Sequence record: OP595146.1
Strand: one strand, 5' to 3'
Length of the DNA stretch: 64,000 bases
Source of the DNA: Escherichia phage vB_EcoM_DE17
Below are positions 1 to 64,000 of the stretch, piece by piece. How positions within the stretch are numbered: the stretch's first letter is position 1; each line of letters starts with the position of its first letter. A program made the translations under genes and the position numbers. A model generated the notes under the pieces. That model had not been told where the DNA came from, ran no database searches, and saw nothing but the letters and a program-made list of their open reading frames with translations.

Positions 1-987
1 TTCATAACGAGAGGAACGCATCTTCATATCGTTGTAATCAGTTGGAACAGATACAACATCTCGTGGATGGACACGAACCTTCAGGATGGTATCACCTGAG
101 AAGCAACGAACATAATCCCAAGCACCAACATGAAGACCTTGAGAGCAAGTTACGTTACGGTTGTTATCAACCATCCAACGTGGCATCTCTACAATGTTAC
201 CCAAATCATTAGGTACTTTGTAGGTGTGAGAGTCAACCAGCTTGCCTTCACGAGTAGAGACTTTCTTCCAACCAATGATGTAGCCTTCTTCATCAATTTC
301 AACATCAAGGTGAGATACAAATCCCCAAAGTTGTTCTACAGAATCTTTAGATGGGTTTTCCATCAGTTTTTCGAAGAACATTACAAGTCGTTCAAAACCT
401 TTATCACCAGTTTTCATCATGTGAAGAATACGGTCAACCAGAGTAGAACGCATCTCAACAGCACCGTAGAAGAGCTTGTCACCTTTGATTGTGATAGCGC
501 CCTGAGTGAAGTTTTCGATAGACTTACGAATGTTCATCAGTTCAAATGCTTTCTTGAACTCACCTTTCACAACATGAACTACAATCTCTTGATAGTTCGG
601 ATGAGTAGATTCAACAATTTCAGATTCTGAACCGTAAGTCATAATTACAGAGTCACCAGTAATCATGTACTCAATCTTGTCATCTTTCTGCATAGCTTCA
701 TGCAGTTTATTCACTGGAGCTTTCTGTACAGCGTCTTTAACGACCTTTTCAACTGGTTTGCCAGCTTTCTTCTTAAAGGTCTTAGCAACTTGCTTCAAAG
801 TCTTCGTAGCTGGTGTAGAAGCTGCCTTTTTCTTTCCTTTTAAGGTTGCTTCATGACGCTCTACAGCACGACCAACTGAACGGGTTGAAGTATTGAACTT
901 CTGTGCAATAGCTGTTTTAGTCAGCTTACCTTCTTTAACCAGTTCGTAAATTTCTGCGTCAATCTGTGCTTTAGTTTTAGTAGTCAT
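1..987 (-). CDS. rIIB: rIIB-like protein, 3' end cut by window edge
   Basis: Hand-translated minus ORF from ATG at 987 running off the window; C-terminal motifs LVDRIL and VHPRDVVSVPTDYNDMKMR resemble T4 rIIB as recalled; sits directly downstream of rIIA. Confidence 0.8.
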   Translation of the reverse strand, partial: MTTKTKAQIDAEIYELVKEGKLTKTAIAQKFNTSTRSVGRAVERHEATLKGKKKAASTPATKTLKQVAKTFKKKAGKPVEKVVKDAVQKAPVNKLHEAMQKDDKIEYMITGDSVIMTYGSESEIVESTHPNYQEIVVHVVKGEFKKAFELMNIRKSIENFTQGAITIKGDKLFYGAVEMRSTLVDRILHMMKTGDKGFERLVMFFEKLMENPSKDSVEQLWGFVSHLDVEIDEEGYIIGWKKVSTREGKLVDSHTYKVPNDLGNIVEMPRWMVDNNRNVTCSQGLHVGAWDYVRCFSGDTILKVRVHPRDVVSVPTDYNDMKMRSSRYE

Positions 988-1031
988 CTTATTACTCTCT
1001 CTTGTTAATTAATAAATCATTTTGTAAGGCT

Positions 1032-1062
1032 ATTCTAAGGGGCTTTGAAGCCCCTTGTCAAA
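1032..1062 (-). promoter_or_regulatory. sigma70-like promoter upstream of rIIB with palindrome in spacer
   Basis: Minus strand reads TTGACA-aggggcttcaaagcccctt-TAGAAT; spacer holds perfect hairpin GGGGCTTCAAAGCCCC (1039..1054). Confidence 0.5.
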
Positions 1063-1066
1063 CACT

Positions 1067-3433
1067 TTAATCGTAAATTGTAGTCCCTTCTGGAACACAC
1101 TTCACATCAAAGCCTAAGAACTTACTCACTTCGATGGGTGACACTTTATTCCAATCTAAATGAGAAAGCAAGAAGTTTTCTTGTTTTCTTTTTGAAAGGT
1201 AGTTTGTCACCTTGATGACCATACGGTCACCAGCTTTCTTAATTTTCTTGTACAGCTTTGTATCATTATCAAGACAGCTTTTTAAATCTTGCAACACACT
1301 AATAGTGTAAGTGTATGCAAAAGGTGCAGCAACGTATTGGATTTTACCAAACATTGCCTCTACAGCATCTTCATTACCTTCTAAGAAGATAGTTTTGTTT
1401 GTGTCTCGTGAATAGCAATAACCGCGAGAAATCTTCCTGTTATTGAACGTAAAGTTTCTGGCAATAATCCAACTGCTTGTAAGGTCTAGGACACCATTCA
1501 TATAGATACGTGTCATATACCTGTTATGATTAATCCAGTGAACATCAGTTAAGCTGTCGTTCAAGAGCTTCTCATCTACTTCAATCCAGTCTTCTGGTAT
1601 CTTTTTCCAATTTGCTTTTCGGAAAACATAGACTGTCTTTTCAATGACATTGGCAACTGACTTAGCTACATCTTCTGGAGATGAGCAAAAACATTCACCA
1701 TCAACTGTGTCGCCTACTGCCTTAATATAAAGCTGAGGCTCTTCAATCGTATCTAAGTCTTCTGACACCTCTTTGTATGAAGCTACGCCTTCTGCTGGAA
1801 CAGCTTTCCAAAGTTTTACAACACCTCTTACAGCTTCTTTACGCTGATAATGGTGTTCCTTATCAGACATCTTCACAATCTTTAACAAGCTTTTATCAAG
1901 TTTGTGAAGATTGATTAAATCATCTAGCTCTTCCTCATTAGAGAATACAAAGACGATACCATTGTATCTGTGAAACAGACTTGACTCACTGGCATAGTCT
2001 CGACATGCACCACGCAGAATCTGATTGCGTCCTACAGTCTTCTCAGTACCATTTTTATTGCGACGGTCATTTATAACAAACAAAAACTGTTCAATTTGAC
2101 TTTTACGCATTGCGCCAAAGATATTGAACATACTTGCCTCTTGAGTGTAGGAAAGCGCTGTTGCACGAATCTTACTTTCTAAAGAGTTGAACTTAACATA
2201 AGCAACTGGATTATAAAGATAATCTACTTTAGGGATATTGTTCCCGTTCCTATCAACCTTAATATTGCCTTTACCGTCACGTTCGTAAATGACTGAGCCG
2301 TCTTCTGCGTAGATAATTCCACGACGAATGTTTAGTAATTCTTCTTCCAGAGAATCAAGCTTAACACCACCCCACTCTAGCTTTGGACACACAGCATTAA
2401 ACATCTCTCGTGAGTTCAAGCGTAACTCAGCATAAGCCTGTGCAGCATCCATGAGTGTAGGTTGGCTATTAACTTTCTTGATAACATCCTTTGTAATTGC
2501 TTCAGTTATCTTTTTGGTAGCCTCAATGATAACATTTTTTGTCGTATCATTCATCTGCAATGCTTCACGAGAAGCTGCAATAGCAACTGAGCCAATAGGC
2601 ATGTAGATGTTTACAAGGTCTACGCTCCTGCGGAAAAATTCTGGCAATACTTTGAAGAAATCATCACCAAGTAATGCTTCCATATTAACAGGGTAGGCAA
2701 TGTTACCCATCACCACATTAAACTCTGTCCTGTTACCACTAGAACGCCAGCTTTGTTTGTGAATCATGGCATCATAAACACCTTCTTCACGGGCAATGAC
2801 ATTCATATCTGCTAATACATCGTCATACTCGATATTACTTTCTGGTTTTACAGCAAAGTATGAGTATACGTTACCAGCTTCTTCAAAGAACTTTGAGATG
2901 CGGTGGTCAGCAACTGCTACACGTACAGCTAAACCATTAGGCTCTTTTGTTGGGTTGGTGGTCAGTTTAGTTACTTGAGGAATGCCATTCTCAAGGTAAA
3001 CAGAGTACTTATTAACCACACCATCAACATAGCTAGACACTGTGAATGACTGAGCAATTGCAAATGGGGATTTTGAGCCGATACCCATTGCACCAATGTA
3101 GTCATTAGAGTCATTCTTCGTAGAAGCCCCGTAGTTTAGGTACAAACTCATAACTTTATCATGAGTCAATCCAGTTCCAAAATCACGGACTTCAAAGTAA
3201 GGCTCAAAACGAGTAGGTAAATGCACATGGAACGGGATATTCTCTTTTCCAGCTTCTTTCTGAGCATCTACTGCGTTACATGACAGTTCACGAATCACTG
3301 CCCTTTCTTTAAAGGTATATACACCAGAACTCAAAAGGCTGAACATTTCAGGTGTCATTGTAATCTGTGCTTGAGACGTCTCTAAAGAAGTTGAACTCTT
3401 AATCACTTCTGCGTGGTCATTTACCATGCGCAT
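1067..3433 (-). CDS. rIIA: rIIA-like protein with GHKL-type ATPase domain
   Basis: 788 aa; Bergerat-fold motifs NAVDA, DFGTGL, GAMGIGSKS; followed by rIIB as in T4. Confidence 0.8.
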   Translation of the reverse strand: MRMVNDHAEVIKSSTSLETSQAQITMTPEMFSLLSSGVYTFKERAVIRELSCNAVDAQKEAGKENIPFHVHLPTRFEPYFEVRDFGTGLTHDKVMSLYLNYGASTKNDSNDYIGAMGIGSKSPFAIAQSFTVSSYVDGVVNKYSVYLENGIPQVTKLTTNPTKEPNGLAVRVAVADHRISKFFEEAGNVYSYFAVKPESNIEYDDVLADMNVIAREEGVYDAMIHKQSWRSSGNRTEFNVVMGNIAYPVNMEALLGDDFFKVLPEFFRRSVDLVNIYMPIGSVAIAASREALQMNDTTKNVIIEATKKITEAITKDVIKKVNSQPTLMDAAQAYAELRLNSREMFNAVCPKLEWGGVKLDSLEEELLNIRRGIIYAEDGSVIYERDGKGNIKVDRNGNNIPKVDYLYNPVAYVKFNSLESKIRATALSYTQEASMFNIFGAMRKSQIEQFLFVINDRRNKNGTEKTVGRNQILRGACRDYASESSLFHRYNGIVFVFSNEEELDDLINLHKLDKSLLKIVKMSDKEHHYQRKEAVRGVVKLWKAVPAEGVASYKEVSEDLDTIEEPQLYIKAVGDTVDGECFCSSPEDVAKSVANVIEKTVYVFRKANWKKIPEDWIEVDEKLLNDSLTDVHWINHNRYMTRIYMNGVLDLTSSWIIARNFTFNNRKISRGYCYSRDTNKTIFLEGNEDAVEAMFGKIQYVAAPFAYTYTISVLQDLKSCLDNDTKLYKKIKKAGDRMVIKVTNYLSKRKQENFLLSHLDWNKVSPIEVSKFLGFDVKCVPEGTTIYD

Positions 3434-3461
3434 AATACTTTCCTCTTAGTTTACTGTTAAA

Positions 3462-3638
3462 TTACTTATTAAACATTTTACCAGAACCACCACACATAGG
3501 ACAGCAACCTGCTCTTGTATAGCCTTCTCCATTACAGTAGTCACATTTTTTGTGTTCTGCAAAGTACTTACAAAGAAGATAAACAAGGACTGCTACACCA
3601 CCAAGTGACAGTAAAATTTCTACCCAATATGCTTGCAT
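3462..3638 (-). CDS. small membrane-anchored protein with two CxxCxGxG zinc-finger repeats
   Basis: 58-aa ORF not in supplied track, hand-translated: N-terminal hydrophobic helix then CDYCNGEG and CPMCGGSG (DnaJ-type motif). Confidence 0.4.
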   Translation of the reverse strand: MQAYWVEILLSLGGVAVLVYLLCKYFAEHKKCDYCNGEGYTRAGCCPMCGGSGKMFNK

Positions 3639-3967
3639 GACTCACCTCTCATATTTTTGTAAAGGATAAAGCTTCTGTCATGGACGACACTTGTAGACAC
3701 TGCAAAGTTACTTTCAAGCATCTGTTTGTTTGGATTGTAGAAGCTCTCTTTAAACTCGTCAAGTGCAAATTGGTGATTGTCTGGAAGACCTTTTACACAC
3801 ACCTTTATTGTGATTGCTGCTGCAATCTTCCCAGTCAGTTCTTCTTTAGCTGCTACTAAGATTTTGTTGAGGAACTTATGACCATTTTCAGGCTTCTTGA
3901 TGTTCTCCCAACGCTCTTCTAAGACAATATTGATGTTCATCTCTTTGATTTTCATAATTTTCACCAA
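3620..3967 (-). CDS. hypothetical protein
   Basis: 115-aa ORF in tight co-directional gene array; no recognisable motif. Confidence 0.4.
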   Translation of the reverse strand: MVKIMKIKEMNINIVLEERWENIKKPENGHKFLNKILVAAKEELTGKIAAAITIKVCVKGLPDNHQFALDEFKESFYNPNKQMLESNFAVSTSVVHDRSFILYKNMRGESCKHIG

Positions 3968-4305
3968 GTCCAGTTAACGAGTATGCCATCGAAACCTTTT
4001 ACTAAAGGTACACCCTCATGTTCATAAAATTCAGGATTAACTTCGAATCCACGATTTTCAATATACTCTATCATGTATTTCATTACAAAGCTAATCTCTT
4101 CGTAGTCATCTGGGTCTCTGCCAAAGAACTGTTCTATGACAAACATACCCTCTTTTGTAGCAAATTGGCAGTGGTGATTGTAGATACCTTCACAAAACTT
4201 TTCAAACTTTTCTTTACCGAGAACTTCAAGGATGTCTGTATAGGCAACTTGTAAGTATTTCGGTTGTACAGGTTTCTTATTAAACCATATGGAAAGGTTG
4301 TCCAT
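3961..4305 (-). CDS. hypothetical protein
   Basis: 114-aa ORF, 4-nt overlap with downstream gene; no motif recognised. Confidence 0.45.
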   Translation of the reverse strand: MDNLSIWFNKKPVQPKYLQVAYTDILEVLGKEKFEKFCEGIYNHHCQFATKEGMFVIEQFFGRDPDDYEEISFVMKYMIEYIENRGFEVNPEFYEHEGVPLVKGFDGILVNWTW

Positions 4306-4325
4306 AGCATTCTCCAGAAATTAAA

Positions 4326-4343
4326 AAGGCTCCCGTAGGAGCC
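4326..4343 (-). terminator. intrinsic terminator after NAMPT-like gene
   Basis: Minus strand hairpin GGCTCC-TACG-GGAGCC followed by TTTTTAATTT. Confidence 0.6.
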
Positions 4344-4358
4344 TCTTATCATATACTT

Positions 4359-6140
4359 TTAAAGCTGCTTGTCAATATTATTTCGAATATCACCAAGAGT
4401 TGTGTAGCCGAACTGCTCAGAGTCGCTAAAGACTAAACGTAAAGCACAAGCTGGATGTTCAAGTGCATCTGCAAAGCTCTGGAATCCATAGCCATCTACA
4501 GCTTTCAGATTCTCACCATCCCACATAGGGGCTACACCACCAAAAGCAGACTTCTTAACACCACTATCTGTTTTAGGGTCTTTTGCAAGCATAATCTCTT
4601 TACCACCAATTCTTGCAAGAGTTGCTTTGACAGCAAATGCAAAGGTGTCACGAGTCATGTACTGGTAAGTGTAAGAACCTACACCAAACACTACGTTAGA
4701 GCTTGCAAAACCCATTTCATACAAACGCTTAAGGATTTCGTTTGCGCGTTCCAACGTGATAGAGTCACCATAAATAAGTCCGATATGCTCATCCAGTACT
4801 TTAAAACCTTTAGAGTTGATAGTTCCTCCAAAGATGTTATACAGTGTCTTGATAGCTCCATCAATCTCCGCTACAGGACGTGTTACAACGTTTGCAGAAC
4901 CAACCATATAAGCATTTTTCAACAGCACTGTATCAGCAACTTCAAAGTCTTCTCTGTCAACAACCATTTCGTAACCTTCTGACAGTAGCCATCCAGCAAT
5001 ACCATAATTGATGTTTTCAAGCTTCATGTTCAGAACAGCATTCAGCATTGTGTCGCTGGCTTCCAGCTTACTTAGGTGTTCGTAATAAGCCTTTTTAGCA
5101 CACTCTAAATGGATTGCTTTGTATCCTGTGACAATATGTACAGGGTCTCCAGAATCAGGACGAATTACCAGTTTGCCATCACGTTCCATAATCTCTTTAC
5201 GGAGTTCTGGCAATATGACTGATACAGTTCTCCAGAAGTTATAAGTATCTGAAACAACACTTGCAATACCAGTTGGGTAAGTTTTTGTTAAGAAACGACG
5301 GAAGGTTTGTAACTCACCTTTAAAGCGTCTTTCTTCTTCAATCAACTCGTTACCACCTTCCCAAGCAATGTTTGCACACATTACAGAATGTTCAGTGGCT
5401 GGTACAGAGCTACCAATATCAGAGATTGGGTAGGACTGTCCATAGATGCGTTTAGCTGTATACACAGCAGGGAAGCTATCAGTCCCTTTAAAGCTGGTTA
5501 AGTGACCTACAGCGTTAAATGCGTCATCAGTAAAGCCAGACATACCACGCATAGCAAAGTCATGGCACTGGTAAGGTAAATGTAAGTCGTTGTCACAAGT
5601 AAGGTCAGCCCACTTCTTACAGATACGTTTGTAGTGCAATGCAATAGTTGCAATGGTACAAGCCTTCCAAATCTCAGCAGAGAAAGCATCTTCCAGATAC
5701 CCCGCTACCCAATGGAAACCTGAAACAGTGTTCTGGAAAACAATCATTGGTACACGCATAGGGACAACTGTACCTTCTTCTACAGCGTAGACTTCAACTG
5801 GTAAATAACCTAAGTCGTGGAGTGCTTCCCAATGTTCTCGACCAATAGCATCTTTACCCAGAACACCATTCATGACTTCTAAGATTTCGTCAATTGCTTC
5901 TTTTTTGTCACGTTCAAAGAACGTAGCATTCCAATGGTCTATCAGGTAATCTTTAACAAAACGTTGAATACCAAAAGCAACTACACCATCAATTGCTAAG
6001 GGGCTGTTAAACCATTTGTCACTACGTGGTGTCAGGTTGAACATCAAGTACTCTGTTGCGCTAGGATACTGGTAGATGTGACCAGATTTGTAAGCATCTG
6101 CGTTTAAACCTGCTGGTACTGCATAAAGTGATTTAGTCAT
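4359..6140 (-). CDS. nadV: nicotinamide phosphoribosyltransferase family protein (NAMPT/NadV-like; possibly Namat-type)
   Basis: 593 aa; sequence pattern typical of the NAMPT family throughout; adjacent to a Prs-like gene. Confidence 0.8.
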   Translation of the reverse strand: MTKSLYAVPAGLNADAYKSGHIYQYPSATEYLMFNLTPRSDKWFNSPLAIDGVVAFGIQRFVKDYLIDHWNATFFERDKKEAIDEILEVMNGVLGKDAIGREHWEALHDLGYLPVEVYAVEEGTVVPMRVPMIVFQNTVSGFHWVAGYLEDAFSAEIWKACTIATIALHYKRICKKWADLTCDNDLHLPYQCHDFAMRGMSGFTDDAFNAVGHLTSFKGTDSFPAVYTAKRIYGQSYPISDIGSSVPATEHSVMCANIAWEGGNELIEEERRFKGELQTFRRFLTKTYPTGIASVVSDTYNFWRTVSVILPELRKEIMERDGKLVIRPDSGDPVHIVTGYKAIHLECAKKAYYEHLSKLEASDTMLNAVLNMKLENINYGIAGWLLSEGYEMVVDREDFEVADTVLLKNAYMVGSANVVTRPVAEIDGAIKTLYNIFGGTINSKGFKVLDEHIGLIYGDSITLERANEILKRLYEMGFASSNVVFGVGSYTYQYMTRDTFAFAVKATLARIGGKEIMLAKDPKTDSGVKKSAFGGVAPMWDGENLKAVDGYGFQSFADALEHPACALRLVFSDSEQFGYTTLGDIRNNIDKQL

Positions 6141-6160
6141 CTTTTAATCTCTCTCAAAAT

Positions 6161-6176
6161 GGGGCTTTTAAGCCCC
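6161..6176 (-). terminator. hairpin after Prs-like gene
   Basis: GGGGCTTAAAAGCCCC then ATTTTGAG on minus strand. Confidence 0.45.
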
Positions 6177-6185
6177 TATAAACTT

Positions 6186-7067
6186 TCAATCAAGGTTTGC
6201 TACAGTAACTTGACTATAATGTGTTAAGCCACGGTCTTTAGCTTCGCCTAAAGAGTTTGTAGTGTAAATATGGTCGATACCATTGTCAAGAAGGTTTTCA
6301 ACATCTTTAGAGAAGATACCATGTGTTACATAAAGTTCCACACGTTTTGCACCTGCTTCACGAAGATGTTTCGCTGCTTCTATGAAGGTTCGACCACCAT
6401 CACAGATATCATCCAGAATCATAACGGTTTTATCTGTCAAATCAACATCATCAAGGATTCGCATACCAGTAATTTCACCAGTCTTAAGGTTACGCACTTT
6501 AGACATTGTGATGTATGGTTTATCCACCTCTTTAGCAGTCTCTGCAATCTTCTTAGCAGCACCTGCATCTGGGGCTACTAAGTAATCAATCAGTGGGTCA
6601 TTTGCATAGTGGACTGCAATTTCCTTTTGAGGAATACTCTGGAAGCAGTTAAACAGGTTATCTGGTACATAGCTGTGAGGGTCAACTGCACAGACTGCAC
6701 CAAATCCCATTGCATTTACCTGTTTAGCAAAAACCTTTAAAGCTGCTGCGTCACCTTTAAACATGTGACGGTCATAGCGTGCATTTGGTAAGTAGTAAAA
6801 GATGACAGTCTTTAAAGCATAATCATGAGGAATTAAATCATCAATTGCTTCTTTAGCAAGTGCCACAGCAAACAATGTATCCTTATCATAACCTTTTACA
6901 ATCATAATCACATTGTTGATGGATGATGCTGCATAAGCAGTGAAATCAACAAACTCTGGCGAAAAGTGTCCACCAATCTCACCAGAAGGAAATTGGATGA
7001 TGTTAAACTCTTCTTCATGAGTTCCTTTAGTTGGTGAATGAACTGTAACACGGATAGATGTTTTCAT
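6186..7067 (-). CDS. ribose-phosphate pyrophosphokinase family protein (Prs-like; possibly ADPR-PP synthetase type)
   Basis: PRPP-synthetase-like motifs VDPHS and MILDDICDGGRTF; start moved to the ATG at 7067 with upstream GAGAGAGA; track start at 7082 appears non-ATG. Confidence 0.75.
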   Translation of the reverse strand: MKTSIRVTVHSPTKGTHEEEFNIIQFPSGEIGGHFSPEFVDFTAYAASSINNVIMIVKGYDKDTLFAVALAKEAIDDLIPHDYALKTVIFYYLPNARYDRHMFKGDAAALKVFAKQVNAMGFGAVCAVDPHSYVPDNLFNCFQSIPQKEIAVHYANDPLIDYLVAPDAGAAKKIAETAKEVDKPYITMSKVRNLKTGEITGMRILDDVDLTDKTVMILDDICDGGRTFIEAAKHLREAGAKRVELYVTHGIFSKDVENLLDNGIDHIYTTNSLGEAKDRGLTHYSQVTVANLD

Positions 7068-7078
7068 AGTTTTCTCTC

Positions 7079-7357
7079 TCAATCAAAAGTTACGTTTGTT
7101 ACTGCCATTGCAGATTTGCATTTTGCAGGGTCTACAACGTGATAAAGTACACTACAGTTACCTGTGCTGTCTGGTACAGGTTTAACCCATTGTTGCTTGA
7201 CAGTTGGTTCGCCTAAGTCTTTGTAAGAACCATCTGTAAAGTTGTTTACCATCTCAAGTGCAATTGGCTCTGGAACATGACCACGTATCATGTACATTTC
7301 ACAGCCATTACCACCTTCACTGACTAATGGTAAAATCTCCCACTTTTCTTTAGCCAT
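7079..7357 (-). CDS. hypothetical protein
   Basis: 92-aa ORF in operon context. Confidence 0.45.
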   Translation of the reverse strand: MAKEKWEILPLVSEGGNGCEMYMIRGHVPEPIALEMVNNFTDGSYKDLGEPTVKQQWVKPVPDSTGNCSVLYHVVDPAKCKSAMAVTNVTFD

Positions 7358-7865
7358 TGTAAGTTGCCCTATAAACTATCTCGAACTTCAACAGGAGAGA
7401 TATTGCCAAATCTGTATAGTTGTTGTCAAGCACATCTGGCATATTATTTTTGATATATCTCTCTTGCTCTTCATAGGTCATCTTAGGGGTACTTAAAAGA
7501 CTATCTCCTTGCTTCTGGTTATCAGCTTTAGTCTGAATAAACCAGTTTGCACAGTGATGTTCGCCACCTTTTGTAACAGGTTTGTGGTGGCCTAATGTGA
7601 AGGATTGACTGCCTGTGTATCTGCAAAGTTTATTGAGTACTGTAATGGTGTTCTTCACAACAAAGCATTCATATAGGTTGTCTATGGTGTAGTGTGGGTA
7701 ATATCGAAATAATGCTCTTTCACGAGTACTCTCACGATTCCAGAGAATCATGTGGTTGGAGTTGGAAGGGTCGTATTGGTGGGAGTCAATGAACTCTTGA
7801 CGTTCCTCAAAACTGAGTCTTAACACTGACATTGCAGCAGAACGTTTCAGATTTGACAGATACAT
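7350..7865 (-). CDS. putative HNH-type nuclease
   Basis: 171 aa; GHHKPVTKGGEHHCANW resembles the HNH core (HH..P...GG.....N); second half of motif not clear. Confidence 0.4.
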   Translation of the reverse strand: MYLSNLKRSAAMSVLRLSFEERQEFIDSHQYDPSNSNHMILWNRESTRERALFRYYPHYTIDNLYECFVVKNTITVLNKLCRYTGSQSFTLGHHKPVTKGGEHHCANWFIQTKADNQKQGDSLLSTPKMTYEEQERYIKNNMPDVLDNNYTDLAISLLLKFEIVYRATYNG

Positions 7866-7916
7866 ATTATCTCCAAAATAAAAAGGGAACCTTTACAGTT
7901 CCCTTATAGTATCTGC

Positions 7917-8237
7917 TTACTGAGCTACTTTCAAGATTCTTGTGAATGGAATTTCACTTTCTTCCATTAACTCTTTAGTTTCTTTGGTAACTTTCACAAA
8001 GTTATCTAGGCAGATAATCTTCTTATCTTTCTTACTATAGGTTAATTTAACCTTTTCAATATCTTTCTCAGAGCTTTTCTCTTCATTGAAGAGTTTTACA
8101 GCCTCTTTGAATGGGAGATATGAGCCATCATTATCACTAATGAATCCTGTACCACAATAGTAGGAGTTATGTTCTCTAGCCATAAACTGGCACAGTAAGA
8201 AAATCTGTAATTTACGAGTGTTATAAACTTTGCTCAT
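7917..8237 (-). CDS. hypothetical protein
   Basis: 106-aa ORF. Confidence 0.45.
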   Translation of the reverse strand: MSKVYNTRKLQIFLLCQFMAREHNSYYCGTGFISDNDGSYLPFKEAVKLFNEEKSSEKDIEKVKLTYSKKDKKIICLDNFVKVTKETKELMEESEIPFTRILKVAQ

Positions 8238-8239
8238 GA

Positions 8240-8524
8240 TTATTTAGCCTTCTTATTACGTTTACGGTTACGAGCTTTCTTAGCTGCTCGTTTAATAGCT
8301 GCTGCACCAGACGGACGGTGGGCTTGTTTCTTACCACCTTTGCCACGGCCTACATAGATGTAAGGTTGCTGTTCAATTTGGCTTGTAAGAACCTGTGCAA
8401 CCGCTGAAGCATCTACACCGACCTGCTTTCCAGTCATAGAAACAATGGCTGCTGCTTTTGCCAGTGCCTTCAAGAATCCAGCTTTCATATTACCTAAAAT
8501 TCCCATTTTTAGTCTCTCTCTCAT
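8240..8524 (-). CDS. hypothetical protein with Lys/Arg-rich C-terminal tail
   Basis: 94 aa; C-terminus AAIKRAAKKARNRKRNKKAK suggests nucleic-acid binding. Confidence 0.45.
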   Translation of the reverse strand: MRERLKMGILGNMKAGFLKALAKAAAIVSMTGKQVGVDASAVAQVLTSQIEQQPYIYVGRGKGGKKQAHRPSGAAAIKRAAKKARNRKRNKKAK

Positions 8525-8604
8525 TAAAGTTTAATACAGAACTTATGAAGTTCTTCTTCAGTGATACCAATTGGAGTTATACCTTAGTCCATTTGCCAGA
8601 ATAA

Positions 8605-9090
8605 TCACTCTGCTCTCCACTGACAATCACCTTGCCACCCATACTCTTTTCTCCAGAGGTTTTGATTATCAGAACCACGATACGGTTTAACTGTTGGTTT
8701 AGATGAATCATACTTACCATCAATCACCACGTCAACATATTTCATCACATCTAGGTGAATTTTTTCGTGTAACTGAAAACCTGTCCAGAGCCAGATAGAC
8801 TTCTCTGGATAAACAGTTTTAATACGTTTGCATATGTTGGTAACCTCTTGAATATTTCTATCATCCAGAGGTTCTCCACCAAGTATTGACAACCCACTGA
8901 TGGCCTCATCACCCATTAAATTAATAATGCCGTAAAGGTTTGCATAAGTAAACTCTTTACCAGCATTAAACTTCCAAGACTCCCTGTTAAAGCAGCCTTC
9001 ACAGTGATGTTTACAGCCAGCTACGAAGAGGCTTACCCGAACCCCTTCACCATTAGCTGTGTCAAATGGTCGAATCTCCATGTAATTCAT
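8605..9090 (-). CDS. nrdG: anaerobic ribonucleotide reductase activating protein (radical SAM)
   Basis: CKHHCEGC radical-SAM cysteine cluster near N-terminus; size and position next to nrdD. Confidence 0.8.
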   Translation of the reverse strand: MNYMEIRPFDTANGEGVRVSLFVAGCKHHCEGCFNRESWKFNAGKEFTYANLYGIINLMGDEAISGLSILGGEPLDDRNIQEVTNICKRIKTVYPEKSIWLWTGFQLHEKIHLDVMKYVDVVIDGKYDSSKPTVKPYRGSDNQNLWRKEYGWQGDCQWRAE

Positions 9091-9099
9091 CTAGTTACC

Positions 9100-9399
9100 T
9101 CACCAATACATATAAGTGTTCTTAGCGGCTTTCTTTGGAGACTTGCTATCAATATCAAAATCTTCATCTAAGAAGGATGTCTTAGAAAGCTGCCTTATTT
9201 GTGTTCTTGTAAGACGTTTAGTGGCCTTCTTAATCTCTCTACAAGGCTGACTTGTAAAGTCATAAGAGCCACCTTTTCTGGACATCATATCAGAATGGAA
9301 GTAGACATCTAAAGCATTTTCTCTGTTACGTACCTCATTTCTCCACTCATAAAGTCCATGAACGTTCTTTAAACCTTTTCTTCGAATTGTTTTACTCAT
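9100..9399 (-). CDS. hypothetical protein
   Basis: 99-aa basic ORF. Confidence 0.45.
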   Translation of the reverse strand: MSKTIRRKGLKNVHGLYEWRNEVRNRENALDVYFHSDMMSRKGGSYDFTSQPCREIKKATKRLTRTQIRQLSKTSFLDEDFDIDSKSPKKAAKNTYMYW

Positions 9400-9791
9400 T
9401 CAAACACCACCTGACAAGGAACCTGTTTAGTAATAAATTCTTCACAGTGCTCTTTAATGAAGTTTTGTAATGGTACACAATCTTGTGCGCAAGTCATTAG
9501 CATAATGTACTCTGGATTCATGATGTTTTCAAGACTGTAGAAGACAACATCATCAGATAGTTCGTGACCATCTTCTTCAGACCAAGTTCCAGTGACTACA
9601 GCTAATTTGTCAAGCAATTCATTAGGCAATGCTACACTATCTTCTACAGAATCACTTAGAACATTGTCGCCGATATACAATGTGAAGACCGTGTGGAATG
9701 TTGAGTATCTTACGTGATTCTTTTCACAAGAGCCACACTCTGAGGCATAATCTTTAATCCACTCTAACTGTTTTTGGCTCAACTTAATCAT
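9396..9791 (-). CDS. hypothetical protein
   Basis: 131-aa acidic, Cys-containing ORF; 4-nt overlaps on both sides. Confidence 0.45.
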   Translation of the reverse strand: MIKLSQKQLEWIKDYASECGSCEKNHVRYSTFHTVFTLYIGDNVLSDSVEDSVALPNELLDKLAVVTGTWSEEDGHELSDDVVFYSLENIMNPEYIMLMTCAQDCVPLQNFIKEHCEEFITKQVPCQVVFE

Positions 9792-9988
9792 AATTTCACC
9801 TTAGTCGGTAATGCACTGAATGCTATAGATAACCCTAAAAATGGTTTGAAGCATGACCATAAATCCATCTGACCATGATATGAGAAACCCCATTGTGGGT
9901 CTGAAAAACCCCATACCATAACACTAACCCCAAAGAAGAAGACTAGAATATGGAGTATGTATATCAACGCTTTTGATATCTTAAACAT
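9788..9988 (-). CDS. small hydrophobic protein
   Basis: 66 aa with a predicted transmembrane stretch (ILHILVFFFGVSVMVWGF). Confidence 0.35.
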   Translation of the reverse strand: MFKISKALIYILHILVFFFGVSVMVWGFSDPQWGFSYHGQMDLWSCFKPFLGLSIAFSALPTKVKL

Positions 9989-10141
9989 TTTAACTTACCT
10001 TTCAATTCACAATAAGAGAGTCCTAAAAAGAACCCTAGTAAGACAGAACCTATGAACAACCCAATAATACTCTCTGCCATATCTAACATCCAATAAAAAG
10101 GTGATGTAAGCCTACCAAGACCCACATCACCTTGTCAAGTT

Positions 10142-12286
10142 TTACATAGAGACTCTATCACGAATCTCAGCGATTTTTGCATCGTTCATTCGGGATTCAC
10201 CTTTAATCTTAGTCCATCCAAGATACCCACACACCCTGTTAATCACAGAGATATCATGTGAATGGCAAACCTCACATTCTTCAACATCAGCCTTTGGTCT
10301 GTTACCACAATGTTCACAGATTGCTAAGTCAAAGTTAAGCCCCTGATAGAAACCTTTCAACATCCCTCTGGTAATACAACTTTTAAGTGCTGTTAAGTTT
10401 TCTGGATTAGCTACCCTTACATACTGGATTCTGCCACCTCTACAGATATGGAAGAATGGCTCTTCTAAGTCCTGCTTCTCAAATGGTGAGATGTCTGCTG
10501 CAACATTCATATGAAAACTATTTGTGAAGTATTCCTTGTCAGAAACACCTTTAATAACGCCAAACATATCTCTGAACTGTTTTAACTGAGTTCCGCAAAG
10601 TGATTCTGCTGGAGTACCATAGACGGCATATAAGAAGCCATCTTCATTTTTAAACTCTTCAGTTTTCATGTTGATGTATGCCAGAACATCGTATGCAAAA
10701 CTACAGCTTCCAACTTCATGAAGTCGTTTACCTTCAGCAAGAACAGATAGCTCATCAAGCGCGGTAACCCCAAAAGAAGCTGTGAAGGACTTCACGATAT
10801 CCCAGCCAACCTTGTCAGTAGGTTTCTTATTCCCTTTGTACAGACCACCTTGTGTGAATGCAAGAGGGTTAGAACTTGCTGGCATATTAGCAATCATTTC
10901 GTAACGTTTCTTGTGGAAGCTGCGAATCATCTCTAGGTACTTATCAAGCTCTTTCCAGAAATCTAAGCCATTCTCTTTAGAATACTGGTAAATCATTGGT
11001 AAGTTCAAAGATACAGCACCAATGTTAGCACGACCAACATAGAACTCTTCCCCATTCTCATTAAAATATGGAGATAAGAAGGCTCTGCAACCCATCGGTG
11101 AAATTACCTTGCCAGAACGCTCAAAAGCTTCTGCTACAGCACCATGACCAGATACGCTTAAGAAATCTGGATACATCGCTTTAGAGCAACACTCAATAGC
11201 TTTACTGTACAGGTGTCCTTGACAGATATTTTCATCATGTCTCTTCTGGTCATAGATATAAACCAGCTTAGGAAATACAACAGGTTTTTTACTCTTACCT
11301 TGTCCATTCATACGAACATCTAGGAGAGTACTTGCAATCATGTATTGTAGTCGGTTGTCTTCATTAGACATGTCTGAGTCAAGCAAACCAAATGTTAAAG
11401 TTGTGAATGCAAAATCACCACGGCTGCAAGGTACAGTATTTAGTTTCATCTCTAGTGACTGGAAGCCTTGAGTTAATTCAATCTGTAGCTGCTCCATGAC
11501 ATAGTTATGGTAATGTTCTTTAGGAATACCGTAAGATGCTGCTTTCTCAGCATGATAGCGTAGAGACTTCTTAGCATACGGTACAAGTGCCTTATCAATC
11601 TCTGCTAAAGTAAATCCACCAAATTGCTGTGCAGTTGCTGAAAGAACTACATCACCGATAACTTGTAAGGCTGACAGTACAGACTTCGGTTCACAGTATT
11701 CGATGCCAGACATTTCAAAGCCACCTTTCAGTACTTTACCAATGTCGAACAGGCAACAGTTAATCCCACCAAAAATTAGGTCTCTTAAGTCATGGATGTA
11801 GATAAACCCTTTTTCAATGGCTTCGAGTTCCTCTGGTGTTAAATGGTACTGTTTAAAGATTTCTTTAGTCAGATAACCACGAATAATTGAACCTTTTGTA
11901 GAAATTAAACTACTGTCAAAGTTAGCATTTTCACGGTCACCTAAGAAGAGTGTGTCTCTGGTCTTTTGGTAAAGCTCATCCCAATTTTGAGCAACCTCTT
12001 TACGGTAATTTCTGTATGTTGAGTAAGACTCATAAATCTCGTGATTGACTTCTGCCAAAGCACCCTCAACAATGCTGTGGATATCATTTACCGAGATAAG
12101 CAAATTACCCTGCTTAGTGGACTTTACCAGAATCCTCATAAATGCTGACTCAAGAGCTTGGGTAACATCTGGTGGCAGTTCTTTATATCCAACCCTGTTA
12201 GCTGACTTTGTCACTGCCGCTAAAACTTTTTTGATATCAGGTTCTTCAAGTGAGCCATTCTTTTTAATAATCTGTACTTTGTTCAT
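10142..12286 (-). CDS. nrdD: anaerobic ribonucleoside-triphosphate reductase
   Basis: 714 aa; N-terminal ATP-cone; C-terminal Cys cluster and glycyl-radical motif RVCGYLG. Confidence 0.9.
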   Translation of the reverse strand: MNKVQIIKKNGSLEEPDIKKVLAAVTKSANRVGYKELPPDVTQALESAFMRILVKSTKQGNLLISVNDIHSIVEGALAEVNHEIYESYSTYRNYRKEVAQNWDELYQKTRDTLFLGDRENANFDSSLISTKGSIIRGYLTKEIFKQYHLTPEELEAIEKGFIYIHDLRDLIFGGINCCLFDIGKVLKGGFEMSGIEYCEPKSVLSALQVIGDVVLSATAQQFGGFTLAEIDKALVPYAKKSLRYHAEKAASYGIPKEHYHNYVMEQLQIELTQGFQSLEMKLNTVPCSRGDFAFTTLTFGLLDSDMSNEDNRLQYMIASTLLDVRMNGQGKSKKPVVFPKLVYIYDQKRHDENICQGHLYSKAIECCSKAMYPDFLSVSGHGAVAEAFERSGKVISPMGCRAFLSPYFNENGEEFYVGRANIGAVSLNLPMIYQYSKENGLDFWKELDKYLEMIRSFHKKRYEMIANMPASSNPLAFTQGGLYKGNKKPTDKVGWDIVKSFTASFGVTALDELSVLAEGKRLHEVGSCSFAYDVLAYINMKTEEFKNEDGFLYAVYGTPAESLCGTQLKQFRDMFGVIKGVSDKEYFTNSFHMNVAADISPFEKQDLEEPFFHICRGGRIQYVRVANPENLTALKSCITRGMLKGFYQGLNFDLAICEHCGNRPKADVEECEVCHSHDISVINRVCGYLGWTKIKGESRMNDAKIAEIRDRVSM

Positions 12287-12310
12287 TATTGCCCCTTTAC
12301 ATGCTAAAAA

Positions 12311-12326
12311 GGTCTCCGAAGAGACC
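12311..12326 (-). terminator. intrinsic terminator upstream of nrdD
   Basis: Minus strand GGTCTC-TTCG-GAGACC followed by TTTTTAG. Confidence 0.6.
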
Positions 12327-12334
12327 CTTTCATT

Positions 12335-12541
12335 TTAAATCTTTTTAGAAAACTTCGAAACGAGTTTTCTTAGTTTTTCAGTGATACCTAGCTGTATCTC
12401 TAATATTTCAAAGATAACCCATAGTAACATGGCTCCAAACAATGAACCTTGTTCAAAATCAGTAAATAGGTTAACAACAAGCATACCAATCACAATGGCT
12501 GGTGCATCAACAACCAAGCCTTCCCAAAGGCGTTTAAGCAT
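12335..12541 (-). CDS. small membrane protein
   Basis: 68 aa, two hydrophobic segments. Confidence 0.4.
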   Translation of the reverse strand: MLKRLWEGLVVDAPAIVIGMLVVNLFTDFEQGSLFGAMLLWVIFEILEIQLGITEKLRKLVSKFSKKI

Positions 12542-12776
12542 TATTCACCTCTGCCATAAAATTCTGTAGCGTTCCAACAGGTTTTAGGTTTTGTCCATCA
12601 GTTTTCATGATGAATGGCATCTGACGAACTGGCATCTGTGCAATATCCATCAGGTCTGACAGTTCATAATCCTGCCCTAACATTCTCACAACATGGTCAA
12701 TACCACGAGCTTTTGCAAAATTCTTTGCAGTCTCACACTGAGGGCATCCAGTTTTGGAGTAAATTACATAAGTCAT
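12534..12776 (-). CDS. glutaredoxin/NrdH-like redoxin
   Basis: 80 aa with CPQC active-site motif near N-terminus; lies between nrdB and nrdD. Confidence 0.65.
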   Translation of the reverse strand: MTYVIYSKTGCPQCETAKNFAKARGIDHVVRMLGQDYELSDLMDIAQMPVRQMPFIMKTDGQNLKPVGTLQNFMAEVNNA

Positions 12777-13849
12777 TAAGGAACCTCTAAAAATCCACTA
12801 TTCAAATCATCTACAACAGTATTCAACAGGTACGCACCATTCTGTTGCTCCTGATTAGCATTCTGCTCTTTATCAATTTCCATCTTCTTAATCATATACT
12901 TCAAAGGTGGTTCTTTAGGAGCTATAAAATCTCTGGGAATGCCAAACATATCATACAGTGGGGCAGCATTATAGTAAACCCACTCATGAAGAAGCTTTGT
13001 ATTTAAGCCAACTACAGCACGTCCTTCGGAGAAGATATAATACGACCATTTCTCTTCACTTTCAACTACTTCATCTAAGATTACTTTAATCTCTGGAAGG
13101 ATTTGTTGAAAAGCTTTCTGCCACTCATCATCTCTTAAAGTTTCTTTTAAAACTTCAATATCAATTTTAGTGTGAAGGATTTCGTCAAGCATAATTTTCT
13201 GGACAGCTTGAGCAATACCTTGAAATTTATCTTGGGCATCAAGTGCAAAAGTACATGCAAAAGATGCCATAAAAGAAATACCTTCAAGTGCAGTCACTGC
13301 AAATAGACCTTTTAGAATCACTTTATGGAAGTGTAAAGGGTCTTTGTCCAGAAGTGAGTCACGCACATAACTCAGACGATAGTTTATACCTTCATCCAGT
13401 AATTCTTCAAGGACACGATTCACAGTTTTTAATCGGTCTTGTACAGCAACATTCTGGTTAATCTCATCTAAGATTGTTTCAGGGTTTTTAATACATTGTC
13501 TTACAATCTCTGAGTAAGTAAGAGCGTGTAGGTTTTCAATCTCAGACTGCTTCATAATTGCAGTTGCATAGATGTCATCAGAGATGAAGGGTGCAAAGGC
13601 AAATGCCAAGCTCTTAGCAACTTGAGTGTCTGCCTCCCACTGCCACTTAAGAATCTCAAGCATTACACCTGACATTGATGCTGGGACACTCTCAAAATCA
13701 AGACGTGATTGTTCAAAAGGGAACTCATCTTCTGACCAGTCTTGTGCTTTTTGTTGTTTATAAAGTTCGAAGATTTTTGGGTAGTGCTTATTAAGTGAGT
13801 CAAAAGTTTTTCTCTCACCACCTAAAAAGATTGGGTGCTGGTTAATCAT
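12776..13849 (-). CDS. nrdB: ribonucleotide reductase class Ia small subunit
   Basis: Ferritin-like di-iron protein pattern; start set to ATG at 13849 (MINQHPIF) overlapping upstream stop as ATGA; next to nrdA. Confidence 0.85.
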   Translation of the reverse strand: MINQHPIFLGGERKTFDSLNKHYPKIFELYKQQKAQDWSEDEFPFEQSRLDFESVPASMSGVMLEILKWQWEADTQVAKSLAFAFAPFISDDIYATAIMKQSEIENLHALTYSEIVRQCIKNPETILDEINQNVAVQDRLKTVNRVLEELLDEGINYRLSYVRDSLLDKDPLHFHKVILKGLFAVTALEGISFMASFACTFALDAQDKFQGIAQAVQKIMLDEILHTKIDIEVLKETLRDDEWQKAFQQILPEIKVILDEVVESEEKWSYYIFSEGRAVVGLNTKLLHEWVYYNAAPLYDMFGIPRDFIAPKEPPLKYMIKKMEIDKEQNANQEQQNGAYLLNTVVDDLNSGFLEVP

Positions 13850-14103
13850 AGCGTGATTTCTCCTTTCTTTATCATTTCTAAGGCTTGTTTTCTGTCTAAA
13901 ACTTCCCAATTCTCTTTGTTAAACATCTCATAAGGTCTTGCGTAGATTTTACCATCTGCTGTAGAGATGTAAGAGGCTCCAGTGACCCATAAGTCATCAT
14001 TCTGCTTTATCATGATACCTGTGCTGCTCACATAGTACAATGTTTTGCGGGGTTTGTAGAGCAAGTATATTGGTCGCTCATGTTTTTCTATTAAATCTTT
14101 CAT
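13846..14103 (-). CDS. hypothetical protein
   Basis: About 85 aa from internal ATG at 14103; sits between nrdA and nrdB. Confidence 0.4.
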   Translation of the reverse strand: MKDLIEKHERPIYLLYKPRKTLYYVSSTGIMIKQNDDLWVTGASYISTADGKIYARPYEMFNKENWEVLDRKQALEMIKKGEITL

Positions 14104-14158
14104 GGTCTCTCCAAAGTTATTTTTAGAGGGTCTTTTACGACCCTCATAGTTATTAAAA

Positions 14159-16393
14159 CTAAACACCACAACCCTCGCAATAAGCATCTTGCAGTGCAGA
14201 TTTACCTACACCAATGCGACTGTTAAGGTAGTACATGGTTTTCATACCTACCGAGTTGGCATAAATCATGTACTTCAAAGCTTGAGCCAATGATACCTTC
14301 TTAGCTTTTGCGTAGTCAACATAGAAATCTGAAGAGATAGCTTGACCAGTGAACTTTTGAACAATTGCATAACAATCAATCAGGTCAAAGGTGTCAATAC
14401 CCCAAGCAATTTCATATACATACTTCAACTCTTCATAATCTGGAACAATAAACAGTACGTTACCAGTTGCAGACTTTTTGGTTAAAATAAAGTCACGAAT
14501 TGGGTACAAGCCGTTAGTTGTATTAGTCGCCAGAGAAGAACTCTCGTTAGGCATGTAAGCCTCTAATACAGAGTTACGGATTCCACCATTTTCTTTGATA
14601 CGCTGTGCTAAGTCATCCCAATCATATCGTAGTTTTGCATCATGCTTTTCATCAATCTTCTTGTTGGCTGTCTTTGGAGGAACCCAACCTTCAGGATACT
14701 TAGTGAACTTCATGTACTCTGGAACGCCACGCTCTTTAGCAAGTCTCAGAGAGGCTTCATGCAGATAGTAAGAGTGCATCTCTGCAAGTTCATGAAGCTT
14801 CGTCTTACCTGCTCTTGAAGAATAGTTCACGTAGTTTTTCGCAAGGTAATGAGCCACATTTGTAAGGCCAATCCCAACAGAGCGACGCTTCTGAACATGG
14901 TTGCGCATCGACGGATACGGATAATCCATAAGGTCAATAACGGAGTCAACCATTGCAAGAGCATAATAAGCAACGTCAGCGTATTCATCTTCTGAAATTC
15001 TCCCTGCAACCAAACTAGCTAGGAAGCAAAGAGCTACCTCACCATCCTCTTTCACAGCATCGTCTCTGTAAAGGTCTGTCTCTTTCTCAAAACCATACAC
15101 TGGCAATACAATTTCCATGCAAAGATTTGACATCTTCAATGGCTCTTTAAATGGTGTATGTGTGTTTGCATTATTTGTGAAGAATGGGTACACACGACCT
15201 GTTGCGTAACGCTGCTGGATAAACAGTTTAGCAATTTCACGAGCCTTTACTCGTCTGTGTTTAACACCAGAATGTACTGCGTGACCAACTGCCATAGCAA
15301 ACTCATCAGCGGATGCTGTGTAGAACATGTCATAGAGTTTTGGTGCATCTTTGTAAGAGAATAGCAACCAATCTGTATCATACTGGACACACTGCCAGAA
15401 ATAATCGTTTGTGCCGAATGAGTAGTCCATCTCATTAATACGTTTAGAAGGAACCGTTGTAGGGTGCTTCAAACGCAGTAAGTCTTCAATCTGTGGGTCT
15501 AGAGCGGTGTAGAAGTTGTTAGCTGAACCACCACGGCTCTTCTGTTTGTTTGCCTCTACAGATGAACGTACAAGTTTGTAATAAGGTAGCTTACCCATGT
15601 GCTCAATAGTATTTTGACGGATACCATCACCAATAGTGCGAGTCTCCATCAGCATACCGATACCAGCTTGCTTTGTAGTCATATCATAAGCAACCTTTGC
15701 AGCAATGCCAAGAGATTCAGCAGTATCGTTTGCCTTAATCAAACAGCATGACGCATAACCTGACTTAGTAGCACGTAAACCATTCAGATAAGGCGTAGGA
15801 GCGTTAATCTTCAGGTCAGATAGGTAAGTGTACAGCTTAATCACATCTTGCAGTCTACGGTGTTTTGGTTGCTTCTCAAAAGCTTTCATAGCCATACCCA
15901 TAAACATAAATTGTGGTGACTCAAAAAGTCTTCCAGTTTTAATATCACGGATACCATATTTGTCTCTGAACTGTTTCAACACTGCATAGCCGTAAGAGAT
16001 ATCTTTTGAGTGCACAATATACCCTTGCAGATATTCAAGCTCTTCCTGAGAATAGTCCATCTTCTCCCAAAGTCCTGCTCTCTCCATATTTTTAACGAAG
16101 GTAACCAGCGTAGGAACCTTAGTAAAGCCTCCAAAGGCTTCTTTGTAGATAATCCCCAGAAGTAGCCGTCCAGCCATATCTGAGTACTCTTGAGTTTGCT
16201 TATCAACACAAACATCAATCATGGCTTGGTGCATCTCTTTTGTAGTGCAACCCTCATAGACACGCTTCATGGCTTCCATAGTGACTTCTGACCAGATAAT
16301 TCCACGCTTATCTGCCCATGATGCCCACTTATTCAGTCTTTCTGGGTCAAAGCTGACTACTGTACCGTTTGATTTTTTAATTGTCTTAATCAT
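14159..16393 (-). CDS. nrdA: ribonucleotide reductase class Ia large subunit
   Basis: 744 aa; N-terminal ATP-cone; C-terminal CEGC pair. Confidence 0.9.
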   Translation of the reverse strand: MIKTIKKSNGTVVSFDPERLNKWASWADKRGIIWSEVTMEAMKRVYEGCTTKEMHQAMIDVCVDKQTQEYSDMAGRLLLGIIYKEAFGGFTKVPTLVTFVKNMERAGLWEKMDYSQEELEYLQGYIVHSKDISYGYAVLKQFRDKYGIRDIKTGRLFESPQFMFMGMAMKAFEKQPKHRRLQDVIKLYTYLSDLKINAPTPYLNGLRATKSGYASCCLIKANDTAESLGIAAKVAYDMTTKQAGIGMLMETRTIGDGIRQNTIEHMGKLPYYKLVRSSVEANKQKSRGGSANNFYTALDPQIEDLLRLKHPTTVPSKRINEMDYSFGTNDYFWQCVQYDTDWLLFSYKDAPKLYDMFYTASADEFAMAVGHAVHSGVKHRRVKAREIAKLFIQQRYATGRVYPFFTNNANTHTPFKEPLKMSNLCMEIVLPVYGFEKETDLYRDDAVKEDGEVALCFLASLVAGRISEDEYADVAYYALAMVDSVIDLMDYPYPSMRNHVQKRRSVGIGLTNVAHYLAKNYVNYSSRAGKTKLHELAEMHSYYLHEASLRLAKERGVPEYMKFTKYPEGWVPPKTANKKIDEKHDAKLRYDWDDLAQRIKENGGIRNSVLEAYMPNESSSLATNTTNGLYPIRDFILTKKSATGNVLFIVPDYEELKYVYEIAWGIDTFDLIDCYAIVQKFTGQAISSDFYVDYAKAKKVSLAQALKYMIYANSVGMKTMYYLNSRIGVGKSALQDAYCEGCGV

Positions 16394-16415
16394 TTTTGAA
16401 TCCTACAGATGAGAA

Positions 16416-16433
16416 GAGCCTCCGAAGAGGCTC
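16416..16433 (-). terminator. hairpin between hypothetical gene and nrdA
   Basis: GAGCCTC-TTCG-GAGGCTC UUCG-type tetraloop hairpin; weak U-tract. Confidence 0.45.
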
Positions 16434-16439
16434 CCTAGT

Positions 16440-16772
16440 TTAAATCTTGAAAATTTGCTCATTCTGCCACATATCGTAAAACTTATCACTTACCTTTGTG
16501 ACTGACGAAGTGTGCATACAATTGACGAACCATGATATATTACTATTCATAATTATTTCAAGCTGTTTTGTGACATCCACATTCATGTCTTCAACAACGT
16601 AATTACCTCGCATCTTGCAAACAACTCTTCCAAACAAGATTGCACTTCTGCCTCTTCGGTCGTCACAGTACATAACTGTGTCTCCGTGCTTAACATCTTG
16701 TCCGATACTATCAACACCTAATTTAGCACCTGAGATAATGTCATCATAAGATAACTTTTTTGCTTTAGACAC
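16440..16772 (-). CDS. hypothetical protein
   Basis: 110-aa ORF. Confidence 0.45.
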   Translation of the reverse strand: MSKAKKLSYDDIISGAKLGVDSIGQDVKHGDTVMYCDDRRGRSAILFGRVVCKMRGNYVVEDMNVDVTKQLEIIMNSNISWFVNCMHTSSVTKVSDKFYDMWQNEQIFKI

Positions 16773-17097
16773 GGTATTTCTCCAAGTTTCTTTTTAGATA
16801 TAACCAACCATAGTCAGTTCTTTCTACACCCATGAAGAGTGGAGCCATTACAACTTTACCAAAAGTATTCCTGTGTTGACAGATTTCAAAAGAATACTCT
16901 TTCTCAATATCAATCCCGTATTTGTACAGAACTGCTTTTAAAACTTGTTCATTATCCAGAAGTGTATCTGGAGTCTCACCATACTTCTCAAGTAACGGGT
17001 CATTCATAAACACCGTCATAGAGATATTGTAGTTTGAGAAGTGGCTCTTCTGAGCCACACCTTCTTTATTAATGTTCTGTGAATCCATTATAACCAA
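16765..17097 (-). CDS. hypothetical protein
   Basis: 110-aa ORF. Confidence 0.45.
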   Translation of the reverse strand: MVIMDSQNINKEGVAQKSHFSNYNISMTVFMNDPLLEKYGETPDTLLDNEQVLKAVLYKYGIDIEKEYSFEICQHRNTFGKVVMAPLFMGVERTDYGWLYLKRNLEKYRV

Positions 17098-17824
17098 CCC
17101 CTTTTAACCAGCACTTCAGGTTATTAGCATCATAATTCAGTTTCGGGTATGAGGTTACATGGAACTGCTCACCATCATAGTAGACAATATCTGCAATCCA
17201 TAGTCCATTCTCTTTACAGAAATCTTTATCTGCTTTAGAGGTAATTGGATTAACTTCTACAAAACCATCTACACCCAAATCCTTTAAGCTACATACAATA
17301 CCTTTGCAGATAACGCATGTGTCAGATACTACCACAAAAAGTTCTTGGCTTTCAAGTTCTACAATGTATTCACCAAGCTGAACTTTAGGGAGATTAGATT
17401 GCTTCATAATCTTCCCATCGGCTGCACGAACAATTGCATACCATTCTTTACCATCAACTACTGACATTCTGATGATACACTCTTGACCAGTACGCTTCTC
17501 AATATCTGCAAGACGCTTTAAAGCTTCTTCATAGTCGTCTGTGTACTTCAGGTCATTATTATGGCAAACAGCTTTCATAGCACCGTTATGGTCATGTTGT
17601 GATAGATAAATCAGACCGTCAAGAACATATTGCAAATCTGCCTGAGCATCCAGTGTCTCAATGGGGTCTTTCTCTTCAATTGCTTTTACAAGCTCTTTTG
17701 CTTCTTCAAGCATACATAGAGATTGAGATTTCAAAGACTCCCAATACTCATCACTGTAAGGTTGCTTTTGAGTGTTTCCACAACGAAGATTCCAGTTTTT
17801 TACTGATTCTCTTGAGTTAAACAT
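17069..17824 (-). CDS. hypothetical protein (possible MazG-like N-terminal helical domain)
   Basis: 251 aa; N-terminal helical region with acidic pattern loosely like MazG-type NTP pyrophosphatases; C-terminal CxxC. Confidence 0.45.
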   Translation of the reverse strand: MFNSRESVKNWNLRCGNTQKQPYSDEYWESLKSQSLCMLEEAKELVKAIEEKDPIETLDAQADLQYVLDGLIYLSQHDHNGAMKAVCHNNDLKYTDDYEEALKRLADIEKRTGQECIIRMSVVDGKEWYAIVRAADGKIMKQSNLPKVQLGEYIVELESQELFVVVSDTCVICKGIVCSLKDLGVDGFVEVNPITSKADKDFCKENGLWIADIVYYDGEQFHVTSYPKLNYDANNLKCWLKGVGYNGFTEH

Positions 17825-18063
17825 TTGGACTCCTTAAAATATCTGTTAACCTTTAGCTCTCGTGTTTCAATATATTCCAGATGCTCACGTAGCTCTTGAC
17901 GTTTAAGCATTAGGTGCTGCATTTGAGATTCAACAGCTTCAACCTCTTTAATTATTGACTCTCTGGCATTTGCAAGAATGCGCTCAAGTTCTTCAATCTT
18001 GCTGTCAACTTTTGCTACATGACTCACAGCTTTACTTTTGTTAAACATTTTATTCTCTCTCAA
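17800..18063 (-). CDS. hypothetical coiled-coil protein
   Basis: 87 aa, heptad-like charged pattern. Confidence 0.4.
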   Translation of the reverse strand: MRENKMFNKSKAVSHVAKVDSKIEELERILANARESIIKEVEAVESQMQHLMLKRQELREHLEYIETRELKVNRYFKESKCLTQENQ

Positions 18064-18069
18064 TAGTTA

Positions 18070-18567
18070 TCAAGCACAGTTTGCTTTCATTACCTTATGG
18101 ATTCTTTTTTCAGCATCTTCATAAGTTTCTTTAGTAATAAACTTAATTGCTGCAATATTGGCATTGTAGAAGAGTCTGAGCTTAGAGTCAATCCTTTTTG
18201 TCATTACATCGAATTTATGTTGAAGGTTTGCTTCACCATAAACTAGACCACCTTTTGTGTAGTAGGTTTGAATAATGTAAAAGTCAAAAAATTCTTTTCC
18301 AAAGCTCTCAATATCTTTTTTGATATACTCAGAAGAAGTCTCATAAGTCATCCAATCACTTTCCTTAGTGACTACCTTCTTCCGAGTCTTGCCAGCAACT
18401 TTTCTTTTGGTCACACTATTAAGCTGTTTCTTTCCGATATAGTATTGTCCGGTTTTCTTACAGTATACTAAATAGACAAAGCCAAAATGTTTAGTGGGGT
18501 CAACTTCCCCACACAAAGATACCCAATGACCGTAGGTAGGACAATTGCCAAATCCTTTAATCTTCAT
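18070..18567 (-). CDS. GIY-YIG domain protein (putative endonuclease)
   Basis: GFVYLVY...YYIGKK matches the GIY-(x10)-YIG spacing. Confidence 0.5.
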   Translation of the reverse strand: MKIKGFGNCPTYGHWVSLCGEVDPTKHFGFVYLVYCKKTGQYYIGKKQLNSVTKRKVAGKTRKKVVTKESDWMTYETSSEYIKKDIESFGKEFFDFYIIQTYYTKGGLVYGEANLQHKFDVMTKRIDSKLRLFYNANIAAIKFITKETYEDAEKRIHKVMKANCA

Positions 18568-19597
18568 TCATACACGGCTCCCAATTATATTTCTTAAAAG
18601 AGAAATTATCTTTTGGATTTCTCTCTTGATATGCTATCCAGAAATGTTGCTCCATTAACTCTAATGGTGTTTTGGTAACAGTCTGTCCATCCCATGACAC
18701 ATAGGTGTAAGACTCTTTTTTAGCATAGAGTTCATAGATAGCGTCAAGGCACTCTTTATAGGTCTCTTTACCATCTAAAGCATTCATCACAGCTACTTTG
18801 CCAGCACCTTTAAGGCCGAAGTAGTTGTCTGCATTATCTCCAGCAACAGCCTGATAACACAAAAATTTAAAACCTACACCAACTGTTTTTGCAGCTTTTG
18901 GTTTTGATTTGATAGGACAATCCCAGATATCACCAACATTATTGTCAGCAATAAAAATTAGTGGTGACTTTTCATAGGTCATATCAATACAATAAGTCCC
19001 TTCAGCTTGTCGAAGGTCTTTGTCAATACTCATAAGAGCAGCCTTCTTACCCATCTTTTCAGCTTTAGCAATTACGATTGAGTCTGCTTCGAAGCCACCC
19101 TTTAAGAGTTTAAACTCTGGTCTTGATAAAAGATATTCACGACAAGCAACTAAGTGTGTTGGTGTGACAGCTTCTTTACGGTTACCTTGATATTGGTGCT
19201 CAAGCCCTTTAATGTCTTTATGTTTATGTACACCCTTCTCTGTTAGATAACCTACCCAAGTTCTTTCTTTACCAACAACCTTAAGCCATTCCTGAAGAAC
19301 CTGCTGAGTAGCCATGATAGCTTCTTTTTCACTCTTAGCTTCTTTCCAAGTCTGTCTTTCCCATTCATCTTCATCAAATGTCAGACCAAGTTCTTCCACA
19401 AGGATTCTCTGGTCTGCTAACCATCTTGCAGCGTCTTTTGCATTATCAAATGGTTCAGATTCTTCTGCTGTGAGTTTATTGACATATTTATATTTTGCTT
19501 TCTCAACTACACAAGCACCTTTATAGGCAATACTATCAGAGTCAATAAAGACATGTGTAACTGAATCTGGAAGTTTTGTTAGCGTATACTGCTCCAT
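18557..19597 (-). CDS. 5'-3' exonuclease / flap endonuclease
   Basis: N-terminal VFIDSDSIAYK and H3TH-like AGDNADNYFGLKGAGKVAV match FEN-family motifs. Confidence 0.65.
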   Translation of the reverse strand: MEQYTLTKLPDSVTHVFIDSDSIAYKGACVVEKAKYKYVNKLTAEESEPFDNAKDAARWLADQRILVEELGLTFDEDEWERQTWKEAKSEKEAIMATQQVLQEWLKVVGKERTWVGYLTEKGVHKHKDIKGLEHQYQGNRKEAVTPTHLVACREYLLSRPEFKLLKGGFEADSIVIAKAEKMGKKAALMSIDKDLRQAEGTYCIDMTYEKSPLIFIADNNVGDIWDCPIKSKPKAAKTVGVGFKFLCYQAVAGDNADNYFGLKGAGKVAVMNALDGKETYKECLDAIYELYAKKESYTYVSWDGQTVTKTPLELMEQHFWIAYQERNPKDNFSFKKYNWEPCMNED

Positions 19598-19659
19598 TAT
19601 GAATCTCCATATGAAAAAGCCCCATACTAAGTACAGGGCTTTAAAGTAACTTTTAGAGA

Positions 19660-20517
19660 TTAGTCTTCTGTATCGAAGTCTTCATCTTCTTCGTCATCTG
19701 GGTCTGGCAAGTCTTCATCGTCACCATCATCAGAATCATTTGAAGGTTTGTGGTCTTTTGCGTCTTCTTCAGTGATTTCACCGTTATCTTCAACACCATC
19801 AAGACCAAGCATAGCCAGTTCGTCTTCATCCAGTTCAGGCTCACCGTTAGCACCGTTACCACCAGTGTAAGGTACAAGAGTATCAATGATAAACTGTTCC
19901 TGAATAGGTTTTGTCAGAACATTGTTCTCAAAAGTGTAGAAGTGAGTAGAAAGAATCACACTACCAAAAGAACCATTACCAACTGCAATATCTGGATGAA
20001 TTACATCATAGTTCTTGTCATCTTCATGTTTGTCAGATGCTTGAGCTTTGATTTTCTTCATCGGCTGTTTAACAGCTACACGCTTACCGTTTACTTCTTC
20101 AATCAGCATTACAGGGAATGACTGTTTAGCTGTCCACACAGCACCATCTTTATAAGCTGCTGCACGACTTACTTTCAAGATGTAGTAAGTGTCTGCTTCA
20201 AATGGTGGTTTGCAACCAAACTTCTCTTCGAAGTCATCTGCATCAACTGCTTCAGTAGTAACTTTATCCCAACCTTCTGGGTTTTTCTTAGACTTAGTAA
20301 ACTCTTTAAAGAGCTTGTTACCATCTTCTGCCAGAATTGAAACACTGTAGTTACAGTCTTTTCCTGGGAATTTCTTATCAATTGATTTACCTTTTCCCGG
20401 ACGTGGTGAAGTGTTCAGGTAATAAAACCAGACATCTTTCAGAAGGTAACGCAGAGTTTGACGTTCAGTACCATTGTACTTCTCTACCGGAGCTTTCATT
20501 TTAACAACTTTAGACAT
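19660..20517 (-). CDS. putative single-stranded DNA-binding protein with acidic C-terminal tail
   Basis: 285 aa; last ~60 residues strongly acidic ending DEDFDTED, as in T7 gp2.5 and T4 gp32. Confidence 0.5.
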   Translation of the reverse strand: MSKVVKMKAPVEKYNGTERQTLRYLLKDVWFYYLNTSPRPGKGKSIDKKFPGKDCNYSVSILAEDGNKLFKEFTKSKKNPEGWDKVTTEAVDADDFEEKFGCKPPFEADTYYILKVSRAAAYKDGAVWTAKQSFPVMLIEEVNGKRVAVKQPMKKIKAQASDKHEDDKNYDVIHPDIAVGNGSFGSVILSTHFYTFENNVLTKPIQEQFIIDTLVPYTGGNGANGEPELDEDELAMLGLDGVEDNGEITEEDAKDHKPSNDSDDGDDEDLPDPDDEEDEDFDTED

Positions 20518-20553
20518 TATTTAAACCTCTATCTCAATTTATGAAGAGTACCA

Positions 20554-20582
20554 ATTCTAATTTGTTGATACTCTATTGTCAA
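20554..20582 (-). promoter_or_regulatory. sigma70-like promoter upstream of SSB-like gene
   Basis: Minus strand TTGACA-N17-TAGAAT, about 30 nt upstream of the start at 20517. Confidence 0.5.
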
Positions 20583-20589
20583 ACATTAA

Positions 20590-20739
20590 TTACTGGAAGT
20601 TGTGCTTATCTTTAGAAGCTGCTTTACGTGCAGTTTTTCCAGTTCTTACACGCTTCTCTTCATAGTATTTTGCTGGTTTACCAGCAGTGGCTTTTAAGGA
20701 ATCCCCAAAAACTTTTTCAAATGCTTTAGAGTGTTTCAT
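20590..20739 (-). CDS. small basic protein
   Basis: 49-aa ORF not in supplied track (MKHSKAFEKVFGDSLKATAGKPAKYYEEKRVRTGKTARKAASKDKHNFQ); downstream of a promoter-like TTGACA-N18-TAGAAT. Confidence 0.35.
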   Translation of the reverse strand: MKHSKAFEKVFGDSLKATAGKPAKYYEEKRVRTGKTARKAASKDKHNFQ

Positions 20740-21029
20740 GATATTCTCCGATATACTTGATATTCAAACACATTTTCTTTTATTACAAACAGCCAACCAA
20801 TATTATGTTTAGGTATAGTAATAATGACTGTGATTATGCTGTGATGGAACTTTTCTTCTACCTCAACGCCTCCATCACATTTCATGGAGAGCATTCTATA
20901 GAACCTATCAACCTTTGTCAAACACTCTTCCTGAAATTCATTTAAACTTTTTTCTTCAAAGAAGGGTATAAACCCCTCTCTTTTATAACTATCACTCAGT
21001 TTCGAATGGGCAGTCATCTGCATCCTCAC
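20736..21029 (-). CDS. hypothetical protein (doubtful)
   Basis: 97-aa ORF overlapping the primase-helicase 3' end and containing a promoter-like motif; may be shorter or non-coding. Confidence 0.3.
   Translation of the reverse strand: MRMQMTAHSKLSDSYKREGFIPFFEEKSLNEFQEECLTKVDRFYRMLSMKCDGGVEVEEKFHHSIITVIITIPKHNIGWLFVIKENVFEYQVYRRIS
20893..20922 (-). promoter_or_regulatory. sigma70-like promoter (TTGACA-N18-TAGAAT)
   Basis: Same motif pair as 20554..20582; lies upstream of the small basic ORF and inside doubtful ORF 20736..21029. Confidence 0.45.
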
Positions 21030-22983
21030 TTAATACAGGTGGAATCGTTGAGCTTTGACGCTGTTCTTCAGTATAGACTTCACCAGTCTCACGGTCAAAC
21101 ACTTCATCCTCATAATGAGGTAAAGAGTCGTCATAATGGTCTTCAGCTTCACCAATACCAAACTGTTGACGAATATTTTCTGCTGCGCCATCAATGTCAA
21201 CACCACACCCAGAAGCTTTGATAAGACGTCCTGTGTCTGGATTGTACCAAGTATGACCAGCAATACCTGTTGACTTACCATGACGACGACACTTAGTTAA
21301 CTTGATTTTTGTCAAGTTTTTCTTAACAGGGTCTGGGTCAACCTTGTTACGCATTAACAGAATGTTGTTCATAGAAATCTGGAAATACGCACCAGAACCT
21401 TTAATGTCCTCTTCAGAGATATCTCCACCTTCAGAGTTAGCTTTCTGACCACCTGCACTCTTACGAACGTGACAGACGTTTACCTGTGCATACTGGTAGC
21501 GTTTGCAACGACGCAATAGCTCAGACAAAACTTCCTCTTCATCCGTATCTGAACGTGACAGAGCCAACGTAATAGGGTCAAGAATAATAATCTTACAGTC
21601 TAAACTGTTAACAAGATAGTCAACAAATTCCAGCAGGTTATCTTGGTCAATTGCCCCTTGATGGTCTACGATGTGGATGCGACGACCTTTAGATAGTTCT
21701 GCGTGTGCTTCCTTTAATTCATCCCAATCACGTTCGTCATAAGGAATCTCAGAAATCTGTTTGCTCAGGTGAATTGCACAGAGCATCTCCATCAACTCTT
21801 CATAGGTATCTTCTACCGGAATTACACCAATATTGTAATCGGTTTCCTTCCAAGCTGAATAAATCATCTCACGAGTGTAAGCTGATTTACCTACTGAAGA
21901 TGGTGCTGCCAGAGTTGTAATCTCTCCTAAACCATAACCACCGTAAGTTAGTCTGTTCAAATCCCCGAAAGATTCTGGGAAAGGAATCAATGGAATCTGA
22001 CCACGATTCTTCATTGCCTCAAAACCATCTGCAAAGTTCTTGATACCAGCAGGGCAATAACGAGGTGCATTGTAGATACGCTGCTTAAATCCTTCCAGAA
22101 CTGTGTCTTTCTCTTTATAGAACTTTGTCCACCATTCATTAAGGTCTTTTACACCTTCTGGATACTGGAATAAACGCACCTTCTCAATAGGTAGGATACC
22201 AGCAGCCTCTTTGGTGGCTTTAGCACCTGCTTCATCGTTATCAAAGCACAAGTAAATTTCATCAAATGATGTAATGTACTGATAGTTATCTTTGATAGAC
22301 TTGATGTTTGCACCTGACGGAACAGATACATGACAGTAATTCTTACGACGAGACTTATCCTTAATCGCCAAAGAAGTCATGTAGATTGCTGTGGCGCATT
22401 CCATCTCACCTTCCCAGATGAACAGACGATTCCCACCTTCTGGGGCAATCCATGAACCGAACATTGCCAGTTCACCTTTAATGTCTCCAACACCACCTGA
22501 AAAGTCTTTTAGCTTACCACGTAGGTGTTCTTTTGGATGGTCTTCTGGGTAACGGTGACGAACACGGTAGCCAACATGTTCTAGCTTACCATCTTCATTA
22601 CGTTTGTAAGTTGGATAGAAATGTGCATCAATTTCACCATCACTGTCAATGTCAACCTTGATACCTAAGCGTTCAAGAACTTTTGCAGGAATCTTCCTGT
22701 CTTTCAAGTCCATAGCTTCAAGGTTTTCTTTTACATCATCTAAATCCATTCCACGGAAAGTACGGTTTTTATTATCTGAACCAGTAGAATAAGTGCTCAC
22801 AATTTGTCCTTTATCAAAATCCCACTCTGGAAAACCTTTGTTACAGCTAAAGCAAGTCATTGAATAGGAATCATCGTCATGGTGGTAGATTGAACCAGCA
22901 TCTGATGAACCACAACGTGGACATGCACAATGACCAATAAACTGACCAGCCTCTTTCAATTTGCGACCTTTAGACATTAGCAC
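20992..22983 (-). CDS. DNA primase-helicase (T7 gp4-like)
   Basis: N-terminal Cys4 zinc ribbon, TOPRIM-like CFDNDEAG, Walker A GLGEITTLAAPSSVGKS. Confidence 0.85.
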   Translation of the reverse strand: MLMSKGRKLKEAGQFIGHCACPRCGSSDAGSIYHHDDDSYSMTCFSCNKGFPEWDFDKGQIVSTYSTGSDNKNRTFRGMDLDDVKENLEAMDLKDRKIPAKVLERLGIKVDIDSDGEIDAHFYPTYKRNEDGKLEHVGYRVRHRYPEDHPKEHLRGKLKDFSGGVGDIKGELAMFGSWIAPEGGNRLFIWEGEMECATAIYMTSLAIKDKSRRKNYCHVSVPSGANIKSIKDNYQYITSFDEIYLCFDNDEAGAKATKEAAGILPIEKVRLFQYPEGVKDLNEWWTKFYKEKDTVLEGFKQRIYNAPRYCPAGIKNFADGFEAMKNRGQIPLIPFPESFGDLNRLTYGGYGLGEITTLAAPSSVGKSAYTREMIYSAWKETDYNIGVIPVEDTYEELMEMLCAIHLSKQISEIPYDERDWDELKEAHAELSKGRRIHIVDHQGAIDQDNLLEFVDYLVNSLDCKIIILDPITLALSRSDTDEEEVLSELLRRCKRYQYAQVNVCHVRKSAGGQKANSEGGDISEEDIKGSGAYFQISMNNILLMRNKVDPDPVKKNLTKIKLTKCRRHGKSTGIAGHTWYNPDTGRLIKASGCGVDIDGAAENIRQQFGIGEAEDHYDDSLPHYEDEVFDRETGEVYTEEQRQSSTIPPVLSEDADDCPFETE

Positions 22984-23170
22984 CTCTTCGTTGTAGTTCT
23001 GCCTTCAATCCATTTTCAATCTTGTCAAGTTCATGAATCTCATCTGCAATCTCTTTCCTTCGTGATTCAACTCTCTTAAGACGTTCAATCATTACCTCAT
23101 TGGAAAGAGATGAGAGTTCCACTAAACGATGGTCAATAACCTTAAAATTATCTTTTACTCTCATCTTCAT
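22970..23170 (-). CDS. hypothetical coiled-coil protein
   Basis: 66-aa ORF. Confidence 0.4.
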   Translation of the reverse strand: MKMRVKDNFKVIDHRLVELSSLSNEVMIERLKRVESRRKEIADEIHELDKIENGLKAELQRRGANV

Positions 23171-23178
23171 TCTCTCTT

Positions 23179-23922
23179 TTAAATTTTCAGGATAGCTCTT
23201 AGCTTACTTTCAAGGTCTGCAAGAGTACCATTATTATGGATAATGTCACGCGCATATTTGGTAGAAATTCCATTTTCTGAAACATGTGATGAAACCTTGT
23301 CCACATTGTCTCTTTTTACTTCAATAATCTGGTGTGCAAATCTACTCAGCCACTCAGCTTCAGAGTCAAACCTTAAGTCACTGATTAAAACAACACCCTC
23401 TTGATTCATAAGTGAACAAGATTCAAAGAAGCGAGCCATTCGTTTTTCAAGGTCTTTAGCCCAGAATTTGTCACCCATAACTTTACGGATTACTTCAGTG
23501 CCCCAAATCTGTTGAATTTGTCTTGATGAGAATTTATACTTCTTGCTAAATCCCAGACGTGTCAATAGAGTTGGCTTAGCAACCTTCTTAAGTTCCATGA
23601 TTAATCGTCCGGTTAACTCCGACATAAGCTTAAAGTCCATATGATAACGTTCATCTCTGAAGGTGAACTCCATAGCTTCCGTAACTTTTAACATAAGTTC
23701 AGAGTATGATAAATCAAAAACCTGTGGAGTCTCTTTAGTTTCACCGTACAGGTCATTCCATGTCAAGTCAAATATCTTTGACGCAGATAGCTTAAGATTG
23801 TCTGCATAGGCCATTACTGCAACATTGTAGCCATACTCATCCTCTAAGATGTTCTTCACAATAGAACATGAGGTATCTTTTCCAGAACGTGCCTTTCCAG
23901 TAAATGCGATAATATTGCTCAT
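23179..23922 (-). CDS. deoxynucleoside monophosphate kinase-like P-loop protein
   Basis: N-terminal P-loop IIAFTGKARSGKDT, resembling T4 gp1. Confidence 0.6.
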   Translation of the reverse strand: MSNIIAFTGKARSGKDTSCSIVKNILEDEYGYNVAVMAYADNLKLSASKIFDLTWNDLYGETKETPQVFDLSYSELMLKVTEAMEFTFRDERYHMDFKLMSELTGRLIMELKKVAKPTLLTRLGFSKKYKFSSRQIQQIWGTEVIRKVMGDKFWAKDLEKRMARFFESCSLMNQEGVVLISDLRFDSEAEWLSRFAHQIIEVKRDNVDKVSSHVSENGISTKYARDIIHNNGTLADLESKLRAILKI

Positions 23923-23983
23923 TCTATCTCCCTTAATTACTAAAAAGCCCCCAGCTAAGGAGGCTTGTAAGTTTTATAAAGAC

Positions 23984-24796
23984 TTAGTGCAGTTGGGCAG
24001 TATTAATCTGTGAGTGTTCTTTTTCAGCCATAGCTGAGATTTGCTTAACAAAATCATCACCGAAGTTAATGCGAAGCTTCTCTTCAATGATTGAAGCACC
24101 GATGCTTACCAAAACATCATTGATTGCTTGCATACTCACACCGCCAGTCATTTCCTCAACGAACTCAATGGTTACTCCCAACATCTGAGAAAGTTGGATT
24201 AGTGCAACAATATTCATCATTGTAGAAATAGCTGGAATCATCAGAGCAACCTTCACCTGTAGTGGTTCTACATCAGCTACAGAATCATCTTTCACAGCTT
24301 CTTCTAAAGAATCTTTAGTTTGCTGGATAATCTCTTTGATTCGTGGATTTAACTCTTCTACACCCCAATCAAGTTTTTCATATCGTGACAGCTTCTCTTC
24401 CATGCGCTTCTCAAGAGCAGCCATAACAGCACTCGTTGACGAAATTAACAGGTCAACTAGCTCATTATTATCTAAGAGCAGTAGTAATTCTTTTTCTTCA
24501 GAGGTCATGGCAATATAGTCATTTTTCTGCATCTCATAAAAAATGAACTCTGCAAGAGCATCAACACCTACAACAATAGATGCTAAAGCAAGTGTTTTGT
24601 CACACAACATCATATTAACCTGTTCTGCAAAAGCACCGTTATCAGACTTGTCTTTAGGCAGGTTATAGCTTGCAGGTATAAACTGCTCTGTGTAGTTGTT
24701 TCCACGAAGAATCATAGCCATGCTTTCTACGGCATTGATTAAGAAAGCTTCGTCAATACCTTTTTCTTCAAGCATCTGGTCTACAGTAGTATTCAT
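23984..24796 (-). CDS. hypothetical protein
   Basis: 270-aa ORF. Confidence 0.5.
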   Translation of the reverse strand: MNTTVDQMLEEKGIDEAFLINAVESMAMILRGNNYTEQFIPASYNLPKDKSDNGAFAEQVNMMLCDKTLALASIVVGVDALAEFIFYEMQKNDYIAMTSEEKELLLLLDNNELVDLLISSTSAVMAALEKRMEEKLSRYEKLDWGVEELNPRIKEIIQQTKDSLEEAVKDDSVADVEPLQVKVALMIPAISTMMNIVALIQLSQMLGVTIEFVEEMTGGVSMQAINDVLVSIGASIIEEKLRINFGDDFVKQISAMAEKEHSQINTAQLH

Positions 24797-24797
24797 A

Positions 24798-25220
24798 TTA
24801 TTTCTCTCTCAGTTGGTTAAGTTTCTTTCTAGAACATTTTAAGTTTTCGGATGAAGAAAAGTCAAGTGTCTTTTCAGAACGTGGATAGTAATGTCTATCC
24901 CAAGAAGTTTCAACATCATTAATCAGTGACGCTAGATTACACAGGTCTGTACCACTTTGCAACCTCTTTTTAAGAGAATCTAGTAAAGCAACTGTGTCTT
25001 TAGCTTTACGTCTAGCTGTAGCAACATCTTTCATATGCTCAAATACAGAGCATTTTAAGTCATCTTCATAGTTTTCAGACAACTCTATTTCATGTTGTAT
25101 ATCAACCATTCTCCTGTGATGGTGAGCATATTCCCGTTGAGCAGCAATGTCAAGTTCTTCCAACTTCTGCAAAGCTCTAACAAAGTCAGCTATGTCTGGG
25201 TGAACAAACATTTTCTGCAT
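24798..25220 (-). CDS. hypothetical protein
   Basis: 140-aa ORF; first gene of the leftward unit next to the divergent AT-rich region. Confidence 0.5.
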   Translation of the reverse strand: MQKMFVHPDIADFVRALQKLEELDIAAQREYAHHHRRMVDIQHEIELSENYEDDLKCSVFEHMKDVATARRKAKDTVALLDSLKKRLQSGTDLCNLASLINDVETSWDRHYYPRSEKTLDFSSSENLKCSRKKLNQLREK

Positions 25221-25477
25221 GTAAGCCTCTTTTAAGTAACTATTAAGTTTTAATCTTTTATCTTAACGTATTCTATACGTTATACTTTAAAGCTTTTTAA
25301 AAGCTATTAAATAATCTTTTAAGAGTTTTAAAGTATCTGTATAGTTAAACTGTTAAGTAACCTTTTAAGTAAAAACCCACTTCGCAAAGATTAACACCTT
25401 GTCAAGTACATTGTCAACTTGCTTTTTATAATTTTTTGCAGTAATGTATGAGGTTAATGATTTTAGAGGGAGTAAAA
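25221..25477. promoter_or_regulatory. AT-rich divergent intergenic region between leftward early unit and rightward DNA polymerase unit
   Basis: About 255 bp non-coding; tandem cttgtcaa/attgtcaa boxes at 25399..25418; TATAAT at about 25424. Confidence 0.45.
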
Positions 25478-28177
25478 ATGGAAAACGTAGATTTTAAAAA
25501 CTTACATTTAGTTGGTGATACAGAAACTGATGGTTTACTCCTTGAGTTCACTAAAGTGCACGTAATGGCTTTCGCAGACTATAAATCTGACGATGAAGAG
25601 CCACCTGTATGGGTCTTTACAGATGAGCCTATCCTCGGTCACAAATACACCAAGTACATCAAGGGTGGTTTGCGTGAAGGTATTGAGTTTGCGTTAAAGG
25701 CAAAACGACTTTGCATCCATAATGGTCTGGGTTATGACTGGTGGGTATTCAATCACATTGCACCTGATTTGTGGAACTTTGATAATCCAAAGTGTAAACC
25801 GTGGAGTAATTTCTTTCAGGATTCTCTTATCCAATCTCGTGTTCAGTGGATGGATAGGCCAACTCCAAAAGGCTATAAAGGTGCTCATGGCTTGGCGGCA
25901 TGGGGTGCTCGTGTTGGTGTCCGTAAACCAGAGATTGAACATTGGGGTGTGTGGAATGCAGAAATCTTCACTCGTGTTGTAGAAGATATCCGTATTAACG
26001 CCAAAACTAAACGTGCACTGGATAATGAATACCTGAAGTTAAAGAAGTGTGGTATAGACACTTATGAAACCTATATGCGAGCTAAAGAAACATCTTTCTG
26101 GATGAGTCAACAAGCTATCAATGGTTGGAAAGCCGATAAAGAGCTTATGGAGTTCCATGTAAAGGAACTTGACAAGTTGACTAATGAGCTTGCTTCGGAA
26201 GTTGAACCACATCTTCCTCCAACTATTAAGACCAAAGGTAAAGTTACTGGGGAAGAGTTTGCAAAAGCTTGGAATGAGTATGTTGAAGCATTCGGTCATG
26301 CAGATGGACTGAAGAGAATTACCAAGTACCCTAAGACAAAGTATCGTCAACAGGTACGTAACGGTGAGATGCAGACATACGAAATCAAGCCATTTGGTAA
26401 GCCAACTACAAAGATTTTTAACATTGAAAAGAGAAATTGCTATACACCAACCAACTCTGTAACTGGTGAAGAGTACAAGGAAGGTTTTGTAGCAATGAAG
26501 GATGCTCGTGCAATTTGCAACGAGTTGAATGCAAAGATTGGTAAGAAATGCAAAGACTGGAAGCCAGTAAAAACAGTTAAAACTGTGAAGTACTATAACA
26601 GTCATGTTGTTAATCACTTTGAACTAGAGTCAAGTCGCTACACAGGATTGATTGATGCACCATATACACCAATTGAGTTTGAAGTTTCTCGTATGACTCA
26701 GGTAGCAGTTGTTAAAGACTACTTAAAATCAGTTGGTTGGATTCCAGATGACTGGAACTACAAGAAAGACTCAGATGGTCGCCCTGTCAAAGTTTGTCGT
26801 TTCAAAGACAACAAAAAGATGATTACAAAGCATCCTAAGTGGCAGGAGATGGTGGAACGGTGTGGGTTGAGCTATGTTGAACACGAAGGTGTCCAGTACA
26901 TTGAGCATAACTGGTCTGTGAAGAAATACACAGATTTACTTGAGCCTTGCTTAATCCGCACTTCACCAAAACTTACTGAATCTTCTTATGATACGATTGA
27001 AGGTGAGCTTGGACAGAAGATTGCTAAGTACTATACTTTGATGCACCGACGCAGAACCATTGAGAACTCAAAGGATGATGAAAAAGGTTGGCTAAACCAG
27101 ATTCGTCCTGATGGTCGCCTTAGTGCTGGTGCAATGGTATTTGGTACTTCAACTGGACGTATGACACAATATGGTATTGTAAACGTACCGTCTGGTGCTG
27201 CTGTCTATGGGGAACCAATGAGGGCAGTGTGGATTTGTGAAGAGGGTACTAACGTTGTCTCTGTAGACATGAACTCAGCCCAGCTAGTTCTCCTTTGTAA
27301 CTTTATGGGTGATAAAGACTTCACCAAAGCGGTAACGCAAGGTAAAGAAGAGATTGAGTTTATTCGTCAAGAAGATGGACGCTATTACTGCAAACACTTT
27401 GATGAGTACCTCAACCCAGAGATTGATAAGTACCTTCGCTATGACTCTGAGAATGACCTGTACGTTGTCTATTCAGGGACTGATGCACACACACTGAACA
27501 GTATTTACTTTAGCTTGAATGATGAGCAGGATATCTTGACTTGTCGAGCCACTCAGGATGAGAATCTTCTCCATGAGATTAGTAAGGGTCGTAAAAAAGC
27601 TAAGAATGGTATCTATGCACTACTGTTCGGTGCAGGTGATGAGAAGTTTGCTAAGACGATTAAAGCTGCAACTACTCAGGAAGGTGCACTGACTAAACAG
27701 ACTTACTTTATTCGTTTGCCTAAAATTAAGAAGCTGCTAGATGACTTGGAAGCTGACTACAAAGCGACTAAAAAGGCACTTGAAGAGGTGTTTGGTAAGA
27801 CTGCTGCAATCTCTAAAGGAGGATTTGTAAAGGTTGCTGGGGCTTGGTTGTGGTGTAAATCTCCACACAAACTGTTGAACTATCTTTTGATGGGTTCAGA
27901 GGCTCAGATTCAAAATGAGGCAATTAACCTTGCTTGTCGTCGTATGATTGACGAAGGTTTGATGAAGTTGAATGGTCGTCAACCAGCTATTGGTGCTCGT
28001 TTGCTCTGCGCATATCACGATGAAACAAGCTGGGAATGTCCAGAAAGTATGACGGCAGAAGTGAAAGCAGTTACTGACTGGTATTATGGACAAGCTTCTA
28101 AGAACTTAGGTCTTAAGAAAGAAACACTTGTAACAGGTACTGGTAAGGTTGGTAAAAGCTGGCTTGAAGTGCACTAA
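25478..28177 (+). CDS. family A DNA polymerase
   Basis: Exo motif VGDTETDGL, O-helix-like RKKAKNGIYALLFGAG, motif C YHDE; start set to ATG at 25478 after GAGGGAG. Confidence 0.85.
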   Translation: MENVDFKNLHLVGDTETDGLLLEFTKVHVMAFADYKSDDEEPPVWVFTDEPILGHKYTKYIKGGLREGIEFALKAKRLCIHNGLGYDWWVFNHIAPDLWNFDNPKCKPWSNFFQDSLIQSRVQWMDRPTPKGYKGAHGLAAWGARVGVRKPEIEHWGVWNAEIFTRVVEDIRINAKTKRALDNEYLKLKKCGIDTYETYMRAKETSFWMSQQAINGWKADKELMEFHVKELDKLTNELASEVEPHLPPTIKTKGKVTGEEFAKAWNEYVEAFGHADGLKRITKYPKTKYRQQVRNGEMQTYEIKPFGKPTTKIFNIEKRNCYTPTNSVTGEEYKEGFVAMKDARAICNELNAKIGKKCKDWKPVKTVKTVKYYNSHVVNHFELESSRYTGLIDAPYTPIEFEVSRMTQVAVVKDYLKSVGWIPDDWNYKKDSDGRPVKVCRFKDNKKMITKHPKWQEMVERCGLSYVEHEGVQYIEHNWSVKKYTDLLEPCLIRTSPKLTESSYDTIEGELGQKIAKYYTLMHRRRTIENSKDDEKGWLNQIRPDGRLSAGAMVFGTSTGRMTQYGIVNVPSGAAVYGEPMRAVWICEEGTNVVSVDMNSAQLVLLCNFMGDKDFTKAVTQGKEEIEFIRQEDGRYYCKHFDEYLNPEIDKYLRYDSENDLYVVYSGTDAHTLNSIYFSLNDEQDILTCRATQDENLLHEISKGRKKAKNGIYALLFGAGDEKFAKTIKAATTQEGALTKQTYFIRLPKIKKLLDDLEADYKATKKALEEVFGKTAAISKGGFVKVAGAWLWCKSPHKLLNYLLMGSEAQIQNEAINLACRRMIDEGLMKLNGRQPAIGARLLCAYHDETSWECPESMTAEVKAVTDWYYGQASKNLGLKKETLVTGTGKVGKSWLEVH

Positions 28178-28238
28178 TTAGTATTGACAAGGTGCTCACG
28201 GAAGAGTACCTTATACTGTATCTTGTATAGGAGGTCAT

Positions 28239-28457
28239 ATGACACTTTCAGAGATTGAAGTTCAGTTGCAATGTGCTGGTTACTCTCAAAAAGAGATTGA
28301 AGGGATGTTTATCGTTCTTTGCAGTAGCTGTAGGAATTTGAAGGTAAACCCTGAAGTTCTACGTAGAGTCGATATCTTTATTGCTGGAGGCAAAATCGCA
28401 AAAGACAAGACAGGCTACTTAAAAGGTGAGCGTGTAAACATTGAGAGCTTATTATGA
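28239..28457 (+). CDS. hypothetical protein (paralogue of 28660..28872)
   Basis: 72 aa; C-terminus IFIAGGKIAKDKTGYLKGERVNIESL is near-identical to the neighbouring paralogue. Confidence 0.5.
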   Translation: MTLSEIEVQLQCAGYSQKEIEGMFIVLCSSCRNLKVNPEVLRRVDIFIAGGKIAKDKTGYLKGERVNIESLL

Positions 28458-28663
28458 GCCACCGTGGAAGAACCCATGCAGCGATGATGAAAGGTGCTTC
28501 AAAGGAGACTATCAAGAATCGTAAGCAGAAGTTGTTTGAGAGAATGAACAGGTTAATTGACAATTCATCTCTTTCAGGTTCTGAGAAAGTTTTCTTGAAA
28601 GGTAATCTGAAAAGCATTGCACAAGAACTTATTGACATTGAATATTGGAGACACCAAAAATGA
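28454..28663 (+). CDS. hypothetical basic protein
   Basis: 69-aa ORF between the two paralogues. Confidence 0.45.
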   Translation: MSHRGRTHAAMMKGASKETIKNRKQKLFERMNRLIDNSSLSGSEKVFLKGNLKSIAQELIDIEYWRHQK

Positions 28664-28872
28664 CACTTGCAGATGTTATCCAGCAACTTCACGACAATTG
28701 CTATACTCCAGAGTTGATTCAGGAAATGCTTATTGTAGTGATGCCTAGCAAGTTCGTAAAAGGTTTTAATCGTGACTCCTTAATGTCTGCGCATATCATT
28801 ATCGTTGACGGTAAGATTGCAAGGGACCGTACAGGAGTCCTTAAGGGTGAACGTATTAGTATTGACCTCTGA
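28660..28872 (+). CDS. hypothetical protein (paralogue of 28239..28457)
   Basis: C-terminus IIIVDGKIARDRTGVLKGERISIDL; start at ATG 28660 after GGAGA. Confidence 0.5.
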   Translation: MTLADVIQQLHDNCYTPELIQEMLIVVMPSKFVKGFNRDSLMSAHIIIVDGKIARDRTGVLKGERISIDL

Positions 28873-28891
28873 GTATTGGGGGGACATCAAA

Positions 28892-29047
28892 ATGAAACGC
28901 AAAGTAAAATTATTTAGTTTATATGGAAGAGTCGGTAAAGGTTTTGATTGGCAACTGCTACGTTCAGATGTTAAAAGCAATGAATTAGCACAGCTTATTA
29001 TAAACTATCGACGAACGTACAGAGAGGTAGAACATCGTGAACAGTAG
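28892..29047 (+). CDS. hypothetical small protein
   Basis: 51 aa from ATG 28892 (MKRKVKLFSLYGRVGKGFDWQ) with G-rich RBS. Confidence 0.35.
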   Translation: MKRKVKLFSLYGRVGKGFDWQLLRSDVKSNELAQLIINYRRTYREVEHREQ

Positions 29048-29060
29048 TAGGAGAAGTATT

Positions 29061-29297
29061 ATGTGGAAAGCAGTAATTGTGTTTGGTGTTATCTTTCTGT
29101 CTGGCTGTAACCCATCTTACGAGGACAAAAACGCTTCTTATAGCCTCCCACCAGAGATGCAAGATTGCAAAGTCTATAAGTTAAATGGGGATGCAATAAG
29201 CACAGATATTGTTGTTGTCAGATGTCCAAACTCTCAAACGACAACATCTTATAGATATGGTAAAAATAGCCAATCACACACTACGGTTATTGAGTGA
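29061..29297 (+). CDS. small lipoprotein
   Basis: MWKAVIVFGVIFLSGC: hydrophobic signal plus lipobox LSGC; AGGAGA RBS upstream. Confidence 0.5.
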   Translation: MWKAVIVFGVIFLSGCNPSYEDKNASYSLPPEMQDCKVYKLNGDAISTDIVVVRCPNSQTTTSYRYGKNSQSHTTVIE

Positions 29298-29307
29298 GGT
29301 TTTTACG

Positions 29308-29514
29308 ATGCAGGTCTTAATAAACTATATCTACTGTTATGATGTTGTTCACTCCACTACAACGGTAGCTCAACGTAACCCAATCGTCCCACGAGAGGGT
29401 GAGTTGGTTAGAATCGAGGGTTGGACTTACACTGTGGAAAGCATCATTCATAAGTTTGATGTTGCTGGTGATGTTCAAGTTATTGACGTAGAGATTGGTG
29501 GTAAGAGAAAATGA
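29308..29514 (+). CDS. hypothetical protein
   Basis: 68 aa from ATG 29308. Confidence 0.4.
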   Translation: MQVLINYIYCYDVVHSTTTVAQRNPIVPREGELVRIEGWTYTVESIIHKFDVAGDVQVIDVEIGGKRK

Positions 29515-29714
29515 CTGTAGAAGATAAATTTAAGAACGCAGTTCTTACAGAAGATGGTGAGCTTGAAACATTCATTCTTCGTGTTGATGGTAAGCTATTC
29601 CGGTGTCGTTGTGGGTCAAACTGTTTTCACAAACCTGATAACACAAAGTTAGACATATACGAGTGTAATAACTGTGGGGTAAGGTTCTTAGGTAAGATTA
29701 AGGATATGCAATGA
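29511..29714 (+). CDS. zinc-ribbon protein (paralogue of 30039..30230)
   Basis: FRCRCGSNCFHKPD...YECNNCG Cys4 pattern shared with paralogue. Confidence 0.5.
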   Translation: MTVEDKFKNAVLTEDGELETFILRVDGKLFRCRCGSNCFHKPDNTKLDIYECNNCGVRFLGKIKDMQ

Positions 29715-29977
29715 AGATAACTCAAGAAATGAAGGGATTGTATGAGAAAAGTCTGGTAATCCCTCCAAAGACTAATACTAAGAAATTACTATTTGACTCT
29801 TGGTTAGATAGCTCTACATATGGGAAGTACTACCTAAAGGTTATTTCATTTGGTGAAAGACCAGAATCACCAGAATTTTATGAGAGCTACATAAATGAGC
29901 AAGATAAAAAATGTTTATGTTTCTACGAAAAACACATGGAATTAGTAAATTCAATTAATCACGAAAGAGAGCTTTGA
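29711..29977 (+). CDS. hypothetical protein
   Basis: 88-aa ORF. Confidence 0.45.
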   Translation: MKITQEMKGLYEKSLVIPPKTNTKKLLFDSWLDSSTYGKYYLKVISFGERPESPEFYESYINEQDKKCLCFYEKHMELVNSINHEREL

Positions 29978-30038
29978 TGGTTGTGCTTGGCACTACTTCT
30001 ACTCAAAAGGTTGCATAGCTTGTGAGGCAAGAGATAAA

Positions 30039-30230
30039 ATGAACAAAGAAGATAAACATAAAAATGCTGTACGAACTCCTGATGGAAAGGTTCAATCCTT
30101 CATCCTTACAGTTGGTGGAAAGCCATTTCGTTGCCACTGCGGAGCAAACTGTTTTCATAAACCAGATAAAAATGACTTAGAGCTTTACGCATGTAATGCT
30201 TGCAATACTTGGTATCACTCAGAGGAATAA
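30039..30230 (+). CDS. zinc-ribbon protein (paralogue of 29511..29714)
   Basis: FRCHCGANCFHKPD...YACNACN; same N-terminal KHKNAV pattern. Confidence 0.5.
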   Translation: MNKEDKHKNAVRTPDGKVQSFILTVGGKPFRCHCGANCFHKPDKNDLELYACNACNTWYHSEE

Positions 30231-30231
30231 A

Positions 30232-31335
30232 ATGACAATTCTGTACAAACAAAATAAAGATAACTCTTTTAACGTCTGGTCATGCGTTGCTGTAGGTGAC
30301 AAAGTTATTACAACCTACGGTAAAGAAAATGGCAAGATGATGTTTGAAGAGTATACAGCAGAACCTAAAAACATCGGTAAAAAGAACGAGCGTAACGCTG
30401 AACAGCAAGCTCTCTTTGAAGTCGCTGCTAAGTATAAAAAGCAAGTTGACCGCAAAGGTTATGCTTACACAAAAGAATCTGCACAGAATACTGAGAAGGT
30501 AGGTGTGCAGCTTGCTCATGATGCTGCAAAGGTTAGTCATGCAAAGTATCTGAAGTTCCCTGCTGATGCTCAACCGAAACTTGATGGTGTCCGTTGTAGG
30601 ATTTCAAGGCACTTAAGTATTGGCAGTGTATTCACAGCATACTCTCGTGAAAATACTGTTTACAAAATCCCTACTGAACTAATACCTGATATTATGGCAA
30701 TGTTAAGGCTCCACAAAGATGTTGATGAATTTGATGGAGAGATTTATGCTCATGGGTGGGACTTAGAAGATATTGTCTCTATGATTAAAAATGAAGACAA
30801 TCCTGACCGTCATCTACTTAAGTTTTACTGGTATGATATCTGTGACAGTACTAAGACGTGGCCTGAGCGTAGAGATATTATTGAGACTTCACCATTGAAT
30901 GACTTTAGAGACGGCTGTAAAGTTGTTCCTGTTAAGTCTCGTCGTGTAAATTCTTGGGAAGAGTTTGATGAAGCTCATGATAAGTGGGTTGAAGCTAAGT
31001 TTGAAGGTGCAATGTACCGTTCAATCTCTGAAGACTCCTTCTATGAGTGCTGTCACCGTTCATACTTCTTGATTAAGCACAAGAAGATGCACACTGAAGA
31101 GTTTAAAGTGACTGGTGTAAAGACTGATAAGCGTGGTCATGGCAAGTTCGTTGTAGAGACTCTTCCTAACGTCTTTGTAGATGTCTCATGGAAGACTACT
31201 CATGAGAAGAAACAGTATCTTGCTGAGCATCCTGAAGAGTTTATTGGGAAGCCTTTAACGGTTCAGTTCCAGAAGATGACTCGTAAGGGTTCTTTACAGT
31301 TCCCTGTTGGGCTAGTTATCAGGGATTACGAATAA
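30232..31335 (+). CDS. ATP-dependent DNA ligase
   Basis: Adenylation motif I KLDGVR; size typical of small phage ligases; start at ATG 30232. Confidence 0.75.
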   Translation: MTILYKQNKDNSFNVWSCVAVGDKVITTYGKENGKMMFEEYTAEPKNIGKKNERNAEQQALFEVAAKYKKQVDRKGYAYTKESAQNTEKVGVQLAHDAAKVSHAKYLKFPADAQPKLDGVRCRISRHLSIGSVFTAYSRENTVYKIPTELIPDIMAMLRLHKDVDEFDGEIYAHGWDLEDIVSMIKNEDNPDRHLLKFYWYDICDSTKTWPERRDIIETSPLNDFRDGCKVVPVKSRRVNSWEEFDEAHDKWVEAKFEGAMYRSISEDSFYECCHRSYFLIKHKKMHTEEFKVTGVKTDKRGHGKFVVETLPNVFVDVSWKTTHEKKQYLAEHPEEFIGKPLTVQFQKMTRKGSLQFPVGLVIRDYE

Positions 31336-31341
31336 AAGTTG

Positions 31342-31369
31342 TTGACATAGAAAATTTGGTGAGTATACT
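31342..31369 (+). promoter_or_regulatory. strong sigma70-like promoter
   Basis: TTGACA-N16-TATACT on plus strand right after ligase stop; -10 overlaps inverted repeat ggtgagta...tactcacc. Confidence 0.55.
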
Positions 31370-31543
31370 GAGCAGCATAAACTAACAGGTACTCACCAGC
31401 ATCACTTAAGAGTCTTTTAAGAGGGTTTTAAGTAATGTATTGCACGGCAAGGCGATGTGAAGTCTGGTTTTGCATGGTGTGGTCTGGTATGGAAGGATGG
31501 CAGTAGCCTTATAAAAAATCTGCCAAATAAGCTATAAAATCTG

Positions 31544-31572
31544 TTGACAAGTCAGGTGTTATAGCTTATTTT
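31544..31572 (+). promoter_or_regulatory. sigma70-like promoter upstream of secreted-protein gene
   Basis: TTGACA-N17-TATTTT about 45 nt upstream of ATG 31617. Confidence 0.45.
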
Positions 31573-31616
31573 TATGCTCAATGTAATACAAAATTTAATA
31601 TAACTTTGAGGTCATT

Positions 31617-32000
31617 ATGAAAAAGATTTTATTAGCTGCTGCAATGGTTATGTCAATGAATTTACCAGTCAATGCAACAGAACTCCCAAATGTGGACTTA
31701 TCAGGTGTTCCAGAAGACACTTGTCAGATTGTTAAAGGTGTTGCTTTGACTAATGGTGAGTTACTTAAACCAATCTCTGAAGAGTCTTTAACAGAGATGA
31801 CTGATAAGGTAACTGACTATCAGTATCGTGTTCTTGCAGAGTATTTCCTGCAATCTGCAAATATTAAAGAGAAGCACCCTGATGATATTGATGTACAGGC
31901 TATGCTCAATCATCGTATTCAGTTTAAAGAAGATTTGATGCAAAAAGCTATGTATGGTGTTGAGTATTTCTTAGAAAACAGAAGCTGCACAGGTATTTGA
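31617..32000 (+). CDS. secreted/periplasmic protein with cleavable signal peptide
   Basis: MKKILLAAAMVMSMNLPVNA then TE: classic Sec signal; two Cys in mature part; preceded by strong promoters. Confidence 0.55.
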   Translation: MKKILLAAAMVMSMNLPVNATELPNVDLSGVPEDTCQIVKGVALTNGELLKPISEESLTEMTDKVTDYQYRVLAEYFLQSANIKEKHPDDIDVQAMLNHRIQFKEDLMQKAMYGVEYFLENRSCTGI

Positions 32001-32001
32001 T

Positions 32002-32214
32002 ATGGCTCTTAAAAAGTTACATCCTAGAAGTGGTTATGGTAAGATAATTGATGATACAGACGGCTTTACAGTCTTTACAGTTATCTGTCAAGATGATTCA
32101 CAGATTGAAAAGGCTCTTGATGATTATCTTAACGATGAACGTGAAAAGGTTAGGGCTACAAACATAGATTCATTGATTGACACTTCACGCAAACGGAAGA
32201 AGAAAGATGAATGA
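32002..32214 (+). CDS. hypothetical protein
   Basis: 70 aa, basic C-terminus. Confidence 0.45.
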   Translation: MALKKLHPRSGYGKIIDDTDGFTVFTVICQDDSQIEKALDDYLNDEREKVRATNIDSLIDTSRKRKKKDE

Positions 32215-32506
32215 GACTTTTGACCCTTATGCTCCACAAGATGATTGGGAGGCTGACAGAGAGGTTGAAATGGAGAGTTATATTTGTCCAATGGATGTAG
32301 ACGAAATGAGAGATTTCGTTGCACATCGTTTTAAGAGAGAGATTAAATCCAGAGGTCTTTCTCAAGAGCAAGTTGCTAAAATTTGTGGTATCTCTCAGGC
32401 TCGCGTATCCAACATAATCCACCTCACTGGTAATGTCTCCCTTGAGTATATGTTGGAAGTATGCGAAAAATTTGGTGTTAATTTTAATTTAAGGCTGGCA
32501 GATTAA
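32207..32506 (+). CDS. helix-turn-helix DNA-binding protein (XRE-like)
   Basis: LSQEQVAKICGISQARVSNI is a classic HTH; start at ATG 32207 overlapping upstream gene. Confidence 0.55.
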   Translation: MNETFDPYAPQDDWEADREVEMESYICPMDVDEMRDFVAHRFKREIKSRGLSQEQVAKICGISQARVSNIIHLTGNVSLEYMLEVCEKFGVNFNLRLAD

Positions 32507-32507
32507 T

Positions 32508-32867
32508 ATGAAACGTGAAAATATTATCCACTCTGAAAACTTCGCATTAGGCTTTTATGGTGTACCTACTCACCTTGAAAAGTATTATGGTGTGAAGATT
32601 CTTTCCAATCTCATTATTGCTTATAAAGATGGTAAGATTAAGCATACTGAGAAGAAACGTGTCATGGGTTATATGGCTGTAGGTTCAGCAATCTCAAACA
32701 TTAAGCTGGAAACAACTAGTAGCCAGATTGTAAAAGACCACTTCATCAAAGAGCTTTACCACAATCTTGATGGTGTAGCTGTTCAGGCTGTTTGGCTGGA
32801 TGTTGATGGTCACAATTACACAAGCTTCGTTTTCAAAAATGATGACATTAAGTGTCTGTTCCCATAA
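32508..32867 (+). CDS. hypothetical protein
   Basis: 119-aa ORF. Confidence 0.5.
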   Translation: MKRENIIHSENFALGFYGVPTHLEKYYGVKILSNLIIAYKDGKIKHTEKKRVMGYMAVGSAISNIKLETTSSQIVKDHFIKELYHNLDGVAVQAVWLDVDGHNYTSFVFKNDDIKCLFP

Positions 32868-32880
32868 TAGGTGATTAACT

Positions 32881-33396
32881 ATGATTGATGTCTACTTACA
32901 AGATGCTCATGCAGATTTCCTTAAAGTGATGCTTAAAAAGTTTATGGCTTCACAGTGTGAGAATGAAGCATCTTTTAAAATAGTTACATGTGGCGATGAA
33001 GCTGGTTTTGTTGAGATTGAACATGAAGGTACTGGAAAGATTGTTTGTAAGTTACCTGATAGTATGTTCTCTAACACATTCTTAACAAAGACTAGTATAA
33101 ATGTTAAGCTTGTACCTCAGATTGAAACATACTCTGGTACAGATTACCCTAAAGGTTTTAAGTCACTGATGAAGTACTTCTTAGATGACTTTGTGAGTAA
33201 TCTTCTGAGAGAGGTAAAAGAAAGTCGTACAGTGTTGACTGTAGAGAACATGGGAGGAACTATCAGGGTTACTTCTGACTGTTTTGTTATGAGCCTCTTC
33301 GACTTCGTTCCTAAGAACTTTGATGGTATTCTGGATGAAGAAGATGACTGTGTAGATTTTATATTGGTTCTTGAACCAGTTTTTGAGGTTAAATAA
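32881..33396 (+). CDS. hypothetical protein
   Basis: 171-aa ORF. Confidence 0.5.
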   Translation: MIDVYLQDAHADFLKVMLKKFMASQCENEASFKIVTCGDEAGFVEIEHEGTGKIVCKLPDSMFSNTFLTKTSINVKLVPQIETYSGTDYPKGFKSLMKYFLDDFVSNLLREVKESRTVLTVENMGGTIRVTSDCFVMSLFDFVPKNFDGILDEEDDCVDFILVLEPVFEVK

Positions 33397-33657
33397 ATGA
33401 AAATTGAACACTGCTATGAGTCTGACGGAGCACCTATCCGTTGTCCACATTGTGGATGCACAGACTTACAAGGTGAGGTAAGTGAAATAGTCAACGGTCA
33501 TATTGCTGAAGAGAGTACAAGGTGTACAGGGTGTAGTGAAGTTATTGCTTTCTGGGCTTATGGTTCATACCAGCCTACGCCACACTTAATCTACCATAGC
33601 AATAAAGCTGTGAAGAATGTTATCAACTGGTTCATTAAGAAAGGGTTTACAAAATGA
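33397..33657 (+). CDS. zinc-ribbon protein
   Basis: CPHCGC ... CTGC Cys4 pattern. Confidence 0.5.
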   Translation: MKIEHCYESDGAPIRCPHCGCTDLQGEVSEIVNGHIAEESTRCTGCSEVIAFWAYGSYQPTPHLIYHSNKAVKNVINWFIKKGFTK

Positions 33658-34199
33658 TTAAATTAATCTTTGCAAGTGGTGAAAATGGTGAGTTTGGTAC
33701 TCCAACTGGTATGCCGTGGCCTCGACATAAACAGGACATGCAAGAGTTTAAGAGACTCACTAAAAACAACTTAGTAGTGATGGGTAATGAGACTTTCAAG
33801 ACTCTGGGGAGTAAACCTTTACCAGAACGTGCAAACCTAATCTTAACAAATTCTGTACCATACTTAGGCATAGACTTTGGCAAAGATGAGGTAATGTATG
33901 CTAAGGCCAGCAAAGAATCCTTTGGAGCATTTTTGAACTATCTTGATAGCTCTATTGATGAAGATGTCTTTGTAATTGGTGGTGCAGGTGTCCTTGTCAA
34001 TGCTTTACCATATGCTGGTGTAGTTTTCCATACAGTTTTCCATAAAGTTACTGAAGAGGCCACTGTGTATTTACCTTTTGAAAACTTTTTTGAGAAGTTG
34101 TATGATAACCGTGTATTTACAAAGGTACAGTCAAAACCATCAGAGGATGGTAAAGCAACCTTTGAAATTTATGTTCCACAAGTAAAAGGGCACTTTTGA
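33654..34199 (+). CDS. folA: dihydrofolate reductase
   Basis: N-terminal IFASGENGEFG...MPWP and overall DHFR pattern; immediately upstream of thymidylate synthase. Confidence 0.8.
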   Translation: MIKLIFASGENGEFGTPTGMPWPRHKQDMQEFKRLTKNNLVVMGNETFKTLGSKPLPERANLILTNSVPYLGIDFGKDEVMYAKASKESFGAFLNYLDSSIDEDVFVIGGAGVLVNALPYAGVVFHTVFHKVTEEATVYLPFENFFEKLYDNRVFTKVQSKPSEDGKATFEIYVPQVKGHF

Positions 34200-34200
34200 T

Positions 34201-35100
34201 ATGTCACAAGCAGATACAAGTTACAAAAATATCCTGAACCATGTTTTATCAGTTGGTGAACTGCGTACTACACGAACTGGAGATGTTATCTCTGCTTTTG
34301 CTCCACCTCAGTTTCGATTTGATATGCGAACTGGTTTCCCGCTCTTAACATCTAAACAGGTGTTTACACGGCAAGTTATCGGGGAAGCTTTATGGTTCCT
34401 GAATGGTGAGAATAAGCTGGGTGAACTCCGTTACCGCACTTGGGGTGAAAATGATGGGGAACGCTGGACTATCTGGTCAGATGATTTTAAACGCTGGTTA
34501 AGCTCTAATTATTCTTCTGAACAAGATTGGTTAGAGGATGCAGGTGGAAGAATCTATGGGGTGCAGTGGAGAAACTTTGAAGGTCATAACGGTTGTGTTG
34601 TAGACCAGTTAGAGACCTTAGTAACGAAGATGAAGGGTGATATCACAGACCGTTACATGCTTGTTAATGCTTGGAATGCAGCAGATATTGCAGCAAACTC
34701 AATGGCTTTAGCACCTTGTCATGTTCTGTTTCAGATTTATATCACTAATGAGGGTGAAGTTGACTTACAATGGTATCAGCGTTCAGTGGACACCTTCTTA
34801 GGACTTCCGTTTAATATTGCATCTTACGGTTTTATTCTGGAAGTTCTTTGTAAGATGACTGGATACACTCCACGGTACTTGATAGGTGTCTTTGGAGATA
34901 CTCAGATTTATCAGAACCATATGAAGCAGGTTTATGAACTGATGAACAATGAAGAGTTCCATGCACCAACTTTTGAGATTGGTATCCCACTTAACACTTT
35001 AAGTGACTTAAAACATCTTACAGCAAGTGATTTTATTGGTGGGATTAATAACTACCAACATGCAGGTAAGATTGAAGCACCTCTGTCAGTAGGCAAGTAA
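34201..35100 (+). CDS. thyA: thymidylate synthase
   Basis: ThyA signatures including catalytic-Cys region ALAPCHVLFQ; uninterrupted, no intron. Confidence 0.9.
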   Translation: MSQADTSYKNILNHVLSVGELRTTRTGDVISAFAPPQFRFDMRTGFPLLTSKQVFTRQVIGEALWFLNGENKLGELRYRTWGENDGERWTIWSDDFKRWLSSNYSSEQDWLEDAGGRIYGVQWRNFEGHNGCVVDQLETLVTKMKGDITDRYMLVNAWNAADIAANSMALAPCHVLFQIYITNEGEVDLQWYQRSVDTFLGLPFNIASYGFILEVLCKMTGYTPRYLIGVFGDTQIYQNHMKQVYELMNNEEFHAPTFEIGIPLNTLSDLKHLTASDFIGGINNYQHAGKIEAPLSVGK

Positions 35101-35109
35101 AACAAAAAA

Positions 35110-35129
35110 GGCTCCCGTAAAAAGGAGCC
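35110..35129. terminator. bidirectional intrinsic terminator at convergent gene junction
   Basis: GGCTCC-cgtaaaaa-GGAGCC flanked by an A-run on one side and a T-run on the other, so U-tracts on both strands; between thyA (+) and the membrane coiled-coil gene (-). Confidence 0.65.
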
Positions 35130-35136
35130 TTAAATT

Positions 35137-35508
35137 TTATTTTTCAGTATTCTTTGTGTTCTTTTCAGTAATAGCTTGCAAGGCTGATACTGATTGAGCC
35201 AGATTGTTCACACTGTCAGAGAATTTATCAAGAGTCTTAGTAAGTTTTGCATTCTCACCCTTAACATTCTCTAACTGAACTTTCTGGTTCTCCATCCCTA
35301 GCTGAATCAGTCTCATGTCAGACTGTAAATCACGAATAGCTGAGTAATTACTTTTGGAATAATTATCTAACTGCTGTAACTTTGTTGTGACAGAAACTTC
35401 TTGTTTACCACTTGAAACTTGCATGGTGGTATACATCCCAATAACACTAAAAATACCAACTACAATTGCACCAATATTATTTTTAAAAGCTTCCTCTAGC
35501 CACTTCAT
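35137..35508 (-). CDS. membrane-anchored coiled-coil protein (i-spanin-like architecture)
   Basis: N-terminal TM helix then about 90 aa of coiled-coil-like sequence. Confidence 0.5.
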   Translation of the reverse strand: MKWLEEAFKNNIGAIVVGIFSVIGMYTTMQVSSGKQEVSVTTKLQQLDNYSKSNYSAIRDLQSDMRLIQLGMENQKVQLENVKGENAKLTKTLDKFSDSVNNLAQSVSALQAITEKNTKNTEK

Positions 35509-35702
35509 TTATTCTCCCCCTTAAAAGCTTTTTCTAAGTTATCTACGAACTCATCATCAATAGGTGTGTCTGTTTTACTCGCAAGATATCTTGCAAGCTT
35601 AAAGAACACTTTCTCAATCATGTATTCACTTAGAAGGGATAAAATGAGTTTCCAGAAGAAGCTACCTAGATTTTTTAGAAGAATTGCTAGGATTGTAGGC
35701 AT
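35505..35702 (-). CDS. small membrane protein
   Basis: 65 aa with N-terminal hydrophobic helix. Confidence 0.45.
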   Translation of the reverse strand: MPTILAILLKNLGSFFWKLILSLLSEYMIEKVFFKLARYLASKTDTPIDDEFVDNLEKAFKGENK

Positions 35703-35781
35703 TTAATCACCTCATCAGCCAAGATGGTGAGAATACCCATAAAGAATATTAACACCATCTTAACAATCAGTCAACAAGTGA

Positions 35782-38139
35782 TTAAGCAGTTCTTACCCAA
35801 GCCATTAACTTGTAGAACTGGTTTGTAACACTAAATGCTGAACCAGAACCAGTACCACCTGTGTTACCGCTAACTGTGTGGCTGTGAGCACCAATACCAA
35901 CAGTGTGGCTGTGGTTACCTGTTGTATTCGTTACACCAGACCAAGTTCTTGACGCATTAAAGTTAGCAGGGATACCATAAGTGAAGTTAGAGCCAGTAAA
36001 ACCCTTAGAAGCAGTTGAGCTACCAAGTGTAAATGCACCACTTGCTGTGTAGAAGCTGCTAGAGTCACTTCTAAAGTAACCTACTGTACCAGTAATCTCC
36101 ATAGTACCTCTGTTATGGTTATGGTTACCAGTTGTGCTAGAAGTCTTAGTGCCATAATCAAATGATGAAGTGGTAGCAGAGAAGCTATGCGTGTGTGAAG
36201 GTAAGTTGCCAACAGATAACGTTACAGAGTCTGAACCACCAGTTGTAGCAACATCTGAGCCATTTGCTGCTGCAATTCGGATAGTTCTACCAACACCATT
36301 GTTCAGGTACGTCCAAGTTAGACCAGGAAGTGCTGTATTAGGGTTAACATTGCTGTTAAACCATGTCACAATACCCACTGGGTAGATTTTATTCAGGTCT
36401 GTAGAGTCACTTACTGCTTCTGCAATTCTCTGGTCAGTTTCAGCTTTAGTATATGCACCAATTTCTGAAGGGGTTGGTTTCTGAGCTTCAGTGTAAACCT
36501 TAGACCATTCAGCCTCAAAACCAGACCTATCTCTGGCTGTTCTATACCACATCCCACCATTTCTATAATCAAACCTTAATTGCGCAGTTGGTGTTGATGC
36601 TAACATATTAGCGAATAGGTGTAAGACTAAACGGCTTGAACCACCACCCTTGATAGTCTCTACATAAATTCCTGAAGGTTGGTTCCAAGCCACACCACCA
36701 TCAGACTCCTCCACCAAAGCTCTGGCTGATGACCATAAGTACTTTGCATCGGTTGCAGATTTAACGTAGTATCTAGCATCTAAGTTAGAGAAATCCGAAG
36801 GTTGAACTTGACCCGTGATTGCTAAAGTTGCATTCATTTCAAATACTGAACCAATGCTAAGCCCTTTACCTGTCTTGTAGTTAAACACATTTAAGATATC
36901 ACTGGCATCACCATTACCAATATACCACTTGCTGGTTCCATCAACAGCCTTTCCCCTAATGAATAAGGACGTTGCAGTTTTTGCTCGTAACGCGAGAGCT
37001 TCTCCATCAGAGTTGATAACCTGTTGTGCAGAGAATGTATTAGCAGCATTAGTTCTTGCAATCGTACTTAATGTTGCTGCCGGAATATATCTAGAGTCAA
37101 TATTAGCCCAATCTGAAGGTTGGACTTGTCCAGTGATTTGCACAGTCTTATTGATACCAATAGTAGTACCTAGTGAAATCTGTGAACCTGTAAGGTAGTT
37201 ATAAATGTTTAGACGTGTCTCGTCAGAATCTGTACCAACATACCATTTATTTGTTCCATCAGACTTCTTACCGAGAATGTAAAGTGCTGTACTTGCATCA
37301 GTATTCTGTAAAGTAATAGCATTAGCATTCTTCTTAGCAACAAGGTTAGTGAAAGTGTTAGCACCTGTAAAAGTATTATTGCCAGCTAACTGTGCAAATC
37401 TCTGATTAGCAACTGTCTGAGTAAAGTATCTGGCATCTAAGTTAGAGAAATCTGAAGGTTGAACTTGACCAGTGATTCTAAGTGACTTGTTAAATGCTGC
37501 TGTTGCATCAAGGGTTAACATTGCACCAGTAGCATGATTGTACAAATAAACATTAGTACTATTTGCATTTCCCTGTCCAACATACCAAGTTTGCTGGTTA
37601 TTAGCATCTCTACCTTGAATATATGAAGCACCTGCATTGGTTGCCTTCTTAAGAGTTAACTGCTCACCATCAGTTACAATTGCTTGCCTGATACTGAAGT
37701 TATTTGTAACAGCAATCCTTGCATATCTTGCATCATTCTCTTCATTAGTTCTCATACCAAGCTCATTAGGGCTTGGTTTATTCAAAGTATGATAAACAGT
37801 TGCCGACCTTGTGGCATCTGCAATAGTGAGTTTAAGCCCATTTGAGTTAATTTTAAAAGTCTTTAAAATATCCCCAATAGTAATCTCAGAAGAGCCTGTT
37901 GGGTCAAATACTGCCTTACCACCGTAAAGTAACTTGACAATACCTAAATCCCCAACCATAGTACTCCCAGCAATCTGAACAAACCTTTCTAGTTTGAAGG
38001 AAGCTAAGAAGTCTTGATAGGTCATTCTACGGTCTTCGTCACCCAACATTTCAGGTCTTTTCTTAACTCTGATGTGCAATAGGTCTTCTGAACGAATTGT
38101 GTCGATTGAGTTTAATTGACTCAATTTGTAATCTGCCAT
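35782..38139 (-). CDS. tail fibre protein with His-x-His-rich C-terminal tip
   Basis: 785 aa; three internal repeats each ending ITGQVQPSD(F/W)xN(L/I)D(A/S)RY; C-terminus with HTHS, NHNHN, GNHSHTVGIGAHSHTV. Confidence 0.8.
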   Translation of the reverse strand: MADYKLSQLNSIDTIRSEDLLHIRVKKRPEMLGDEDRRMTYQDFLASFKLERFVQIAGSTMVGDLGIVKLLYGGKAVFDPTGSSEITIGDILKTFKINSNGLKLTIADATRSATVYHTLNKPSPNELGMRTNEENDARYARIAVTNNFSIRQAIVTDGEQLTLKKATNAGASYIQGRDANNQQTWYVGQGNANSTNVYLYNHATGAMLTLDATAAFNKSLRITGQVQPSDFSNLDARYFTQTVANQRFAQLAGNNTFTGANTFTNLVAKKNANAITLQNTDASTALYILGKKSDGTNKWYVGTDSDETRLNIYNYLTGSQISLGTTIGINKTVQITGQVQPSDWANIDSRYIPAATLSTIARTNAANTFSAQQVINSDGEALALRAKTATSLFIRGKAVDGTSKWYIGNGDASDILNVFNYKTGKGLSIGSVFEMNATLAITGQVQPSDFSNLDARYYVKSATDAKYLWSSARALVEESDGGVAWNQPSGIYVETIKGGGSSRLVLHLFANMLASTPTAQLRFDYRNGGMWYRTARDRSGFEAEWSKVYTEAQKPTPSEIGAYTKAETDQRIAEAVSDSTDLNKIYPVGIVTWFNSNVNPNTALPGLTWTYLNNGVGRTIRIAAANGSDVATTGGSDSVTLSVGNLPSHTHSFSATTSSFDYGTKTSSTTGNHNHNRGTMEITGTVGYFRSDSSSFYTASGAFTLGSSTASKGFTGSNFTYGIPANFNASRTWSGVTNTTGNHSHTVGIGAHSHTVSGNTGGTGSGSAFSVTNQFYKLMAWVRTA
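36771..37490 (-). repeat. three tandem about-340-bp repeat units inside the long tail-fibre gene
   Basis: Near-identical DNA segments at about 36771, 37091 and 37431 (tct.gcatctaagttagagaaatc.gaaggttgaacttgacc.gtgatt), each encoding ITGQVQPSDxxNxDxRY. Confidence 0.6.
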
Positions 38140-38159
38140 TATAAATTTTCCTCTTAAAA

Positions 38160-38175
38160 GGGGCTACAAAGCCCC
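38160..38175 (-). terminator. hairpin between the two tail-fibre genes
   Basis: GGGGC-tttgta-GCCCC followed on minus strand by TTTTAAGAGG then the RBS of the downstream fibre gene. Confidence 0.45.
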
Positions 38176-38185
38176 TGTAAAGAAA

Positions 38186-39361
38186 TTAAGCTGTTCTCTG
38201 CCACACATATACTACAAAAGATGGCTGCTCAACACTGAAAGCTTGACCACCACCAACAGAACCAGATGTCCCTGAGTGTGTATGCTCAGAGCTAGAAACA
38301 GTAACAGTGCCCGTATGACTGTGTGAACCAATATTGACAGTGTGGCTGTGAGCACCAATTGCAACAGTATGACTATGAGCACCAGATGATGCAGTTGTAC
38401 CTGAGAAGCTATGGGTGTGAGCACCAGCTAAGTCAGTATATGAAGCATTACCAACCCCAGCATCAGCAGATGCGGTAATAGCATTTGACCCACTTCTATC
38501 ATTACCCCTCAGAGGTACTCTATGGTTGTGGTTACCAGCATTACTTGTCGTTCCACTAAATGTGTGGGTGTGAGCACCAGCACTGTTAGTTGCCTTCGTA
38601 CCGTAGTCAAAAGTTGATGTACTCTTTGAACCATAATCAAAACTAGAGATAGATACACTTGCAGAGTGTGTATGACCACCCCCTGTTAGATAGATAGAGT
38701 GAGTATGTGCTGGTAAATTGTTATTTGTCAATACTACAGTCTGAGAACCAAAAGTTGAACCAACAGGTCTAGAATCTGTATCATAACCAACCAGTGCTCT
38801 ACCTTTAGAAACTAACTCCCAAGTACCTCCACAAAGCAAGTAAGTGGATGGGTTGGCAGAGTTAACAGATAGGTGAATAGTCCCTACTGGATATGATGCT
38901 TGAATAGCTTTGTATAAATTATTCACTGCTCTCGCGGTAGCGTACTTATCAGCATCTTCATTGTACAGATTAGATGTTGTCCAGTTCTGAACATTACTTA
39001 AACCTACCTGTGCTTTCGTTGTATTGTGTGGGTTACTTTTGTCGTCAATATGTTGCTGAATTGAGTTATTCACTTCTTCTGACGACATAATTTGTAGATT
39101 TGCTCTTGCCTCAGCAACATTCACAATGTCTGACAAGTTATTGGCTGCAACTAATTGGAGAGAGTTAATAACATTATCAAGACCCACTTGTGATTTAGTT
39201 ACACCATGAGGATTATTCCTCAGAGATGCGTGAGGTGCTAACAACTGTTCAAGCGTACATCTTTTATCCTCAACACCTTGCTTAAGGTGGAAGATATCAC
39301 TTAAATCAACTGGTAAGGCCGCTTGTGGCAAGGCACTAATTTGAATTTCACCTACTGCCAT
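38186..39361 (-). CDS. tail fibre protein 2 with His-x-His-rich C-terminal tip
   Basis: 391 aa; repeated AHTHS/GAHSHTV/GSHSHTG motifs; C-terminal ~20 aa resemble those of 35782..38139. Confidence 0.8.
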   Translation of the reverse strand: MAVGEIQISALPQAALPVDLSDIFHLKQGVEDKRCTLEQLLAPHASLRNNPHGVTKSQVGLDNVINSLQLVAANNLSDIVNVAEARANLQIMSSEEVNNSIQQHIDDKSNPHNTTKAQVGLSNVQNWTTSNLYNEDADKYATARAVNNLYKAIQASYPVGTIHLSVNSANPSTYLLCGGTWELVSKGRALVGYDTDSRPVGSTFGSQTVVLTNNNLPAHTHSIYLTGGGHTHSASVSISSFDYGSKSTSTFDYGTKATNSAGAHTHTFSGTTSNAGNHNHRVPLRGNDRSGSNAITASADAGVGNASYTDLAGAHTHSFSGTTASSGAHSHTVAIGAHSHTVNIGSHSHTGTVTVSSSEHTHSGTSGSVGGGQAFSVEQPSFVVYVWQRTA

Positions 39362-39363
39362 TA

Positions 39364-39666
39364 TTAAGCTCCTACATATTCATATGTGTAAAGGTTTCCT
39401 GTACTTGTTGATGCAGTCCCTGTCTCAGATTTAATCAGATTCCAGCCATTAGCCACTAAATCTGGTTGCTCAGTTGCATATGAGCGAACTTCACCAACAG
39501 TGCCGTTTACTTTATTAAGCAGGTAGTTGATAATATAGTTGAACCACTGCCTACCCATAGGTTCACCCTTTAAAAGACCTGTCTCTTGAACTTCCGGTGG
39601 TGGTAAAACTTTTAACTGGTTACCATCAGTATCTACTTCATTTGTAGACCAATTTAAAACTGCCAT
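39364..39666 (-). CDS. hypothetical tail-associated protein
   Basis: 100 aa between baseplate and fibre genes. Confidence 0.45.
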
Positions 39667-40520
39667 TAAGAATTTCCTTCTTGTTGTGATTTATCTTTTC
39701 TGCCTTTGACAATTTGTGCAACCTCAGCCATGATTCCATATGCACCACCTGCAATAGCTTCTTTACCAACGATGAAATAGCCACTATTATTGGACCTATC
39801 TACAGTCATATAATCATCACTCTGTGAGTTTGCTGTTCTGTCAACCCTAAAGTAACCATCAATAACACCAGCATCTGCAAGACTACCTACTAAGTTGGAT
39901 TCCAGAGAGCCACCAGTGTTATTTGTGACAAGACCTCTGTTAGCATCAGTTACAAACCAGTTCTCTTTATCATCAACAATAGCAAGTGATGAATCAGCAA
40001 CCTCTACAGGAGTCCAAGCAGTTCCATTTAAAGTAACATCTCTTAAGATGACAGCGGAGCCAGTAGTTGTTGCAGAAATCTTTGACAATGTATATGCAGC
40101 ATCTAGAACGCTTTTTCTAGTGTTGATACGGATAACGATACCACCAGTCTTAGGAGTAATATGCTCAAAAATCTGAGAGAAAGTTGCACCATATAGCGTC
40201 ATAATTGCTTTTTGCAAGAATGTTGGGGTGGTGTCAGAGCGTCTTAGGAAGATTTGGATATAAAGCATAGCCCTATATGTTTCATCATCTGCACCTAAAG
40301 GTCTAGGAACTTTAATCAGTGAGCCAATGTTATCAAGTTGTTGGCCTACTGACGTCCTGATATTTCTCTCTGTGTGCATCTGCCAGCAAACATCCTCTAG
40401 AGTTTGTAATTCATCAGTGATTGCTTTCAAGATACTTGTATAGATAAATTTATCTTTAAACTGTGTTACAGTCCTTTCATCAAGTGTTTTGTAATAAACA
40501 CTATCAATCTTTTCAAACAT
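39666..40520 (-). CDS. putative baseplate/tail-fibre attachment protein
   Basis: Position between J-like baseplate gene and fibres; no motif confirmed. Confidence 0.45.
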
Positions 40521-40522
40521 TA

Positions 40523-41991
40523 TTACTCCTTAGTGATGGTATACTGGCTGCTTTCCCAAACAGTATATTGGTCACCGTCAACAGTAATTCTTGCTGTAGT
40601 ATACTGCCCGTCACTAGGTGGGACTGATTGACTGTTTGATAAGGCTACTTTAACCTCATTAATCTCAATACCTTTAATTACGTCATAGATATATCCATAG
40701 ATTCTGTTAGGGATAACATCATTACCAACCTTAAGAGTTCTCCCATAAGCATTAATACCTTGTACAATGCTGTCTCTGATATCCTCTTCAGGGATTGTCA
40801 AGCTTTCTTCATCATATAAAGAGTAAGAGACTTTAACAAATGCGTATTTTGGTGTTGGTCTGCTAAAATAAATATTATGTGCCAAACCACCTAAATCATG
40901 GGCTGTACCAAAAATTGAGCCATAAGCCCTAATACCAGCAGGTTTTGTATCCCAGATTGCTTGAGCAACATTATCATTTTGACCACCAACTACAACAATC
41001 TTAAAAGATTTTGGTGGAAGACCTTCTGAGCTTGTCTCTTCAGTATCATTCTCAACACCTGAAGCATCTGAGACACCTTGAACTCTTTTAACAGCAGCTA
41101 CAATTGCATCCAAAGTCCCTACACCAGTAACTGCTAAAGATTCTAAATATCTCTGTCTAAGTTCTGTGTCAGTTTCTTCGTTTCTACCAGTTGTTAAGTC
41201 ATACCTGTTATAAATACTGTCAAGACCATCAACAGTTGTCTCAATCTCAATAAGCGTACCAGCCAAAGCAGGGGTAGCACCAACCTCTTCAGCTACTACA
41301 TCTGAAATAGTTGTAATTTTTGTAAAGGTCAGAAATGTTGTTGCAGTGACAACCATAGGGTTTGTTCTTGCAATGATATCACCCTCTTCTTTATAGACTC
41401 TTAGTGAGGCTCCATCATTAATGACTTCTGCTTTTGCTACAATACCACCATTAATAGCTTCTGCTAATTTTGTTAGAAGCGTGGTGATTGTGTCTGATGA
41501 GGTTGGTTTATATGAGAAAATGACGTTATCAATAATAATAACATAATCTGCATCAGTTCGTAAAGAGTTAACTTCAAGGATAGCTTCAACACAATATGAT
41601 GGAGTAAGGGTAATATTATTAACTGGATAAAAGATGTTTCCGGCAGTACTTCTTAATCTTGTTGTTGAAGGAATGGTAGCACCAGTCGTTCCAGTAAACT
41701 CAACTTGACCTCTTGTTGCCTGAGCAACATATCTGTATACCGCATTTAAAGCTGTAATATCATCAAGGTTAAAGCCTTCAGCCTTATCAATTGTACCCCC
41801 ATCGTAGATTTCTGATAGAATCTCATGAGTATCTGCTAAAGACCTTGCAATTGAAGCTAGGAAGAGTCCTAATTGGCTATCTTCAGAAACGTCAAGGTTG
41901 GGTGAAATATCTCTAAGAAGTCTTGATTTGATATTATCAAAAATCTCCTGATATCTTAGAGTTTGTAATCCTGTTGTAGTTAATCCTGCCA

Positions 41992-41992
<1 letters not shown>
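40523..41992 (-). CDS. putative baseplate J-like protein
   Basis: 489 aa; size and position in baseplate block; assignment by synteny. Confidence 0.5.
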
Positions 41993-47376
<5,384 letters not shown>

Positions 47377-47377
<1 letters not shown>

Positions 47378-47616
47378 TACATTTTTCCTGCTCTTCTAAG
47401 TTCGTTGTAAGCAATTTCCTCTTTATACGACCTCTGAATCTCAAGAAATTGTCTCAATGATAATAAATCAGAGAATGTCATAGCAAAGAGTTGGTCAAGT
47501 GTTTCTTTACACCCTTCCATACCATAAATAGCAAGCACAAATTTCATCTCGTCTGCTTCTTCATAGGTTGCCTCTACAGCAGCATCAGTCAGTGGTGTCT
47601 GTAGAGTGTTACCCAT
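47377..47616 (-). CDS. putative tail assembly chaperone
   Basis: 79-aa acidic protein just upstream of tape measure. Confidence 0.4.
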
Positions 47617-47618
47617 GT

Positions 47619-48017
47619 TTACTGAGAAGTTAGGCTTTTGAAAATGCTTGCTTCGAAAAAACTTCCGAAGTTTGCCTCCAGCGCAAATGCTAAGTAATCA
47701 ATAAATTCACCATAGTTTGCTTGGAAGTATGTATCAATATTAAGTGGGAAGTCATCAACAGTTGCCCCTTGAAATAACAGGGTAGCCATTTCTTCAAGGT
47801 TAATTTCTTCAATTCTGTCAAAACAAGCTTCAACAAGTTCTTTAAATGGAACCATTGGAGCTTCTTTCTTATCTTTATCAGTCAGGCTTGACAGCATCTG
47901 TGCAAATGTTGGAACAACAATTTTACCCAACTTCATAGACATCTTAATACCATCTCTTGCCCCAAGCAGAACGATATTTACTTTCTTACCATTAATTACT
48001 CTAGATTCTGTTTTCAT
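47619..48017 (-). CDS. putative tail assembly chaperone
   Basis: 132 aa between tube and tape measure. Confidence 0.45.
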   Translation of the reverse strand: MKTESRVINGKKVNIVLLGARDGIKMSMKLGKIVVPTFAQMLSSLTDKDKKEAPMVPFKELVEACFDRIEEINLEEMATLLFQGATVDDFPLNIDTYFQANYGEFIDYLAFALEANFGSFFEASIFKSLTSQ

Positions 48018-48052
48018 TGTGATTCCTTAATACTTTTAAAAGAAACAAAAAA

Positions 48053-48077
48053 GGGGAAGACCTTTTAAAGTCTCCCC
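48053..48077 (-). terminator. strong intrinsic terminator after tail tube gene
   Basis: Minus strand GGGGAGAC-TTTAAAAG-GTCTTCCCC followed by TTTTTTGTTTCTTTT. Confidence 0.65.
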
Positions 48078-48090
48078 CTTATAGGATTTA

Positions 48091-48537
48091 TTAAACACTT
48101 GACGCTGGAATTGTAGAAGTGTAGTCTAGCTTCTCACAACCAAAAATCCAAGTTTTAGAGTTCTGGTCACGACCAAGTTCAATCTGTGGTAATTCCTGCA
48201 ACCAAGCATTAATACCAGTTGCCAGAACAGAGCCTGATGGGTCGTAGATTACGAAGTTAGAAGAGATATCTTCTTCAAGTTCCATATTGTCTTGTTTAGC
48301 TTGAATTGCAGAAAGCATCTGATTAGAGAGAGAAGTCTGCATTAGCTCAATCTCAATAGTACCTGTCTTGTCTGCATTTCTTGTCAGAGCAACCTGACCA
48401 CCTGCACCTACAACTGGTGTCACAAGTGGTGATGTTCTCTGTAGACGTAAGAATGAGTCTGGGGCAAAGCCTTCAATGGCAATACCATTCCAGCTACACA
48501 CAACGTCTTTAGGGGAATATTGCTGATACATAGCCAT
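48091..48537 (-). CDS. tail tube protein
   Basis: 148 aa directly downstream of sheath; followed by a strong terminator. Confidence 0.6.
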   Translation of the reverse strand: MAMYQQYSPKDVVCSWNGIAIEGFAPDSFLRLQRTSPLVTPVVGAGGQVALTRNADKTGTIEIELMQTSLSNQMLSAIQAKQDNMELEEDISSNFVIYDPSGSVLATGINAWLQELPQIELGRDQNSKTWIFGCEKLDYTSTIPASSV

Positions 48538-48552
48538 TCCAATTTACCTCTA

Positions 48553-49905
48553 TTATTCGTAAGCCACTGTACCTTTCAAGTCAACATCCAAGATAGCCCC
48601 TGCCAAGATACCTGCGAAGGTAACATCTTTCAGGATACGAGCTTTCTTGTCTGCCAAAGCAACTTGAGAGGCTTTAGGAACATTAACTGTGTAAGATGAC
48701 AGGAAGTTTCTGTTGACTGCTCTTTGCAGAGAGGTTTCAATGACTTGACGAATACGGGTAATACCAGTATCATCATAAGTAATCTTACCACCCTTCTGGT
48801 TAATTAGCAAGTCTCTCAGAGAAGTTTTCAGGTCTGATTCTAACCAGTCAACACCACGGATGATATCAATCCATTCCCCACCAGAAGTAATCCCTCTACG
48901 AACCACTGGAACACCACCATCAAGGTCAATAAAGTTACAGTGACGTGCATCTAAAGCTGACTTCTGAATACTTGTCAGAGGTCTCTGATTAGATGGCTGT
49001 AGAGAAGCAGCTACACCAGTTAACTGTGCGTTACCCCAAGCAATTGAACCTGCATCATACGGAGCACCATAAGCAATATAAGCCATTTCTGGATAGTCTT
49101 CTGCTGCTGTGTGATGCCACAAGCAAACTGTACGAGTGTACTGATTCTTAGCAAGCTGTGCTGGAACATCATTTGCACTCGCTAATTCTGTACCTTGCAG
49201 TGCTGCTACATCGGAGTTAGCTGTAAAGAAAATCTTCTTACGAGCTTGAATCTCAGAAGCCATTGCTAAGACAAACTGTTGAGTTCTGTCTTCTGCTGCA
49301 ATGAAATACCAGTCAGTTGAATACGCTTCAATAGCTGCCAGAGCAGTCGATGCTGTGTCAGCAGTTGTGCTTGCAATTGACACTGTTTGTGCTGTAGTAG
49401 TAACCTTCACGAAGTCGTTGACACCAGCTTTGGTGATTACCATTGTTGCTGAACCGCCAGCACCAGTTACATTGACAGTAACAAGGTCTTTTACAGAAGG
49501 TTCTGCTTCAATCTGAGTTTTAAGCTGCTGTAGCACCTTCTCAGCAGTATCTTCTGACTGTGAAGTGTACTGGAATGGCTGAGAAACTCCACCGCTCACA
49601 GCTACAGTTAAAGAATAGTCGGTGCTCTCAGTAACCTCATCAGGAATTGATACAGTGTACTGCATAGCACGTCTACCAATATAAAGCTGAGTTACTTTAG
49701 GAGTCTGACTCCAAAGTTGTTTAGCAGCCTTATATGCAGCAGAATTTTCATCGAAATCTTCAGCAACTTCAGTTAAGGAAGTGTAACCACGGACTCTTTC
49801 TTCAAAGTTATCTGTTGAAGCTAAAAATAGTGGCAGCCCAAAACCTTCTCTTGTAGTTCCTGCGGTGTTCAATGTAATATCTACATTAACAATTGGATTC
49901 CACAT
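48553..49905 (-). CDS. tail sheath protein
   Basis: 450 aa; position upstream of tube. Confidence 0.7.
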   Translation of the reverse strand: MWNPIVNVDITLNTAGTTREGFGLPLFLASTDNFEERVRGYTSLTEVAEDFDENSAAYKAAKQLWSQTPKVTQLYIGRRAMQYTVSIPDEVTESTDYSLTVAVSGGVSQPFQYTSQSEDTAEKVLQQLKTQIEAEPSVKDLVTVNVTGAGGSATMVITKAGVNDFVKVTTTAQTVSIASTTADTASTALAAIEAYSTDWYFIAAEDRTQQFVLAMASEIQARKKIFFTANSDVAALQGTELASANDVPAQLAKNQYTRTVCLWHHTAAEDYPEMAYIAYGAPYDAGSIAWGNAQLTGVAASLQPSNQRPLTSIQKSALDARHCNFIDLDGGVPVVRRGITSGGEWIDIIRGVDWLESDLKTSLRDLLINQKGGKITYDDTGITRIRQVIETSLQRAVNRNFLSSYTVNVPKASQVALADKKARILKDVTFAGILAGAILDVDLKGTVAYE

Positions 49906-50505
49906 TTATTTTACCCCTTTGGAGTCTACATCTAGATGGATAGTATATTCTGGTGGCTCTTGTCCTTCTTCGTAAACTAATTCACCATCAACAATGACAC
50001 GCTCAATAATACTTCCACGTTCATCTTTCAGGACTGAATTTTTTACAAGAGTTACAACAAGAGGTGCAGAATTTTCGAAATCTGTATTAAGATAAGTGTA
50101 GTCATTTGGGATAGCTCCAGTGTCTAAAACTGTAGCTCCTGTCTCTTCAAGAATTAAATCTCTGACTGAACTCATCTCTAATCGTTGTTTAAGCTCAAGC
50201 ATAATACTGTGAGCACCTTTACCATTTACCGTAATTAATACTGGAATCTGAAAAGCAATTCTGTAGCAAACTACATCATCCTCAACAAACTTATCAAGAA
50301 CCCAACCATAAGGTGTTGCAGCATCTTGACAATATACGGTAATAAATGGCTGGTCAGGTTTTAAACCTTTGTCATTTGAGTTATCAGAAGGGTAAGCTCT
50401 AATTACATTTGGTCTATTATTTTTATCACGAGCTAGTCTGTGACCAATAACATCCACTAAGGTTCTAACTAGACCTTTTTCAAGTTCTGCTGTTTCTAAC
50501 TGCAT
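49906..50505 (-). CDS. hypothetical head-tail joining / tail completion protein
   Basis: 199 aa between capsid module and sheath. Confidence 0.4.
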   Translation of the reverse strand: MQLETAELEKGLVRTLVDVIGHRLARDKNNRPNVIRAYPSDNSNDKGLKPDQPFITVYCQDAATPYGWVLDKFVEDDVVCYRIAFQIPVLITVNGKGAHSIMLELKQRLEMSSVRDLILEETGATVLDTGAIPNDYTYLNTDFENSAPLVVTLVKNSVLKDERGSIIERVIVDGELVYEEGQEPPEYTIHLDVDSKGVK

Positions 50506-50881
50506 TCATTTTATCCCTTCTAATAATGATATATTCATAATGGGATGTATGGGCTAATTGCTGTGACCAATCCATAGTCATAAATACTTCATACTCATGA
50601 CCATCAATCATAACAATGTCAGACTCATTCCACTCTACATCATCTGAAGTTCTAAGTTTATATGTGGTATACAGGATTCTTGTATCGGTAAGTCTGATAC
50701 CTTCCGGTAAAGCAATCTGTGTACCATTCTTTACAGAACCTTTGATATATGGCTGGATATTACCTTTACAGTTAACCTCTACAATATCTTGTGAAGCTAC
50801 CCAATCACCATCATCATTGTAATAACCATCTTCAGAGGCTTTGCGCTTTACTACAAAGCTGTGTCTGTTTAAGAGTCTCAT
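50480..50881 (-). CDS. hypothetical neck protein
   Basis: 133 aa. Confidence 0.4.
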   Translation of the reverse strand: MRLLNRHSFVVKRKASEDGYYNDDGDWVASQDIVEVNCKGNIQPYIKGSVKNGTQIALPEGIRLTDTRILYTTYKLRTSDDVEWNESDIVMIDGHEYEVFMTMDWSQQLAHTSHYEYIIIRRDKMNAVRNSRT

Positions 50882-51360
50882 TTTTTAATACCCTTCTTAG
50901 TAGAAATTTTATAAGCAAGGTTATCCCTTAAGTCACCTGTCTCAACAAGAGGTGCATTAAAGCCTTTTTTCTTGACTGTGGAAGGTGCGTTAGGAGGGAG
51001 GATAGCAGAATTACCAAAACCTCTTTTAATTGCCTTTTGAGCATTCTTTGCAAATGCTTCTAAGGTATTTGAAGGGTCTGTGTTGAGACTGCTAAGTTGC
51101 TTATATAGATTCTTCTTAGTCTGCTCTAACAAGGTCTGTTTGTTTAGCATCATAGTGATTTCAAACAACCTACGATATACTTTACCAGAAGCTGAGGGAA
51201 CCCCAATAACTTCTTGCAAATACATTAAAGCAGGATAAGAAAAACCAGAGCTATGTTGACCTTGTTCTTGAAAATACCCAACTTGAGCATTAGCCGTTTG
51301 CAAGTTCTTCATAGCCCCGACTAATTTTGCTCTAGCGGGGTGAATAACCCTTTTAACCAT
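50878..51360 (-). CDS. hypothetical neck/head completion protein
   Basis: 160 aa. Confidence 0.4.
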   Translation of the reverse strand: MVKRVIHPARAKLVGAMKNLQTANAQVGYFQEQGQHSSGFSYPALMYLQEVIGVPSASGKVYRRLFEITMMLNKQTLLEQTKKNLYKQLSSLNTDPSNTLEAFAKNAQKAIKRGFGNSAILPPNAPSTVKKKGFNAPLVETGDLRDNLAYKISTKKGIKK

Positions 51361-51809
51361 TATTCATCTCGCTCGATAATAAATACGCCATTAACACGGT
51401 TGCAGTAATCTCTGCCTTCGTATCTGGCAGCATCACCATATTCTGTGTATTTCTTGACAGAGCAAGGATTCTGACGACGCATATCAATATCGCACTGGTT
51501 AATACCACCTGCATAGGGTAGTCCTGAAACAGAGCTTTTAACAAGGTCATCATAAACAGCTTTCAGAGATTTGAATCTGGAAGAGTTACGTAAATAAACA
51601 CCACCAACCTTCTCATCTCCCATCTTGGCTACTTGAAAGAGTAAATATTTAAGAGCTTTGATGGCTGCTTTCTTTTCATCCTTTCCAGATTCTAGATAGA
51701 ACCACTCTAGCACAGACTGTTCAATAAGAATTTCATCATTATTGGTGTCTGTGCAGAGGATTCTTACTCTATCAAGAGGGTTATTGGCTGGGTCGCCTGT
51801 ATAACACAT
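51360..51809 (-). CDS. hypothetical head-tail connector protein
   Basis: 149 aa directly downstream of capsid gene. Confidence 0.4.
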   Translation of the reverse strand: MCYTGDPANNPLDRVRILCTDTNNDEILIEQSVLEWFYLESGKDEKKAAIKALKYLLFQVAKMGDEKVGGVYLRNSSRFKSLKAVYDDLVKSSVSGLPYAGGINQCDIDMRRQNPCSVKKYTEYGDAARYEGRDYCNRVNGVFIIERDE

Positions 51810-51830
51810 TCATAACCCTCCTTAAGAATA

Positions 51831-52937
51831 TTATTCGTCTTTAGCGTCAGAACGAACGTCTACCAGCAACTGAGGACGAGTACAGTATGGCAGCATGTAA
51901 GAGTGAGCTTCAAAGTCAATACCTTCGTCACGGTCTTTTTCGTATTCGAATACGTACAGTTCCTGACCAAGTGTATTTGCGTAACCCATCTTAGGACATG
52001 GGCCATAAGCCACTTCGAAGATGTTGTTTGCTTCACCAAGCATAGAAACGTTAGGGAAAGCGTGTCCTACACCAACCTCTGCACCAGCACCATCAATGCT
52101 CACCAGAGTATGAACCTTACCACGCTTGTCTTTGAACTTACCGTTGTACTGGACAAACTTAACACCACCGTAGTAGAAGGTGTTCATGTGAGCCTGAACG
52201 CCGTCAGTACCACCAGTTCTCAGAGAACCAGTAATCTGTTGCCAAGCCAGTGGGGTCTGCTGTGCAAGATAGGCATCACGAATCTTAGGGTGTTTAGTCA
52301 GCTTGCTGAAGAATACACGGTCAACAACTACGTGAATTTCTTCACCGTTGATTACAGTGCCAGTCTTAGCTTCGTCTTCCATGTGCATACGCAGTTCTTC
52401 AATAGAAGCGTCGATGTCAGCATTAGGGTTGTCAAGGTCGAAATAAACAGTCTTCTTCTCAACGTCGAACTGCTTGTACAGGTCAGCATACAGAGTACCA
52501 CGAGCATCAACAACTTTACCCTTCAGAGCTTGCATAAACAGGAACTCACGAGTAATATCGAACTTGGTACGAATCTTCATCAGCTTCTTAGCACGTACTA
52601 CAGCTTCAGTAGTCAGTTCGTTTGCAGTGCCTGGCTGACGTACACCCTGAATTTCATCAGGAGTAATGCTTTCAACTTCTTTGAAGTACATCATTGGGAA
52701 GCTGATTTGACGAACACGCTCAGGTGCGCTAGTCTCTGCTTTACGGCTATCACGGTCTACCGCATCAAGCAAGCTAACATCCCAATCAGTCAAGTCCATA
52801 AGGAAAGTAGTTTGGGTGATTGGTGCTGAACGGAACAGACCTAAGTTGGAAATATACCCATAAGTATTTGGGATAGACTGGACTTCACCAGTCAGGTCAG
52901 CAAGGAAAAATCTGCTTTTTTCAGAATTAGTCAACAT
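51831..52937 (-). CDS. major capsid protein
   Basis: 368 aa; position after protease-scaffold and decoration genes; HK97-like size. Confidence 0.8.
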   Translation of the reverse strand: MLTNSEKSRFFLADLTGEVQSIPNTYGYISNLGLFRSAPITQTTFLMDLTDWDVSLLDAVDRDSRKAETSAPERVRQISFPMMYFKEVESITPDEIQGVRQPGTANELTTEAVVRAKKLMKIRTKFDITREFLFMQALKGKVVDARGTLYADLYKQFDVEKKTVYFDLDNPNADIDASIEELRMHMEDEAKTGTVINGEEIHVVVDRVFFSKLTKHPKIRDAYLAQQTPLAWQQITGSLRTGGTDGVQAHMNTFYYGGVKFVQYNGKFKDKRGKVHTLVSIDGAGAEVGVGHAFPNVSMLGEANNIFEVAYGPCPKMGYANTLGQELYVFEYEKDRDEGIDFEAHSYMLPYCTRPQLLVDVRSDAKDE

Positions 52938-52970
52938 TGTAAAATTCTCCAGAATGTCTTATTATTGTTA

Positions 52971-53348
52971 TTACAGGCCAGTTGGTACGAAATCGATACC
53001 TTTAGCAGCCAGAGCTGTCTTGACGCTCTCGGCATTAACACCAGACTCAAGAGTCAGCATGTCTTTCAGTTCTGCGTCACGGTAAATACCAACAACTTTC
53101 AACTGACCGTGGTAAGACAGTTGCAGGTCTGCATAAAAGTTAACGATACATACAGAATCAGCCTGAGCTTCTTCCCCTGCTGCAACTTTAGTACCATCTG
53201 CTTTCAGAACTTCACCTACACGATATTCTGTAGATGCCTGTGGGGTGTACTCTTTACGAGAGTGGCCTGTTGGGGTAACCTGTTCCCAAAGAATGATATC
53301 ATTCAGAGGTTCTCTTTTACCTAACTTAGTAAAACCTTGATATGCCAT
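52971..53348 (-). CDS. putative head decoration protein
   Basis: 125 aa between protease-scaffold and capsid, as lambda gpD sits. Confidence 0.5.
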   Translation of the reverse strand: MAYQGFTKLGKREPLNDIILWEQVTPTGHSRKEYTPQASTEYRVGEVLKADGTKVAAGEEAQADSVCIVNFYADLQLSYHGQLKVVGIYRDAELKDMLTLESGVNAESVKTALAAKGIDFVPTGL

Positions 53349-53359
53349 TATTGTGTTCC

Positions 53360-54706
53360 TTATTTGATAAGAGATTTTAGAGCATTCTGGAGAGCCAGTT
53401 TGCGTTGTTCAGCGGTGTCTTCGGAAGCATTCTTAGCTGGTTCTTTTTCTTCTTCAACTAAATCAGCTTCGCCGTCATTACCCACTTCTTCCATAGCGTT
53501 GGAATGTTCAAGAACAGCACCAGCAGTTTCTTTCAGCTTGGTAATTTCTGATTCTTTTTCTTCCATTGCAGAAGCATGGGACGCGATAGTTTCATTAAGT
53601 TTCTGGTTAGCACCTTCCATAGCATTCATAAACAGAACACTCAGAGGGTTATCAAGACCAGCACCTAAAATAGTCGTTGCAGCTTCTTTTGCATCAAATC
53701 CAAAAGCTTCAGCAGAAGCAGAAATCTTATTAGTCAAATCTGACAAAGCAGCTTCCTGTTCTTTAGCTTTCATTTGAGCAACCTGAAGACGCAAAGCTTC
53801 TAGTTCTTGCTTTTCTTGTTCAGTCATTTCTTCACCTGAATTGTTAACGTTTAAACTTACAGGAGCCTCTTCAGAACCTTGTAAGTAATTTAAGAAATCA
53901 TCTTGAGACATGATTGAGTTAATTAAACCAAGTTCAAGAGCTTCCTGAGCAGAATAAACATTCGCCTCAGTATTCTTTACAGCTTCTTCAGAGATATTAC
54001 GTGATTCAGCTACAAAACCTGTGAAGGTTGCGTAGGTATCATTAATTCTCTTTTGAAGTCTTTCTTTGCTTTCTTCTGAAAGTGCTTGGAATGGTGAACC
54101 CATACCTTTAAACTCACCAGCTTTGATGACGTTAATTGTTACGCCATTCTTTTCAAATGCCTTAGTTAATTCCTGATGAACCATGATTACACCGATAGAA
54201 CCAACATCTGCATCTGGTGATGCAATAATTTCTTCAGCAGAAGATGCAAGAGCATATGCAGCGGAACAAGCGAACTCATCTACATAAGCAATAATTTTCT
54301 TTTGGCCTCTTGAAGCCATAATGTGACGTGCTAATTCAAAGCAACCTGAAGCTTCACCACCACCAGAATCAATGTGCAGAACAATAGTCTTAATTGACTC
54401 ATCTGCTAAAGCTTCGTCAAAGCCTCTGCGTAAACCTTCATAAGAACTTAAACCACCTGTGCACATTGCATCAATGAATGTCATACGATGGGTTAAGCCA
54501 CCCATAATAGGGATAATAGCAATATCATCTTTTACTTTTAAAAGACTTCTTGCATCACCTTTTGGGTTATCAAAGTTTACTGCTGCTTGGACATCACCCA
54601 GCAATCTGTTATTCACATAAGTTGCTGCTGAGTGAGCTAATGATTCAGTGGCTAGTAAAGGTTGGTTGAATAATCTATCAGCAAGTCTGAAGATATTCGA
54701 ACTCAT
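53360..54706 (-). CDS. prohead protease (S49/ClpP-like) fused to scaffold-like C-terminal domain
   Basis: N-terminal half has ClpP/SppA-like pattern (HIDSGGGEASG, serine region); C-terminal ~200 aa Ala/Glu/Lys-rich coiled coil. Confidence 0.75.
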   Translation of the reverse strand: MSSNIFRLADRLFNQPLLATESLAHSAATYVNNRLLGDVQAAVNFDNPKGDARSLLKVKDDIAIIPIMGGLTHRMTFIDAMCTGGLSSYEGLRRGFDEALADESIKTIVLHIDSGGGEASGCFELARHIMASRGQKKIIAYVDEFACSAAYALASSAEEIIASPDADVGSIGVIMVHQELTKAFEKNGVTINVIKAGEFKGMGSPFQALSEESKERLQKRINDTYATFTGFVAESRNISEEAVKNTEANVYSAQEALELGLINSIMSQDDFLNYLQGSEEAPVSLNVNNSGEEMTEQEKQELEALRLQVAQMKAKEQEAALSDLTNKISASAEAFGFDAKEAATTILGAGLDNPLSVLFMNAMEGANQKLNETIASHASAMEEKESEITKLKETAGAVLEHSNAMEEVGNDGEADLVEEEKEPAKNASEDTAEQRKLALQNALKSLIK

Positions 54707-54717
54707 TTTTACTCACC

Positions 54718-55050
54718 CTATTTGTTTAAATCTACAGAGACTGAAGAGATAACATAGATACCTTCTTCAGCAAAGAATTGAGGTTTGCTAAGAGCACCAG
54801 TTGCCACGCATTTATCGTTAGCATCCCACAAGCTATAGTGTGAGACCGTTGCAGAAGCTGGAACAGTAATATTAACTGTGTCTTCTGAGGCAATTAAGCC
54901 ATTATCCGGTTCAGAAAAATAAATAGCCACTGGCTGAGTAACCTTATTTGCTGTAGGGTCTGCCGTTGGGTCTACATTGTGTAAAATAATAGTCGTTGGG
55001 GTTAGCGTGGCGAGGATTTTATTCTTACCATCAATAGTTAATGTTCCCAT
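54718..55050 (-). CDS. hypothetical head protein
   Basis: 110 aa. Confidence 0.4.
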   Translation of the reverse strand: MGTLTIDGKNKILATLTPTTIILHNVDPTADPTANKVTQPVAIYFSEPDNGLIASEDTVNITVPASATVSHYSLWDANDKCVATGALSKPQFFAEEGIYVISSVSVDLNK

Positions 55051-55550
55051 TAATTAAACCTTACTTTTTGTTTAAGGACTGTTGAATGGTTACCAGATTC
55101 ATCTACCACATTTACAATCATATCATATACTTTACCTTTGACAAGTACTTTGTAATCATTTTGTGAAAAAATGTATTCAAGTCTGTTTGTTTCTTTGTTA
55201 ACTGTCATTGGGGATTGAAATGCAGTATCGAGGGTAATGAAAGCGGCTTCAATGCTATTAACATTGATACGTTTATTCTCGCAGTTATATAACTTTACAC
55301 CCAAAAGGCATGAACTGTCAAATGGAATTTTAACAATTTCACTACAATTTCCTGAAATAAACGGTTTACCACTCATTGGTGCATCAAGTAACCTGCAAAT
55401 AGTGAAAACGTCAGAGACTCCACCATCACTAACATAACCTGAAAGGCTGACCCTTGAGCCAGCCTCTACAGATAGCTTATCAGTAATGATAAGGACACCC
55501 CTATACGAATGCACTCGTGTAGCATTTGAAATAGAGATAACTTCAGCCAT
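55050..55550 (-). CDS. hypothetical head protein
   Basis: 166 aa. Confidence 0.4.
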   Translation of the reverse strand: MAEVISISNATRVHSYRGVLIITDKLSVEAGSRVSLSGYVSDGGVSDVFTICRLLDAPMSGKPFISGNCSEIVKIPFDSSCLLGVKLYNCENKRINVNSIEAAFITLDTAFQSPMTVNKETNRLEYIFSQNDYKVLVKGKVYDMIVNVVDESGNHSTVLKQKVRFN

Positions 55551-57025
55551 TATTTATTTGCCTTATTTGCTGTGCTTGGGTCTTTCGCTGAAGGTGTCTT
55601 TGCAGTACCTTCTCCAGCGGTCTTATAACCATCTCCTGAACGGCTTTGGCTATTTGGAGAAAGTTTTTCAGATACTGGCTGAGACTCATCAGCAGGAGGA
55701 AGACCAATATGCTCTCTAAGTTTGTTAGATAGCTCTTTGTCAACTTCCAAAGCACCTACTGCAACAGTCTTCTGAATATAAGAACCAATTACTTCAAGGT
55801 CTGGAGTTTCGATATCATCATATGTGATTTGTACATGTTCTTCATCATCCCACATATTAAGAGCATAAGTTTGTGCAACTAAATCACGGTTAATTACGTT
55901 CTTAATTTGCTTCAGCAGAATATCTACTGACATTGCTAATAGGCTTGTCTTAGAATCTGCAAGAGAGAATGAACCATATTTTGACTGACCCATAGCAAGA
56001 ACATCTGACATAAATGCCATCATAATTTGCTTGGAATATCTGTCAATGATAGAACCTGTATCGTATGCTTTAGCACCCTGTCTAGAAACTAATGAGAACT
56101 CGAAGATATCCTCTTTAGTATCTGGGTCGATATATCTAGGCCAGATTAAACCTGCTCTGTCATTAGCAATCATATCGTTAACAACAGTTTTGCAGTATTG
56201 TACGAAAGCTTTCTTTTCAGGCTCTGCATTTTCATCCAGATAGTCTGGTGGTAAACCAATCTTTGGCATACCTACTAAGTCTCTTGAAACACCAACAGCT
56301 TCATACTCTTCAATCTGTACTTTATATTTCCACGGTACATAAGCATTAAGTAATGGTGAACGACCTTCTGGGTTACCATACTCATCATCATACTTAAACA
56401 GCATGAATTTAGCTCGTGGGAGTTTTCTTGTTAGTGGTCTTTCTCCAAGATTAATTGCTCCAGCAATATGTGAAACATTTCTCAGATTCTGTCTAACACC
56501 AGTAACTTTTCTAAAGTCTTCGTCAAAATACCACTTATCAAGTGTTGACTGGTTTCTGATTGGTAATTTAGCCCATCCAATTAGACCATCATCAAATTTT
56601 GACTGGTACTTTCCTTTTTTACCCTGACGTTTCTTATAAACCTTTTCGTTAACACAGAACCCATAAGTGCAGAATGACATTACAGAGTTAATAAAATCTG
56701 CCCAATCATGCTCCATGTCATCCATTAAAGAATTAAAGAAGTCTGCTCTTTCAAGCATTTTAGGGTCTTGCTCTTTCCCCTTTGGAGGTACGAATCTCCA
56801 GTTGACTTTTCTGACAAACATCTTAATAATATTTACAGATGCTGCTACAGCAGGGTCACGCATCATTAATTGGAAAGTTTTAATACTTTCAGGGAACCTT
56901 AGTGCCTGACGAGGTTCTTCATAGATTCTTCCATTCTTAACCTTCAGACCCAAAGAACCTACTTCACCCATTCTAAATGGTGGTAAGCTTTCTTGTGTTT
57001 CTGTAATATCTGCCATTCTTCTCAC
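55550..57025 (-). CDS. portal protein
   Basis: 491 aa directly downstream of large terminase and upstream of protease. Confidence 0.75.
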   Translation of the reverse strand: MRRMADITETQESLPPFRMGEVGSLGLKVKNGRIYEEPRQALRFPESIKTFQLMMRDPAVAASVNIIKMFVRKVNWRFVPPKGKEQDPKMLERADFFNSLMDDMEHDWADFINSVMSFCTYGFCVNEKVYKKRQGKKGKYQSKFDDGLIGWAKLPIRNQSTLDKWYFDEDFRKVTGVRQNLRNVSHIAGAINLGERPLTRKLPRAKFMLFKYDDEYGNPEGRSPLLNAYVPWKYKVQIEEYEAVGVSRDLVGMPKIGLPPDYLDENAEPEKKAFVQYCKTVVNDMIANDRAGLIWPRYIDPDTKEDIFEFSLVSRQGAKAYDTGSIIDRYSKQIMMAFMSDVLAMGQSKYGSFSLADSKTSLLAMSVDILLKQIKNVINRDLVAQTYALNMWDDEEHVQITYDDIETPDLEVIGSYIQKTVAVGALEVDKELSNKLREHIGLPPADESQPVSEKLSPNSQSRSGDGYKTAGEGTAKTPSAKDPSTANKANK

Positions 57026-57032
57026 CTAGCTA

Positions 57033-58649
57033 TCAACGTCTAAGCCCCTCATATGGGTTTCCTCTCACTAAGTCTGTGTGAGCACCCATTGATGGTGGCT
57101 TGAATAATTTAACTTCGTTAAGACTGTTGAAAGCATCACTGGTAGCATCCACTTGGTCATCTTTAGTTTTACCATCACCACAAAAACCTTCAAGTTCTTG
57201 GAAGTAAGCTTCGTTCCAACTACCTCTCAAGACTTTTACAAGTCCAGCTTCAGAAGCAGCAGAAAACCCCGCAAATCGGGTAACTTTGTCTTTATTTGTT
57301 GGTTTAGCTCTTGCTCGATAACCTTTCTCGGCAAGTTTCCTGATGAGGGATGTTGCGTAGGATTTACCAGCAGCGCCTGGGTCTTGAGGGATAAAAATAC
57401 CAGTTCGCTTACCGTCACTTTCAGCAGTCAAATTAATTTGTGTTTCGACTCCAGAGGGTCTATCTCTAAATCTTACTACATCAATGATATAATAGCAACC
57501 GTCTTTTTTAGATTTACCCATCTTAACACCTGCTGTCCAGTCTGGATTAGGGTTAATCTCAGATGGTAAAGTTGCTGCTAAGTCCCATGCTCTGACATCG
57601 AATACATCTTCTGGGAGTGAATCAACAATTTCACACCATTGTCTTTGCCAATAGTTTGAACCTTCTGCACGAGCCTTCCAGTTACCGAAACGAAGCCTTG
57701 CAACGTTTACAGGGGTGTTGTTTTCCAACTTACCACGATATTTAGGTTCTAAGAAGTCAAGAATTGGGTTATCATCAATCGTACCAGAGATGAATGTATA
57801 TGTTTGAGGAATCTCAAGAGGAAACATTTCAAGAATCTTGTCTCTCTCCCAATCAGAAACCATAACACCATCATTCATTACATACCAACGAATACGACCA
57901 CACTTTTCAGGGTCTGGGTAACCTTCTTCATCTAAGAATGGTTCTACCCAATCGTAAATAAAGTGGTCTCTGTCTGGGTTCATAGAAATCTTCATGTATG
58001 AATCACCTTCAGCCCCAGAACGTAGACGAGTCTGTAGGTATGAAATCTGTGAAGCAGAGAAGTGTGTACCTTCGTCAAAGTAAATAGCTGAATACTCAAT
58101 ACCCTGATGACCTTCAGCGTGCTTTTCAAGTTCTAGATAGGTAAACTTGATAGTTGCCCCAGAAGGGAATGTGATAGTCATCTTCTGCTCGTGAGGAACC
58201 CCACCAAACTTACCAAATAGTTTCTTTGCAGCAGGCCACAAACCACCTTGTAACTGTGTTGTGTTTCGACGGAAATATACAGCATTATAATTAGGGTCTT
58301 CAATAAATCTTAAAGAGTCCATTAACAATGCAGCAGTCTTACCAGCACCCGCAGCACCACCATAGAGAACCAAGTCAGCATTAGTATTTAAAAAGACCTC
58401 TTGAGAACCCGGCTGAGGGGCTACATAGTTCTTATCCGTCATCAATTTGAAGATAAGTCTAACTTGGTCTGGTGTGTATCTTAATAAAGTCAGAATTTGA
58501 GTTGGAAGGAATTTAGAGGGGTCTTTACCGAATGATTTGATAATTTCTTTTACTTCATCAGAAAGCCCCAACTCTCCAGCTAGGACTTTCCTAACATCTT
58601 CCACTCGCTTCTGCTTAACAGCATTTAAGTCCATTAAGCACCTCCGCAA
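57033..58649 (-). CDS. terminase large subunit
   Basis: Walker A VLYGGAAGAGKT; C-terminal nuclease-like acidic residues; 538 aa. Confidence 0.9.
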   Translation of the reverse strand: MRRCLMDLNAVKQKRVEDVRKVLAGELGLSDEVKEIIKSFGKDPSKFLPTQILTLLRYTPDQVRLIFKLMTDKNYVAPQPGSQEVFLNTNADLVLYGGAAGAGKTAALLMDSLRFIEDPNYNAVYFRRNTTQLQGGLWPAAKKLFGKFGGVPHEQKMTITFPSGATIKFTYLELEKHAEGHQGIEYSAIYFDEGTHFSASQISYLQTRLRSGAEGDSYMKISMNPDRDHFIYDWVEPFLDEEGYPDPEKCGRIRWYVMNDGVMVSDWERDKILEMFPLEIPQTYTFISGTIDDNPILDFLEPKYRGKLENNTPVNVARLRFGNWKARAEGSNYWQRQWCEIVDSLPEDVFDVRAWDLAATLPSEINPNPDWTAGVKMGKSKKDGCYYIIDVVRFRDRPSGVETQINLTAESDGKRTGIFIPQDPGAAGKSYATSLIRKLAEKGYRARAKPTNKDKVTRFAGFSAASEAGLVKVLRGSWNEAYFQELEGFCGDGKTKDDQVDATSDAFNSLNEVKLFKPPSMGAHTDLVRGNPYEGLRR

Positions 58650-58655
58650 ATAGAA

Positions 58656-58856
58656 TTATTCAGAGTCTGTAGCAGTCTCTTCTTTCTTAACTTCGAACTT
58701 TGCATCAACAGCATCAAGAAGTGCATCCATAGATGCTTCTTTAATATCAATACCTGTTGCTACAGATAATCTGTCTGCAATTGCCATGATAGTATTCTGC
58801 ATAAATTCTAGCTTCTTATTAGCTTCATAAAGTTCTTTATAAACGGTCTCGCTCAT
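58656..58856 (-). CDS. hypothetical small protein upstream of terminase
   Basis: 66 aa, acidic; too small to call small terminase confidently. Confidence 0.4.
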   Translation of the reverse strand: MSETVYKELYEANKKLEFMQNTIMAIADRLSVATGIDIKEASMDALLDAVDAKFEVKKEETATDSE

Positions 58857-58898
58857 TATGTTTTCTCCAAATAGTTAATCATGTTTCCCCTTAAAAAA

Positions 58899-58916
58899 GA
58901 CGGTACAGAGACCGTC
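58899..58916 (-). terminator. intrinsic terminator at downstream end of tRNA cluster
   Basis: Minus strand GACGGT-CTCTGT-ACCGTC followed by TTTTTTAAGG, between tRNA-Cys and the gene at 58656..58856. Confidence 0.6.
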
Positions 58917-59078
58917 AAGGAGAAACCACAATGTACGTCAGAGACATACTGTATAAGGCTTCTTATAAAGTATAACTCTGTAAAAAAGCCCTGTCTAAAA
59001 ATACTCTTCGGTAGCGAAAGGAAGAATACTTATAGCAGGGCATTATTATTATTTTAATTGAGAGAGAGTAAAATAACT

Positions 59079-59153
59079 TGGAGAATCCGAAGGGACTCGA
59101 ACCCTTATAAACCTGTTTTGCAGACAGGCACATATCCATTTCTGTCACGGATT
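59079..59153 (-). tRNA. tRNA-Cys (anticodon GCA)
   Basis: Hand-folded: acceptor gaatccg/cggattc, T-arm AAGGG-TTCGAGT-CCCTT, loop CTGCAAA, CCA encoded. Confidence 0.7.
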
Positions 59154-59157
59154 CAAA

Positions 59158-59250
59158 TTGGAGGAAGATACCAGACTTGAACTGGTACACCGATTTCTCA
59201 GCTACTGGCAGTTTAGCAAACTGCTCCCTTACCTTTTAGGGTTAATCTTC
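59158..59250 (-). tRNA. tRNA-Ser (anticodon GCT), class II
   Basis: 93 nt; anticodon stem GCAGT/ACTGC, loop TTGCTAA, long variable arm, T-arm ACCAG-TTCAAGT-CTGGT. Confidence 0.65.
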
Positions 59251-59252
59251 CA

Positions 59253-59987
59253 TTATTTCTGTAATGCGTTCTTCATTTCTGGTGTTGCAATAGTGTCAAT
59301 TACACCAGTTTTACAAGCATCATCAAACCAGTCTGGTAAGATACCTGCTAAGAACCCATTGATATTCGTTTTAAGGTACTCTGCAATAAGGGCAGCTTCT
59401 TCTTCAATCATCTGCACAACTTCATCTGCATAAGCTGTAATCTTTGAGATACCTTCATTAATCTTACTAACAGCTTGGTTAGCTAAATCAGAAATAGTAT
59501 CAAGACCTTTATCAATAGCATCCTGTAAGTCACTTAATACATCATTAACACCGTCTAGTGCACTGTTAATCGTATCCATAGCTTTTTGACCATACTCTGT
59601 AGCAACACCCATAATACCACTAAATGGTGTACAGCCAACTTGTTCACCTGCTGCACCCATAACATTAGAATAGCCTTTTGCTACCTGCATACGTGAGGAA
59701 AACTCATCAATGGACTTTTGACCATAATCTGTCAGTGTCTTAGTAGTTGATGTAGTGCTTGTCAGACTCGTTGTAAAGCTGTTAAGCAGAACTGTTGTAA
59801 GTCCAGCAGCAACAAGTTTATCTTTTATTGTAGGGTCTGTTACAGAGCTAATAGAGCTTACAAGTGATGTAGAGGCAGCTACGGTTCCACCGAGAACTGC
59901 TGCACCAGTAATAAGGGGATTAGAAAACCCTCTACCGGTTTTTAAGAGATTAAAAATCTCCTTACCTTGTTCTGTCATCTCTTTCAT
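59253..59987 (-). CDS. hypothetical Ser/Thr-rich protein embedded in tRNA cluster
   Basis: About 244 aa; start set to ATG at 59987 (MKEMTEQ) so it does not overlap the tRNA at 60004..60080; ends 3 nt before tRNA-Ser. Confidence 0.45.
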   Translation of the reverse strand: MKEMTEQGKEIFNLLKTGRGFSNPLITGAAVLGGTVAASTSLVSSISSVTDPTIKDKLVAAGLTTVLLNSFTTSLTSTTSTTKTLTDYGQKSIDEFSSRMQVAKGYSNVMGAAGEQVGCTPFSGIMGVATEYGQKAMDTINSALDGVNDVLSDLQDAIDKGLDTISDLANQAVSKINEGISKITAYADEVVQMIEEEAALIAEYLKTNINGFLAGILPDWFDDACKTGVIDTIATPEMKNALQK

Positions 59988-60003
59988 TAAGCACCTTTGG
60001 AAT

Positions 60004-60080
60004 TGGTAGTCCAGTGGGATTTGAACCCTCTTCTCATGTTTTTCAGACACGCGCTTTAACCATATAAGCTACTTGGACTA
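60004..60080 (-). tRNA. tRNA-Phe (anticodon GAA)
   Basis: T-loop TTCAAAT, anticodon loop CTGAAAA; one T-stem mismatch in hand fold. Confidence 0.6.
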
Positions 60081-60085
60081 TAAAT

Positions 60086-60161
60086 TGGGGTGACCTACGG
60101 GATTTGAACCCGTATAGACCATGTTCACAGCATGGGTCATTACCATTTATGATAAGGCCAC
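60086..60161 (-). tRNA. tRNA-His (anticodon GTG)
   Basis: Anticodon stem CCATG/CATGG, loop CTGTGAA; T-arm ACGGG-TTCAAAT-CCCGT. Confidence 0.65.
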
Positions 60162-60192
60162 ATTTAAGGACTCTCGTAAGAACCCTTAGAAG

Positions 60193-60268
60193 TGGCAGCG
60201 GCATAAGGATTTGAACCTTAATAAGACAGCTTCAGAGACTGCTGCATTGCCAGTTATGCTATACCGCT
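60193..60268 (-). tRNA. tRNA, probably Gln (anticodon CTG)
   Basis: T-arm TAAGG-TTCAAAT-CCTTA; anticodon loop CTCTGAA on a stem with two G-U pairs. Confidence 0.5.
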
Positions 60269-60273
60269 AAATT

Positions 60274-60352
60274 TGGTACTCCATATCGGATTCGAACCGA
60301 TACATAACACAGATTTTAAGTCTGGCCTCTCTGCCAATTGGAGTAATGGAGC
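60274..60352 (-). tRNA. tRNA, isotype uncertain (loop suggests anticodon TAA)
   Basis: T-arm ATCGG-TTCGAAT-CCGAT, CCA encoded; loop CTTAAAA; short variable arm is atypical for Leu. Confidence 0.5.
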
Positions 60353-60354
60353 AT

Positions 60355-60429
60355 TGGCGGGGGATGTTGGAATTGAACCAACTTCTTCGATTTCAAAGAC
60401 CGAGGTTTTAACCTTGTAAACTAATCCCC
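60355..60429 (-). tRNA. tRNA-Gln (anticodon TTG)
   Basis: T-arm GTTGG-TTCAATT-CCAAC, loop CTTTGAA; 1-72 mismatch in hand fold. Confidence 0.55.
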
Positions 60430-60438
60430 TTTAAATCT

Positions 60439-60996
60439 TTACTTTCTCAGTGGATGAATAAAGAATGCCAACATAACTCTTTCCCTTGAGAATGCTCTTT
60501 CTTCTGGGACAACACTTTTTAGCTTCCATCCAACATAAATTCTCCAGTAGAATTGTTTACCAAAGACTTTAATTGATGGGATAAAAGCGAATAATCCCCA
60601 AGCATTACTGTTCCACATTAGGAGATAACCTGTCTGATTATCTTCAGGGTTAGAACTTACGTTGATATTACCTTTCCACTTAGTAACATCTTTTACATCT
60701 CTTCCTAATACATGGTAAGAGAAGTTATAAGCTTTGTTTCTCCAGAGCCAACCAACTCTCTGCATATAGACACCAAGCTTGCCAATCTTTCTAATCTTAG
60801 CCCATCGTTCGACATGCCCTTTATCACCATCAATTGGGTTGTCATATGTCTCCATCCATCTGAAGCCGAAAGGTAAGTGTCCTTTCTTCTCACTGTAAAA
60901 TGGAACTACAAAAGGTGCTAAGATAACTGCTAAGATTGCTGCAAATGGTTCTAACAAAGCTAAGAAAATCCATGAAGCATACTTCAAATATCTCAT
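60439..60996 (-). CDS. membrane protein embedded in tRNA cluster
   Basis: 185 aa; N-terminal hydrophobic helix ASWIFLALLEPFAAILAVILAPFVV; flanked by tRNAs. Confidence 0.5.
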   Translation of the reverse strand: MRYLKYASWIFLALLEPFAAILAVILAPFVVPFYSEKKGHLPFGFRWMETYDNPIDGDKGHVERWAKIRKIGKLGVYMQRVGWLWRNKAYNFSYHVLGRDVKDVTKWKGNINVSSNPEDNQTGYLLMWNSNAWGLFAFIPSIKVFGKQFYWRIYVGWKLKSVVPEERAFSRERVMLAFFIHPLRK

Positions 60997-61015
60997 CTAA
61001 ATAGCCTCTTTAAAT

Positions 61016-61091
61016 TGGCGCAGGATAAGGGATTCGAACCCCTATTAACAGCTTCGTAGACTGTTGCTCTATCCATTTGAACTAATCCTGC
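61016..61091 (-). tRNA. tRNA-Arg (anticodon ACG)
   Basis: Acceptor gcaggat/atcctgc, T-arm GGGG-TTCGAAT-CCCTT, loop CTACGAA. Confidence 0.7.
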
Positions 61092-61204
61092 TTACCTACA
61101 AGAACACCATACAGTTTTTCACAAGAGTTGTTTTTACGCCTGTTTTTGAATGACGCTATAAACTTTTTTGCAATTGACTTATTACTCATAGTGTTCTCCT
61201 AAAA

Positions 61205-61283
61205 TTGGTGTTCCAAGACGGATTCGAACCGTCACTAGTACAAGGTTTGAGCTTGCATCCTCTGCCAATTGGGATACTGGAAC
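61205..61283 (-). tRNA. tRNA, isotype uncertain (loop suggests anticodon CAA)
   Basis: T-arm GACGG-TTCGAAT-CCGTC; D-stem ATCC/GGAT; loop CTCAAAC; short variable arm. Confidence 0.5.
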
Positions 61284-61284
61284 A

Positions 61285-61359
61285 TGGTACTCACTAAAGG
61301 ACTTGAACCTTTTTCTTCATCTTGTAAGGGTGATGTTTTACCATATAAACTAAGCGAGT
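61285..61359 (-). tRNA. tRNA, possibly Val (anticodon TAC)
   Basis: T-arm AAAGG-TTCAAGT-CCTTT; loop CTTACAA with one stem mismatch. Confidence 0.5.
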
Positions 61360-61455
61360 ATGAAAGAGGTCTGAAGTTGTGCCGCTAACTCAACTCCGTG
61401 GGATTTGTTACGGTCTTCAGTTGACTCAAAGCGGTCTTTCACTTGACCTCTAAAT

Positions 61456-61531
61456 TGGTGCTCCCACAAGGATTCGAACCCTGATAAGTTGCTTACAAGG
61501 CAACCGTAATAGCCAATTATACGATAGGAGC
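61456..61531 (-). tRNA. tRNA-Thr (anticodon TGT)
   Basis: Perfect anticodon stem GTTGC/GCAAC, loop CTTGTAA. Confidence 0.7.
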
Positions 61532-61538
61532 ATTAATT

Positions 61539-61613
61539 TGGAGCATCCAGAGGGAATCGAACCCTCAACATCAGTTTGGAAGACTGTAATTTTCCCGTTT
61601 AAACTATGGATGC
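61539..61613 (-). tRNA. tRNA-Gly (anticodon TCC)
   Basis: T-arm GAGGG-TTCGATT-CCCTC, loop CTTCCAA. Confidence 0.65.
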
Positions 61614-61619
61614 ACTAAT

Positions 61620-61695
61620 TGGTGGAGTCACTGAGAATTGAACTCAGTTCCCAAGTTTGCAAAACTCGAATTTTAACCATATAAACTATGACCCC
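61620..61695 (-). tRNA. tRNA-Ala (anticodon TGC)
   Basis: Acceptor GGGGTCA with G3-U70 pair typical of tRNA-Ala; loop TTTGCAA. Confidence 0.7.
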
Positions 61696-61701
61696 ATTGT
61701 T

Positions 61702-61777
61702 TGGTACAGGTGGAGGGAATTGAACCCATCGTCTTACTGATTAAGAGTCAGCCGCATAACCATTTTGCTACACCTGC
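61702..61777 (-). tRNA. tRNA-Lys (anticodon CTT)
   Basis: Loop CTCTTAA on stem GCTGA/TCAGT; T-loop TTCAATT. Confidence 0.6.
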
Positions 61778-61784
61778 ATTAATT

Positions 61785-61862
61785 TGGTAGGAGACAAGGG
61801 ATTCGAACCCTCAAACACCAACTTCTAAGGATGGTAGGTTTACCAATTACCGTCAATCTCCC
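61785..61862 (-). tRNA. tRNA, isotype uncertain (loop suggests anticodon TAG)
   Basis: T-arm GAGGG-TTCGAAT-CCCTT, CCA encoded; loop CTTAGAA; D-arm fold ambiguous. Confidence 0.5.
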
Positions 61863-62116
61863 ATTAAATCTTTTTAGAGAACTTCTAAGAACCTAAGCAA
61901 CAAGGTTCCACAACAAGCTGTAATAACCTTAGAAGCCCTCTAAAAAGACCTAAATTGGTCTTTGCATAGTCTTGTTTAATCCGGTGACTAGAACCTTTGG
62001 AGAGCTTGATATTATCTCTTCTCCGTGACACCTACTAGGTGCTTTATCAGTGTGTACGACAATACACGAGGGATACCAAAGCAACATCCGAATGAAGCTT
62101 GGCTTTAAATCTTATT

Positions 62117-62207
62117 AGGCGGTAAGTAAAGGAGTCGAACCCTCACCGTATCTCTACAGTGGCAACTGTTTTCAAGACAGTTTGGCTACCATTAGCCGCT
62201 ACCTACC
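62117..62207 (-). tRNA. tRNA-Ser (anticodon TGA), class II
   Basis: 91 nt; perfect anticodon stem ACTGT/ACAGT, loop CTTGAAA, long variable arm; 3' CCA not encoded. Confidence 0.7.
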
Positions 62208-62220
62208 CCTAATAAGACTT

Positions 62221-62303
62221 TGGCATGGGACGGAGGAGTTGAACCCCTTTGAAACGGTTTTGGAGGCCGTTGCTCATGCCTTAGAGTCTTAACATCGTCC
62301 CAC
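62221..62303 (-). tRNA. tRNA-like gene, isotype uncertain (possibly Trp, anticodon CCA)
   Basis: T-loop TTCAACT and paired acceptor ends; 83 nt; internal fold ambiguous; candidate loop CTCCAAA. Confidence 0.45.
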
Positions 62304-62445
62304 ACTATAATTCGAAGCTTACCGTATTTTCGCAACACTGTAAAGCCCCTTCTCAGATTATTTACATGTTCTGGAAAACATGAGATACAGACCACCTCCT
62401 TACACGGAGACCCGATAAGGTCGTCTAAGCAATCTGCTAACTATT

Positions 62446-62522
62446 TGGCACACCCTACAGGATTCGAACCTGTAACTAACGATTTAGAAGACCGTTGCTC
62501 TATCCAATTGAACTAAGGGTGC
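62446..62522 (-). tRNA. tRNA-Arg (anticodon TCT)
   Basis: T-arm ACAGG-TTCGAAT-CCTGT, loop CTTCTAA; D-arm near-identical to tRNA-Arg(ACG). Confidence 0.7.
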
Positions 62523-62814
62523 ATTAATCTTTAAAGACTCTCTTAGAAAGCCCTTAAAGATGCCCACCTTATTAATCATACCGTGGGCGAGTACGCCAAA
62601 TTCTTTGATGAGGGATTGGAAGACCTCACTGGTGTTTAGCCTATCAAGCTACTGCCAGAAAAACATTGTCGTTTGCATTTATTTTAAGTTTGCAAAATAG
62701 ACGCTACGCAACGAAAACTATTCAGAATATGTACAACAAATTTCCCCACATTGTGTTACGTCTAACACTCATGTATTGGTGTTTGAATTATACATATTAT
62801 GAAGTATTTTAGTT

Positions 62815-62843
62815 ACTATAAAGTGGTCACACCTCAATGTCAA
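62815..62843 (-). promoter_or_regulatory. sigma70-like promoter inside tRNA cluster
   Basis: Minus strand TTGACA-N17-TATAGT in an AT-rich spacer between tRNA-Ile and the tRNA-free region 62523..62810. Confidence 0.45.
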
Positions 62844-62858
62844 CAACTTTATTGAAAT

Positions 62859-62934
62859 TGGTACTGGTAGGTGGAATCGAACCACCGATGTTCCCTTATC
62901 AGGGGAGTGTTATAACCTTCTTAACTATACCAGC
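62859..62934 (-). tRNA. tRNA-Ile (anticodon GAT)
   Basis: T-arm GGTGG-TTCGATT-CCACC, loop CTGATAA. Confidence 0.65.
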
Positions 62935-62935
62935 T

Positions 62936-63012
62936 TGGAGGTTCAGATGGGAATCGAACCCACATTCATAGGGCTTATGAAACCCCTGCATTACCTTATC
63001 TGCGACTGAACC
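62936..63012 (-). tRNA. tRNA-Met (anticodon CAT)
   Basis: Loop TTCATAA on stem GGGGT/GCCCT; T-arm GTGGG-TTCGATT-CCCAT. Confidence 0.65.
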
Positions 63013-63016
63013 ATAT

Positions 63017-63092
63017 TGGTAGAAGTGGAGGGATTCGAACCCATCGCCTGTCAGATTAAAAGTCTGCCGCATCACCATTCTGCTACACTTCC
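63017..63092 (-). tRNA. tRNA-Lys (anticodon TTT)
   Basis: Loop CTTTTAA; acceptor and T-arm similar to the tRNA-Lys(CTT) copy. Confidence 0.65.
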
Positions 63093-63236
63093 ATTAAATC
63101 ATCTTTGTAGATAAGCTACCCAGACTTGCTTAAGGTCTGTAGCGATGTGCATTGTTGGGTTTAAATCTAGAATTTACCCTTTCACCCTTTGTGGTCGCAT
63201 ACTCACAGGTAAGCTTAATAGCTCACCTACAAAGAT

Positions 63237-63380
63237 AATTACCAGACCGTTGTTTATCATCTTAAGTGCTACCATTACACCAACTCGACATCTGCCGAGT
63301 GAAGGAATCGAACCTTCGCCTTTTCTTTACCGGAGAAATAGATTGTTTAAGTTTTGCTGTAAACGGTCTTCTGTAAATTT
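63237..63380. repeat. repeat copy 1 (attaccagaccgt ... ttttgctgtaaacggtcttctgtaaattt) carrying a tRNA-like T-arm insert
   Basis: Terminal motifs shared with copy 2; the two ends can pair (agaccgt / acggtct); about 95 nt between them includes gccgagt-GAAGG-aatcgaa-CCTTC with no matching 5' acceptor. Confidence 0.5.
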
Positions 63381-63546
63381 GTTGAGCCAGACCAAGTTTA
63401 AATTTTTCAAAATTAAATTGGCTTGAAATTTTAAGTAACTTGCTGAATTTGGTCTTCTGCTCCTTTAAAGAATACTCGTAAGAACTCTTTAAGGGAGGGG
63501 CTAAATAGCCCTCTCAAAACATCATCTTGAAATACTTATTATAATT

Positions 63547-63624
63547 TGGCGGTTACGAAGGGATTTGAACCCTCATCATCTCCCGTGACAGGGGAGTATT
63601 TTAACCAGATTAAACTACATAACC
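63547..63624 (-). tRNA. tRNA-Asp (anticodon GTC)
   Basis: Perfect anticodon stem CTCCC/GGGAG, loop CTGTCAC; T-arm GAGGG-TTCAAAT-CCCTT. Confidence 0.75.
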
Positions 63625-63630
63625 TTTATT

Positions 63631-63718
63631 TGGTGTGCCGTGTAGGAGTCGAACCTACCGAGTCTCAATGACAAGGGATTTACAGTCCCCACCGCTACCA
63701 TCTACGGGATAACGACAC
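63631..63718 (-). tRNA. tRNA-Tyr (anticodon GTA), class II
   Basis: 88 nt; loop CTGTAAA; long variable arm; T-arm GTAGG-TTCGACT-CCTAC. Confidence 0.7.
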
Positions 63719-63788
63719 ATTTATTATTCTATTCAGGCTAAGGACTTGCACCTTACAAATCGGTGAGCAATCGCTTCTCTCCTAAATT

Positions 63789-63865
63789 TGGCGGTTAGTC
63801 AGGGATTCGAACCCTGTGCCATTCGCTTAACAGGCGACCGCACATACCTTATGTGCTTCCTAACC
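63789..63865 (-). tRNA. tRNA-Asn (anticodon GTT)
   Basis: D-stem GCAC/GTGC, loop CTGTTAA, T-arm CAGGG-TTCGAAT-CCCTG. Confidence 0.65.
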
Positions 63866-63872
63866 ATGTTTA

Positions 63873-63951
63873 GTATTACCAGACCGTATCTTTTCAATTT
63901 TTCCGCTAAAAATTTCATTAAATTTTGCTGTAAACGGTCTTCTGTAAATTT
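63873..63951. repeat. repeat copy 2 (attaccagaccgt ... ttttgctgtaaacggtcttctgtaaattt)
   Basis: Same terminal motifs as copy 1 but only about 36 nt between them; abuts the 3' end of the partial tRNA-Met. Confidence 0.5.
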
Positions 63952-64000
63952 GGAGGCGGGTGCAGGAGTCGAACCTGCCGATACCATGCTAATGAGACAT
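63951..64000 (-). tRNA. tRNA-Met/fMet (anticodon CAT), 5' part beyond window
   Basis: 3' half only: CCA, acceptor ACCCGCC, T-arm GCAGG-TTCGACT-CCTGC, loop CTCATTA. Confidence 0.5.

What the first reader, a model, noticed from the sequence alone, without database searches (positions are those of the whole stretch)
59079..64000. Large tRNA array (about 25 genes) with two embedded protein genes
About 5 kb of minus-strand DNA carries some 25 tRNA genes covering at least Cys, Ser(x2), Phe, His, Gln, Arg(x2), Thr, Gly, Ala, Lys(x2), Ile, Met(x2), Asp, Tyr and Asn. Two protein ORFs sit inside it: a Ser/Thr-rich protein (59253..59987) and a membrane protein (60439..60996), both tightly bounded by tRNAs. 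Genes retained inside a tRNA operon are likely co-expressed with the tRNAs and are uncharacterised here.
Basis: seen in the sequence. Interest (0 to 1): 0.6.

Follow-up and report, generated by a model that had tools for sequence, protein, structure and literature searches.

The report
Felix O1-type phage tRNA cluster
This is the well-known tRNA gene cluster of a Felix O1-like coliphage, with two conserved proteins of unknown function; its apparently empty gaps also hold an unannotated tRNA-Trp-like gene and small structured RNAs that resemble the Y RNA partners of Ro proteins.

Summary
ARAGORN and Rfam find 23 complete minus-strand tRNA genes at 59079..63865, plus a tRNA-Met cut by the window end.

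The window is a Felixounavirus, 96-100% identical to phages ekra, KEP1 and pinkbiff. Its tRNA cluster was described for Felix O1 in 2010, including the internal sigma-70 promoter and the early transcription of both ORFs.

- **ORF1** is Pfam DUF7217. It is conserved across Ounavirinae just upstream of the terminase gene. Its homologue in phage LIMEstone1 is a mass-spectrometry-confirmed virion protein.
- **ORF2** is Pfam DUF7338, a membrane-anchored accessory protein. It is missing from some relatives and shared with T4-like phages. Its confident predicted fold has no solved relative.

Neither protein is tied to tRNA biology.

Three things in the spacers appear to be unannotated:
- an atypical tRNA-Trp-like gene at 62221..62303, supported by five compensatory base-pair changes;
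- several conserved structured RNAs;
- a closed-acceptor tRNA mimic of YrlA (Y RNA) architecture at 63244..63369.

The tRNA mimic is framed by a stem plus a UUACAGCAA motif. The same motif recurs next to a Ro-like gene (DUF2828 + vWA domain) in dozens of unrelated phage contigs.

The parts
59079..59154 (-). tRNA-Cys (GCA), last gene of the array
   Evidence: ARAGORN; Rfam RF00005 56 bits
59159..59251 (-). tRNA-Ser (GCU), long variable arm
   Evidence: ARAGORN; Rfam 46 bits
59253..59987 (-). ORF1, 244 aa, pI about 4.3, Pfam DUF7217 (homologue of Felix O1 ORF49). All-helical and elongated. Probable minor virion protein.
   Evidence: Pfam E 1.8e-90 and PHROG 2114. AF2 model pLDDT 70.7, long helical hairpins. 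LIMEstone1 ORF129 homologue is MS-confirmed in virions. A Felix O1 virion gel band was assigned to gp49.
60004..60079 (-). tRNA-Phe (GAA)
60086..60161 (-). tRNA-His (GUG)
60163..60187 (-). Conserved hairpin UAAGGGUUCUUACGAGAGUCCUUA that fills the Gln-His spacer. Related copies lie at 62530..62554, 63465..63489 and about 61869..61893, each just 5' of a tRNA. Possibly a processing signal.
   Evidence: Repeat families D10 and D11. Conserved in 6 variants with compensated changes.
60193..60268 (-). tRNA-Gln (CUG)
60274..60352 (-). tRNA-Leu (UAA)
60355..60430 (-). tRNA-Gln (UUG)
60439..60996 (-). ORF2, 185 aa, pI about 10, Pfam DUF7338 (homologue of Felix O1 ORF48). N-terminal transmembrane helix plus an alpha/beta domain. 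Accessory gene.
61016..61091 (-). tRNA-Arg (ACG)
61082..61189 (-). 35-codon ORF (MSNKSIAKKF...) with an AGGAG Shine-Dalgarno sequence, overlapping the start of tRNA-Arg by 10 nt. The spacer is variable: absent in some relatives and replaced by another small ORF in Moogle- and Suspviruses.
   Evidence: Sequence; spacer comparison.
61206..61283 (-). tRNA-Leu (CAA)
61285..61359 (-). tRNA-Val (UAC)
61360..61455 (-). Conserved 96-nt structured spacer (GAGGUC...GACCUC hairpin) between Thr and Val
   Evidence: RNAalifold -20 kcal/mol over 12 variants from three genera.
61456..61531 (-). tRNA-Thr (UGU)
61539..61613 (-). tRNA-Gly (UCC)
61620..61695 (-). tRNA-Ala (UGC)
61702..61777 (-). tRNA-Lys (CUU)
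61785..61862 (-). tRNA-Leu (UAG)
61863..62117 (-). Conserved 255-nt spacer with a nearly invariant core, a terminator-like hairpin AAAGACC-AAUUU-GGUCUUUUU (about 61942..61963), and a covarying terminal hairpin
   Evidence: Alignment of 12 variants, RNAalifold -51 kcal/mol.
62118..62207 (-). tRNA-Ser (UGA)
   Evidence: ARAGORN; Rfam clan hit 39 bits
62221..62303 (-). Unannotated atypical tRNA-Trp-like gene. Features: anticodon loop CUCCAAA flanked by C.A; G73 followed by an encoded CCA; 7-8 bp acceptor stem; 9-nt instead of 2-nt connector before the D stem.
   Evidence: Cloverleaf is the minimum-free-energy fold. Five compensatory pair changes, 100% paired, 0/500 shuffles, slid controls 0. Same GGCCUCCAAAACCG arm as the canonical tRNA-Trp of Erwinia phage Coenus. 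Missed by ARAGORN; Rfam only 23 bits.
62446..62522 (-). tRNA-Arg (UCU)
62523..62814 (-). Conserved structured leader between the internal promoter and tRNA-Arg(UCU). This phage and pinkbiff carry an extra insert of about 89 nt with a TGTATAAT extended -10 element.
   Evidence: RNAalifold -47 kcal/mol, 4 pairs with double changes.
62815..62843 (-). Sigma-70 promoter TTGACA-17-TATAGT (11 of 12), identical to P45 of Felix O1
   Evidence: PMC3185647 section 2.5. Conserved in all relatives.
62859..62934 (-). tRNA-Ile (GAU)
62936..63012 (-). tRNA with CAU anticodon (Met or lysidine-Ile; G1-C72, so not an initiator)
   Evidence: sequence
63017..63092 (-). tRNA-Lys (UUU)
63097..63235 (-). Structured RNA of about 140 nt (long terminal helix plus internal hairpins). 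Length is 145 nt in 7 of 9 spacer variants (143 and 146 in the others), including both diverged sequence types.
   Evidence: fold_alignment: 43 pairs, 10 with compensatory double changes.
63244..63369 (-). YrlA-architecture RNA. A 7-bp terminal stem AGACCGU/ACGGUCU is followed by UUACAGCAA. It encloses a V-like hairpin, a T arm (GAAGG-UUCGAUU-CCUUC), an acceptor stem closed by a loop, and a D arm (GUGU-AAUGGUA-GCAC). The core lies at 63264..63319.
   Evidence: Alignments show three covarying variants of the closed stem. Model R1 finds the same module in unrelated phage contigs.
63389..63455 (-). Short hairpin RNA of the same design: AGACCAA + AUUCAGCAA ... UUGGUCU + GG
   Evidence: (D12); weak Rfam Dicty_Class_I_RNA hit of 15 bits.
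63462..63515 (-). GC hairpin GAGGGCUAUUUAGCCCCUC plus a UUCUUACGAG-type hairpin
63547..63624 (-). tRNA-Asp (GUC)
63631..63718 (-). tRNA-Tyr (GUA), long variable arm
   Evidence: ARAGORN; Rfam clan hit 29.6 bits. Called 'pseudo' by tRNAscan in Felix O1.
63789..63865 (-). tRNA-Asn (GUU)
63881..63940 (-). Short 60-nt hairpin RNA: AGACCGU + UUACAGCAA ... ACGGUCU + GGUAAU
   Evidence: 35-nt repeat, 97% identical to 63347..63381 (D14). Covarying outer pairs UUAC/GUAA versus UUGC/GCAA. Motif scan.
63951..64000 (-). 3' part of tRNA-Met (CAU), cut by the window end
   Evidence: Sequence; complete gene in pinkbiff L001 8325..8400.
58982..59041 (-). Intrinsic terminator after tRNA-Cys: long hairpin plus U6
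   Evidence: RNAfold -25.4 kcal/mol, z -4.9, 0/200 shuffles.

Best explanation
**What the region is.** It is the tRNA cluster of a Felixounavirus (Felix O1-like myovirus of E. coli), lying between a Ro-like RNA-binding protein gene just beyond the window end and the terminase gene.

**How it is expressed.** Host sigma-70 RNA polymerase transcribes it early. At least one strong internal promoter is used (62843..62815), and transcription ends at an intrinsic terminator after tRNA-Cys. Host RNases then cut the polycistronic precursors into mature tRNAs (inferred).

**What the tRNAs do.** In the full genome there are 26 canonical tRNAs covering 19 amino acids, plus an atypical tRNA-Trp-like gene. 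They supply an A+T-rich phage with decoders for codons it over-uses relative to its host: AGA, ACA, AAG, UCA, GUA, CUA, CCA and UUA. Because the set is nearly complete, it probably also makes translation less dependent on the host tRNA pool (inferred).

**What the two ORFs are.** They are passengers of different kinds.
- ORF1 (DUF7217) is the first gene of the packaging/structural block. It is most likely a minor, elongated helical virion protein.
- ORF2 (DUF7338) is an early-expressed, horizontally mobile accessory protein anchored in the inner membrane. It most likely acts at the cell envelope, for example in exclusion or host takeover, rather than on tRNAs. Its mechanism is not established.

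**What the spacers hold.** They are not empty. They encode conserved structured RNAs, including a tRNA mimic with a closed acceptor stem and two short hairpin RNAs, all framed by a stem plus UUACAGCAA. These are best read as Y-RNA-like partners of the neighbouring Ro-like protein.
For: **Identity.** The region is 96-100% identical to Felixounavirus genomes and shares their tRNA order.

**tRNAs.**

**Promoter and terminator.**. The same promoter (P45) was reported for Felix O1, where ORFs 45, 46, 48 and 49 were maximal at 5 min.

**Codon match.** Codons with a Watson-Crick phage tRNA have a median phage/E. coli usage ratio of 1.20, against 0.79 for the rest (Mann-Whitney p 0.015). AGA is 8.5x, ACA 3.3x, AAG 3.0x and UCA 2.6x. 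The Felix O1 paper reached a similar conclusion.

**ORF1.** Pfam DUF7217. It is always the last CDS before the small ORFs and TerL in Felixouna-, Moogle-, Susp- and Erwinia phages. It lies in the head/tail cluster of Ackermannviridae. LIMEstone1 ORF129 matches the whole Pfam model and aligns over about 96% of the window protein (28% identity, E 9e-29). It was detected in virions with 2 peptides and 18% coverage. The Felix O1 virion band at 51 kDa was assigned to gp49.

**ORF2.** Pfam DUF7338; a transmembrane helix at residues 2-33 plus a confident alpha/beta domain. Its distribution is patchy, with 55-62% identity to T4-like phages. It occurs between tail-fibre and lysis genes in L025.

**Trp-like gene.**

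**Y-like RNAs.** Covariation is shown. The upstream gene in relatives has DUF2828 plus a vWA domain, is PHROG 'RNA-binding protein', and is homologous to mycobacteriophage 'Ro-like RNA binding protein'. Model R1 finds closed-acceptor modules next to that gene in unrelated contigs. The stem plus UUNCAGCAA element occurs in 36 of 75 loci, and 38 of 57 elements lie within 500 nt of the gene. The Rfam YrlA model hits such elements in L106 at E 5e-5.
Against: - **Expression.** No expression data exist for this phage. The Felix O1 RT-PCR timing is crude: capsid ORF58 is also listed at 5 min.
- **Codon usage.** The E. coli table was written from memory. Several phage tRNAs decode codons that are not enriched (CAG, AGC, UGC, CGU).
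- **ORF1.** The Felix O1 band ran at 51 kDa although gp49 is predicted at about 25.6 kDa. Whole-phage shotgun MS did not list gp49. The VpaE1 homologue is annotated only as hypothetical. LIMEstone1 support is 2 peptides, in a list that also contains 1-peptide contaminants.
- **ORF2.** No experiment or fold match indicates any activity. Some records call it a holin.
- **Y-like RNA.** The window element itself gets no Rfam YrlA hit at E<=10. The YrlA motif GNCGAAN0-1G is absent. The Ro-like gene lies outside the window and showed no sequence-level match to solved Ro60 structures.
Confidence: 0.75

Rival explanations
1. The near-complete tRNA set exists mainly as a counter-defence. It would replace host tRNAs that are cleaved or depleted during infection (anticodon nucleases, retron or PARIS-type effectors, phage-induced host RNA decay), rather than tuning codon usage. 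This is compatible with the main explanation.
For: The set covers 19-20 amino acids and includes tRNAs for codons the phage does not over-use: CAG ratio 0.62, AGC 0.48, UGC 0.67, CGU 0.70. The genus also encodes a PseT-like polynucleotide kinase/phosphatase (VpaE1 ORF04) and a Ro-like protein next to the array, both elements of RNA repair or quality control. From my own knowledge, phage T5 tRNAs are reported to overcome tRNA-targeting defences.
Against: The codon-usage match is statistically detectable and very strong for AGA, ACA, AAG and UCA. No anticodon-loop escape changes were examined here.
Confidence: 0.35
2. ORF2 (DUF7338) is the phage's class III holin: one transmembrane domain, N-in/C-out, with a large periplasmic domain, like T4 gpT.
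For: Several GenBank records label this gene 'holin' (P54, ESCO56 and HP1). The Mushroom announcement reports a class III holin in a Felix O1-like phage without naming the gene. The architecture, an N-terminal transmembrane helix plus a globular domain, fits. In L025/L026 a distant homologue lies directly upstream of a 96-aa ORF, an endolysin and a spanin gene.
Against: The gene is absent from the arrays of Mooglevirus 3HA14 and Erwinia phage Coenus. It is present at 55-62% identity in T4-like phages, which by my own knowledge normally encode their own t holin. Felix O1 ORF48 was maximal at 5 min. There is no Pfam holin match. Invariant polar and Trp residues (T50, D52, R86, N87, Y90 and five Trp) suggest a ligand-binding or catalytic domain.
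Confidence: 0.15
3. ORF1 (DUF7217) is not a virion component but an early intracellular protein, for example a membrane- or nucleoid-associated helical scaffold. On this reading the proteomic identifications are carry-over or mis-assignment.
For: Felix O1 ORF49 was maximal at 5 min. The gene sits upstream of the terminator that separates the array from the late genes. The Felix O1 band mass (51 kDa) does not fit 25.6 kDa, and shotgun MS missed the protein. The VpaE1 homologue is not labelled structural.
Against: There is an independent MS detection in LIMEstone1, where the gene has a late promoter and lies in the head/tail cluster. Its position next to the packaging genes is conserved across the subfamily.
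Confidence: 0.3
4. The conserved spacer structures are only cis-acting signals (RNase processing sites, terminators or attenuators, promoter context) or decayed tRNA remnants. They would not be stable trans-acting Y-like RNAs.
For: Small hairpins sit directly 5' of tRNAs. The spacers contain promoter- and terminator-like elements. Chen et al. warn that tandem tRNAs mimic YrlA, and model R1 did give such false positives in L021 and L107. The window element has no Rfam YrlA hit.
Against: The closed acceptor stem covaries in three variants and cannot arise from two unrelated neighbouring tRNAs. The same module and the same UUNCAGCAA-flanked stem recur next to the Ro-like gene in contigs with no sequence similarity to Felix O1, and often with no tRNA nearby. 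The Rfam YrlA model recognises members in L106.
Confidence: 0.3
5. The tRNA-Trp-like element at 62221..62303 is a non-functional pseudogene.
For: ARAGORN and the Rfam tRNA model do not call it. It has 7 extra nucleotides between the acceptor and D stems, and either a 9-nt anticodon loop or a C.A-closed 7-nt loop. RNAfold z-scores are only -1.0 to -1.5.
Against: Of the 12 differences between the two sequence types, 10 form five compensatory pairs. The loop, the T arm and G73-CCA are invariant across three genera. Trp is the only amino acid otherwise lacking a tRNA in the set. The canonical tRNA-Trp of an Erwinia relative also shows C31.A39.
Confidence: 0.35

Closest known systems
tRNA gene cluster of Salmonella phage Felix O1 and other Felixounavirus genomes (Whichard et al. 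2010, PMC3185647)
   Same: Same genes in the same order, the same internal promoter P45, the same ORF48 and ORF49 homologues, and the same position between ORF42 and the terminase gene.
   Different: Felix O1 has three HNH/EndoVII endonuclease genes inserted in the array, and tRNAscan called 22 tRNAs there. This phage has no endonuclease genes, and it carries tRNA-Arg(UCU), which ARAGORN did not find in Felix O1. tRNA-Ser(UGA), tRNA-Ser(GCU) and the second CAU tRNA are missing only from the 2010 tRNAscan list; ARAGORN finds all three in Felix O1. The spacer RNAs and the Trp-like gene are not annotated in any record inspected.
Ro60 (Rsr) with YrlA-type Y RNAs of bacteria and mycobacteriophages (Chen et al. 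2014, PMC4201824; Rfam RF02553)
   Same: The RNA has the YrlA order of V hairpin, T arm, loop-closed acceptor stem and D arm, held by a stem formed from the 5' and 3' ends. A conserved single-stranded motif follows the 5' strand. The RNA is encoded within 4 kb and on the same strand as a Ro-like protein gene (helical domain plus vWA domain).
   Different: The protein is of the DUF2828/DUF7788 type, not an annotated TROVE protein. It gave no sequence hit to solved Ro60 structures. The motif is UUNCAGCAA instead of GNCGAAN0-1G. The window RNA is not detected by the Rfam YrlA model. The RNAs are embedded in a tRNA array and come with short 55-65 nt versions that lack the tRNA-like module.
Phage T4 tRNA cluster with its two stable small RNAs (species 1 and 2), and the phage T5 tRNA region with interspersed small ORFs (from my own knowledge, not tested here)
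   Same: Early-transcribed polycistronic tRNA clusters of virulent coliphages. They also carry non-tRNA stable RNAs, small ORFs and homing endonuclease insertions.
   Different: There is no sequence relation. T4 has only 8 tRNAs. The Felix-type array is flanked by a Ro-like gene.
Dictyostelium Class I RNAs (Rfam RF01414; Kjellin et al. 2021, PMC7919456)
   Same: Short RNAs of about 60 nt with a stem joining the 5' and 3' ends, followed directly after the 5' strand by CCUUACAGCAA. The phage elements carry UUACAGCAA or UUUCAGCAA and keep the positions reported as nearly invariant (U3, C6, C9, A10 and A11).
   Different: Only two sub-threshold Rfam hits were found: 30.7 bits in L065 and 15 bits in the window, against a gathering score of 41.5. 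Eight further loci gave none. Class I RNAs are reported as unique to dictyostelids and bind an RRM protein. No link to a DUF2828 protein was tested.

Membership tests
Canonical bacterial-type tRNA genes | Cloverleaf with conserved D and T loops, scoring above the Rfam RF00005 gathering score or called by ARAGORN | tested here: met
   ARAGORN genes. Of these, 21 score 40-65 bits against a gathering score of 29. Ser(UGA) and Tyr are kept under the clan's tRNA-Sec model.
Felixounavirus tRNA cluster | Near-identical DNA and the same gene order, between the ORF42 homologue and the terminase gene | tested here: met
   The 5.4-kb query matches 96-98% identical over 98-100% of its length, and a 431-nt sub-region is 100% identical to phage ekra. 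The tRNA order is the same in 18 loci.
Pfam DUF7217 (ORF1) | Full-length match above the gathering score | tested here: met
   E 1.8e-90, 303 bits against a cut-off of 29, residues 8-243 of 244.
Phage virion (structural) protein, for ORF1 | Detected in purified particles | tested here: inconclusive
   Literature on homologues only. LIMEstone1 ORF129: 2 peptides. Felix O1 gp49: a band at twice the expected mass, not seen in shotgun MS. Not testable for this phage.
Pfam DUF7338 (ORF2) | Full-length match above the gathering score | tested here: met
   E 8.1e-62, 208 bits against a cut-off of 27, residues 1-184 of 185.
Class III holin (T4 gpT-like), for ORF2 | Match to a holin family; late expression; present in every member of the lineage that lacks another holin | tested here: not met
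Anti-phage defence or known anti-defence protein, for both ORFs | Match to PADLOC models | tested here: not met
   No hit for ORF2. ORF1 gives only weak coiled-coil hits to ZorA, E about 1e-3.
tRNA-Trp, for 62221..62303 | Anticodon CCA in a CUCCAAA loop; G73; A1-U72 (TrpRS identity elements, from my own knowledge); standard cloverleaf geometry | tested here: inconclusive
   The loop sequence, G73 and an encoded CCA are present. A1-U72 is present in most relatives; the window has G1.U72. Stems are supported by 5 compensatory changes. Geometry is non-standard: a 9-nt connector and a C.A closure of the loop. It is not called by ARAGORN or RF00005. Charging is not testable.
YrlA / Y RNA-like (Rfam RF02553), for 63244..63369 | Order V, T, loop-closed acceptor stem, D, enclosed by a 5'/3' stem | tested here: met
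   Same order as described in PMC4201824.
YrlA / Y RNA-like (Rfam RF02553), for 63244..63369 | Match to the Rfam covariance model | tested here: not met
   No YrlA hit at E<=10 in 63090..63550. Related elements in L106 score 38.9 and 28.7 bits against a gathering score of 69.
YrlA / Y RNA-like (Rfam RF02553), for 63244..63369 | GNCGAAN0-1G motif near the 5' end | tested here: not met
   The sequence has UUACAGCAA at that position instead.
YrlA / Y RNA-like (Rfam RF02553), for 63244..63369 | Encoded within 4 kb and on the same strand as a Ro60 orthologue | tested here: inconclusive
   In relatives the element lies about 1 kb downstream of, and co-oriented with, the DUF2828-vWA gene. That gene's homologues are annotated 'Ro-like RNA binding protein'. 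The gene is outside this window, and its Ro60 homology is not shown by sequence profile.
Ro60 / TROVE protein, for the upstream gene of relatives (outside the window) | TROVE helical toroid plus vWA domain | tested here: inconclusive
   The vWA domain is supported: VWA_2 in 16 of 26 homologues, and vWA_Ro60 in 4 of 26 at E>=0.002. No TROVE Pfam hit and no PDB sequence hit.
Dictyostelium Class I RNA (RF01414), for the short stem-motif hairpins | Covariance-model score above 41.5 bits; 5'-G, stem, 11-nt motif, 3' CUGU | tested here: not met
   Best scores are 30.7 bits (L065) and 15 bits (window). No hits in 8 further loci. Only the stem-plus-motif design is shared.

The most novel reading that the evidence does not exclude
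The tRNA array may host a previously undescribed branch of the Ro/Y-RNA system. The protein component would be a Ro-like protein of the DUF2828-vWA type, present in about 700 sequenced phages. Its RNA partners would be a family of small RNAs defined by a terminal stem followed by UUNCAGCAA.

Some of these RNAs carry a YrlA-like tRNA mimic; others are bare hairpins of about 60 nt. They are typically encoded right beside the protein gene, and often inside or at the head of phage tRNA or tmRNA clusters. The complex would act in quality control, repair or protection of tRNAs during infection.

A more speculative extension (probability about 0.1) is that the identical stem plus UUACAGCAA design of Dictyostelium Class I RNAs reflects common ancestry or a shared protein-binding mode.
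Probability: 0.45. Interest if true: 0.8.

Novelty: new variant of a known kind. Interest (0 to 1): 0.55.

Why it matters
The array as reported is textbook for this genus, so the original finding adds little by itself. What matters is what sits between the tRNAs.

If the spacer RNAs really are partners of the neighbouring Ro-like protein, then Felix O1-like phages carry a compact Ro/Y-RNA module wired into their tRNA supply. These are easy-to-handle model and therapeutic phages of E. coli and Salmonella. They would give a tractable system for asking what bacterial and phage Ro ribonucleoproteins do, a question that is still largely open.

The analysis also flags a likely 27th, non-canonical tRNA (Trp) that standard annotators miss. 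It assigns a probable virion role to a DUF family. It argues against the 'holin' label that is spreading through GenBank for DUF7338.

Tried and rejected
- **PADLOC and NCBIfam.** No meaningful hits for either ORF.
- **Paper search.** A search for DUF7338 or DUF7217 found no papers. The search for DUF2828 or TROVE was swamped by the ordinary word 'trove'.
- **Mushroom genome.** I fetched the wrong region, because the record is in the opposite orientation. I therefore could not verify which gene its authors call the class III holin.
- **VpaE1 virion proteome.** The table is an image and could not be read.
- **L027.** The 245-aa neighbour of a DUF7338 homologue is not a DUF7217 protein.
- **Ro-like protein against PDB.** Single-sequence and profile searches gave no hit to Ro60.
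- **Rfam Dicty Class I model.** No hits on eight loci with short stem-motif hairpins, so membership is rejected and only the design resemblance is kept.
- **Felix O1 'tmRNA'.** The tmRNA mentioned in the Mushroom announcement was not reproduced by ARAGORN on the Felix O1 array region. The weak Rfam tmRNA hits in 62523..62917 are far below threshold.
- **Model R1 false positives.** Hits in L021 and L107 fall at tandem-tRNA junctions and were discarded. The L057 hit does not overlap any ARAGORN tRNA; it is treated as uncertain because it looks like a tRNA 3' end (CCACCA) followed by the 5' part of another tRNA.

Full report
**Identity and observation.** The 5.4 kb around the finding is 96-98% identical over 98-100% of its length to many Felixounavirus genomes (KEP1, KEP3, pinkbiff, CL1). 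A 431-nt sub-region is 100% identical to Escherichia phage ekra. The window is therefore a Felix O1-like myovirus of E. coli.

ARAGORN finds 23 complete tRNA genes on the minus strand between 59079 and 63865. Rfam confirms all of them. The last 50 bases of the window are the 3' part of a tRNA-Met(CAU) cut by the window end. Relatives continue with the complete Met, then Glu and Pro, giving 26 canonical genes.

The isotype list only missed three Leu, one Val and a second Gln.

**This is a known feature.** The Felix O1 genome paper (PMC3185647) lists the same tRNAs. It also lists ORF48 (185 aa, pI 10.1, 'membrane protein') and ORF49 (244 aa, pI 4.3) inside the cluster, and a sigma-70 promoter P45, TTGACA-17-TATAGT, right after tRNA-Ile.

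The same promoter is present here at 62843..62815 with 11 of 12 consensus matches. It is conserved in all relatives. After tRNA-Cys a long hairpin plus U6 (59041..58982; -25.4 kcal/mol, z -4.9) ends the unit before the small ORF and the terminase gene. In Felix O1, ORFs 45, 46, 48 and 49 gave maximal RT-PCR signal at 5 min.

Co-expression with the tRNAs from host-type early promoters is therefore plausible. However, the cluster is not a single operon. Its content is also mosaic: spacer lengths and the presence of individual tRNAs, small ORFs and HNH endonuclease genes vary between relatives.

**What the tRNAs do.** I compared codon usage of 63 long ORFs of the window with an E. coli table written from memory. 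Codons that have a Watson-Crick phage tRNA are enriched in the phage: median ratio 1.20 against 0.79, Mann-Whitney p 0.015.

| Codon | Phage / E. coli ratio |
|---|---|
| AGA | 8.5x |
| ACA | 3.3x |
| AAG | 3.0x |
| UCA | 2.6x |
| GUA, CUA, CCA | about 2x |

They agree with, and extend, the Felix O1 paper, which had noted that a tRNA for AGA would be expected. This phage has that tRNA.

The set also contains decoders for codons that are not enriched, and it covers 19-20 amino acids. Independence from a damaged or depleted host tRNA pool is therefore a likely second benefit. That is an inference and was not tested.

**ORF1 (59253..59987).**
- It is a full-length member of Pfam DUF7217 (E 1.8e-90) and PHROG 2114. 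It has weak similarity to tape-measure segments and to the C-terminal half of PHROG 289.
- Context is more informative. In Felixouna-, Moogle-, Susp- and Erwinia phages it is always the last CDS before one or two tiny ORFs, TerL and the portal gene. In Felixounavirus, two tRNAs (Ser-GCU and Cys) happen to lie downstream of it, which is what makes it look 'embedded'.
- In Ackermannviridae the homologue sits between the major capsid gene and gp3, with no tRNA nearby.
- In LIMEstone1 the homologue, ORF129, matches the whole Pfam model (E 2.6e-93) and aligns over about 96% of the window protein (28% identity, E 9e-29). It has a late promoter and was detected in virions by ESI-MS/MS at 25 kDa, with 2 peptides and 18% coverage.
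- The Felix O1 paper assigned a virion gel band to gp49, though at 51 kDa and not in the shotgun data.

I conclude that ORF1 is most likely a minor virion protein. My confidence is about 0.5-0.6. Its role in the particle is unknown.

**ORF2 (60439..60996).**
- It is a full-length DUF7338 / PHROG 2143 protein.
- Invariant residues include T50, D52, G57, R86, N87 and Y90, and five of the six Trp are invariant with the sixth nearly so. They fall in the motifs ETYDNPIDGD and WLWRNxAY. This points to a binding or catalytic domain rather than a simple pore former.
- The gene is accessory. It is missing from the arrays of Mooglevirus 3HA14 and Erwinia phage Coenus. It is 55-62% identical in T4-like Slopek-, Karam- and related viruses, which implies horizontal transfer. 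It also occurs in jumbo and Pseudomonas phages.
- In KP15 it lies about 0.9 kb downstream of two tRNAs in an early region. In a distant homologue it lies between tail-fibre genes and a lysis cassette.
- The 'holin' label in a few records is not supported by any family match. It conflicts with the early expression, the patchy distribution and the coexistence with T4-type holins.

My best guess is an early, inner-membrane-anchored accessory protein acting on the envelope, for example in superinfection exclusion or host takeover. My confidence is about 0.3.

**The gaps: an unannotated tRNA-Trp-like gene.** Trp is the only amino acid without a called tRNA in the set. The 238-nt gap between tRNA-Arg(UCU) and tRNA-Ser(UGA) contains an 83-nt element at 62221..62303.

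Its minimum-free-energy fold is a cloverleaf. Its features are:
- a 7-8 bp acceptor stem, then G73 and an encoded CCA;
- a D stem-loop with GG, and a T arm;
- a 5-bp anticodon stem closing the loop CCUCCAAAA. This is the E. coli tRNA-Trp loop CUCCAAA flanked by C and A (the E. coli comparison is from memory).

It is odd in having 9 instead of 2 nucleotides between the acceptor and D stems. ARAGORN misses it, and Rfam gives only 23 bits.

Two sequence types exist in relatives. Of their 12 differences, 10 form five compensatory pairs, four in the anticodon stem and one in the D stem. The structure is 100% paired; 0 of 500 shuffles reach the observed value, and slid controls give zero.

The Erwinia relative Coenus has a canonical tRNA-Trp with the same GGCCUCCAAAACCG arm. 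I consider this a selected RNA, probably a non-canonical tRNA-Trp. Charging is untested.

**The gaps: conserved structured RNAs.** I compared spacers from 18 related loci representing three genera. The following are all conserved and structured:
- the Thr-Val spacer;
- the Ser-Leu spacer;
- the promoter leader;
- the 454-nt Asp-Lys spacer.

The Asp-Lys spacer contains an RNA of about 140 nt (63097..63235) with 43 predicted pairs, 10 of them compensated.

Its most interesting part is 63244..63369. There, a 7-bp stem (AGACCGU/ACGGUCU) is followed by UUACAGCAA. The stem encloses a small hairpin, a perfect T arm, an acceptor-like stem closed by a loop, then UG and a D arm.

The closed stem exists in three covarying versions: ACUCG/CGAGU, ACACG/CGUGU and ACCCUUC/GAAGGGU. 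It is therefore not simply the junction of two decayed tRNAs.

This is the architecture described for YrlA-type Y RNAs, the tRNA mimics bound by bacterial Ro60 (PMC4201824). Two shorter hairpins of the same stem-plus-motif design lie at 63389..63455 and 63881..63940.

**The neighbouring Ro-like gene and cross-phage evidence.** In relatives, the gene immediately upstream of the array is Felix O1 ORF42, a 471-aa protein. It lies just outside this window. The evidence on its identity is:
- It has Pfam DUF2828 plus DUF7788 and belongs to PHROG 850, 'RNA-binding protein'.
- Its C-terminal domain is a vWA domain, with weak hits to the Ro60 vWA model.
- It is homologous over its full length (30-34% identity, E 1e-60 to 1e-76) to mycobacteriophage proteins annotated 'Ro-like RNA binding protein'.
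- It occurs in 709 phage records.

I fetched 75 diverse, non-Felix contigs that encode this protein. They gave four results.
- **tRNA neighbourhood.** 23 of them have tRNA genes within 4 kb, all on the gene's strand. In about half of these the tRNAs start just after the gene.
- **Same RNA module.** A covariance model was built only from the Felix T arm, closed stem and D arm core. It finds the same module with different stem sequences in L056 (46.7 bits, E 1e-9), L078 (38.9 bits, 60 nt after the stop codon), L106, L059, L045, L037 and L041. None of these hits overlaps a called tRNA.
- **Same flanking motif.** A stem followed by UU(A/U)C(A/C)GCA occurs on the gene strand in 36 of 75 loci. There are 57 elements on the gene strand, 23 on the opposite strand and 10 in shuffled sequence. 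Of the 57, 38 lie within 500 nt of the gene ends, where about 7 would be expected.
- **Rfam YrlA recognition.** The Rfam YrlA model recognises two such elements in L106 (38.9 bits, E 5e-5). It aligns the T arm, closed stem and D arm, and places CAGCAA where YrlA has GNCGAA.

**Caveats on the Y-RNA reading.**
- The window element itself is not hit by the Rfam YrlA model.
- Ro60 homology of the protein is not shown at the sequence-profile level.
- No expression data exist.
- The stem plus UUACAGCAA design is also that of Dictyostelium Class I RNAs. The Rfam Class I model gives only sub-threshold hits, so I record that as a resemblance only.

**Verdict.** The two 'embedded' genes are conserved DUF proteins that are expressed but not functionally tied to tRNAs. 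One is probably a virion component and the other a mobile membrane accessory protein.

The added value lies in the spacers: a covariation-supported atypical tRNA-Trp-like gene and a set of Y-RNA-like structured RNAs that pair, by position, with a Ro-like protein gene across many phages. I rate the whole as a new variant of a known kind, with moderate interest. The Ro-like RNP reading is the item worth experimental follow-up.

Noticed in passing
window 62221..62303 (-): An unannotated, non-canonical tRNA-Trp-like gene (CCA anticodon, G73-CCA, 9-nt connector before the D stem). Five compensatory base-pair changes separate the two sequence types found in relatives. Trp is the only amino acid otherwise missing from the phage's tRNA set.
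   Followed up: yes
window 63244..63369 (-), core 63264..63319: A tRNA mimic with a loop-closed acceptor stem, in the YrlA / Y-RNA order V-T-AS-D. It is framed by a 7-bp stem followed by UUACAGCAA. The same module is found next to Ro-like (DUF2828-vWA) genes in unrelated phage contigs (L056, L078, L106, L059, L045, L037 and L041).
   Followed up: yes
window 63881..63940 (-) and 63389..63455 (-); loci L035-L109: Short hairpin RNAs of 55-67 nt with a terminal stem plus UU(A/U)CAGCAA. They occur in 36 of 75 diverse phage loci, mostly within 500 nt of the DUF2828-vWA gene. The design is the same as Dictyostelium Class I RNAs, but Rfam RF01414 scores stay below threshold.
   Followed up: partly
L001 8818..10233 (-) (pinkbiff_42; Felix O1 ORF42), just beyond window position 64000: The gene upstream of the array encodes a DUF2828 + vWA protein (PHROG 'RNA-binding protein'). 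It is homologous to mycobacteriophage 'Ro-like RNA binding protein' and is present in 709 phage records. In 23 of 75 diverse contigs, co-oriented tRNA genes lie within 4 kb, starting just after the gene in about half of them. Three contigs (L083, L088 and L107) have a tmRNA gene downstream.
   Followed up: partly
window 63097..63235 (-): A structured RNA of about 140 nt directly upstream of tRNA-Lys(UUU). Its length is 145 nt in 7 of 9 spacer variants (143 and 146 in the others), including both strongly diverged sequence types. It has 43 predicted pairs, 10 with compensatory changes. Function unknown.
   Followed up: partly
window 61360..61455, 61863..62117 and 62523..62814 (-): Three further spacers are conserved across three genera and predicted to be structured. 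The middle one contains a terminator-like hairpin (about 61942..61963) inside the array. The third is the leader of the internal promoter and, in this phage and pinkbiff, carries an extra insert of about 89 nt with a TGTATAAT element.
   Followed up: partly
window 60163..60187, 62530..62554, 63465..63489 and about 61869..61893 (-): A repeated small hairpin containing UUCUUACGAG or UUCUAAGAG lies just 5' of tRNA-His, tRNA-Arg(UCU), the Y-like hairpins and tRNA-Leu(UAG). It may be a processing signal.
   Followed up: no
window 61082..61189 (-): A 35-codon basic ORF with a strong AGGAG ribosome-binding site overlaps the 5' end of tRNA-Arg(ACG). The spacer is absent from some relatives and carries an unrelated small Cys-rich ORF in Moogle- and Suspviruses.
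   Followed up: partly
window 63145..63426 (+) and 62899..63078 (-): Two ORFs of 93 and 59 aa correspond to CDSs annotated as hypothetical proteins in pinkbiff (pinkbiff_41 and pinkbiff_40). They overlap the structured RNAs and tRNA genes and are probably annotation artefacts.
   Followed up: no
L029 (Felix O1 23400..30700), L015 and L020: HNH/EndoVII homing endonuclease genes are inserted at different spacers of the array in some relatives but not in this window. The array appears to be a hot spot for mobile-gene insertion.
   Followed up: no
GenBank record GU169904.1 ('Staphylococcus phage SA1', 147 kb): This record matches the E. coli phage array at 95.6% identity over 97% of the query. It probably contains a Felix O1-like contaminant or chimeric assembly.
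   Followed up: no

What the first reader, a model, noticed from the sequence alone, without database searches (positions are those of the whole stretch)
60274..61862. Three short tRNAs whose hand-folded loops carry Leu-type anticodons (TAA, CAA, TAG)
The tRNAs at 60274..60352, 61205..61283 and 61785..61862 have canonical T-arms and encoded CCA but are only 78-79 nt with 6-7 nt variable regions. My best hand folds put TAA, CAA and TAG in the anticodon position, which together would read all six Leu codons. Bacterial and known phage tRNA-Leu are class II with long variable arms, so either my folds are off or these are structurally unusual. I could not find Pro, Glu, Trp or Leu among the cleanly folded tRNAs.
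Basis: inference. Interest (0 to 1): 0.45.

Follow-up and report, generated by a model that had tools for sequence, protein, structure and literature searches.

The report
Armless leucine tRNAs in a coliphage
The three short tRNAs are real leucine tRNA genes of a Felix O1-like phage; they lack the long extra arm that textbook leucine tRNAs carry, a form that turns out to be common in phages but is hardly discussed.

Summary
The window is a Felix O1-like myovirus (Felixounavirus). On its minus strand ARAGORN and Rfam find three tRNA-Leu genes: UAA at 60274-60352, CAA at 61206-61283 and UAG at 61785-61862. They are 78-79 nt long, encode CCA, and have variable regions of only 7, 6 and 5 nt.

The genes keep the D arm of bacterial leucine tRNAs (3-bp stem, 11-nt loop) and every nucleotide that E. 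coli LeuRS is reported to need: A73, U8-A14, A15-U48, G18G19 and A20a. Only the arm, which LeuRS does not need, is missing. Ser and Tyr tRNAs in the same array keep long arms.

These genes have been annotated as tRNA-Leu since the Felix O1 genome paper, which does not comment on the arm. Armless ("type I") tRNA-Leu is not unique. It accounts for 38 of 131 Leu tRNAs in a sample of viral contigs. It also occurs in T5-like coliphages, in Lactobacillus, Aeromonas and Pseudomonas phages, in bacterial tRNA arrays and in Actinomycetota chromosomes.

The most likely role is as working tRNAs, charged by host LeuRS, that supply UUA, UUG and CUN codons. Charging is inferred, not shown. Verdict: a new member of a known kind, of moderate interest.

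The parts
60274..60352 (-). tRNA-Leu(UAA), 79 nt including the encoded CCA; anticodon at 60318-60316. It has a G1-U72 wobble and A73. The D stem is 3 bp and the D loop is CAAUUGGCAGA. The anticodon stem is 4 bp plus a C27-U43 mismatch. The variable region is 7 nt (GUUAUGU), ending in U48.
   Evidence: ARAGORN. Rfam 47.5 bits. Type I Leu model R1 71.2 bits, the top hit in the window. It is 100% identical in most of 263 phage records.
61206..61283 (-). tRNA-Leu(CAA), 78 nt including CCA; anticodon at 61249-61247. It has G1-C72 and A73. The D arm has the same architecture and D loop as the UAA gene (D stem UCC/GGA instead of CUC/GAG). The anticodon stem is 5 bp, plus a U26-A44 pair. The variable region is 6 nt (ACUAGU), ending in U48.
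   Evidence: ARAGORN. Rfam 43.6 bits. R1 68.4 bits. It is at least 95% identical in 247 phage records and 84% identical in Erwinia Ounavirinae.
61785..61862 (-). tRNA-Leu(UAG), 78 nt including CCA; anticodon at 61827-61825. It has G1-U72 and A73. The D stem is weak: G12-C26 and G13-C25, plus either A10-U27 with a bulged C11 or U14-A24. The D loop is (U)AAUUGGUAA(A). This allele has a U-U mismatch in the anticodon stem, and A37 instead of the host's G37. The variable loop is 5 nt (UGUUU). It is the most deviant of the three.
   Evidence: ARAGORN. Rfam 40.0 bits. R1 61.7 bits. The Felix O1-type allele differs by fully compensatory changes in the anticodon stem. The Si3 GenBank record labels the homologue 'tRNA-pseudo'.
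59079..63865 (-). Context: a tRNA array of 23 genes, all on the minus strand. Its Ser tRNAs (59159-59251, 93 nt; 62118-62207, 90 nt) and its Tyr tRNA (63631-63718, 88 nt) keep long class II arms. The array continues beyond the end of the window.
   Evidence: ARAGORN. Synteny with Felix O1 and pinkbiff.

Best explanation
These are three working phage-encoded leucine tRNAs of the armless ('type I') form. I infer that they are transcribed with the rest of the minus-strand array and cut out by host processing enzymes; the 3' CCA is encoded in each gene (shown). Host leucyl-tRNA synthetase then charges them with leucine. This should work because they retain the elements the E. coli enzyme is reported to use: discriminator A73, the U8-A14 and A15-U48 tertiary pairs, G18G19 and A20a in a Leu-type D loop, and a canonical T loop for the elbow. 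They lack only the long variable arm, which bacterial LeuRS does not need. They would decode UUA/UUG (UAA), UUG (CAA) and CUA/CUG, probably also CUU/CUC (UAG). These codons are much more common in this 39% GC phage than in its hosts. Loss of the arm is confined to Leu because SerRS and bacterial TyrRS do use the arm, which is why Ser and Tyr tRNAs in the same array keep theirs. Shown here: gene structure, identity nucleotides, conservation, compensatory change, codon usage and distribution. Inferred: expression, processing, charging and decoding.
For: The D arm has the same 3-bp stem and 11-nt loop as host leuZ, leuX and leuW, which are 85-87 nt and carry arms. A73, U48, A14, A15, G18G19 and A20a are present in all three genes. 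The same positions are invariant in 56 diverse viral type I Leu tRNAs; U8, A20a, U48 and A73 were not imposed by my search pattern. The E. coli identity set, and the dispensability of the arm and anticodon, are taken from PMC9976931. A covariance model built from those 56 sequences ranks the window's Leu genes first at 71.2, 68.4 and 61.7 bits; the next best is Cys at 57.9, and Ser and Tyr score 15-23. The family shows strong covariation: 98.2% standard pairs against 57% in shuffles, 0 of 500 shuffles as high, and 19 of 20 pairs with changes on both sides. Selection on the window genes themselves is visible. The UAA gene is at least 99% identical in 215 of 263 phage records, while the surrounding 2.3 kb is mostly 90-99% identical. 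The two alleles of the UAG gene differ by three fully compensatory pair changes, and a fourth change repairs the U-U mismatch. In 49 long ORFs of the window, Leu codons are TTA 27.5%, CTT 27.2%, CTG 15.7%, TTG 13.5%, CTA 10.3% and CTC 5.7%. In E. coli, CTG is about half of Leu codons (my own knowledge of the K-12 codon table). The Felix O1 paper also lists Leu[TTA] among codons helped by phage tRNAs. Ser and Tyr tRNAs stay long in this window, in the first 120-locus set of viral contigs and in bacterial arrays. Another phage that grows on E. coli K-12, the T5-like IrmaTschudi, also carries a 77-nt Leu(UAA).
Against: There are no expression or charging data for these tRNAs. E. coli LeuRS failed in vitro to charge the one natural bacterial type I tRNALeu that has been tested, S. 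coelicolor tRNALeu(CAA). Those authors state that EcLeuRS charges only type II tRNALeu (PMC6614811). However, they give that tRNA C48 rather than U48. The UAG gene in this window has a U-U mismatch, a weak D stem and A37 instead of G37, and one GenBank record calls its homologue a pseudo-tRNA. The codon-supply argument is correlative. The promoter and terminator scan found no more sites than chance.
Confidence: 0.75

Rival explanations
1. Loss of the arm is an anti-defence adaptation. On this view the phage brings leucine tRNAs that host toxins or nucleases cannot grip or cut, because those enzymes recognise class II tRNAs through the long arm. Translation of Leu codons then continues after host tRNA-Leu is inactivated. 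This is compatible with the main explanation; it differs only in why the arm was lost.
For: Phage tRNAs are known to rescue translation from tRNA-targeting defences (papers seen). The MenT3 toxin uses the long variable loop as an anchor (PMC11541572). [quoted passage not shown] VapC52 cuts inside the long variable loop of tRNASer (PMC13273310). Short Leu tRNAs sit in larger arrays, with a median of 12 against 5 tRNAs per locus. They also occur in mobile bacterial arrays that have been proposed as anti-defence elements.
Against: No arm-dependent toxin acting on tRNA-Leu is known in E. coli or Salmonella. In the cited work MenT3 prefers Ser, not Leu. Ser and Tyr tRNAs in the same arrays keep their arms, so the protection would be partial. 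Actinomycetota carry solitary chromosomal type I Leu genes, showing the form exists without any phage context. Nothing in the window tests this idea.
Confidence: 0.15
2. One or more of the three genes, above all the UAG gene in the allele seen here, is a decaying pseudogene that is carried along with the array and is not used in translation.
For: The three have among the lowest general tRNA-model scores in the array; UAG is the lowest of all Rfam tRNA matches at 40.0 bits. The UAG gene has a U-U mismatch, a D stem with only 2-3 pairs, and A37 where tRNAs for CUN codons normally have G37. The Si3 record calls it tRNA-pseudo. Natural deletions have fused the CAA and UAA genes into chimeras in FG1m and Si3, so not all three are indispensable.
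Against: The U-U allele is at least 99% identical in 70 phage records. A distant viral homologue (L048) has a U-U mismatch at the same stem position (by my reading of the sequence). The alternative allele differs by compensatory pairs. Mijalis has replaced the gene with a different type I Leu(UAG) rather than losing it. All identity nucleotides are intact, and the type I Leu model scores the gene at 61.7 bits.
Confidence: 0.07
3. The tRNAs are charged with an amino acid other than leucine, or serve a role outside translation such as a decoy, primer or regulator.
For: The published isotype-model margins are small for the UAG gene: Leu 67.4, Ile2 65.7, Lys 63.4. The doubt about EcLeuRS and type I substrates also leaves room.
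Against: Anticodons UAA, CAA and UAG exclude the synthetases that read the anticodon. None has a G3-U70 pair for AlaRS or a long arm for SerRS or TyrRS (by my reading of the sequences and the folds). A73 plus the Leu-type D loop is the Leu signature. The three anticodons form a coherent Leu decoding set that recurs in unrelated phages such as LpeD.
Confidence: 0.03

Closest known systems
Felix O1 tRNA-Leu genes Felix01t009, t015 and t018 (NC_005282; Whichard et al. 2010, PMC3185647), and their homologues in Felixounavirus, Mooglevirus and Suspvirus
   Same: They are the same genes in the same order within the array. The UAA gene is 100% identical, the CAA gene differs at one variable-loop base, and the UAG gene is 88.5% identical to Felix O1 itself and 100% identical to Sf13, SUSP1 and FG1m. 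They were already annotated as Leu with TAG, CAA and TAA.
   Different: Nothing substantive. The window carries the minority UAG allele with a U-U mismatch. Neither the Felix O1 paper nor the Sf14 tRNA study (PMC12482277) mentions the missing arm; the word 'variable' occurs zero times in each.
Type I tRNALeu(CAA) of Streptomyces coelicolor (NAR 2019, PMC6614811) and the solitary short Leu(UAA/CAA) genes of Actinomycetota chromosomes
   Same: Both are bacterial-style tRNA-Leu with a variable loop of about 5 nt and A73. Both have the D arm ..CCCAAUUGGCAGAGG.. that closely matches the window's UAA and CAA genes. They coexist in the cell with class II Leu tRNAs.
   Different: The Actinomycetota genes are cellular and chromosomal, and are charged by an actinobacterial LeuRS whose leucine-specific domain is reported to be needed for type I substrates. 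That enzyme does not use A73. The same paper reports that E. coli LeuRS cannot charge the Streptomyces tRNA. The window's tRNAs must work in Enterobacteria, and two of them have 6-7 nt variable regions.
E. coli class II tRNA-Leu (leuZ UAA, leuX CAA, leuW UAG)
   Same: They have the same anticodons. They share A73, the 3-bp D stem, an 11-nt D loop of the form N-AAU(U/C)GG(U/C)AGA, U8-A14, A15-U48 and A20a. G1-U72 is shared with leuZ.
   Different: The host tRNAs are 85-87 nt with variable regions of 12-15 nt, drawn as a stem-loop for leuZ and leuW. leuW has G37. There is no detectable nucleotide similarity by blastn in 5,426 E. coli genomes.
Armless tRNA-Leu in other phages and in mobile tRNA arrays
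   Same: The architecture and the invariant nucleotides are the same, and the arrays often hold the same UAA/CAA/UAG trio. Examples are Lactobacillus phage LpeD, Aeromonas phage AhP_Mru1, the T5-like coliphage IrmaTschudi, Pseudomonas phage vB_PseuGesM_254, more than 120 IMG/VR contigs, and arrays in Acidobacteriota, Cylindrospermum and Polyangia. The window's UAG gene is 82-84% identical to a Leu tRNA of T5-like phages.
   Different: Most of these have exactly 5-nt variable loops and cleaner stems. As far as I could find, they have never been described as a group.
Animal mitochondrial tRNA-Leu (type I)
   Same: [quoted passage not shown]
   Different: From my own knowledge, the mitochondrial tRNAs have degenerate D and T loops and floppy structures, and use a dedicated mitochondrial LeuRS. 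The window's tRNAs have canonical G18G19 and T-loop elbows. The resemblance lies in arm loss only, not in descent.
Phage T5 tRNA-Leu(UAG) and T4 tRNA-Leu
   Same: They are phage-encoded Leu tRNAs in arrays interspersed with homing endonuclease genes.
   Different: The T5 gene is 85 nt with a class II arm. T4 tRNA-Leu is also class II (from memory, not checked here).

Membership tests
tRNA (Rfam RF00005) | A cloverleaf that scores above the family's gathering threshold of 29 bits | tested here: met
   The scores are 47.5, 43.6 and 40.0 bits, full length over model positions 1-71. ARAGORN calls all three.
Bacterial tRNA-Leu (isotype) | An anticodon of the NAA or NAG Leu set in a 7-nt loop with U33 | tested here: met
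   The loops are CUUAAAA, CUCAAAC and CUUAGAA. tRNAscan-SE annotations in relatives give the same anticodons.
Bacterial tRNA-Leu (isotype) | The E. coli LeuRS identity set: A73, A15-U48, G18G19, A20a, U8-A14 and D/T-loop tertiary pairs (PMC9976931) | tested here: met
   All these nucleotides are present in all three genes. The same positions are invariant in 56 viral type I Leu tRNAs.
Bacterial tRNA-Leu (isotype) | Leucylation by LeuRS | not testable with these tools
   This needs an aminoacylation assay. One report found that EcLeuRS does not charge a Streptomyces type I tRNALeu.
Bacterial tRNA-Leu (isotype) | An isotype-specific covariance score that is highest for Leu | tested here: met
   Published tRNAscan-SE 2.0 isotype scores for the near-identical Sf14 genes put Leu first at 67.4, 49.1 and 60.2. 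In-session model R1 ranks the three genes above all other tRNAs of the window. The margin for UAG is small in both tests.
Class II (type II) tRNA | A variable region longer than 10 nt that forms a stem-loop | tested here: not met
   The variable regions are 7, 6 and 5 nt with no stem. Host Leu tRNAs have variable regions of 12-15 nt.
Class II (type II) tRNA | A 3-bp D stem with an enlarged D loop (position 13:22 unpaired) | tested here: met
   UAA and CAA have a 3-bp stem and an 11-nt loop, identical in layout to leuZ, leuX and leuW. UAG is similar, with a bulge or a shifted register.
Type I (armless) tRNA-Leu, as in S. coelicolor tRNALeu(CAA) and the viral/array family defined here | A Leu anticodon, A73 and a Leu-type D loop, with a variable loop of about 5 nt | tested here: met
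   The UAA and CAA genes carry 2 and 1 extra variable-loop bases relative to the 5-nt consensus.
Type I (armless) tRNA-Leu, as in S. coelicolor tRNALeu(CAA) and the viral/array family defined here | Scores as a member with a covariance model built from independent members (less than 80% similar to the window genes) | tested here: met
   R1 gives 71.2, 68.4 and 61.7 bits, E-values of 8e-21 to 8e-18, as the top three hits.

The most novel reading that the evidence does not exclude
Armless leucine tRNAs may be a general signature of mobile tRNA arrays (phages and horizontally transferred bacterial arrays), selected because the long arm is a handle for host defence enzymes that attack class II tRNAs. 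Leu would be the one class II isotype that can shed the arm, because bacterial LeuRS ignores it. A corollary is that E. coli and Salmonella LeuRS do charge natural type I tRNALeu, contrary to the only published test.
Probability: 0.15. Interest if true: 0.7.

Novelty: new member of a known kind. Interest (0 to 1): 0.4.

Why it matters
Reviews still state that leucine tRNAs carry a long arm everywhere except in animal mitochondria (PMC9976931). The single study of a bacterial armless tRNALeu concluded that E. coli LeuRS cannot use such a substrate (PMC6614811). Here well-studied coliphage and Salmonella phage lineages (Felix O1-like, and some T5-like) carry conserved armless Leu tRNAs with the full E. 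coli identity set.

This gives a ready natural test of whether enterobacterial LeuRS really ignores the arm. It also gives compact Leu tRNA scaffolds for engineering. And it raises a concrete question about why mobile tRNA arrays shed the arm for Leu but never for Ser or Tyr.

If the answer is simply that the arm is dispensable and was deleted, the finding is a tidy confirmation of synthetase recognition rules and not more.

Tried and rejected
1. 'The folds are off and these are other isotypes.' Rejected by ARAGORN, Rfam, tRNAscan-SE annotations, published isotype scores and my own covariance model.

2. A host origin or host copy. blastn of the UAA gene against 5,426 complete E. coli genomes found nothing.

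3. T5 as a precedent. Its tRNA-Leu(UAG) is 85 nt and class II.

4. A prior description of armless Leu tRNAs in phages. Six full-text searches and reading of the Felix O1, Sf14, tRNA-array, phage-tRNA-evasion and Schlafen papers found none. This is absence in the held library only.

5. Bacterial Schlafen as an arm-dependent threat. The paper reports cleavage in the anticodon arm and does not mention Leu.

6. The Sargen and Helaine prophage-competition paper is not held.

7. The promoter and terminator scan found sites at chance frequency. One good -35/-10 match on the minus strand at 62843-62815 is noted but not relied on.

8. I did not attempt a census of all phage tRNA-Leu.
Full report
WHAT THE WINDOW IS. 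A 2.3-kb stretch around the finding matches 312 phage records. Most of these are Escherichia, Salmonella, Shigella and Citrobacter phages. The records I fetched belong to the genus Felixounavirus and sister genera of the subfamily Ounavirinae. Identity is 98.8% to Escherichia phage KEP1 and 95.8% to Salmonella phage Felix O1. The window is about 39-40% GC. Its 3' end holds an array of 23 tRNA genes, all on the minus strand.

CHECK OF THE OBSERVATION. ARAGORN calls tRNA-Leu(taa) at 60274-60352, tRNA-Leu(caa) at 61206-61283 and tRNA-Leu(tag) at 61785-61862. The Rfam tRNA model matches all three at full length with 47.5, 43.6 and 40.0 bits, against a gathering score of 29. All three end in A73-CCA and have 5-bp T stems with a UUCGAAU loop.

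The three genes occupy the same places in the Felix O1 record, where they are annotated tRNA-Leu. The 2010 genome paper lists them as Leu TAG, CAA and TAA with Cove scores of 52.24, 46.15 and 57.88 (PMC3185647). So the genes were already known. That paper says nothing about their shape.

ANATOMY. Side by side with the host's cognate genes (leuZ 87 nt, leuX 85 nt, leuW 85 nt), the phage UAA and CAA tRNAs have the same layout up to the anticodon arm. This is a 7-bp acceptor stem, U8, a 3-bp D stem and an 11-nt D loop. The phage loop is CAAUUGGCAGA; the host loops are GAAUCGGUAGA, AAAUCGGUAGA and AAAUUGGUAGA. After the anticodon stem the host tRNAs have variable regions of 12-15 nt, drawn as a stem-loop for leuZ and leuW. 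The phage tRNAs have 7, 6 and 5 unpaired bases.

Two of the phage tRNAs have a G1-U72 wobble, as does host leuZ. The UAG tRNA is the odd one. Its D stem has only two secure G-C pairs, plus either A10-U27 with a bulged C11 or U14-A24. Its anticodon stem has a U-U mismatch. It has A37 where the host tRNA has G37.

The Ser tRNAs (93 and 90 nt) and the Tyr tRNA (88 nt) of the same array keep long arms.

IDENTITY. According to the Giegé and Eriani review, E. coli LeuRS needs A73, the A15-U48 pair, G18G19, A20a and the D/T-loop tertiary pairs. It does not need the anticodon or the long arm, and variants lacking both the anticodon arm and the variable arm remain active (PMC9976931). All of these nucleotides are present in the three phage genes, and in each the last variable base before the T stem is U.

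Published tRNAscan-SE 2.0 isotype scores for the almost identical genes of Shigella phage Sf14 put Leu first for all three: 67.4, 49.1 and 60.2. The margin is narrow for UAG (PMC12482277).

As an independent test I built a covariance model from 56 viral armless Leu tRNAs, each less than 80% similar to the window's genes. It ranks the three window genes first at 71.2, 68.4 and 61.7 bits. The next best are Cys at 57.9 and Arg at 55.6, and the class II Ser and Tyr genes score 15-23. This reverses their poor ranking under the general tRNA model.

EVIDENCE OF SELECTION. The UAA gene is at least 99% identical in 215 of 263 phage records. The surrounding 2.3 kb is mostly 90-99% identical.

The UAG gene exists in two alleles. 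The window's allele, with the U-U mismatch, is at least 99% identical in 70 records. It is also found in Sf13, SUSP1 and FG1m. The allele of Felix O1 and pinkbiff differs in the anticodon stem at eight positions. These convert C-G to U-A, A-U to U-A and C-G to G-C, and convert U-U to C-G, so every change preserves or restores pairing. Si3 carries six of these eight changes and keeps the outermost C-G pair.

Citrobacter phage Mijalis has a different Leu(UAG) at this place, and it too is armless at 77 nt. In FG1m and Si3 a deletion has fused the CAA and UAA genes into chimeras. So the full set of three is not always kept.

CODON SUPPLY. In 49 non-overlapping ORFs of at least 120 codons, Leu codons are TTA 27.5%, CTT 27.2%, CTG 15.7%, TTG 13.5%, CTA 10.3% and CTC 5.7%. 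In E. coli K-12 CTG makes up about half of Leu codons and CTA about 4% (my own knowledge of the standard codon table). The three anticodons therefore cover the codons that the phage uses in excess. The Felix O1 paper draws the same inference for TTA.

HOW UNUSUAL IS THIS? It is not accurate.

Blastn with the UAA gene also hit a 77-nt Leu(UAA) in Aeromonas phage AhP_Mru1 (Demerecviridae) and short Leu tRNAs in Lactobacillus phage LpeD (Herelleviridae). LpeD has the same trio of UAG, UAA and CAA at 74-77 nt.

I then scanned IMG/VR for a pattern that demands a Leu-type D loop, an NAR anticodon and a T loop only 13-18 nt downstream. The scan hit its 120-locus limit. In those loci ARAGORN finds 215 Leu tRNAs, of which 160 are 74-80 nt (146 unique sequences). 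Ser tRNAs stay at 81-97 nt, apart from one 72-nt call, and Tyr at 82-94 nt, apart from one 78-nt call.

Relaxing the gap to 13-43 nt, so that both classes can match, gave 38 short and 93 long Leu tRNAs in 120 loci. That is 29% short. The short ones lie in larger arrays.

The short Leu family is diverse, with 107 clusters at about 85% identity. A73 is present in 138 of 146 unique sequences. It covaries strongly: 98.2% standard pairs against 57% in shuffles, 0 of 500 shuffles as high, and changes on both sides at 19 of 20 pairs.

Cultured examples include the T5-like coliphage IrmaTschudi, isolated on E. coli K-12, and Pseudomonas phage vB_PseuGesM_254, both checked with ARAGORN. Mycobacterium and Streptomyces phages also gave blastn matches annotated tRNA-Leu, which I did not check for length. 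The window's UAG gene is 82-84% identical to a Leu tRNA of many T5-like phages, which suggests exchange between unrelated phages of the same hosts.

THE SAME FORM IN CELLULAR GENOMES. Most hits were solitary 75-77-nt Leu(UAA) or Leu(CAA) genes, mainly in Actinomycetota such as Nocardia, Rhodococcus, Mycobacterium, Corynebacterium, Bifidobacterium, Arthrobacter and Streptomyces. About a dozen hits (11 loci with at least 8 tRNAs in 8 kb) were dense tRNA arrays in Acidobacteriota, Cylindrospermum, Polyangia and others. In nearly all of these every Leu tRNA is 74-79 nt, while Ser and Tyr are long; one array (L190) also holds a 93-nt Leu(tag).

This fits two published facts. S. coelicolor has a natural type I tRNALeu(CAA) (PMC6614811). 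In M. tuberculosis only three of the Leu tRNAs (tRNALeu-2, -3 and -5) are said to have long loops (PMC11541572).

The actinobacterial D arm (UAGCCCAAUUGGCAGAGGC) is nearly the same as in the window's UAA and CAA genes. I did not try to resolve whether this reflects common descent or a shared constraint.

MECHANISM AND ITS WEAK POINT. The best-supported reading is that these are ordinary decoding tRNAs charged by host LeuRS, and that the arm was lost because it is dispensable for Leu but not for Ser or Tyr. The pattern 'Leu short, Ser and Tyr long' holds in the window and, with few exceptions, in the viral sample and in the bacterial arrays. That is what the synthetase recognition rules predict.

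The weak point is that charging is inferred. In the only direct test of a natural bacterial type I tRNALeu, E. coli LeuRS gave no leucylation. The authors state that EcLeuRS charges only type II tRNALeu. They give that tRNA C48 rather than U48, and its cognate enzyme does not use A73. So the result may not transfer to the phage tRNAs, but it cannot be dismissed.

Conserved armless Leu tRNAs occur in two unrelated phage groups that grow on E. coli K-12. This argues that the host enzyme does accept them.

A MORE INTERESTING BUT UNPROVEN READING. Several toxins use the long arm. MenT3 anchors on it. The abortive-infection toxin AbiEii appears to prefer class II tRNAs. VapC52 cuts inside the tRNASer variable loop. 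Phage tRNAs are an established way of escaping tRNA-targeting defences, and bacterial tRNA arrays have been proposed as anti-defence elements. Arm loss could therefore be an escape route open only to Leu. Nothing here tests this. No arm-dependent toxin of tRNA-Leu is known in Enterobacteria. I give it about 15%.

LITERATURE. Six full-text searches and the papers read turned up no description of armless Leu tRNAs in phages or in tRNA arrays. The library covers open-access papers only, so this is not proof of absence.

VERDICT. The feature is real and correctly read, and the genes were already annotated. Its structural class is known from mitochondria and Streptomyces and is, on this evidence, common in phages. 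It is a new member of a known kind. Interest is moderate, because it offers a clean natural test of LeuRS arm-independence in Enterobacteria and raises the question of why mobile arrays shed this arm.

Noticed in passing
window 62226-62301 (minus strand): An unannotated tRNA-like element lies between Ser(tga) and Arg(tct). It has a 7-bp acceptor-like stem, a T arm (GGGG/UUCAACU/CCUC) and a stem-loop with the loop sequence C-CUCCAAA-A. That loop would give a Trp-like CCA anticodon, closed by a C-A mismatch. ARAGORN does not call it even at relaxed thresholds. It scores 23 bits with Rfam tRNA-Sec (E 0.39) and 16 bits with R1. It is 90-99% conserved in six relatives.
   Followed up: partly
window 63300-63350 (minus strand): A partial tRNA match (Rfam tRNA 22 bits, model positions 7-64; a T-arm hit with R1 at 63301-63317) lies between Lys(ttt) and Asp. 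It is probably a tRNA remnant.
   Followed up: no
window 63962-64000 (minus strand): The window ends inside the array. A T-arm hit at 63962-63978 sits where relatives have a second Met tRNA, followed by Glu and Pro (pinkbiff L002 6424-6751).
   Followed up: partly
L005 3999-4076 (Salmonella phage FG1m); L348 about 2599-2677 (Salmonella phage Si3): Deletions between the CAA and UAA Leu genes have produced chimeric tRNA-Leu genes with mismatched acceptor or T stems. The crossover is in the T loop in FG1m and in the D loop in Si3.
   Followed up: partly
L006 2296-2387 (Lactobacillus phage LpeD); L010 4469-4560, L021 4203-4294, L045 4722-4815, L062 5908-5999; bacterial arrays L134, L136, L166, L211: ARAGORN 'tRNA-Ile(tat)' genes of 89-99 nt with a long extra arm whose loop is conserved in many of them (..GCGCCAGAUUAGCG..). 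20 of the 22 have A73. So the same mobile arrays hold a class II-shaped tRNA with anticodon UAU alongside Leu tRNAs that have lost their arm. Its identity is unknown. Compare the nematode V-arm tRNAIle(UAU), which is charged with Leu (PMC4300185, abstract seen).
   Followed up: no
L350 6987-7067 and 11734-11814 (Escherichia phage IrmaTschudi, T5-like): The tRNA-Tyr is only 81 nt with a 9-nt variable region, and the tRNA-Leu(tag) is 81 nt with an 8-nt variable region. These shortened arms suggest that arm reduction in phage arrays is gradual and may not always be limited to Leu.
   Followed up: no
GenBank GU169904.1 'Staphylococcus phage SA1' (hits H11, H134): A 147-kb record labelled as a Staphylococcus aureus phage contains Felix O1-like sequence, 97-100% identical to this window, including the Leu(UAG) gene. 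It looks like a mixed or mislabelled assembly.
   Followed up: no
L127-L246 (genome-contig hits): Solitary 75-77-nt tRNA-Leu(UAA/CAA) genes with A73 and a 5-nt variable loop are widespread in Actinomycetota chromosomes (Nocardia, Rhodococcus, Mycobacterium, Corynebacterium, Bifidobacterium, Arthrobacter). This is far beyond the single Streptomyces case described in the literature.
   Followed up: partly
window 62843-62815 (minus strand): A near-consensus sigma-70-like promoter match (TTGACA, 17-nt spacer, TATAGT) lies just upstream of the Arg(tct)...Leu(UAG) part of the array. Overall counts of such sites are at chance level.
   Followed up: no

Follow-up and report, generated by a model that had tools for sequence, protein, structure and literature searches.

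A conserved structured non-tRNA RNA within the tRNA operon of Felix O1-like phages

Between tRNA-Ser(UGA) and tRNA-Leu(UAG) in the tRNA array of Felix O1-like phages lies a spacer that forms a non-coding RNA structure on the minus strand, under purifying as well as compensatory selection. Selection on RNA pairing has kept its architecture across Felixounavirus, Mooglevirus, Suspvirus, and one more distant lineage. The spacer RNA is a new family among the non-tRNA RNAs of phage tRNA operons, undescribed in Rfam and in the searchable literature. The explanation that we favor, with a probability of roughly 55%, is a composite one, in which a structured minus-strand RNA is cut out of the tRNA precursor and its central core serves as a binding platform with a role of its own.

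Felix O1-type phages are widely used for typing of Salmonella and E. coli, for biocontrol, and for therapy, and hundreds of their genomes have been deposited. In these records the segment is either blank or annotated as a non-conserved hypothetical protein, and its recognition as an RNA would correct the annotation of more than 250 genomes. The spacer RNA would also add a family to the few non-tRNA RNAs so far described in phage tRNA operons.

Position of the spacer and exclusion of known gene types

The stretch of DNA analyzed here (the window) comprises 64,000 nucleotides of Escherichia phage vB_EcoM_DE17 (OP595146.1) and belongs to a Felix O1-like phage (Ounavirinae). A 601-base region has matches in 255 phage records; identity is 99–100% for Escherichia phages JH2 and P54, for Shigella phage Z31, and for others. 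ARAGORN places 23 tRNA genes at 59079-63865, every one of them on the minus strand; 22 are also recognized by Rfam. The spacer and the elements that frame it are as follows:

61863..62117, minus strand: spacer RNA, 255 nt, internal transcribed spacer of the tRNA operon, from tRNA-Ser(UGA) to tRNA-Leu(UAG)
62118..62207, minus strand: tRNA-Ser(UGA), upstream neighbor of the spacer (ARAGORN and Rfam)
61785..61862, minus strand: tRNA-Leu(UAG), downstream neighbor of the spacer (ARAGORN and Rfam)
62843-62815, minus strand: sigma-70-like promoter upstream of the spacer, near-consensus TTGACA-17-TATAGT, 11 of 12 matches
58916-58899, minus strand: terminator-like hairpin after the last tRNA, the sole convincing site on that strand

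The promoter and the terminator are consensus matches only; their positions fit a long tRNA transcript that includes the spacer, and the consensus scan predicted neither a sigma-70-like promoter nor a terminator within the spacer itself. The spacer RNA stays the same despite a divergent upstream tRNA (version L037) or a different downstream tRNA (several versions). In the Felixounavirus Bas63, the tRNA genes are mostly non-essential in PhageMaP, so that the phage may be able to do without the cluster in the laboratory.

An earlier note on this DNA had stated that neither a tRNA nor a plausible open reading frame fits the segment. The first half of this statement holds, since ARAGORN and the Rfam tRNA model find no tRNA, tmRNA, or tRNA remnant at 61863-62117. 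The second half needs qualification: two minus-strand reading frames do exist, one of 48 aa (GTG start, 61885-62031) and one of 45 aa (ATG start, 61950-62087), but neither is conserved. That the spacer codes for a small protein might be argued from these frames and from the several GenBank records that place a hypothetical protein in the segment, such as Bas63_0145 (48 aa). In relatives, however, the 48-aa frame is shortened, frameshifted, or stopped: other clades have only 19–29 codons of it, 1-nt deletions shift the frame in L040 and in L013, which is Bas63 itself, and L006 has a premature stop. The 45-aa frame starts inside a hypervariable hairpin (H1, see below) and is missing from most variants. 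We rejected both frames as genes, and consider a coding function scarcely credible.

The Rfam search proposed in the earlier note gave no family besides tRNAs at gathering thresholds in the whole window. When the threshold was relaxed to E values up to 10 for 61700-62900, the spacer matched only miRNA precursor models, at 17–28 bits against cut-offs of 52–140; these sub-threshold matches to plant and animal families result from the long-hairpin shape only. A literature search on Felix O1 and Felixounavirus transcriptomes or non-coding RNA found nothing relevant to the spacer RNA.

Architecture and conservation of the RNA

The hairpin model of the spacer was built with RNAalifold and manual inspection. 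From 5' to 3', the layout consists of a variable hairpin H1, a near-invariant core of ~110 nt (H2, H3, H4, and H5'), and the long hairpin H6:

62075..62103, minus strand: H1, variable 5' hairpin directly after tRNA-Ser, from folds of all versions
62051..62068, minus strand: H2, (C)GUGUA-UUGUCG-UACAC(G), stem changes only from U-A to U.G and from A-U to G.U
62028..62042, minus strand: H3, GCACCU-AGU-AGGUGU, invariant stem
61999..62024, minus strand: H4, GGAGA..GAU-AAU-AUC..UCUCC with an internal loop, invariant stems
61964..61994, minus strand: H5', UAGUC-14 nt loop-GACUA, one compensatory change, U-A to C-G, in L042
61944..61963, minus strand: H5, small hairpin AAAGACC-loop-GGUCUUU, changes only from A-U to G.U and from C-G to U.G
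61866..61951, minus strand: H6, 25-bp stem, 5' arm 61927-61951, 3' arm 61866-61890
61891..61906, minus strand: H6b, apical hairpin of H6, ACCU-UGUUGCUU-AGGU, with a conserved UUGUUGCU loop

The evidence for structure is strong for H6, which corresponds to the long inverted repeat described in the earlier note. The 19-nt arms given there (61872-61890 and 61929-61947) lie inside longer arms of 26 nt (61864-61889 and 61928-61953), which an inverted-repeat search found to be 85% complementary and 38 nt apart. Read on the plus strand, the repeat has two mismatches, aa opposite cc, both of which become G.U pairs on the minus strand, so that the 25-bp helix is uninterrupted only as minus-strand RNA. 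It ends 3 nt from the 5' end of tRNA-Leu. The RNA from 61863-61953 (minus strand) folds with -37.4 kcal/mol (z = -6.6), and none of 200 dinucleotide shuffles did as well; taken as a whole, the 255-nt spacer stands out less (z = -2.8 for the minus strand, z = -2.4 for the plus strand).

Comparison between phages, which the earlier note had suggested as a check, finds the paired arms kept in all 15 distinct variants of the hairpin. Over these variants, 97.1% of the cells of the 25 pairs are paired, against 35–61% in controls in which the arms were slid, and seven pairs are altered on both sides; none of 500 shuffles equaled any of these measures. The pair table, by our count, holds 73 G.U cells and a single A.C cell, which excludes a duplex-DNA palindrome and identifies the minus strand as the functional one, a point on which the earlier note was silent. 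At the tip of H6, the UUGUUGCU loop of H6b is kept in nearly all variants, L020 and L042 deviating by one base close to the 3' end of the loop, and the stem below it switches from CCU/AGG to CCA/UGG between clades.

The further local hairpins mentioned in the earlier note are likewise real and conserved, as judged by RNAalifold and inspection. H1 occurs in 23 distinct versions from several unrelated sequence families, every one of which folds as a hairpin at that position. The core varies little: H3 differs only at one U/C loop position and at its closing pair (G.U or A-U), H4 only in its apical loop (AAU, AGU, AGC, or GAU), while the loop of H5' takes both indels and substitutions. Within the core, 98.9% of the cells are paired; 11 stem pairs vary, of which 9 retain their pairing in all sequences. 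Variable columns make up 12 of 68 paired but 28 of 66 unpaired positions (Fisher p = 0.002), and 10 of the 11 gapped columns are unpaired. Support for the core fold by covariation is consistent but thin, with one compensatory pair and otherwise one-sided changes, because the sequence is nearly invariant. H5 cannot form together with the base of H6, as both need the invariant GGUCUUU, which the minimum free energy fold of the window sequence places in H6.

Two further assignments were considered and dropped. A closing stem around the core, CCCUC/GAGGG, is confined to Felixounavirus-type sequences and is not conserved. H5 with its U run was rejected as an intrinsic terminator: it does not appear in the terminator scan, its stem has only three G-C pairs, the U residues are used in pairing, and the U run reads UUUGU in L042.

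A blastn search of 50,697 phage records found the spacer in 253, at 79–100% identity; coverage was at least 80% in 252 of them. GenBank phages and IMG/VR contigs together supplied the 36 distinct versions of the alignment. A more distant version came in addition from the contig L042, whose Ro60-like protein is only 63% identical. Between the window and Moogle/Susp-type loci the core is 93–95% identical, whereas in the same loci H6 falls to 72–74%, H1 to 67–89%, and protein-coding spacer to 77–80%. The conservation of the core thus equals or exceeds that of the tRNA genes, which suggests that it has a role of its own beyond that of a processing spacer. Taken together, the conserved arms, the compensatory and G.U changes on the minus strand, and the near-invariant hairpin core bear out the central proposal of the earlier note, a structured non-tRNA RNA among the tRNAs.

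These data also speak to the idea that the spacer is a decaying relic, such as a degenerate tRNA cassette or palindromic repeat, or a site acting at the DNA level as promoter, origin, or endonuclease target. The bases of the H6 arms do resemble a stem that brackets tRNA-Ser, suggesting cassette duplication; these phages also have mosaic tRNA arrays, and Sf16 carries a homing endonuclease gene nearby. A relic would not, however, remain 93–95% identical across genera, a DNA palindrome would not produce the observed excess of G.U over A.C cells, and the searches described above predicted no sigma-70-like promoter or terminator and detected no tRNA remnant in the spacer. We regard these alternatives as very unlikely.

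The family is narrow, comprising Felixounavirus, Mooglevirus, Suspvirus, and the L042 lineage. Distant-mode blastn of the 50,697 phage records gave no homologues beyond the Ounavirinae, and exact-word scans of IMG/VR and metagenome contigs returned the same family only. A covariance model of the core (R1) matched L042 alone among 78 loci with a Ro60-like protein, and, with filters off, found no homologue in the three nearest outgroups, which are Ounavirinae-like and have a Ro60-like protein of 47–56% identity; 75 other phage loci likewise yielded none. There is no paralogue of the core within the window, and a blastn search of 5,426 E. coli genomes gave no match that would indicate a host origin.

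Processing of the precursor and comparison with known RNAs

At least four long stems in the operon, H6 included, resemble one another; their bases read approximately UCUUUnnAG...CUnnAAAGAU followed by UU(U)AAU. The other three are:

62527-62561, minus strand: 16-bp hairpin directly before tRNA-Arg(UCU), z = -4.8
63097-63240, minus strand: stem with 22-nt arms enclosing ~100 nt, directly before tRNA-Lys(UUU), z = -5.3
62107-62119 and 62208-62220, minus strand: 13-bp stem bracketing tRNA-Ser and extending its acceptor stem, arms of 13 nt, 92% complementary

In each of these sister stems, as read from the sequence, the wobble pairs work only on the minus strand; the lone mismatch of the tRNA-Ser-bracketing stem, whose 3' arm at 62107..62119 is CCUAAUAAGAUUU, is a G.U pair on that strand only. 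Equivalent long stems are found in L042, L044, and L050. The most economical reading of H6 and its sisters is that they are processing or protective elements that divide a long precursor. RNase III acts on double-stranded RNA helices of 20 bp or more, and H6, with 25 consecutive, covarying pairs including G.U, is a nearly uninterrupted stem of that size. Similar long, near-perfect helices flank or precede stable RNAs in the polycistronic precursors of rRNA operons and of T4, where they are RNase III stems, a function that is putative for H6. With its 13 bp added to the 7-bp acceptor stem, the stem around tRNA-Ser resembles RNase III processing stems as well. In T4, a hairpin of similar sequence, AAGGGUUCU...AGAGAGCCUUU, immediately precedes the first tRNA, tRNA-Gln, and is presumably the RNase III site of the 1979–1981 literature. 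According to a review, maturation of the T4 tRNAs involves E. coli RNase III (PMC4810235). H6 differs from a mere cleavage stem in that it carries a conserved apical loop, which such a stem would not need.

We propose that a structured RNA of about 235–255 nt is co-transcribed with the tRNAs as part of a polycistronic precursor. RNase P cleaves at tRNA 5' ends, and its cut at the 5' end of tRNA-Leu, 3 nt past H6, would generate the 3' end of the spacer RNA. The 5' end would arise from 3' maturation of tRNA-Ser. The sequence AAGA/UUU occurs in the tRNA-Ser trailer, within the CCUAAUAAGAUUU arm, and again on the 3' side of H6; among the features given for RNase E sites in one report is a uridine at +2 (PMC5222698), and as a motif AAGA/UUU is compatible with such a site. 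Host RNase III may cut the H6-type stems and so split the precursor, as in T4 tRNAs and rRNA operons; alternatively, these stems may shield the upstream RNA from 3' exonucleases. H1 could protect the 5' end of the spacer RNA, and the invariant core would serve as a platform to which a protein or RNA partner binds in a sequence-specific manner.

Another reading would make the spacer purely cis-acting, providing RNase III and RNase E sites and insulation against tRNA misfolding, with the pieces degraded afterwards. It draws on the occurrence of like stems before tRNA sub-clusters or around tRNA-Ser, on the 25-bp near-perfect helix as a typical RNase III substrate, and on the T4 precedents just described, but it leaves unexplained why ~110 nt of core are held at 93–95% identity while H6 drifts to 72–74%. 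The other stems of the operon, moreover, do their job without a core, of which the window holds no second copy. We consider this reading possible but rather unlikely, and prefer the composite one, in which processing and a separate role of the core are combined.

The analogy to the small stable RNAs of T4 drawn in the earlier note applies to position but does not extend to sequence or structure. The T4 species 1 and 2 RNAs (rnaC and rnaD, labeled 'small, stable RNA' in the T4 record) are, like the spacer RNA, non-tRNA products encoded in a phage tRNA cluster on the strand of the tRNAs. To our knowledge, their function has been unknown for 50 years. They lie at the distal end of the cluster, whereas the spacer RNA has a tRNA on either side; it is about double their length and terminates in a 25-bp hairpin. 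An nhmmer search of the T4 tRNA region with a profile of the spacer detected no homology to rnaC or rnaD, and the folds differ: by our own reading, rnaC has a tRNA-like T arm and a closing stem, both of which the spacer RNA lacks.

A likeness in biogenesis is offered by 3'ETS-leuZ and the metZ-metW-metV ITS, spacer RNAs of E. coli tRNA operons that are freed by tRNA-processing nucleases and act in trans. These are short, weakly structured sponges for host sRNAs, whereas the spacer RNA, although produced by what would be a similar logic, is long and highly structured. The species I and II RNAs of T4 likewise derive from its tRNA transcript (PMC2330249).

The Ro60-like protein and the Y RNA question

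The operon has a further feature that bears on a possible partner. According to a preprint, the Bas63 protein gp130, whose gene immediately precedes the tRNA genes, is similar to Ro60 and counteracts the Ppl defense system; the authors speculated that some of the 'tRNAs' might be Y RNAs (PMC11482910). The sequence of gp130 has the Pfam domains DUF2828 and DUF7788 and gave no match to the PDB. Its AlphaFold model (pLDDT 84, pTM 0.85) gave full-length Foldseek matches to Ro60/TROVE proteins, with E values of about 1e-8 to 1e-6, among them the Ro60 of Thermus phage phiLo, Xenopus Ro60, and Deinococcus Rsr; TM scores were 0.54–0.63 for 9 of the 11 matches and 0.41 for Rsr. The gene for this Ro60-fold protein lies past window position 64000. 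In four close relatives, the RNA core begins 2.1–2.8 kb downstream of the end of the gene, on the same strand. By our own count, about half of 48 diverse phage loci have the gp130-family gene directly followed by a same-strand tRNA array, and in five loci a tmRNA gene lies 4–7 kb downstream of it.

The spacer RNA might accordingly be a Y-RNA-type partner that tethers or gates the Ro60-like protein encoded ~2.3 kb upstream. Known Y RNAs (YrlA and YrlB; Yrl1 and Yrl2 of Thermus phage phiLo) resemble it in being multi-hairpin RNAs processed from a longer precursor, which for the spacer RNA is a prediction, and in lying on the strand of a Ro60-fold gene and within 4 kb of it. The location used to recognize Y RNAs, ~4 kb from a Ro60 orthologue on the same strand (PMC4201824), is that of the spacer RNA, and a phage Ro60 with adjacent Y-like RNAs has been documented (PMC12135203). 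The gp130 fold and the tRNA arrays that directly follow gp130-family genes in many unrelated phages point in the same direction.

The RNA itself, however, lacks the motif and the arms that a Y RNA should have. The Ro60-binding motif GNCGAAN0-1G (CGAA) occurs in none of 41 spacer versions, and no CGAA is present in the spacer of the window. No tRNA-clan match indicating a T-/D-arm-like module was found in the spacer at E values up to 10, and the loops of its hairpins, at 3, 6, and 14 nt, do not match those of T or D arms. Where YrlA has a long 5'/3' closing stem, RNAalifold pairs only six A/U-rich positions at the two ends of the spacer RNA (AGAUUU with AGAUUU), weakly and without covariation. 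Motif, arms, and closing stem are all present at 63243-63376 (minus strand), a much better YrlA-type candidate. In addition, gp130 alone protects T7 from Ppl (PMC11482910), and that activity therefore does not need the spacer RNA, and the gp130 protein family is far more widespread than the spacer RNA. The chance that the spacer RNA is the Y-RNA-type partner is slim, and the Ro60 partner likely resides elsewhere in the operon.

A related speculation, to which we give an outside chance, is that the core is a dedicated ligand of the Ro60-like protein or of a host RNA-processing or defense protein, and that H6, once diced by RNase III, yields a hairpin of ~40–60 nt whose UUGUUGCU loop acts in trans. 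As a ligand of the Ro60-like protein, the core would be a second, non-tRNA-like 'Y RNA' beside the YrlA-like RNA. The 'tRNA cluster' would then be an operon for counter-defense or RNA quality control by a Ro60-centered RNP system, made up of the Ro60-like protein, the YrlA-like RNA, the spacer RNA, and tRNAs. As Bas63 is a genetically accessible E. coli phage whose operon joins a Ppl-countering Ro60-fold protein with a YrlA-type RNA, it offers a tractable system for studying the non-tRNA RNAs of phage tRNA clusters.

The YrlA-type candidate in the neighboring spacer, at about 63243-63376 (minus strand), shows the full YrlA layout. It has a bulged closing stem, GACCGUUUA...UAAAC-AA-CGGUC, with the motif GGCGAAGG, a T arm (GAAGG-UUCGAUU-CCUUC), a D arm (GGUGU-AAUGGUA-GCACU), a V-like hairpin, and an acceptor-like stem-loop. 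Over its 16 distinct versions, the T arm is nearly invariant, with one substitution (in L034), and the D-arm stem is constant except for a closing-pair change in Moogle-type versions, with one variable position in the D loop. The acceptor-like stem-loop varies in sequence and keeps its pairing, and the N of GNCGAA is G or A. Such a pattern of variation has been described for YrlA (PMC4201824). A shorter element with YrlA-like stem sequences lies at about 63872-63950 (minus strand), before tRNA-Asn.

A YrlA-type RNA candidate and the Ro60-like protein gene

The spacer separating tRNA-Asp from tRNA-Lys(UUU) holds a candidate Y RNA of the YrlA type:

63243-63376, - strand: YrlA-type Y-RNA candidate

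Its 5' and 3' ends pair in a bulged closing stem, and it carries GGCGAAGG, which matches the GNCGAAN0-1G motif, followed in turn by a V-like hairpin, a T arm (GAAGG-UUCGAUU-CCUUC), an acceptor-like stem-loop, and a D arm (GGUGU-AAUGGUA-GCACU). This is the permuted order described for YrlA. The T arm and the stem of the D arm hardly vary among 16 distinct versions of the candidate, and covariation is seen in the acceptor-like stem. ARAGORN makes no tRNA call on the candidate; with the Rfam tRNA model it reaches 22 bits, which is under threshold. This Y-RNA candidate is the likely partner of the phage Ro60-like protein, represented in the Felixounavirus Bas63 by gp130:

L013 (the Bas63 locus) 5367-6782, - strand: gp130 gene, past window position 64000; also loci L042-L124

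The 471-residue gp130 combines the domains DUF2828 and DUF7788, and the protein is predicted to have the Ro60/TROVE plus vWA fold. The Ro60-like gene is directly followed by a same-strand tRNA array in about half of the 48 diverse phage loci examined (a count made by hand), and 5 loci have a tmRNA gene 4-7 kb downstream of it. A conserved gene neighbourhood ties phage Ro60-like proteins to tRNA arrays.

Further spacers with putative structured elements

The stem sequences of the YrlA-type candidate, CAGAAGACCGUUUACAGCAAAA ... ACGGUCUGGUAAU, recur immediately upstream of tRNA-Asn:

about 63872-63950, - strand: short element with YrlA-like stem

This element is shorter than the RNA at 63243-63376, with an A/U-rich interior, and its fold is weak (z = -1.6). 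It may be a second Y RNA, similar to YrlB, or a remnant.

Two other spacers also hold predicted structures:

62222-62303, - strand: tRNA-like element, in the spacer separating tRNA-Arg(UCU) from tRNA-Ser(UGA)
61360-61455, - strand: small spacer of 96 nt with a predicted fold, separating tRNA-Thr from tRNA-Val

The tRNA-like element combines an acceptor-type stem of 8 bp with an odd D region, a T-like arm, and a terminal GCC(A), and its anticodon position is taken by a 5-bp stem whose 9-nt loop reads CCUCCAAAA. ARAGORN gives no tRNA call here, and the Rfam tRNA-Sec model reaches 23 bits (E = 0.085). Some GenBank records matching a query that includes the element bear the annotation 'tRNA-OTHER' or pseudo-tRNA, and conservation of the spacer around it is 88-96% across clades. 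The 96-nt spacer, with an identity of 93-98% across clades, adopts a closed, multi-stem predicted fold (-29.9 kcal/mol, z = -3.3) whose closing stem has 7 bp, and may represent a further non-tRNA RNA or a degenerate tRNA.

Long stems and a similar hairpin in T4

Three long stems resemble one another at their bases (UCUUUnnAG...CUnnAAAGAU, then UU(U)AAU) and have equivalents in related phages:

63097-63240, - strand: long stem just before tRNA-Lys(UUU)
62527-62561, - strand: long stem just before tRNA-Arg(UCU)
62107-62119/62208-62220, - strand: long stem around tRNA-Ser(UGA)

The first of these encloses another module of about 100 nt that is itself structured (z = -5.3). T4 has a hairpin just 5' of tRNA-Gln:

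L152 (T4, NC_000866) 4532-4575, - strand: hairpin ahead of the first T4 tRNA

The T4 hairpin, AAGGGUUCU-UGUU-AGAGAGCCUUU followed by GUUAAUAAU, is similar to the window hairpin preceding tRNA-Arg(UCU), AAGGGCUUUCU-AAG-AGAGAGUCUUU followed by AAAGAUUAAU. This likeness may reflect either a common processing signal or chance.

A predicted promoter and protein genes inside the array

A predicted promoter directed into the tRNA genes lies in the 336-nt spacer that precedes tRNA-Arg(UCU), part of which spacer is 94-98% conserved:

62815-62843, - strand: predicted sigma-70-like promoter

Its elements, TTGACA and TATAGT separated by 17 nt, are near consensus, with 11 of 12 positions matching. Two protein genes also lie within the tRNA array:

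60439-60996, - strand: hydrophobic DUF7338 protein, 185 aa
59253-60050, - strand: DUF7217 protein, 265 aa

The position of the DUF7217 gene, between the tRNAs and the terminase gene, is kept in more distant relatives.
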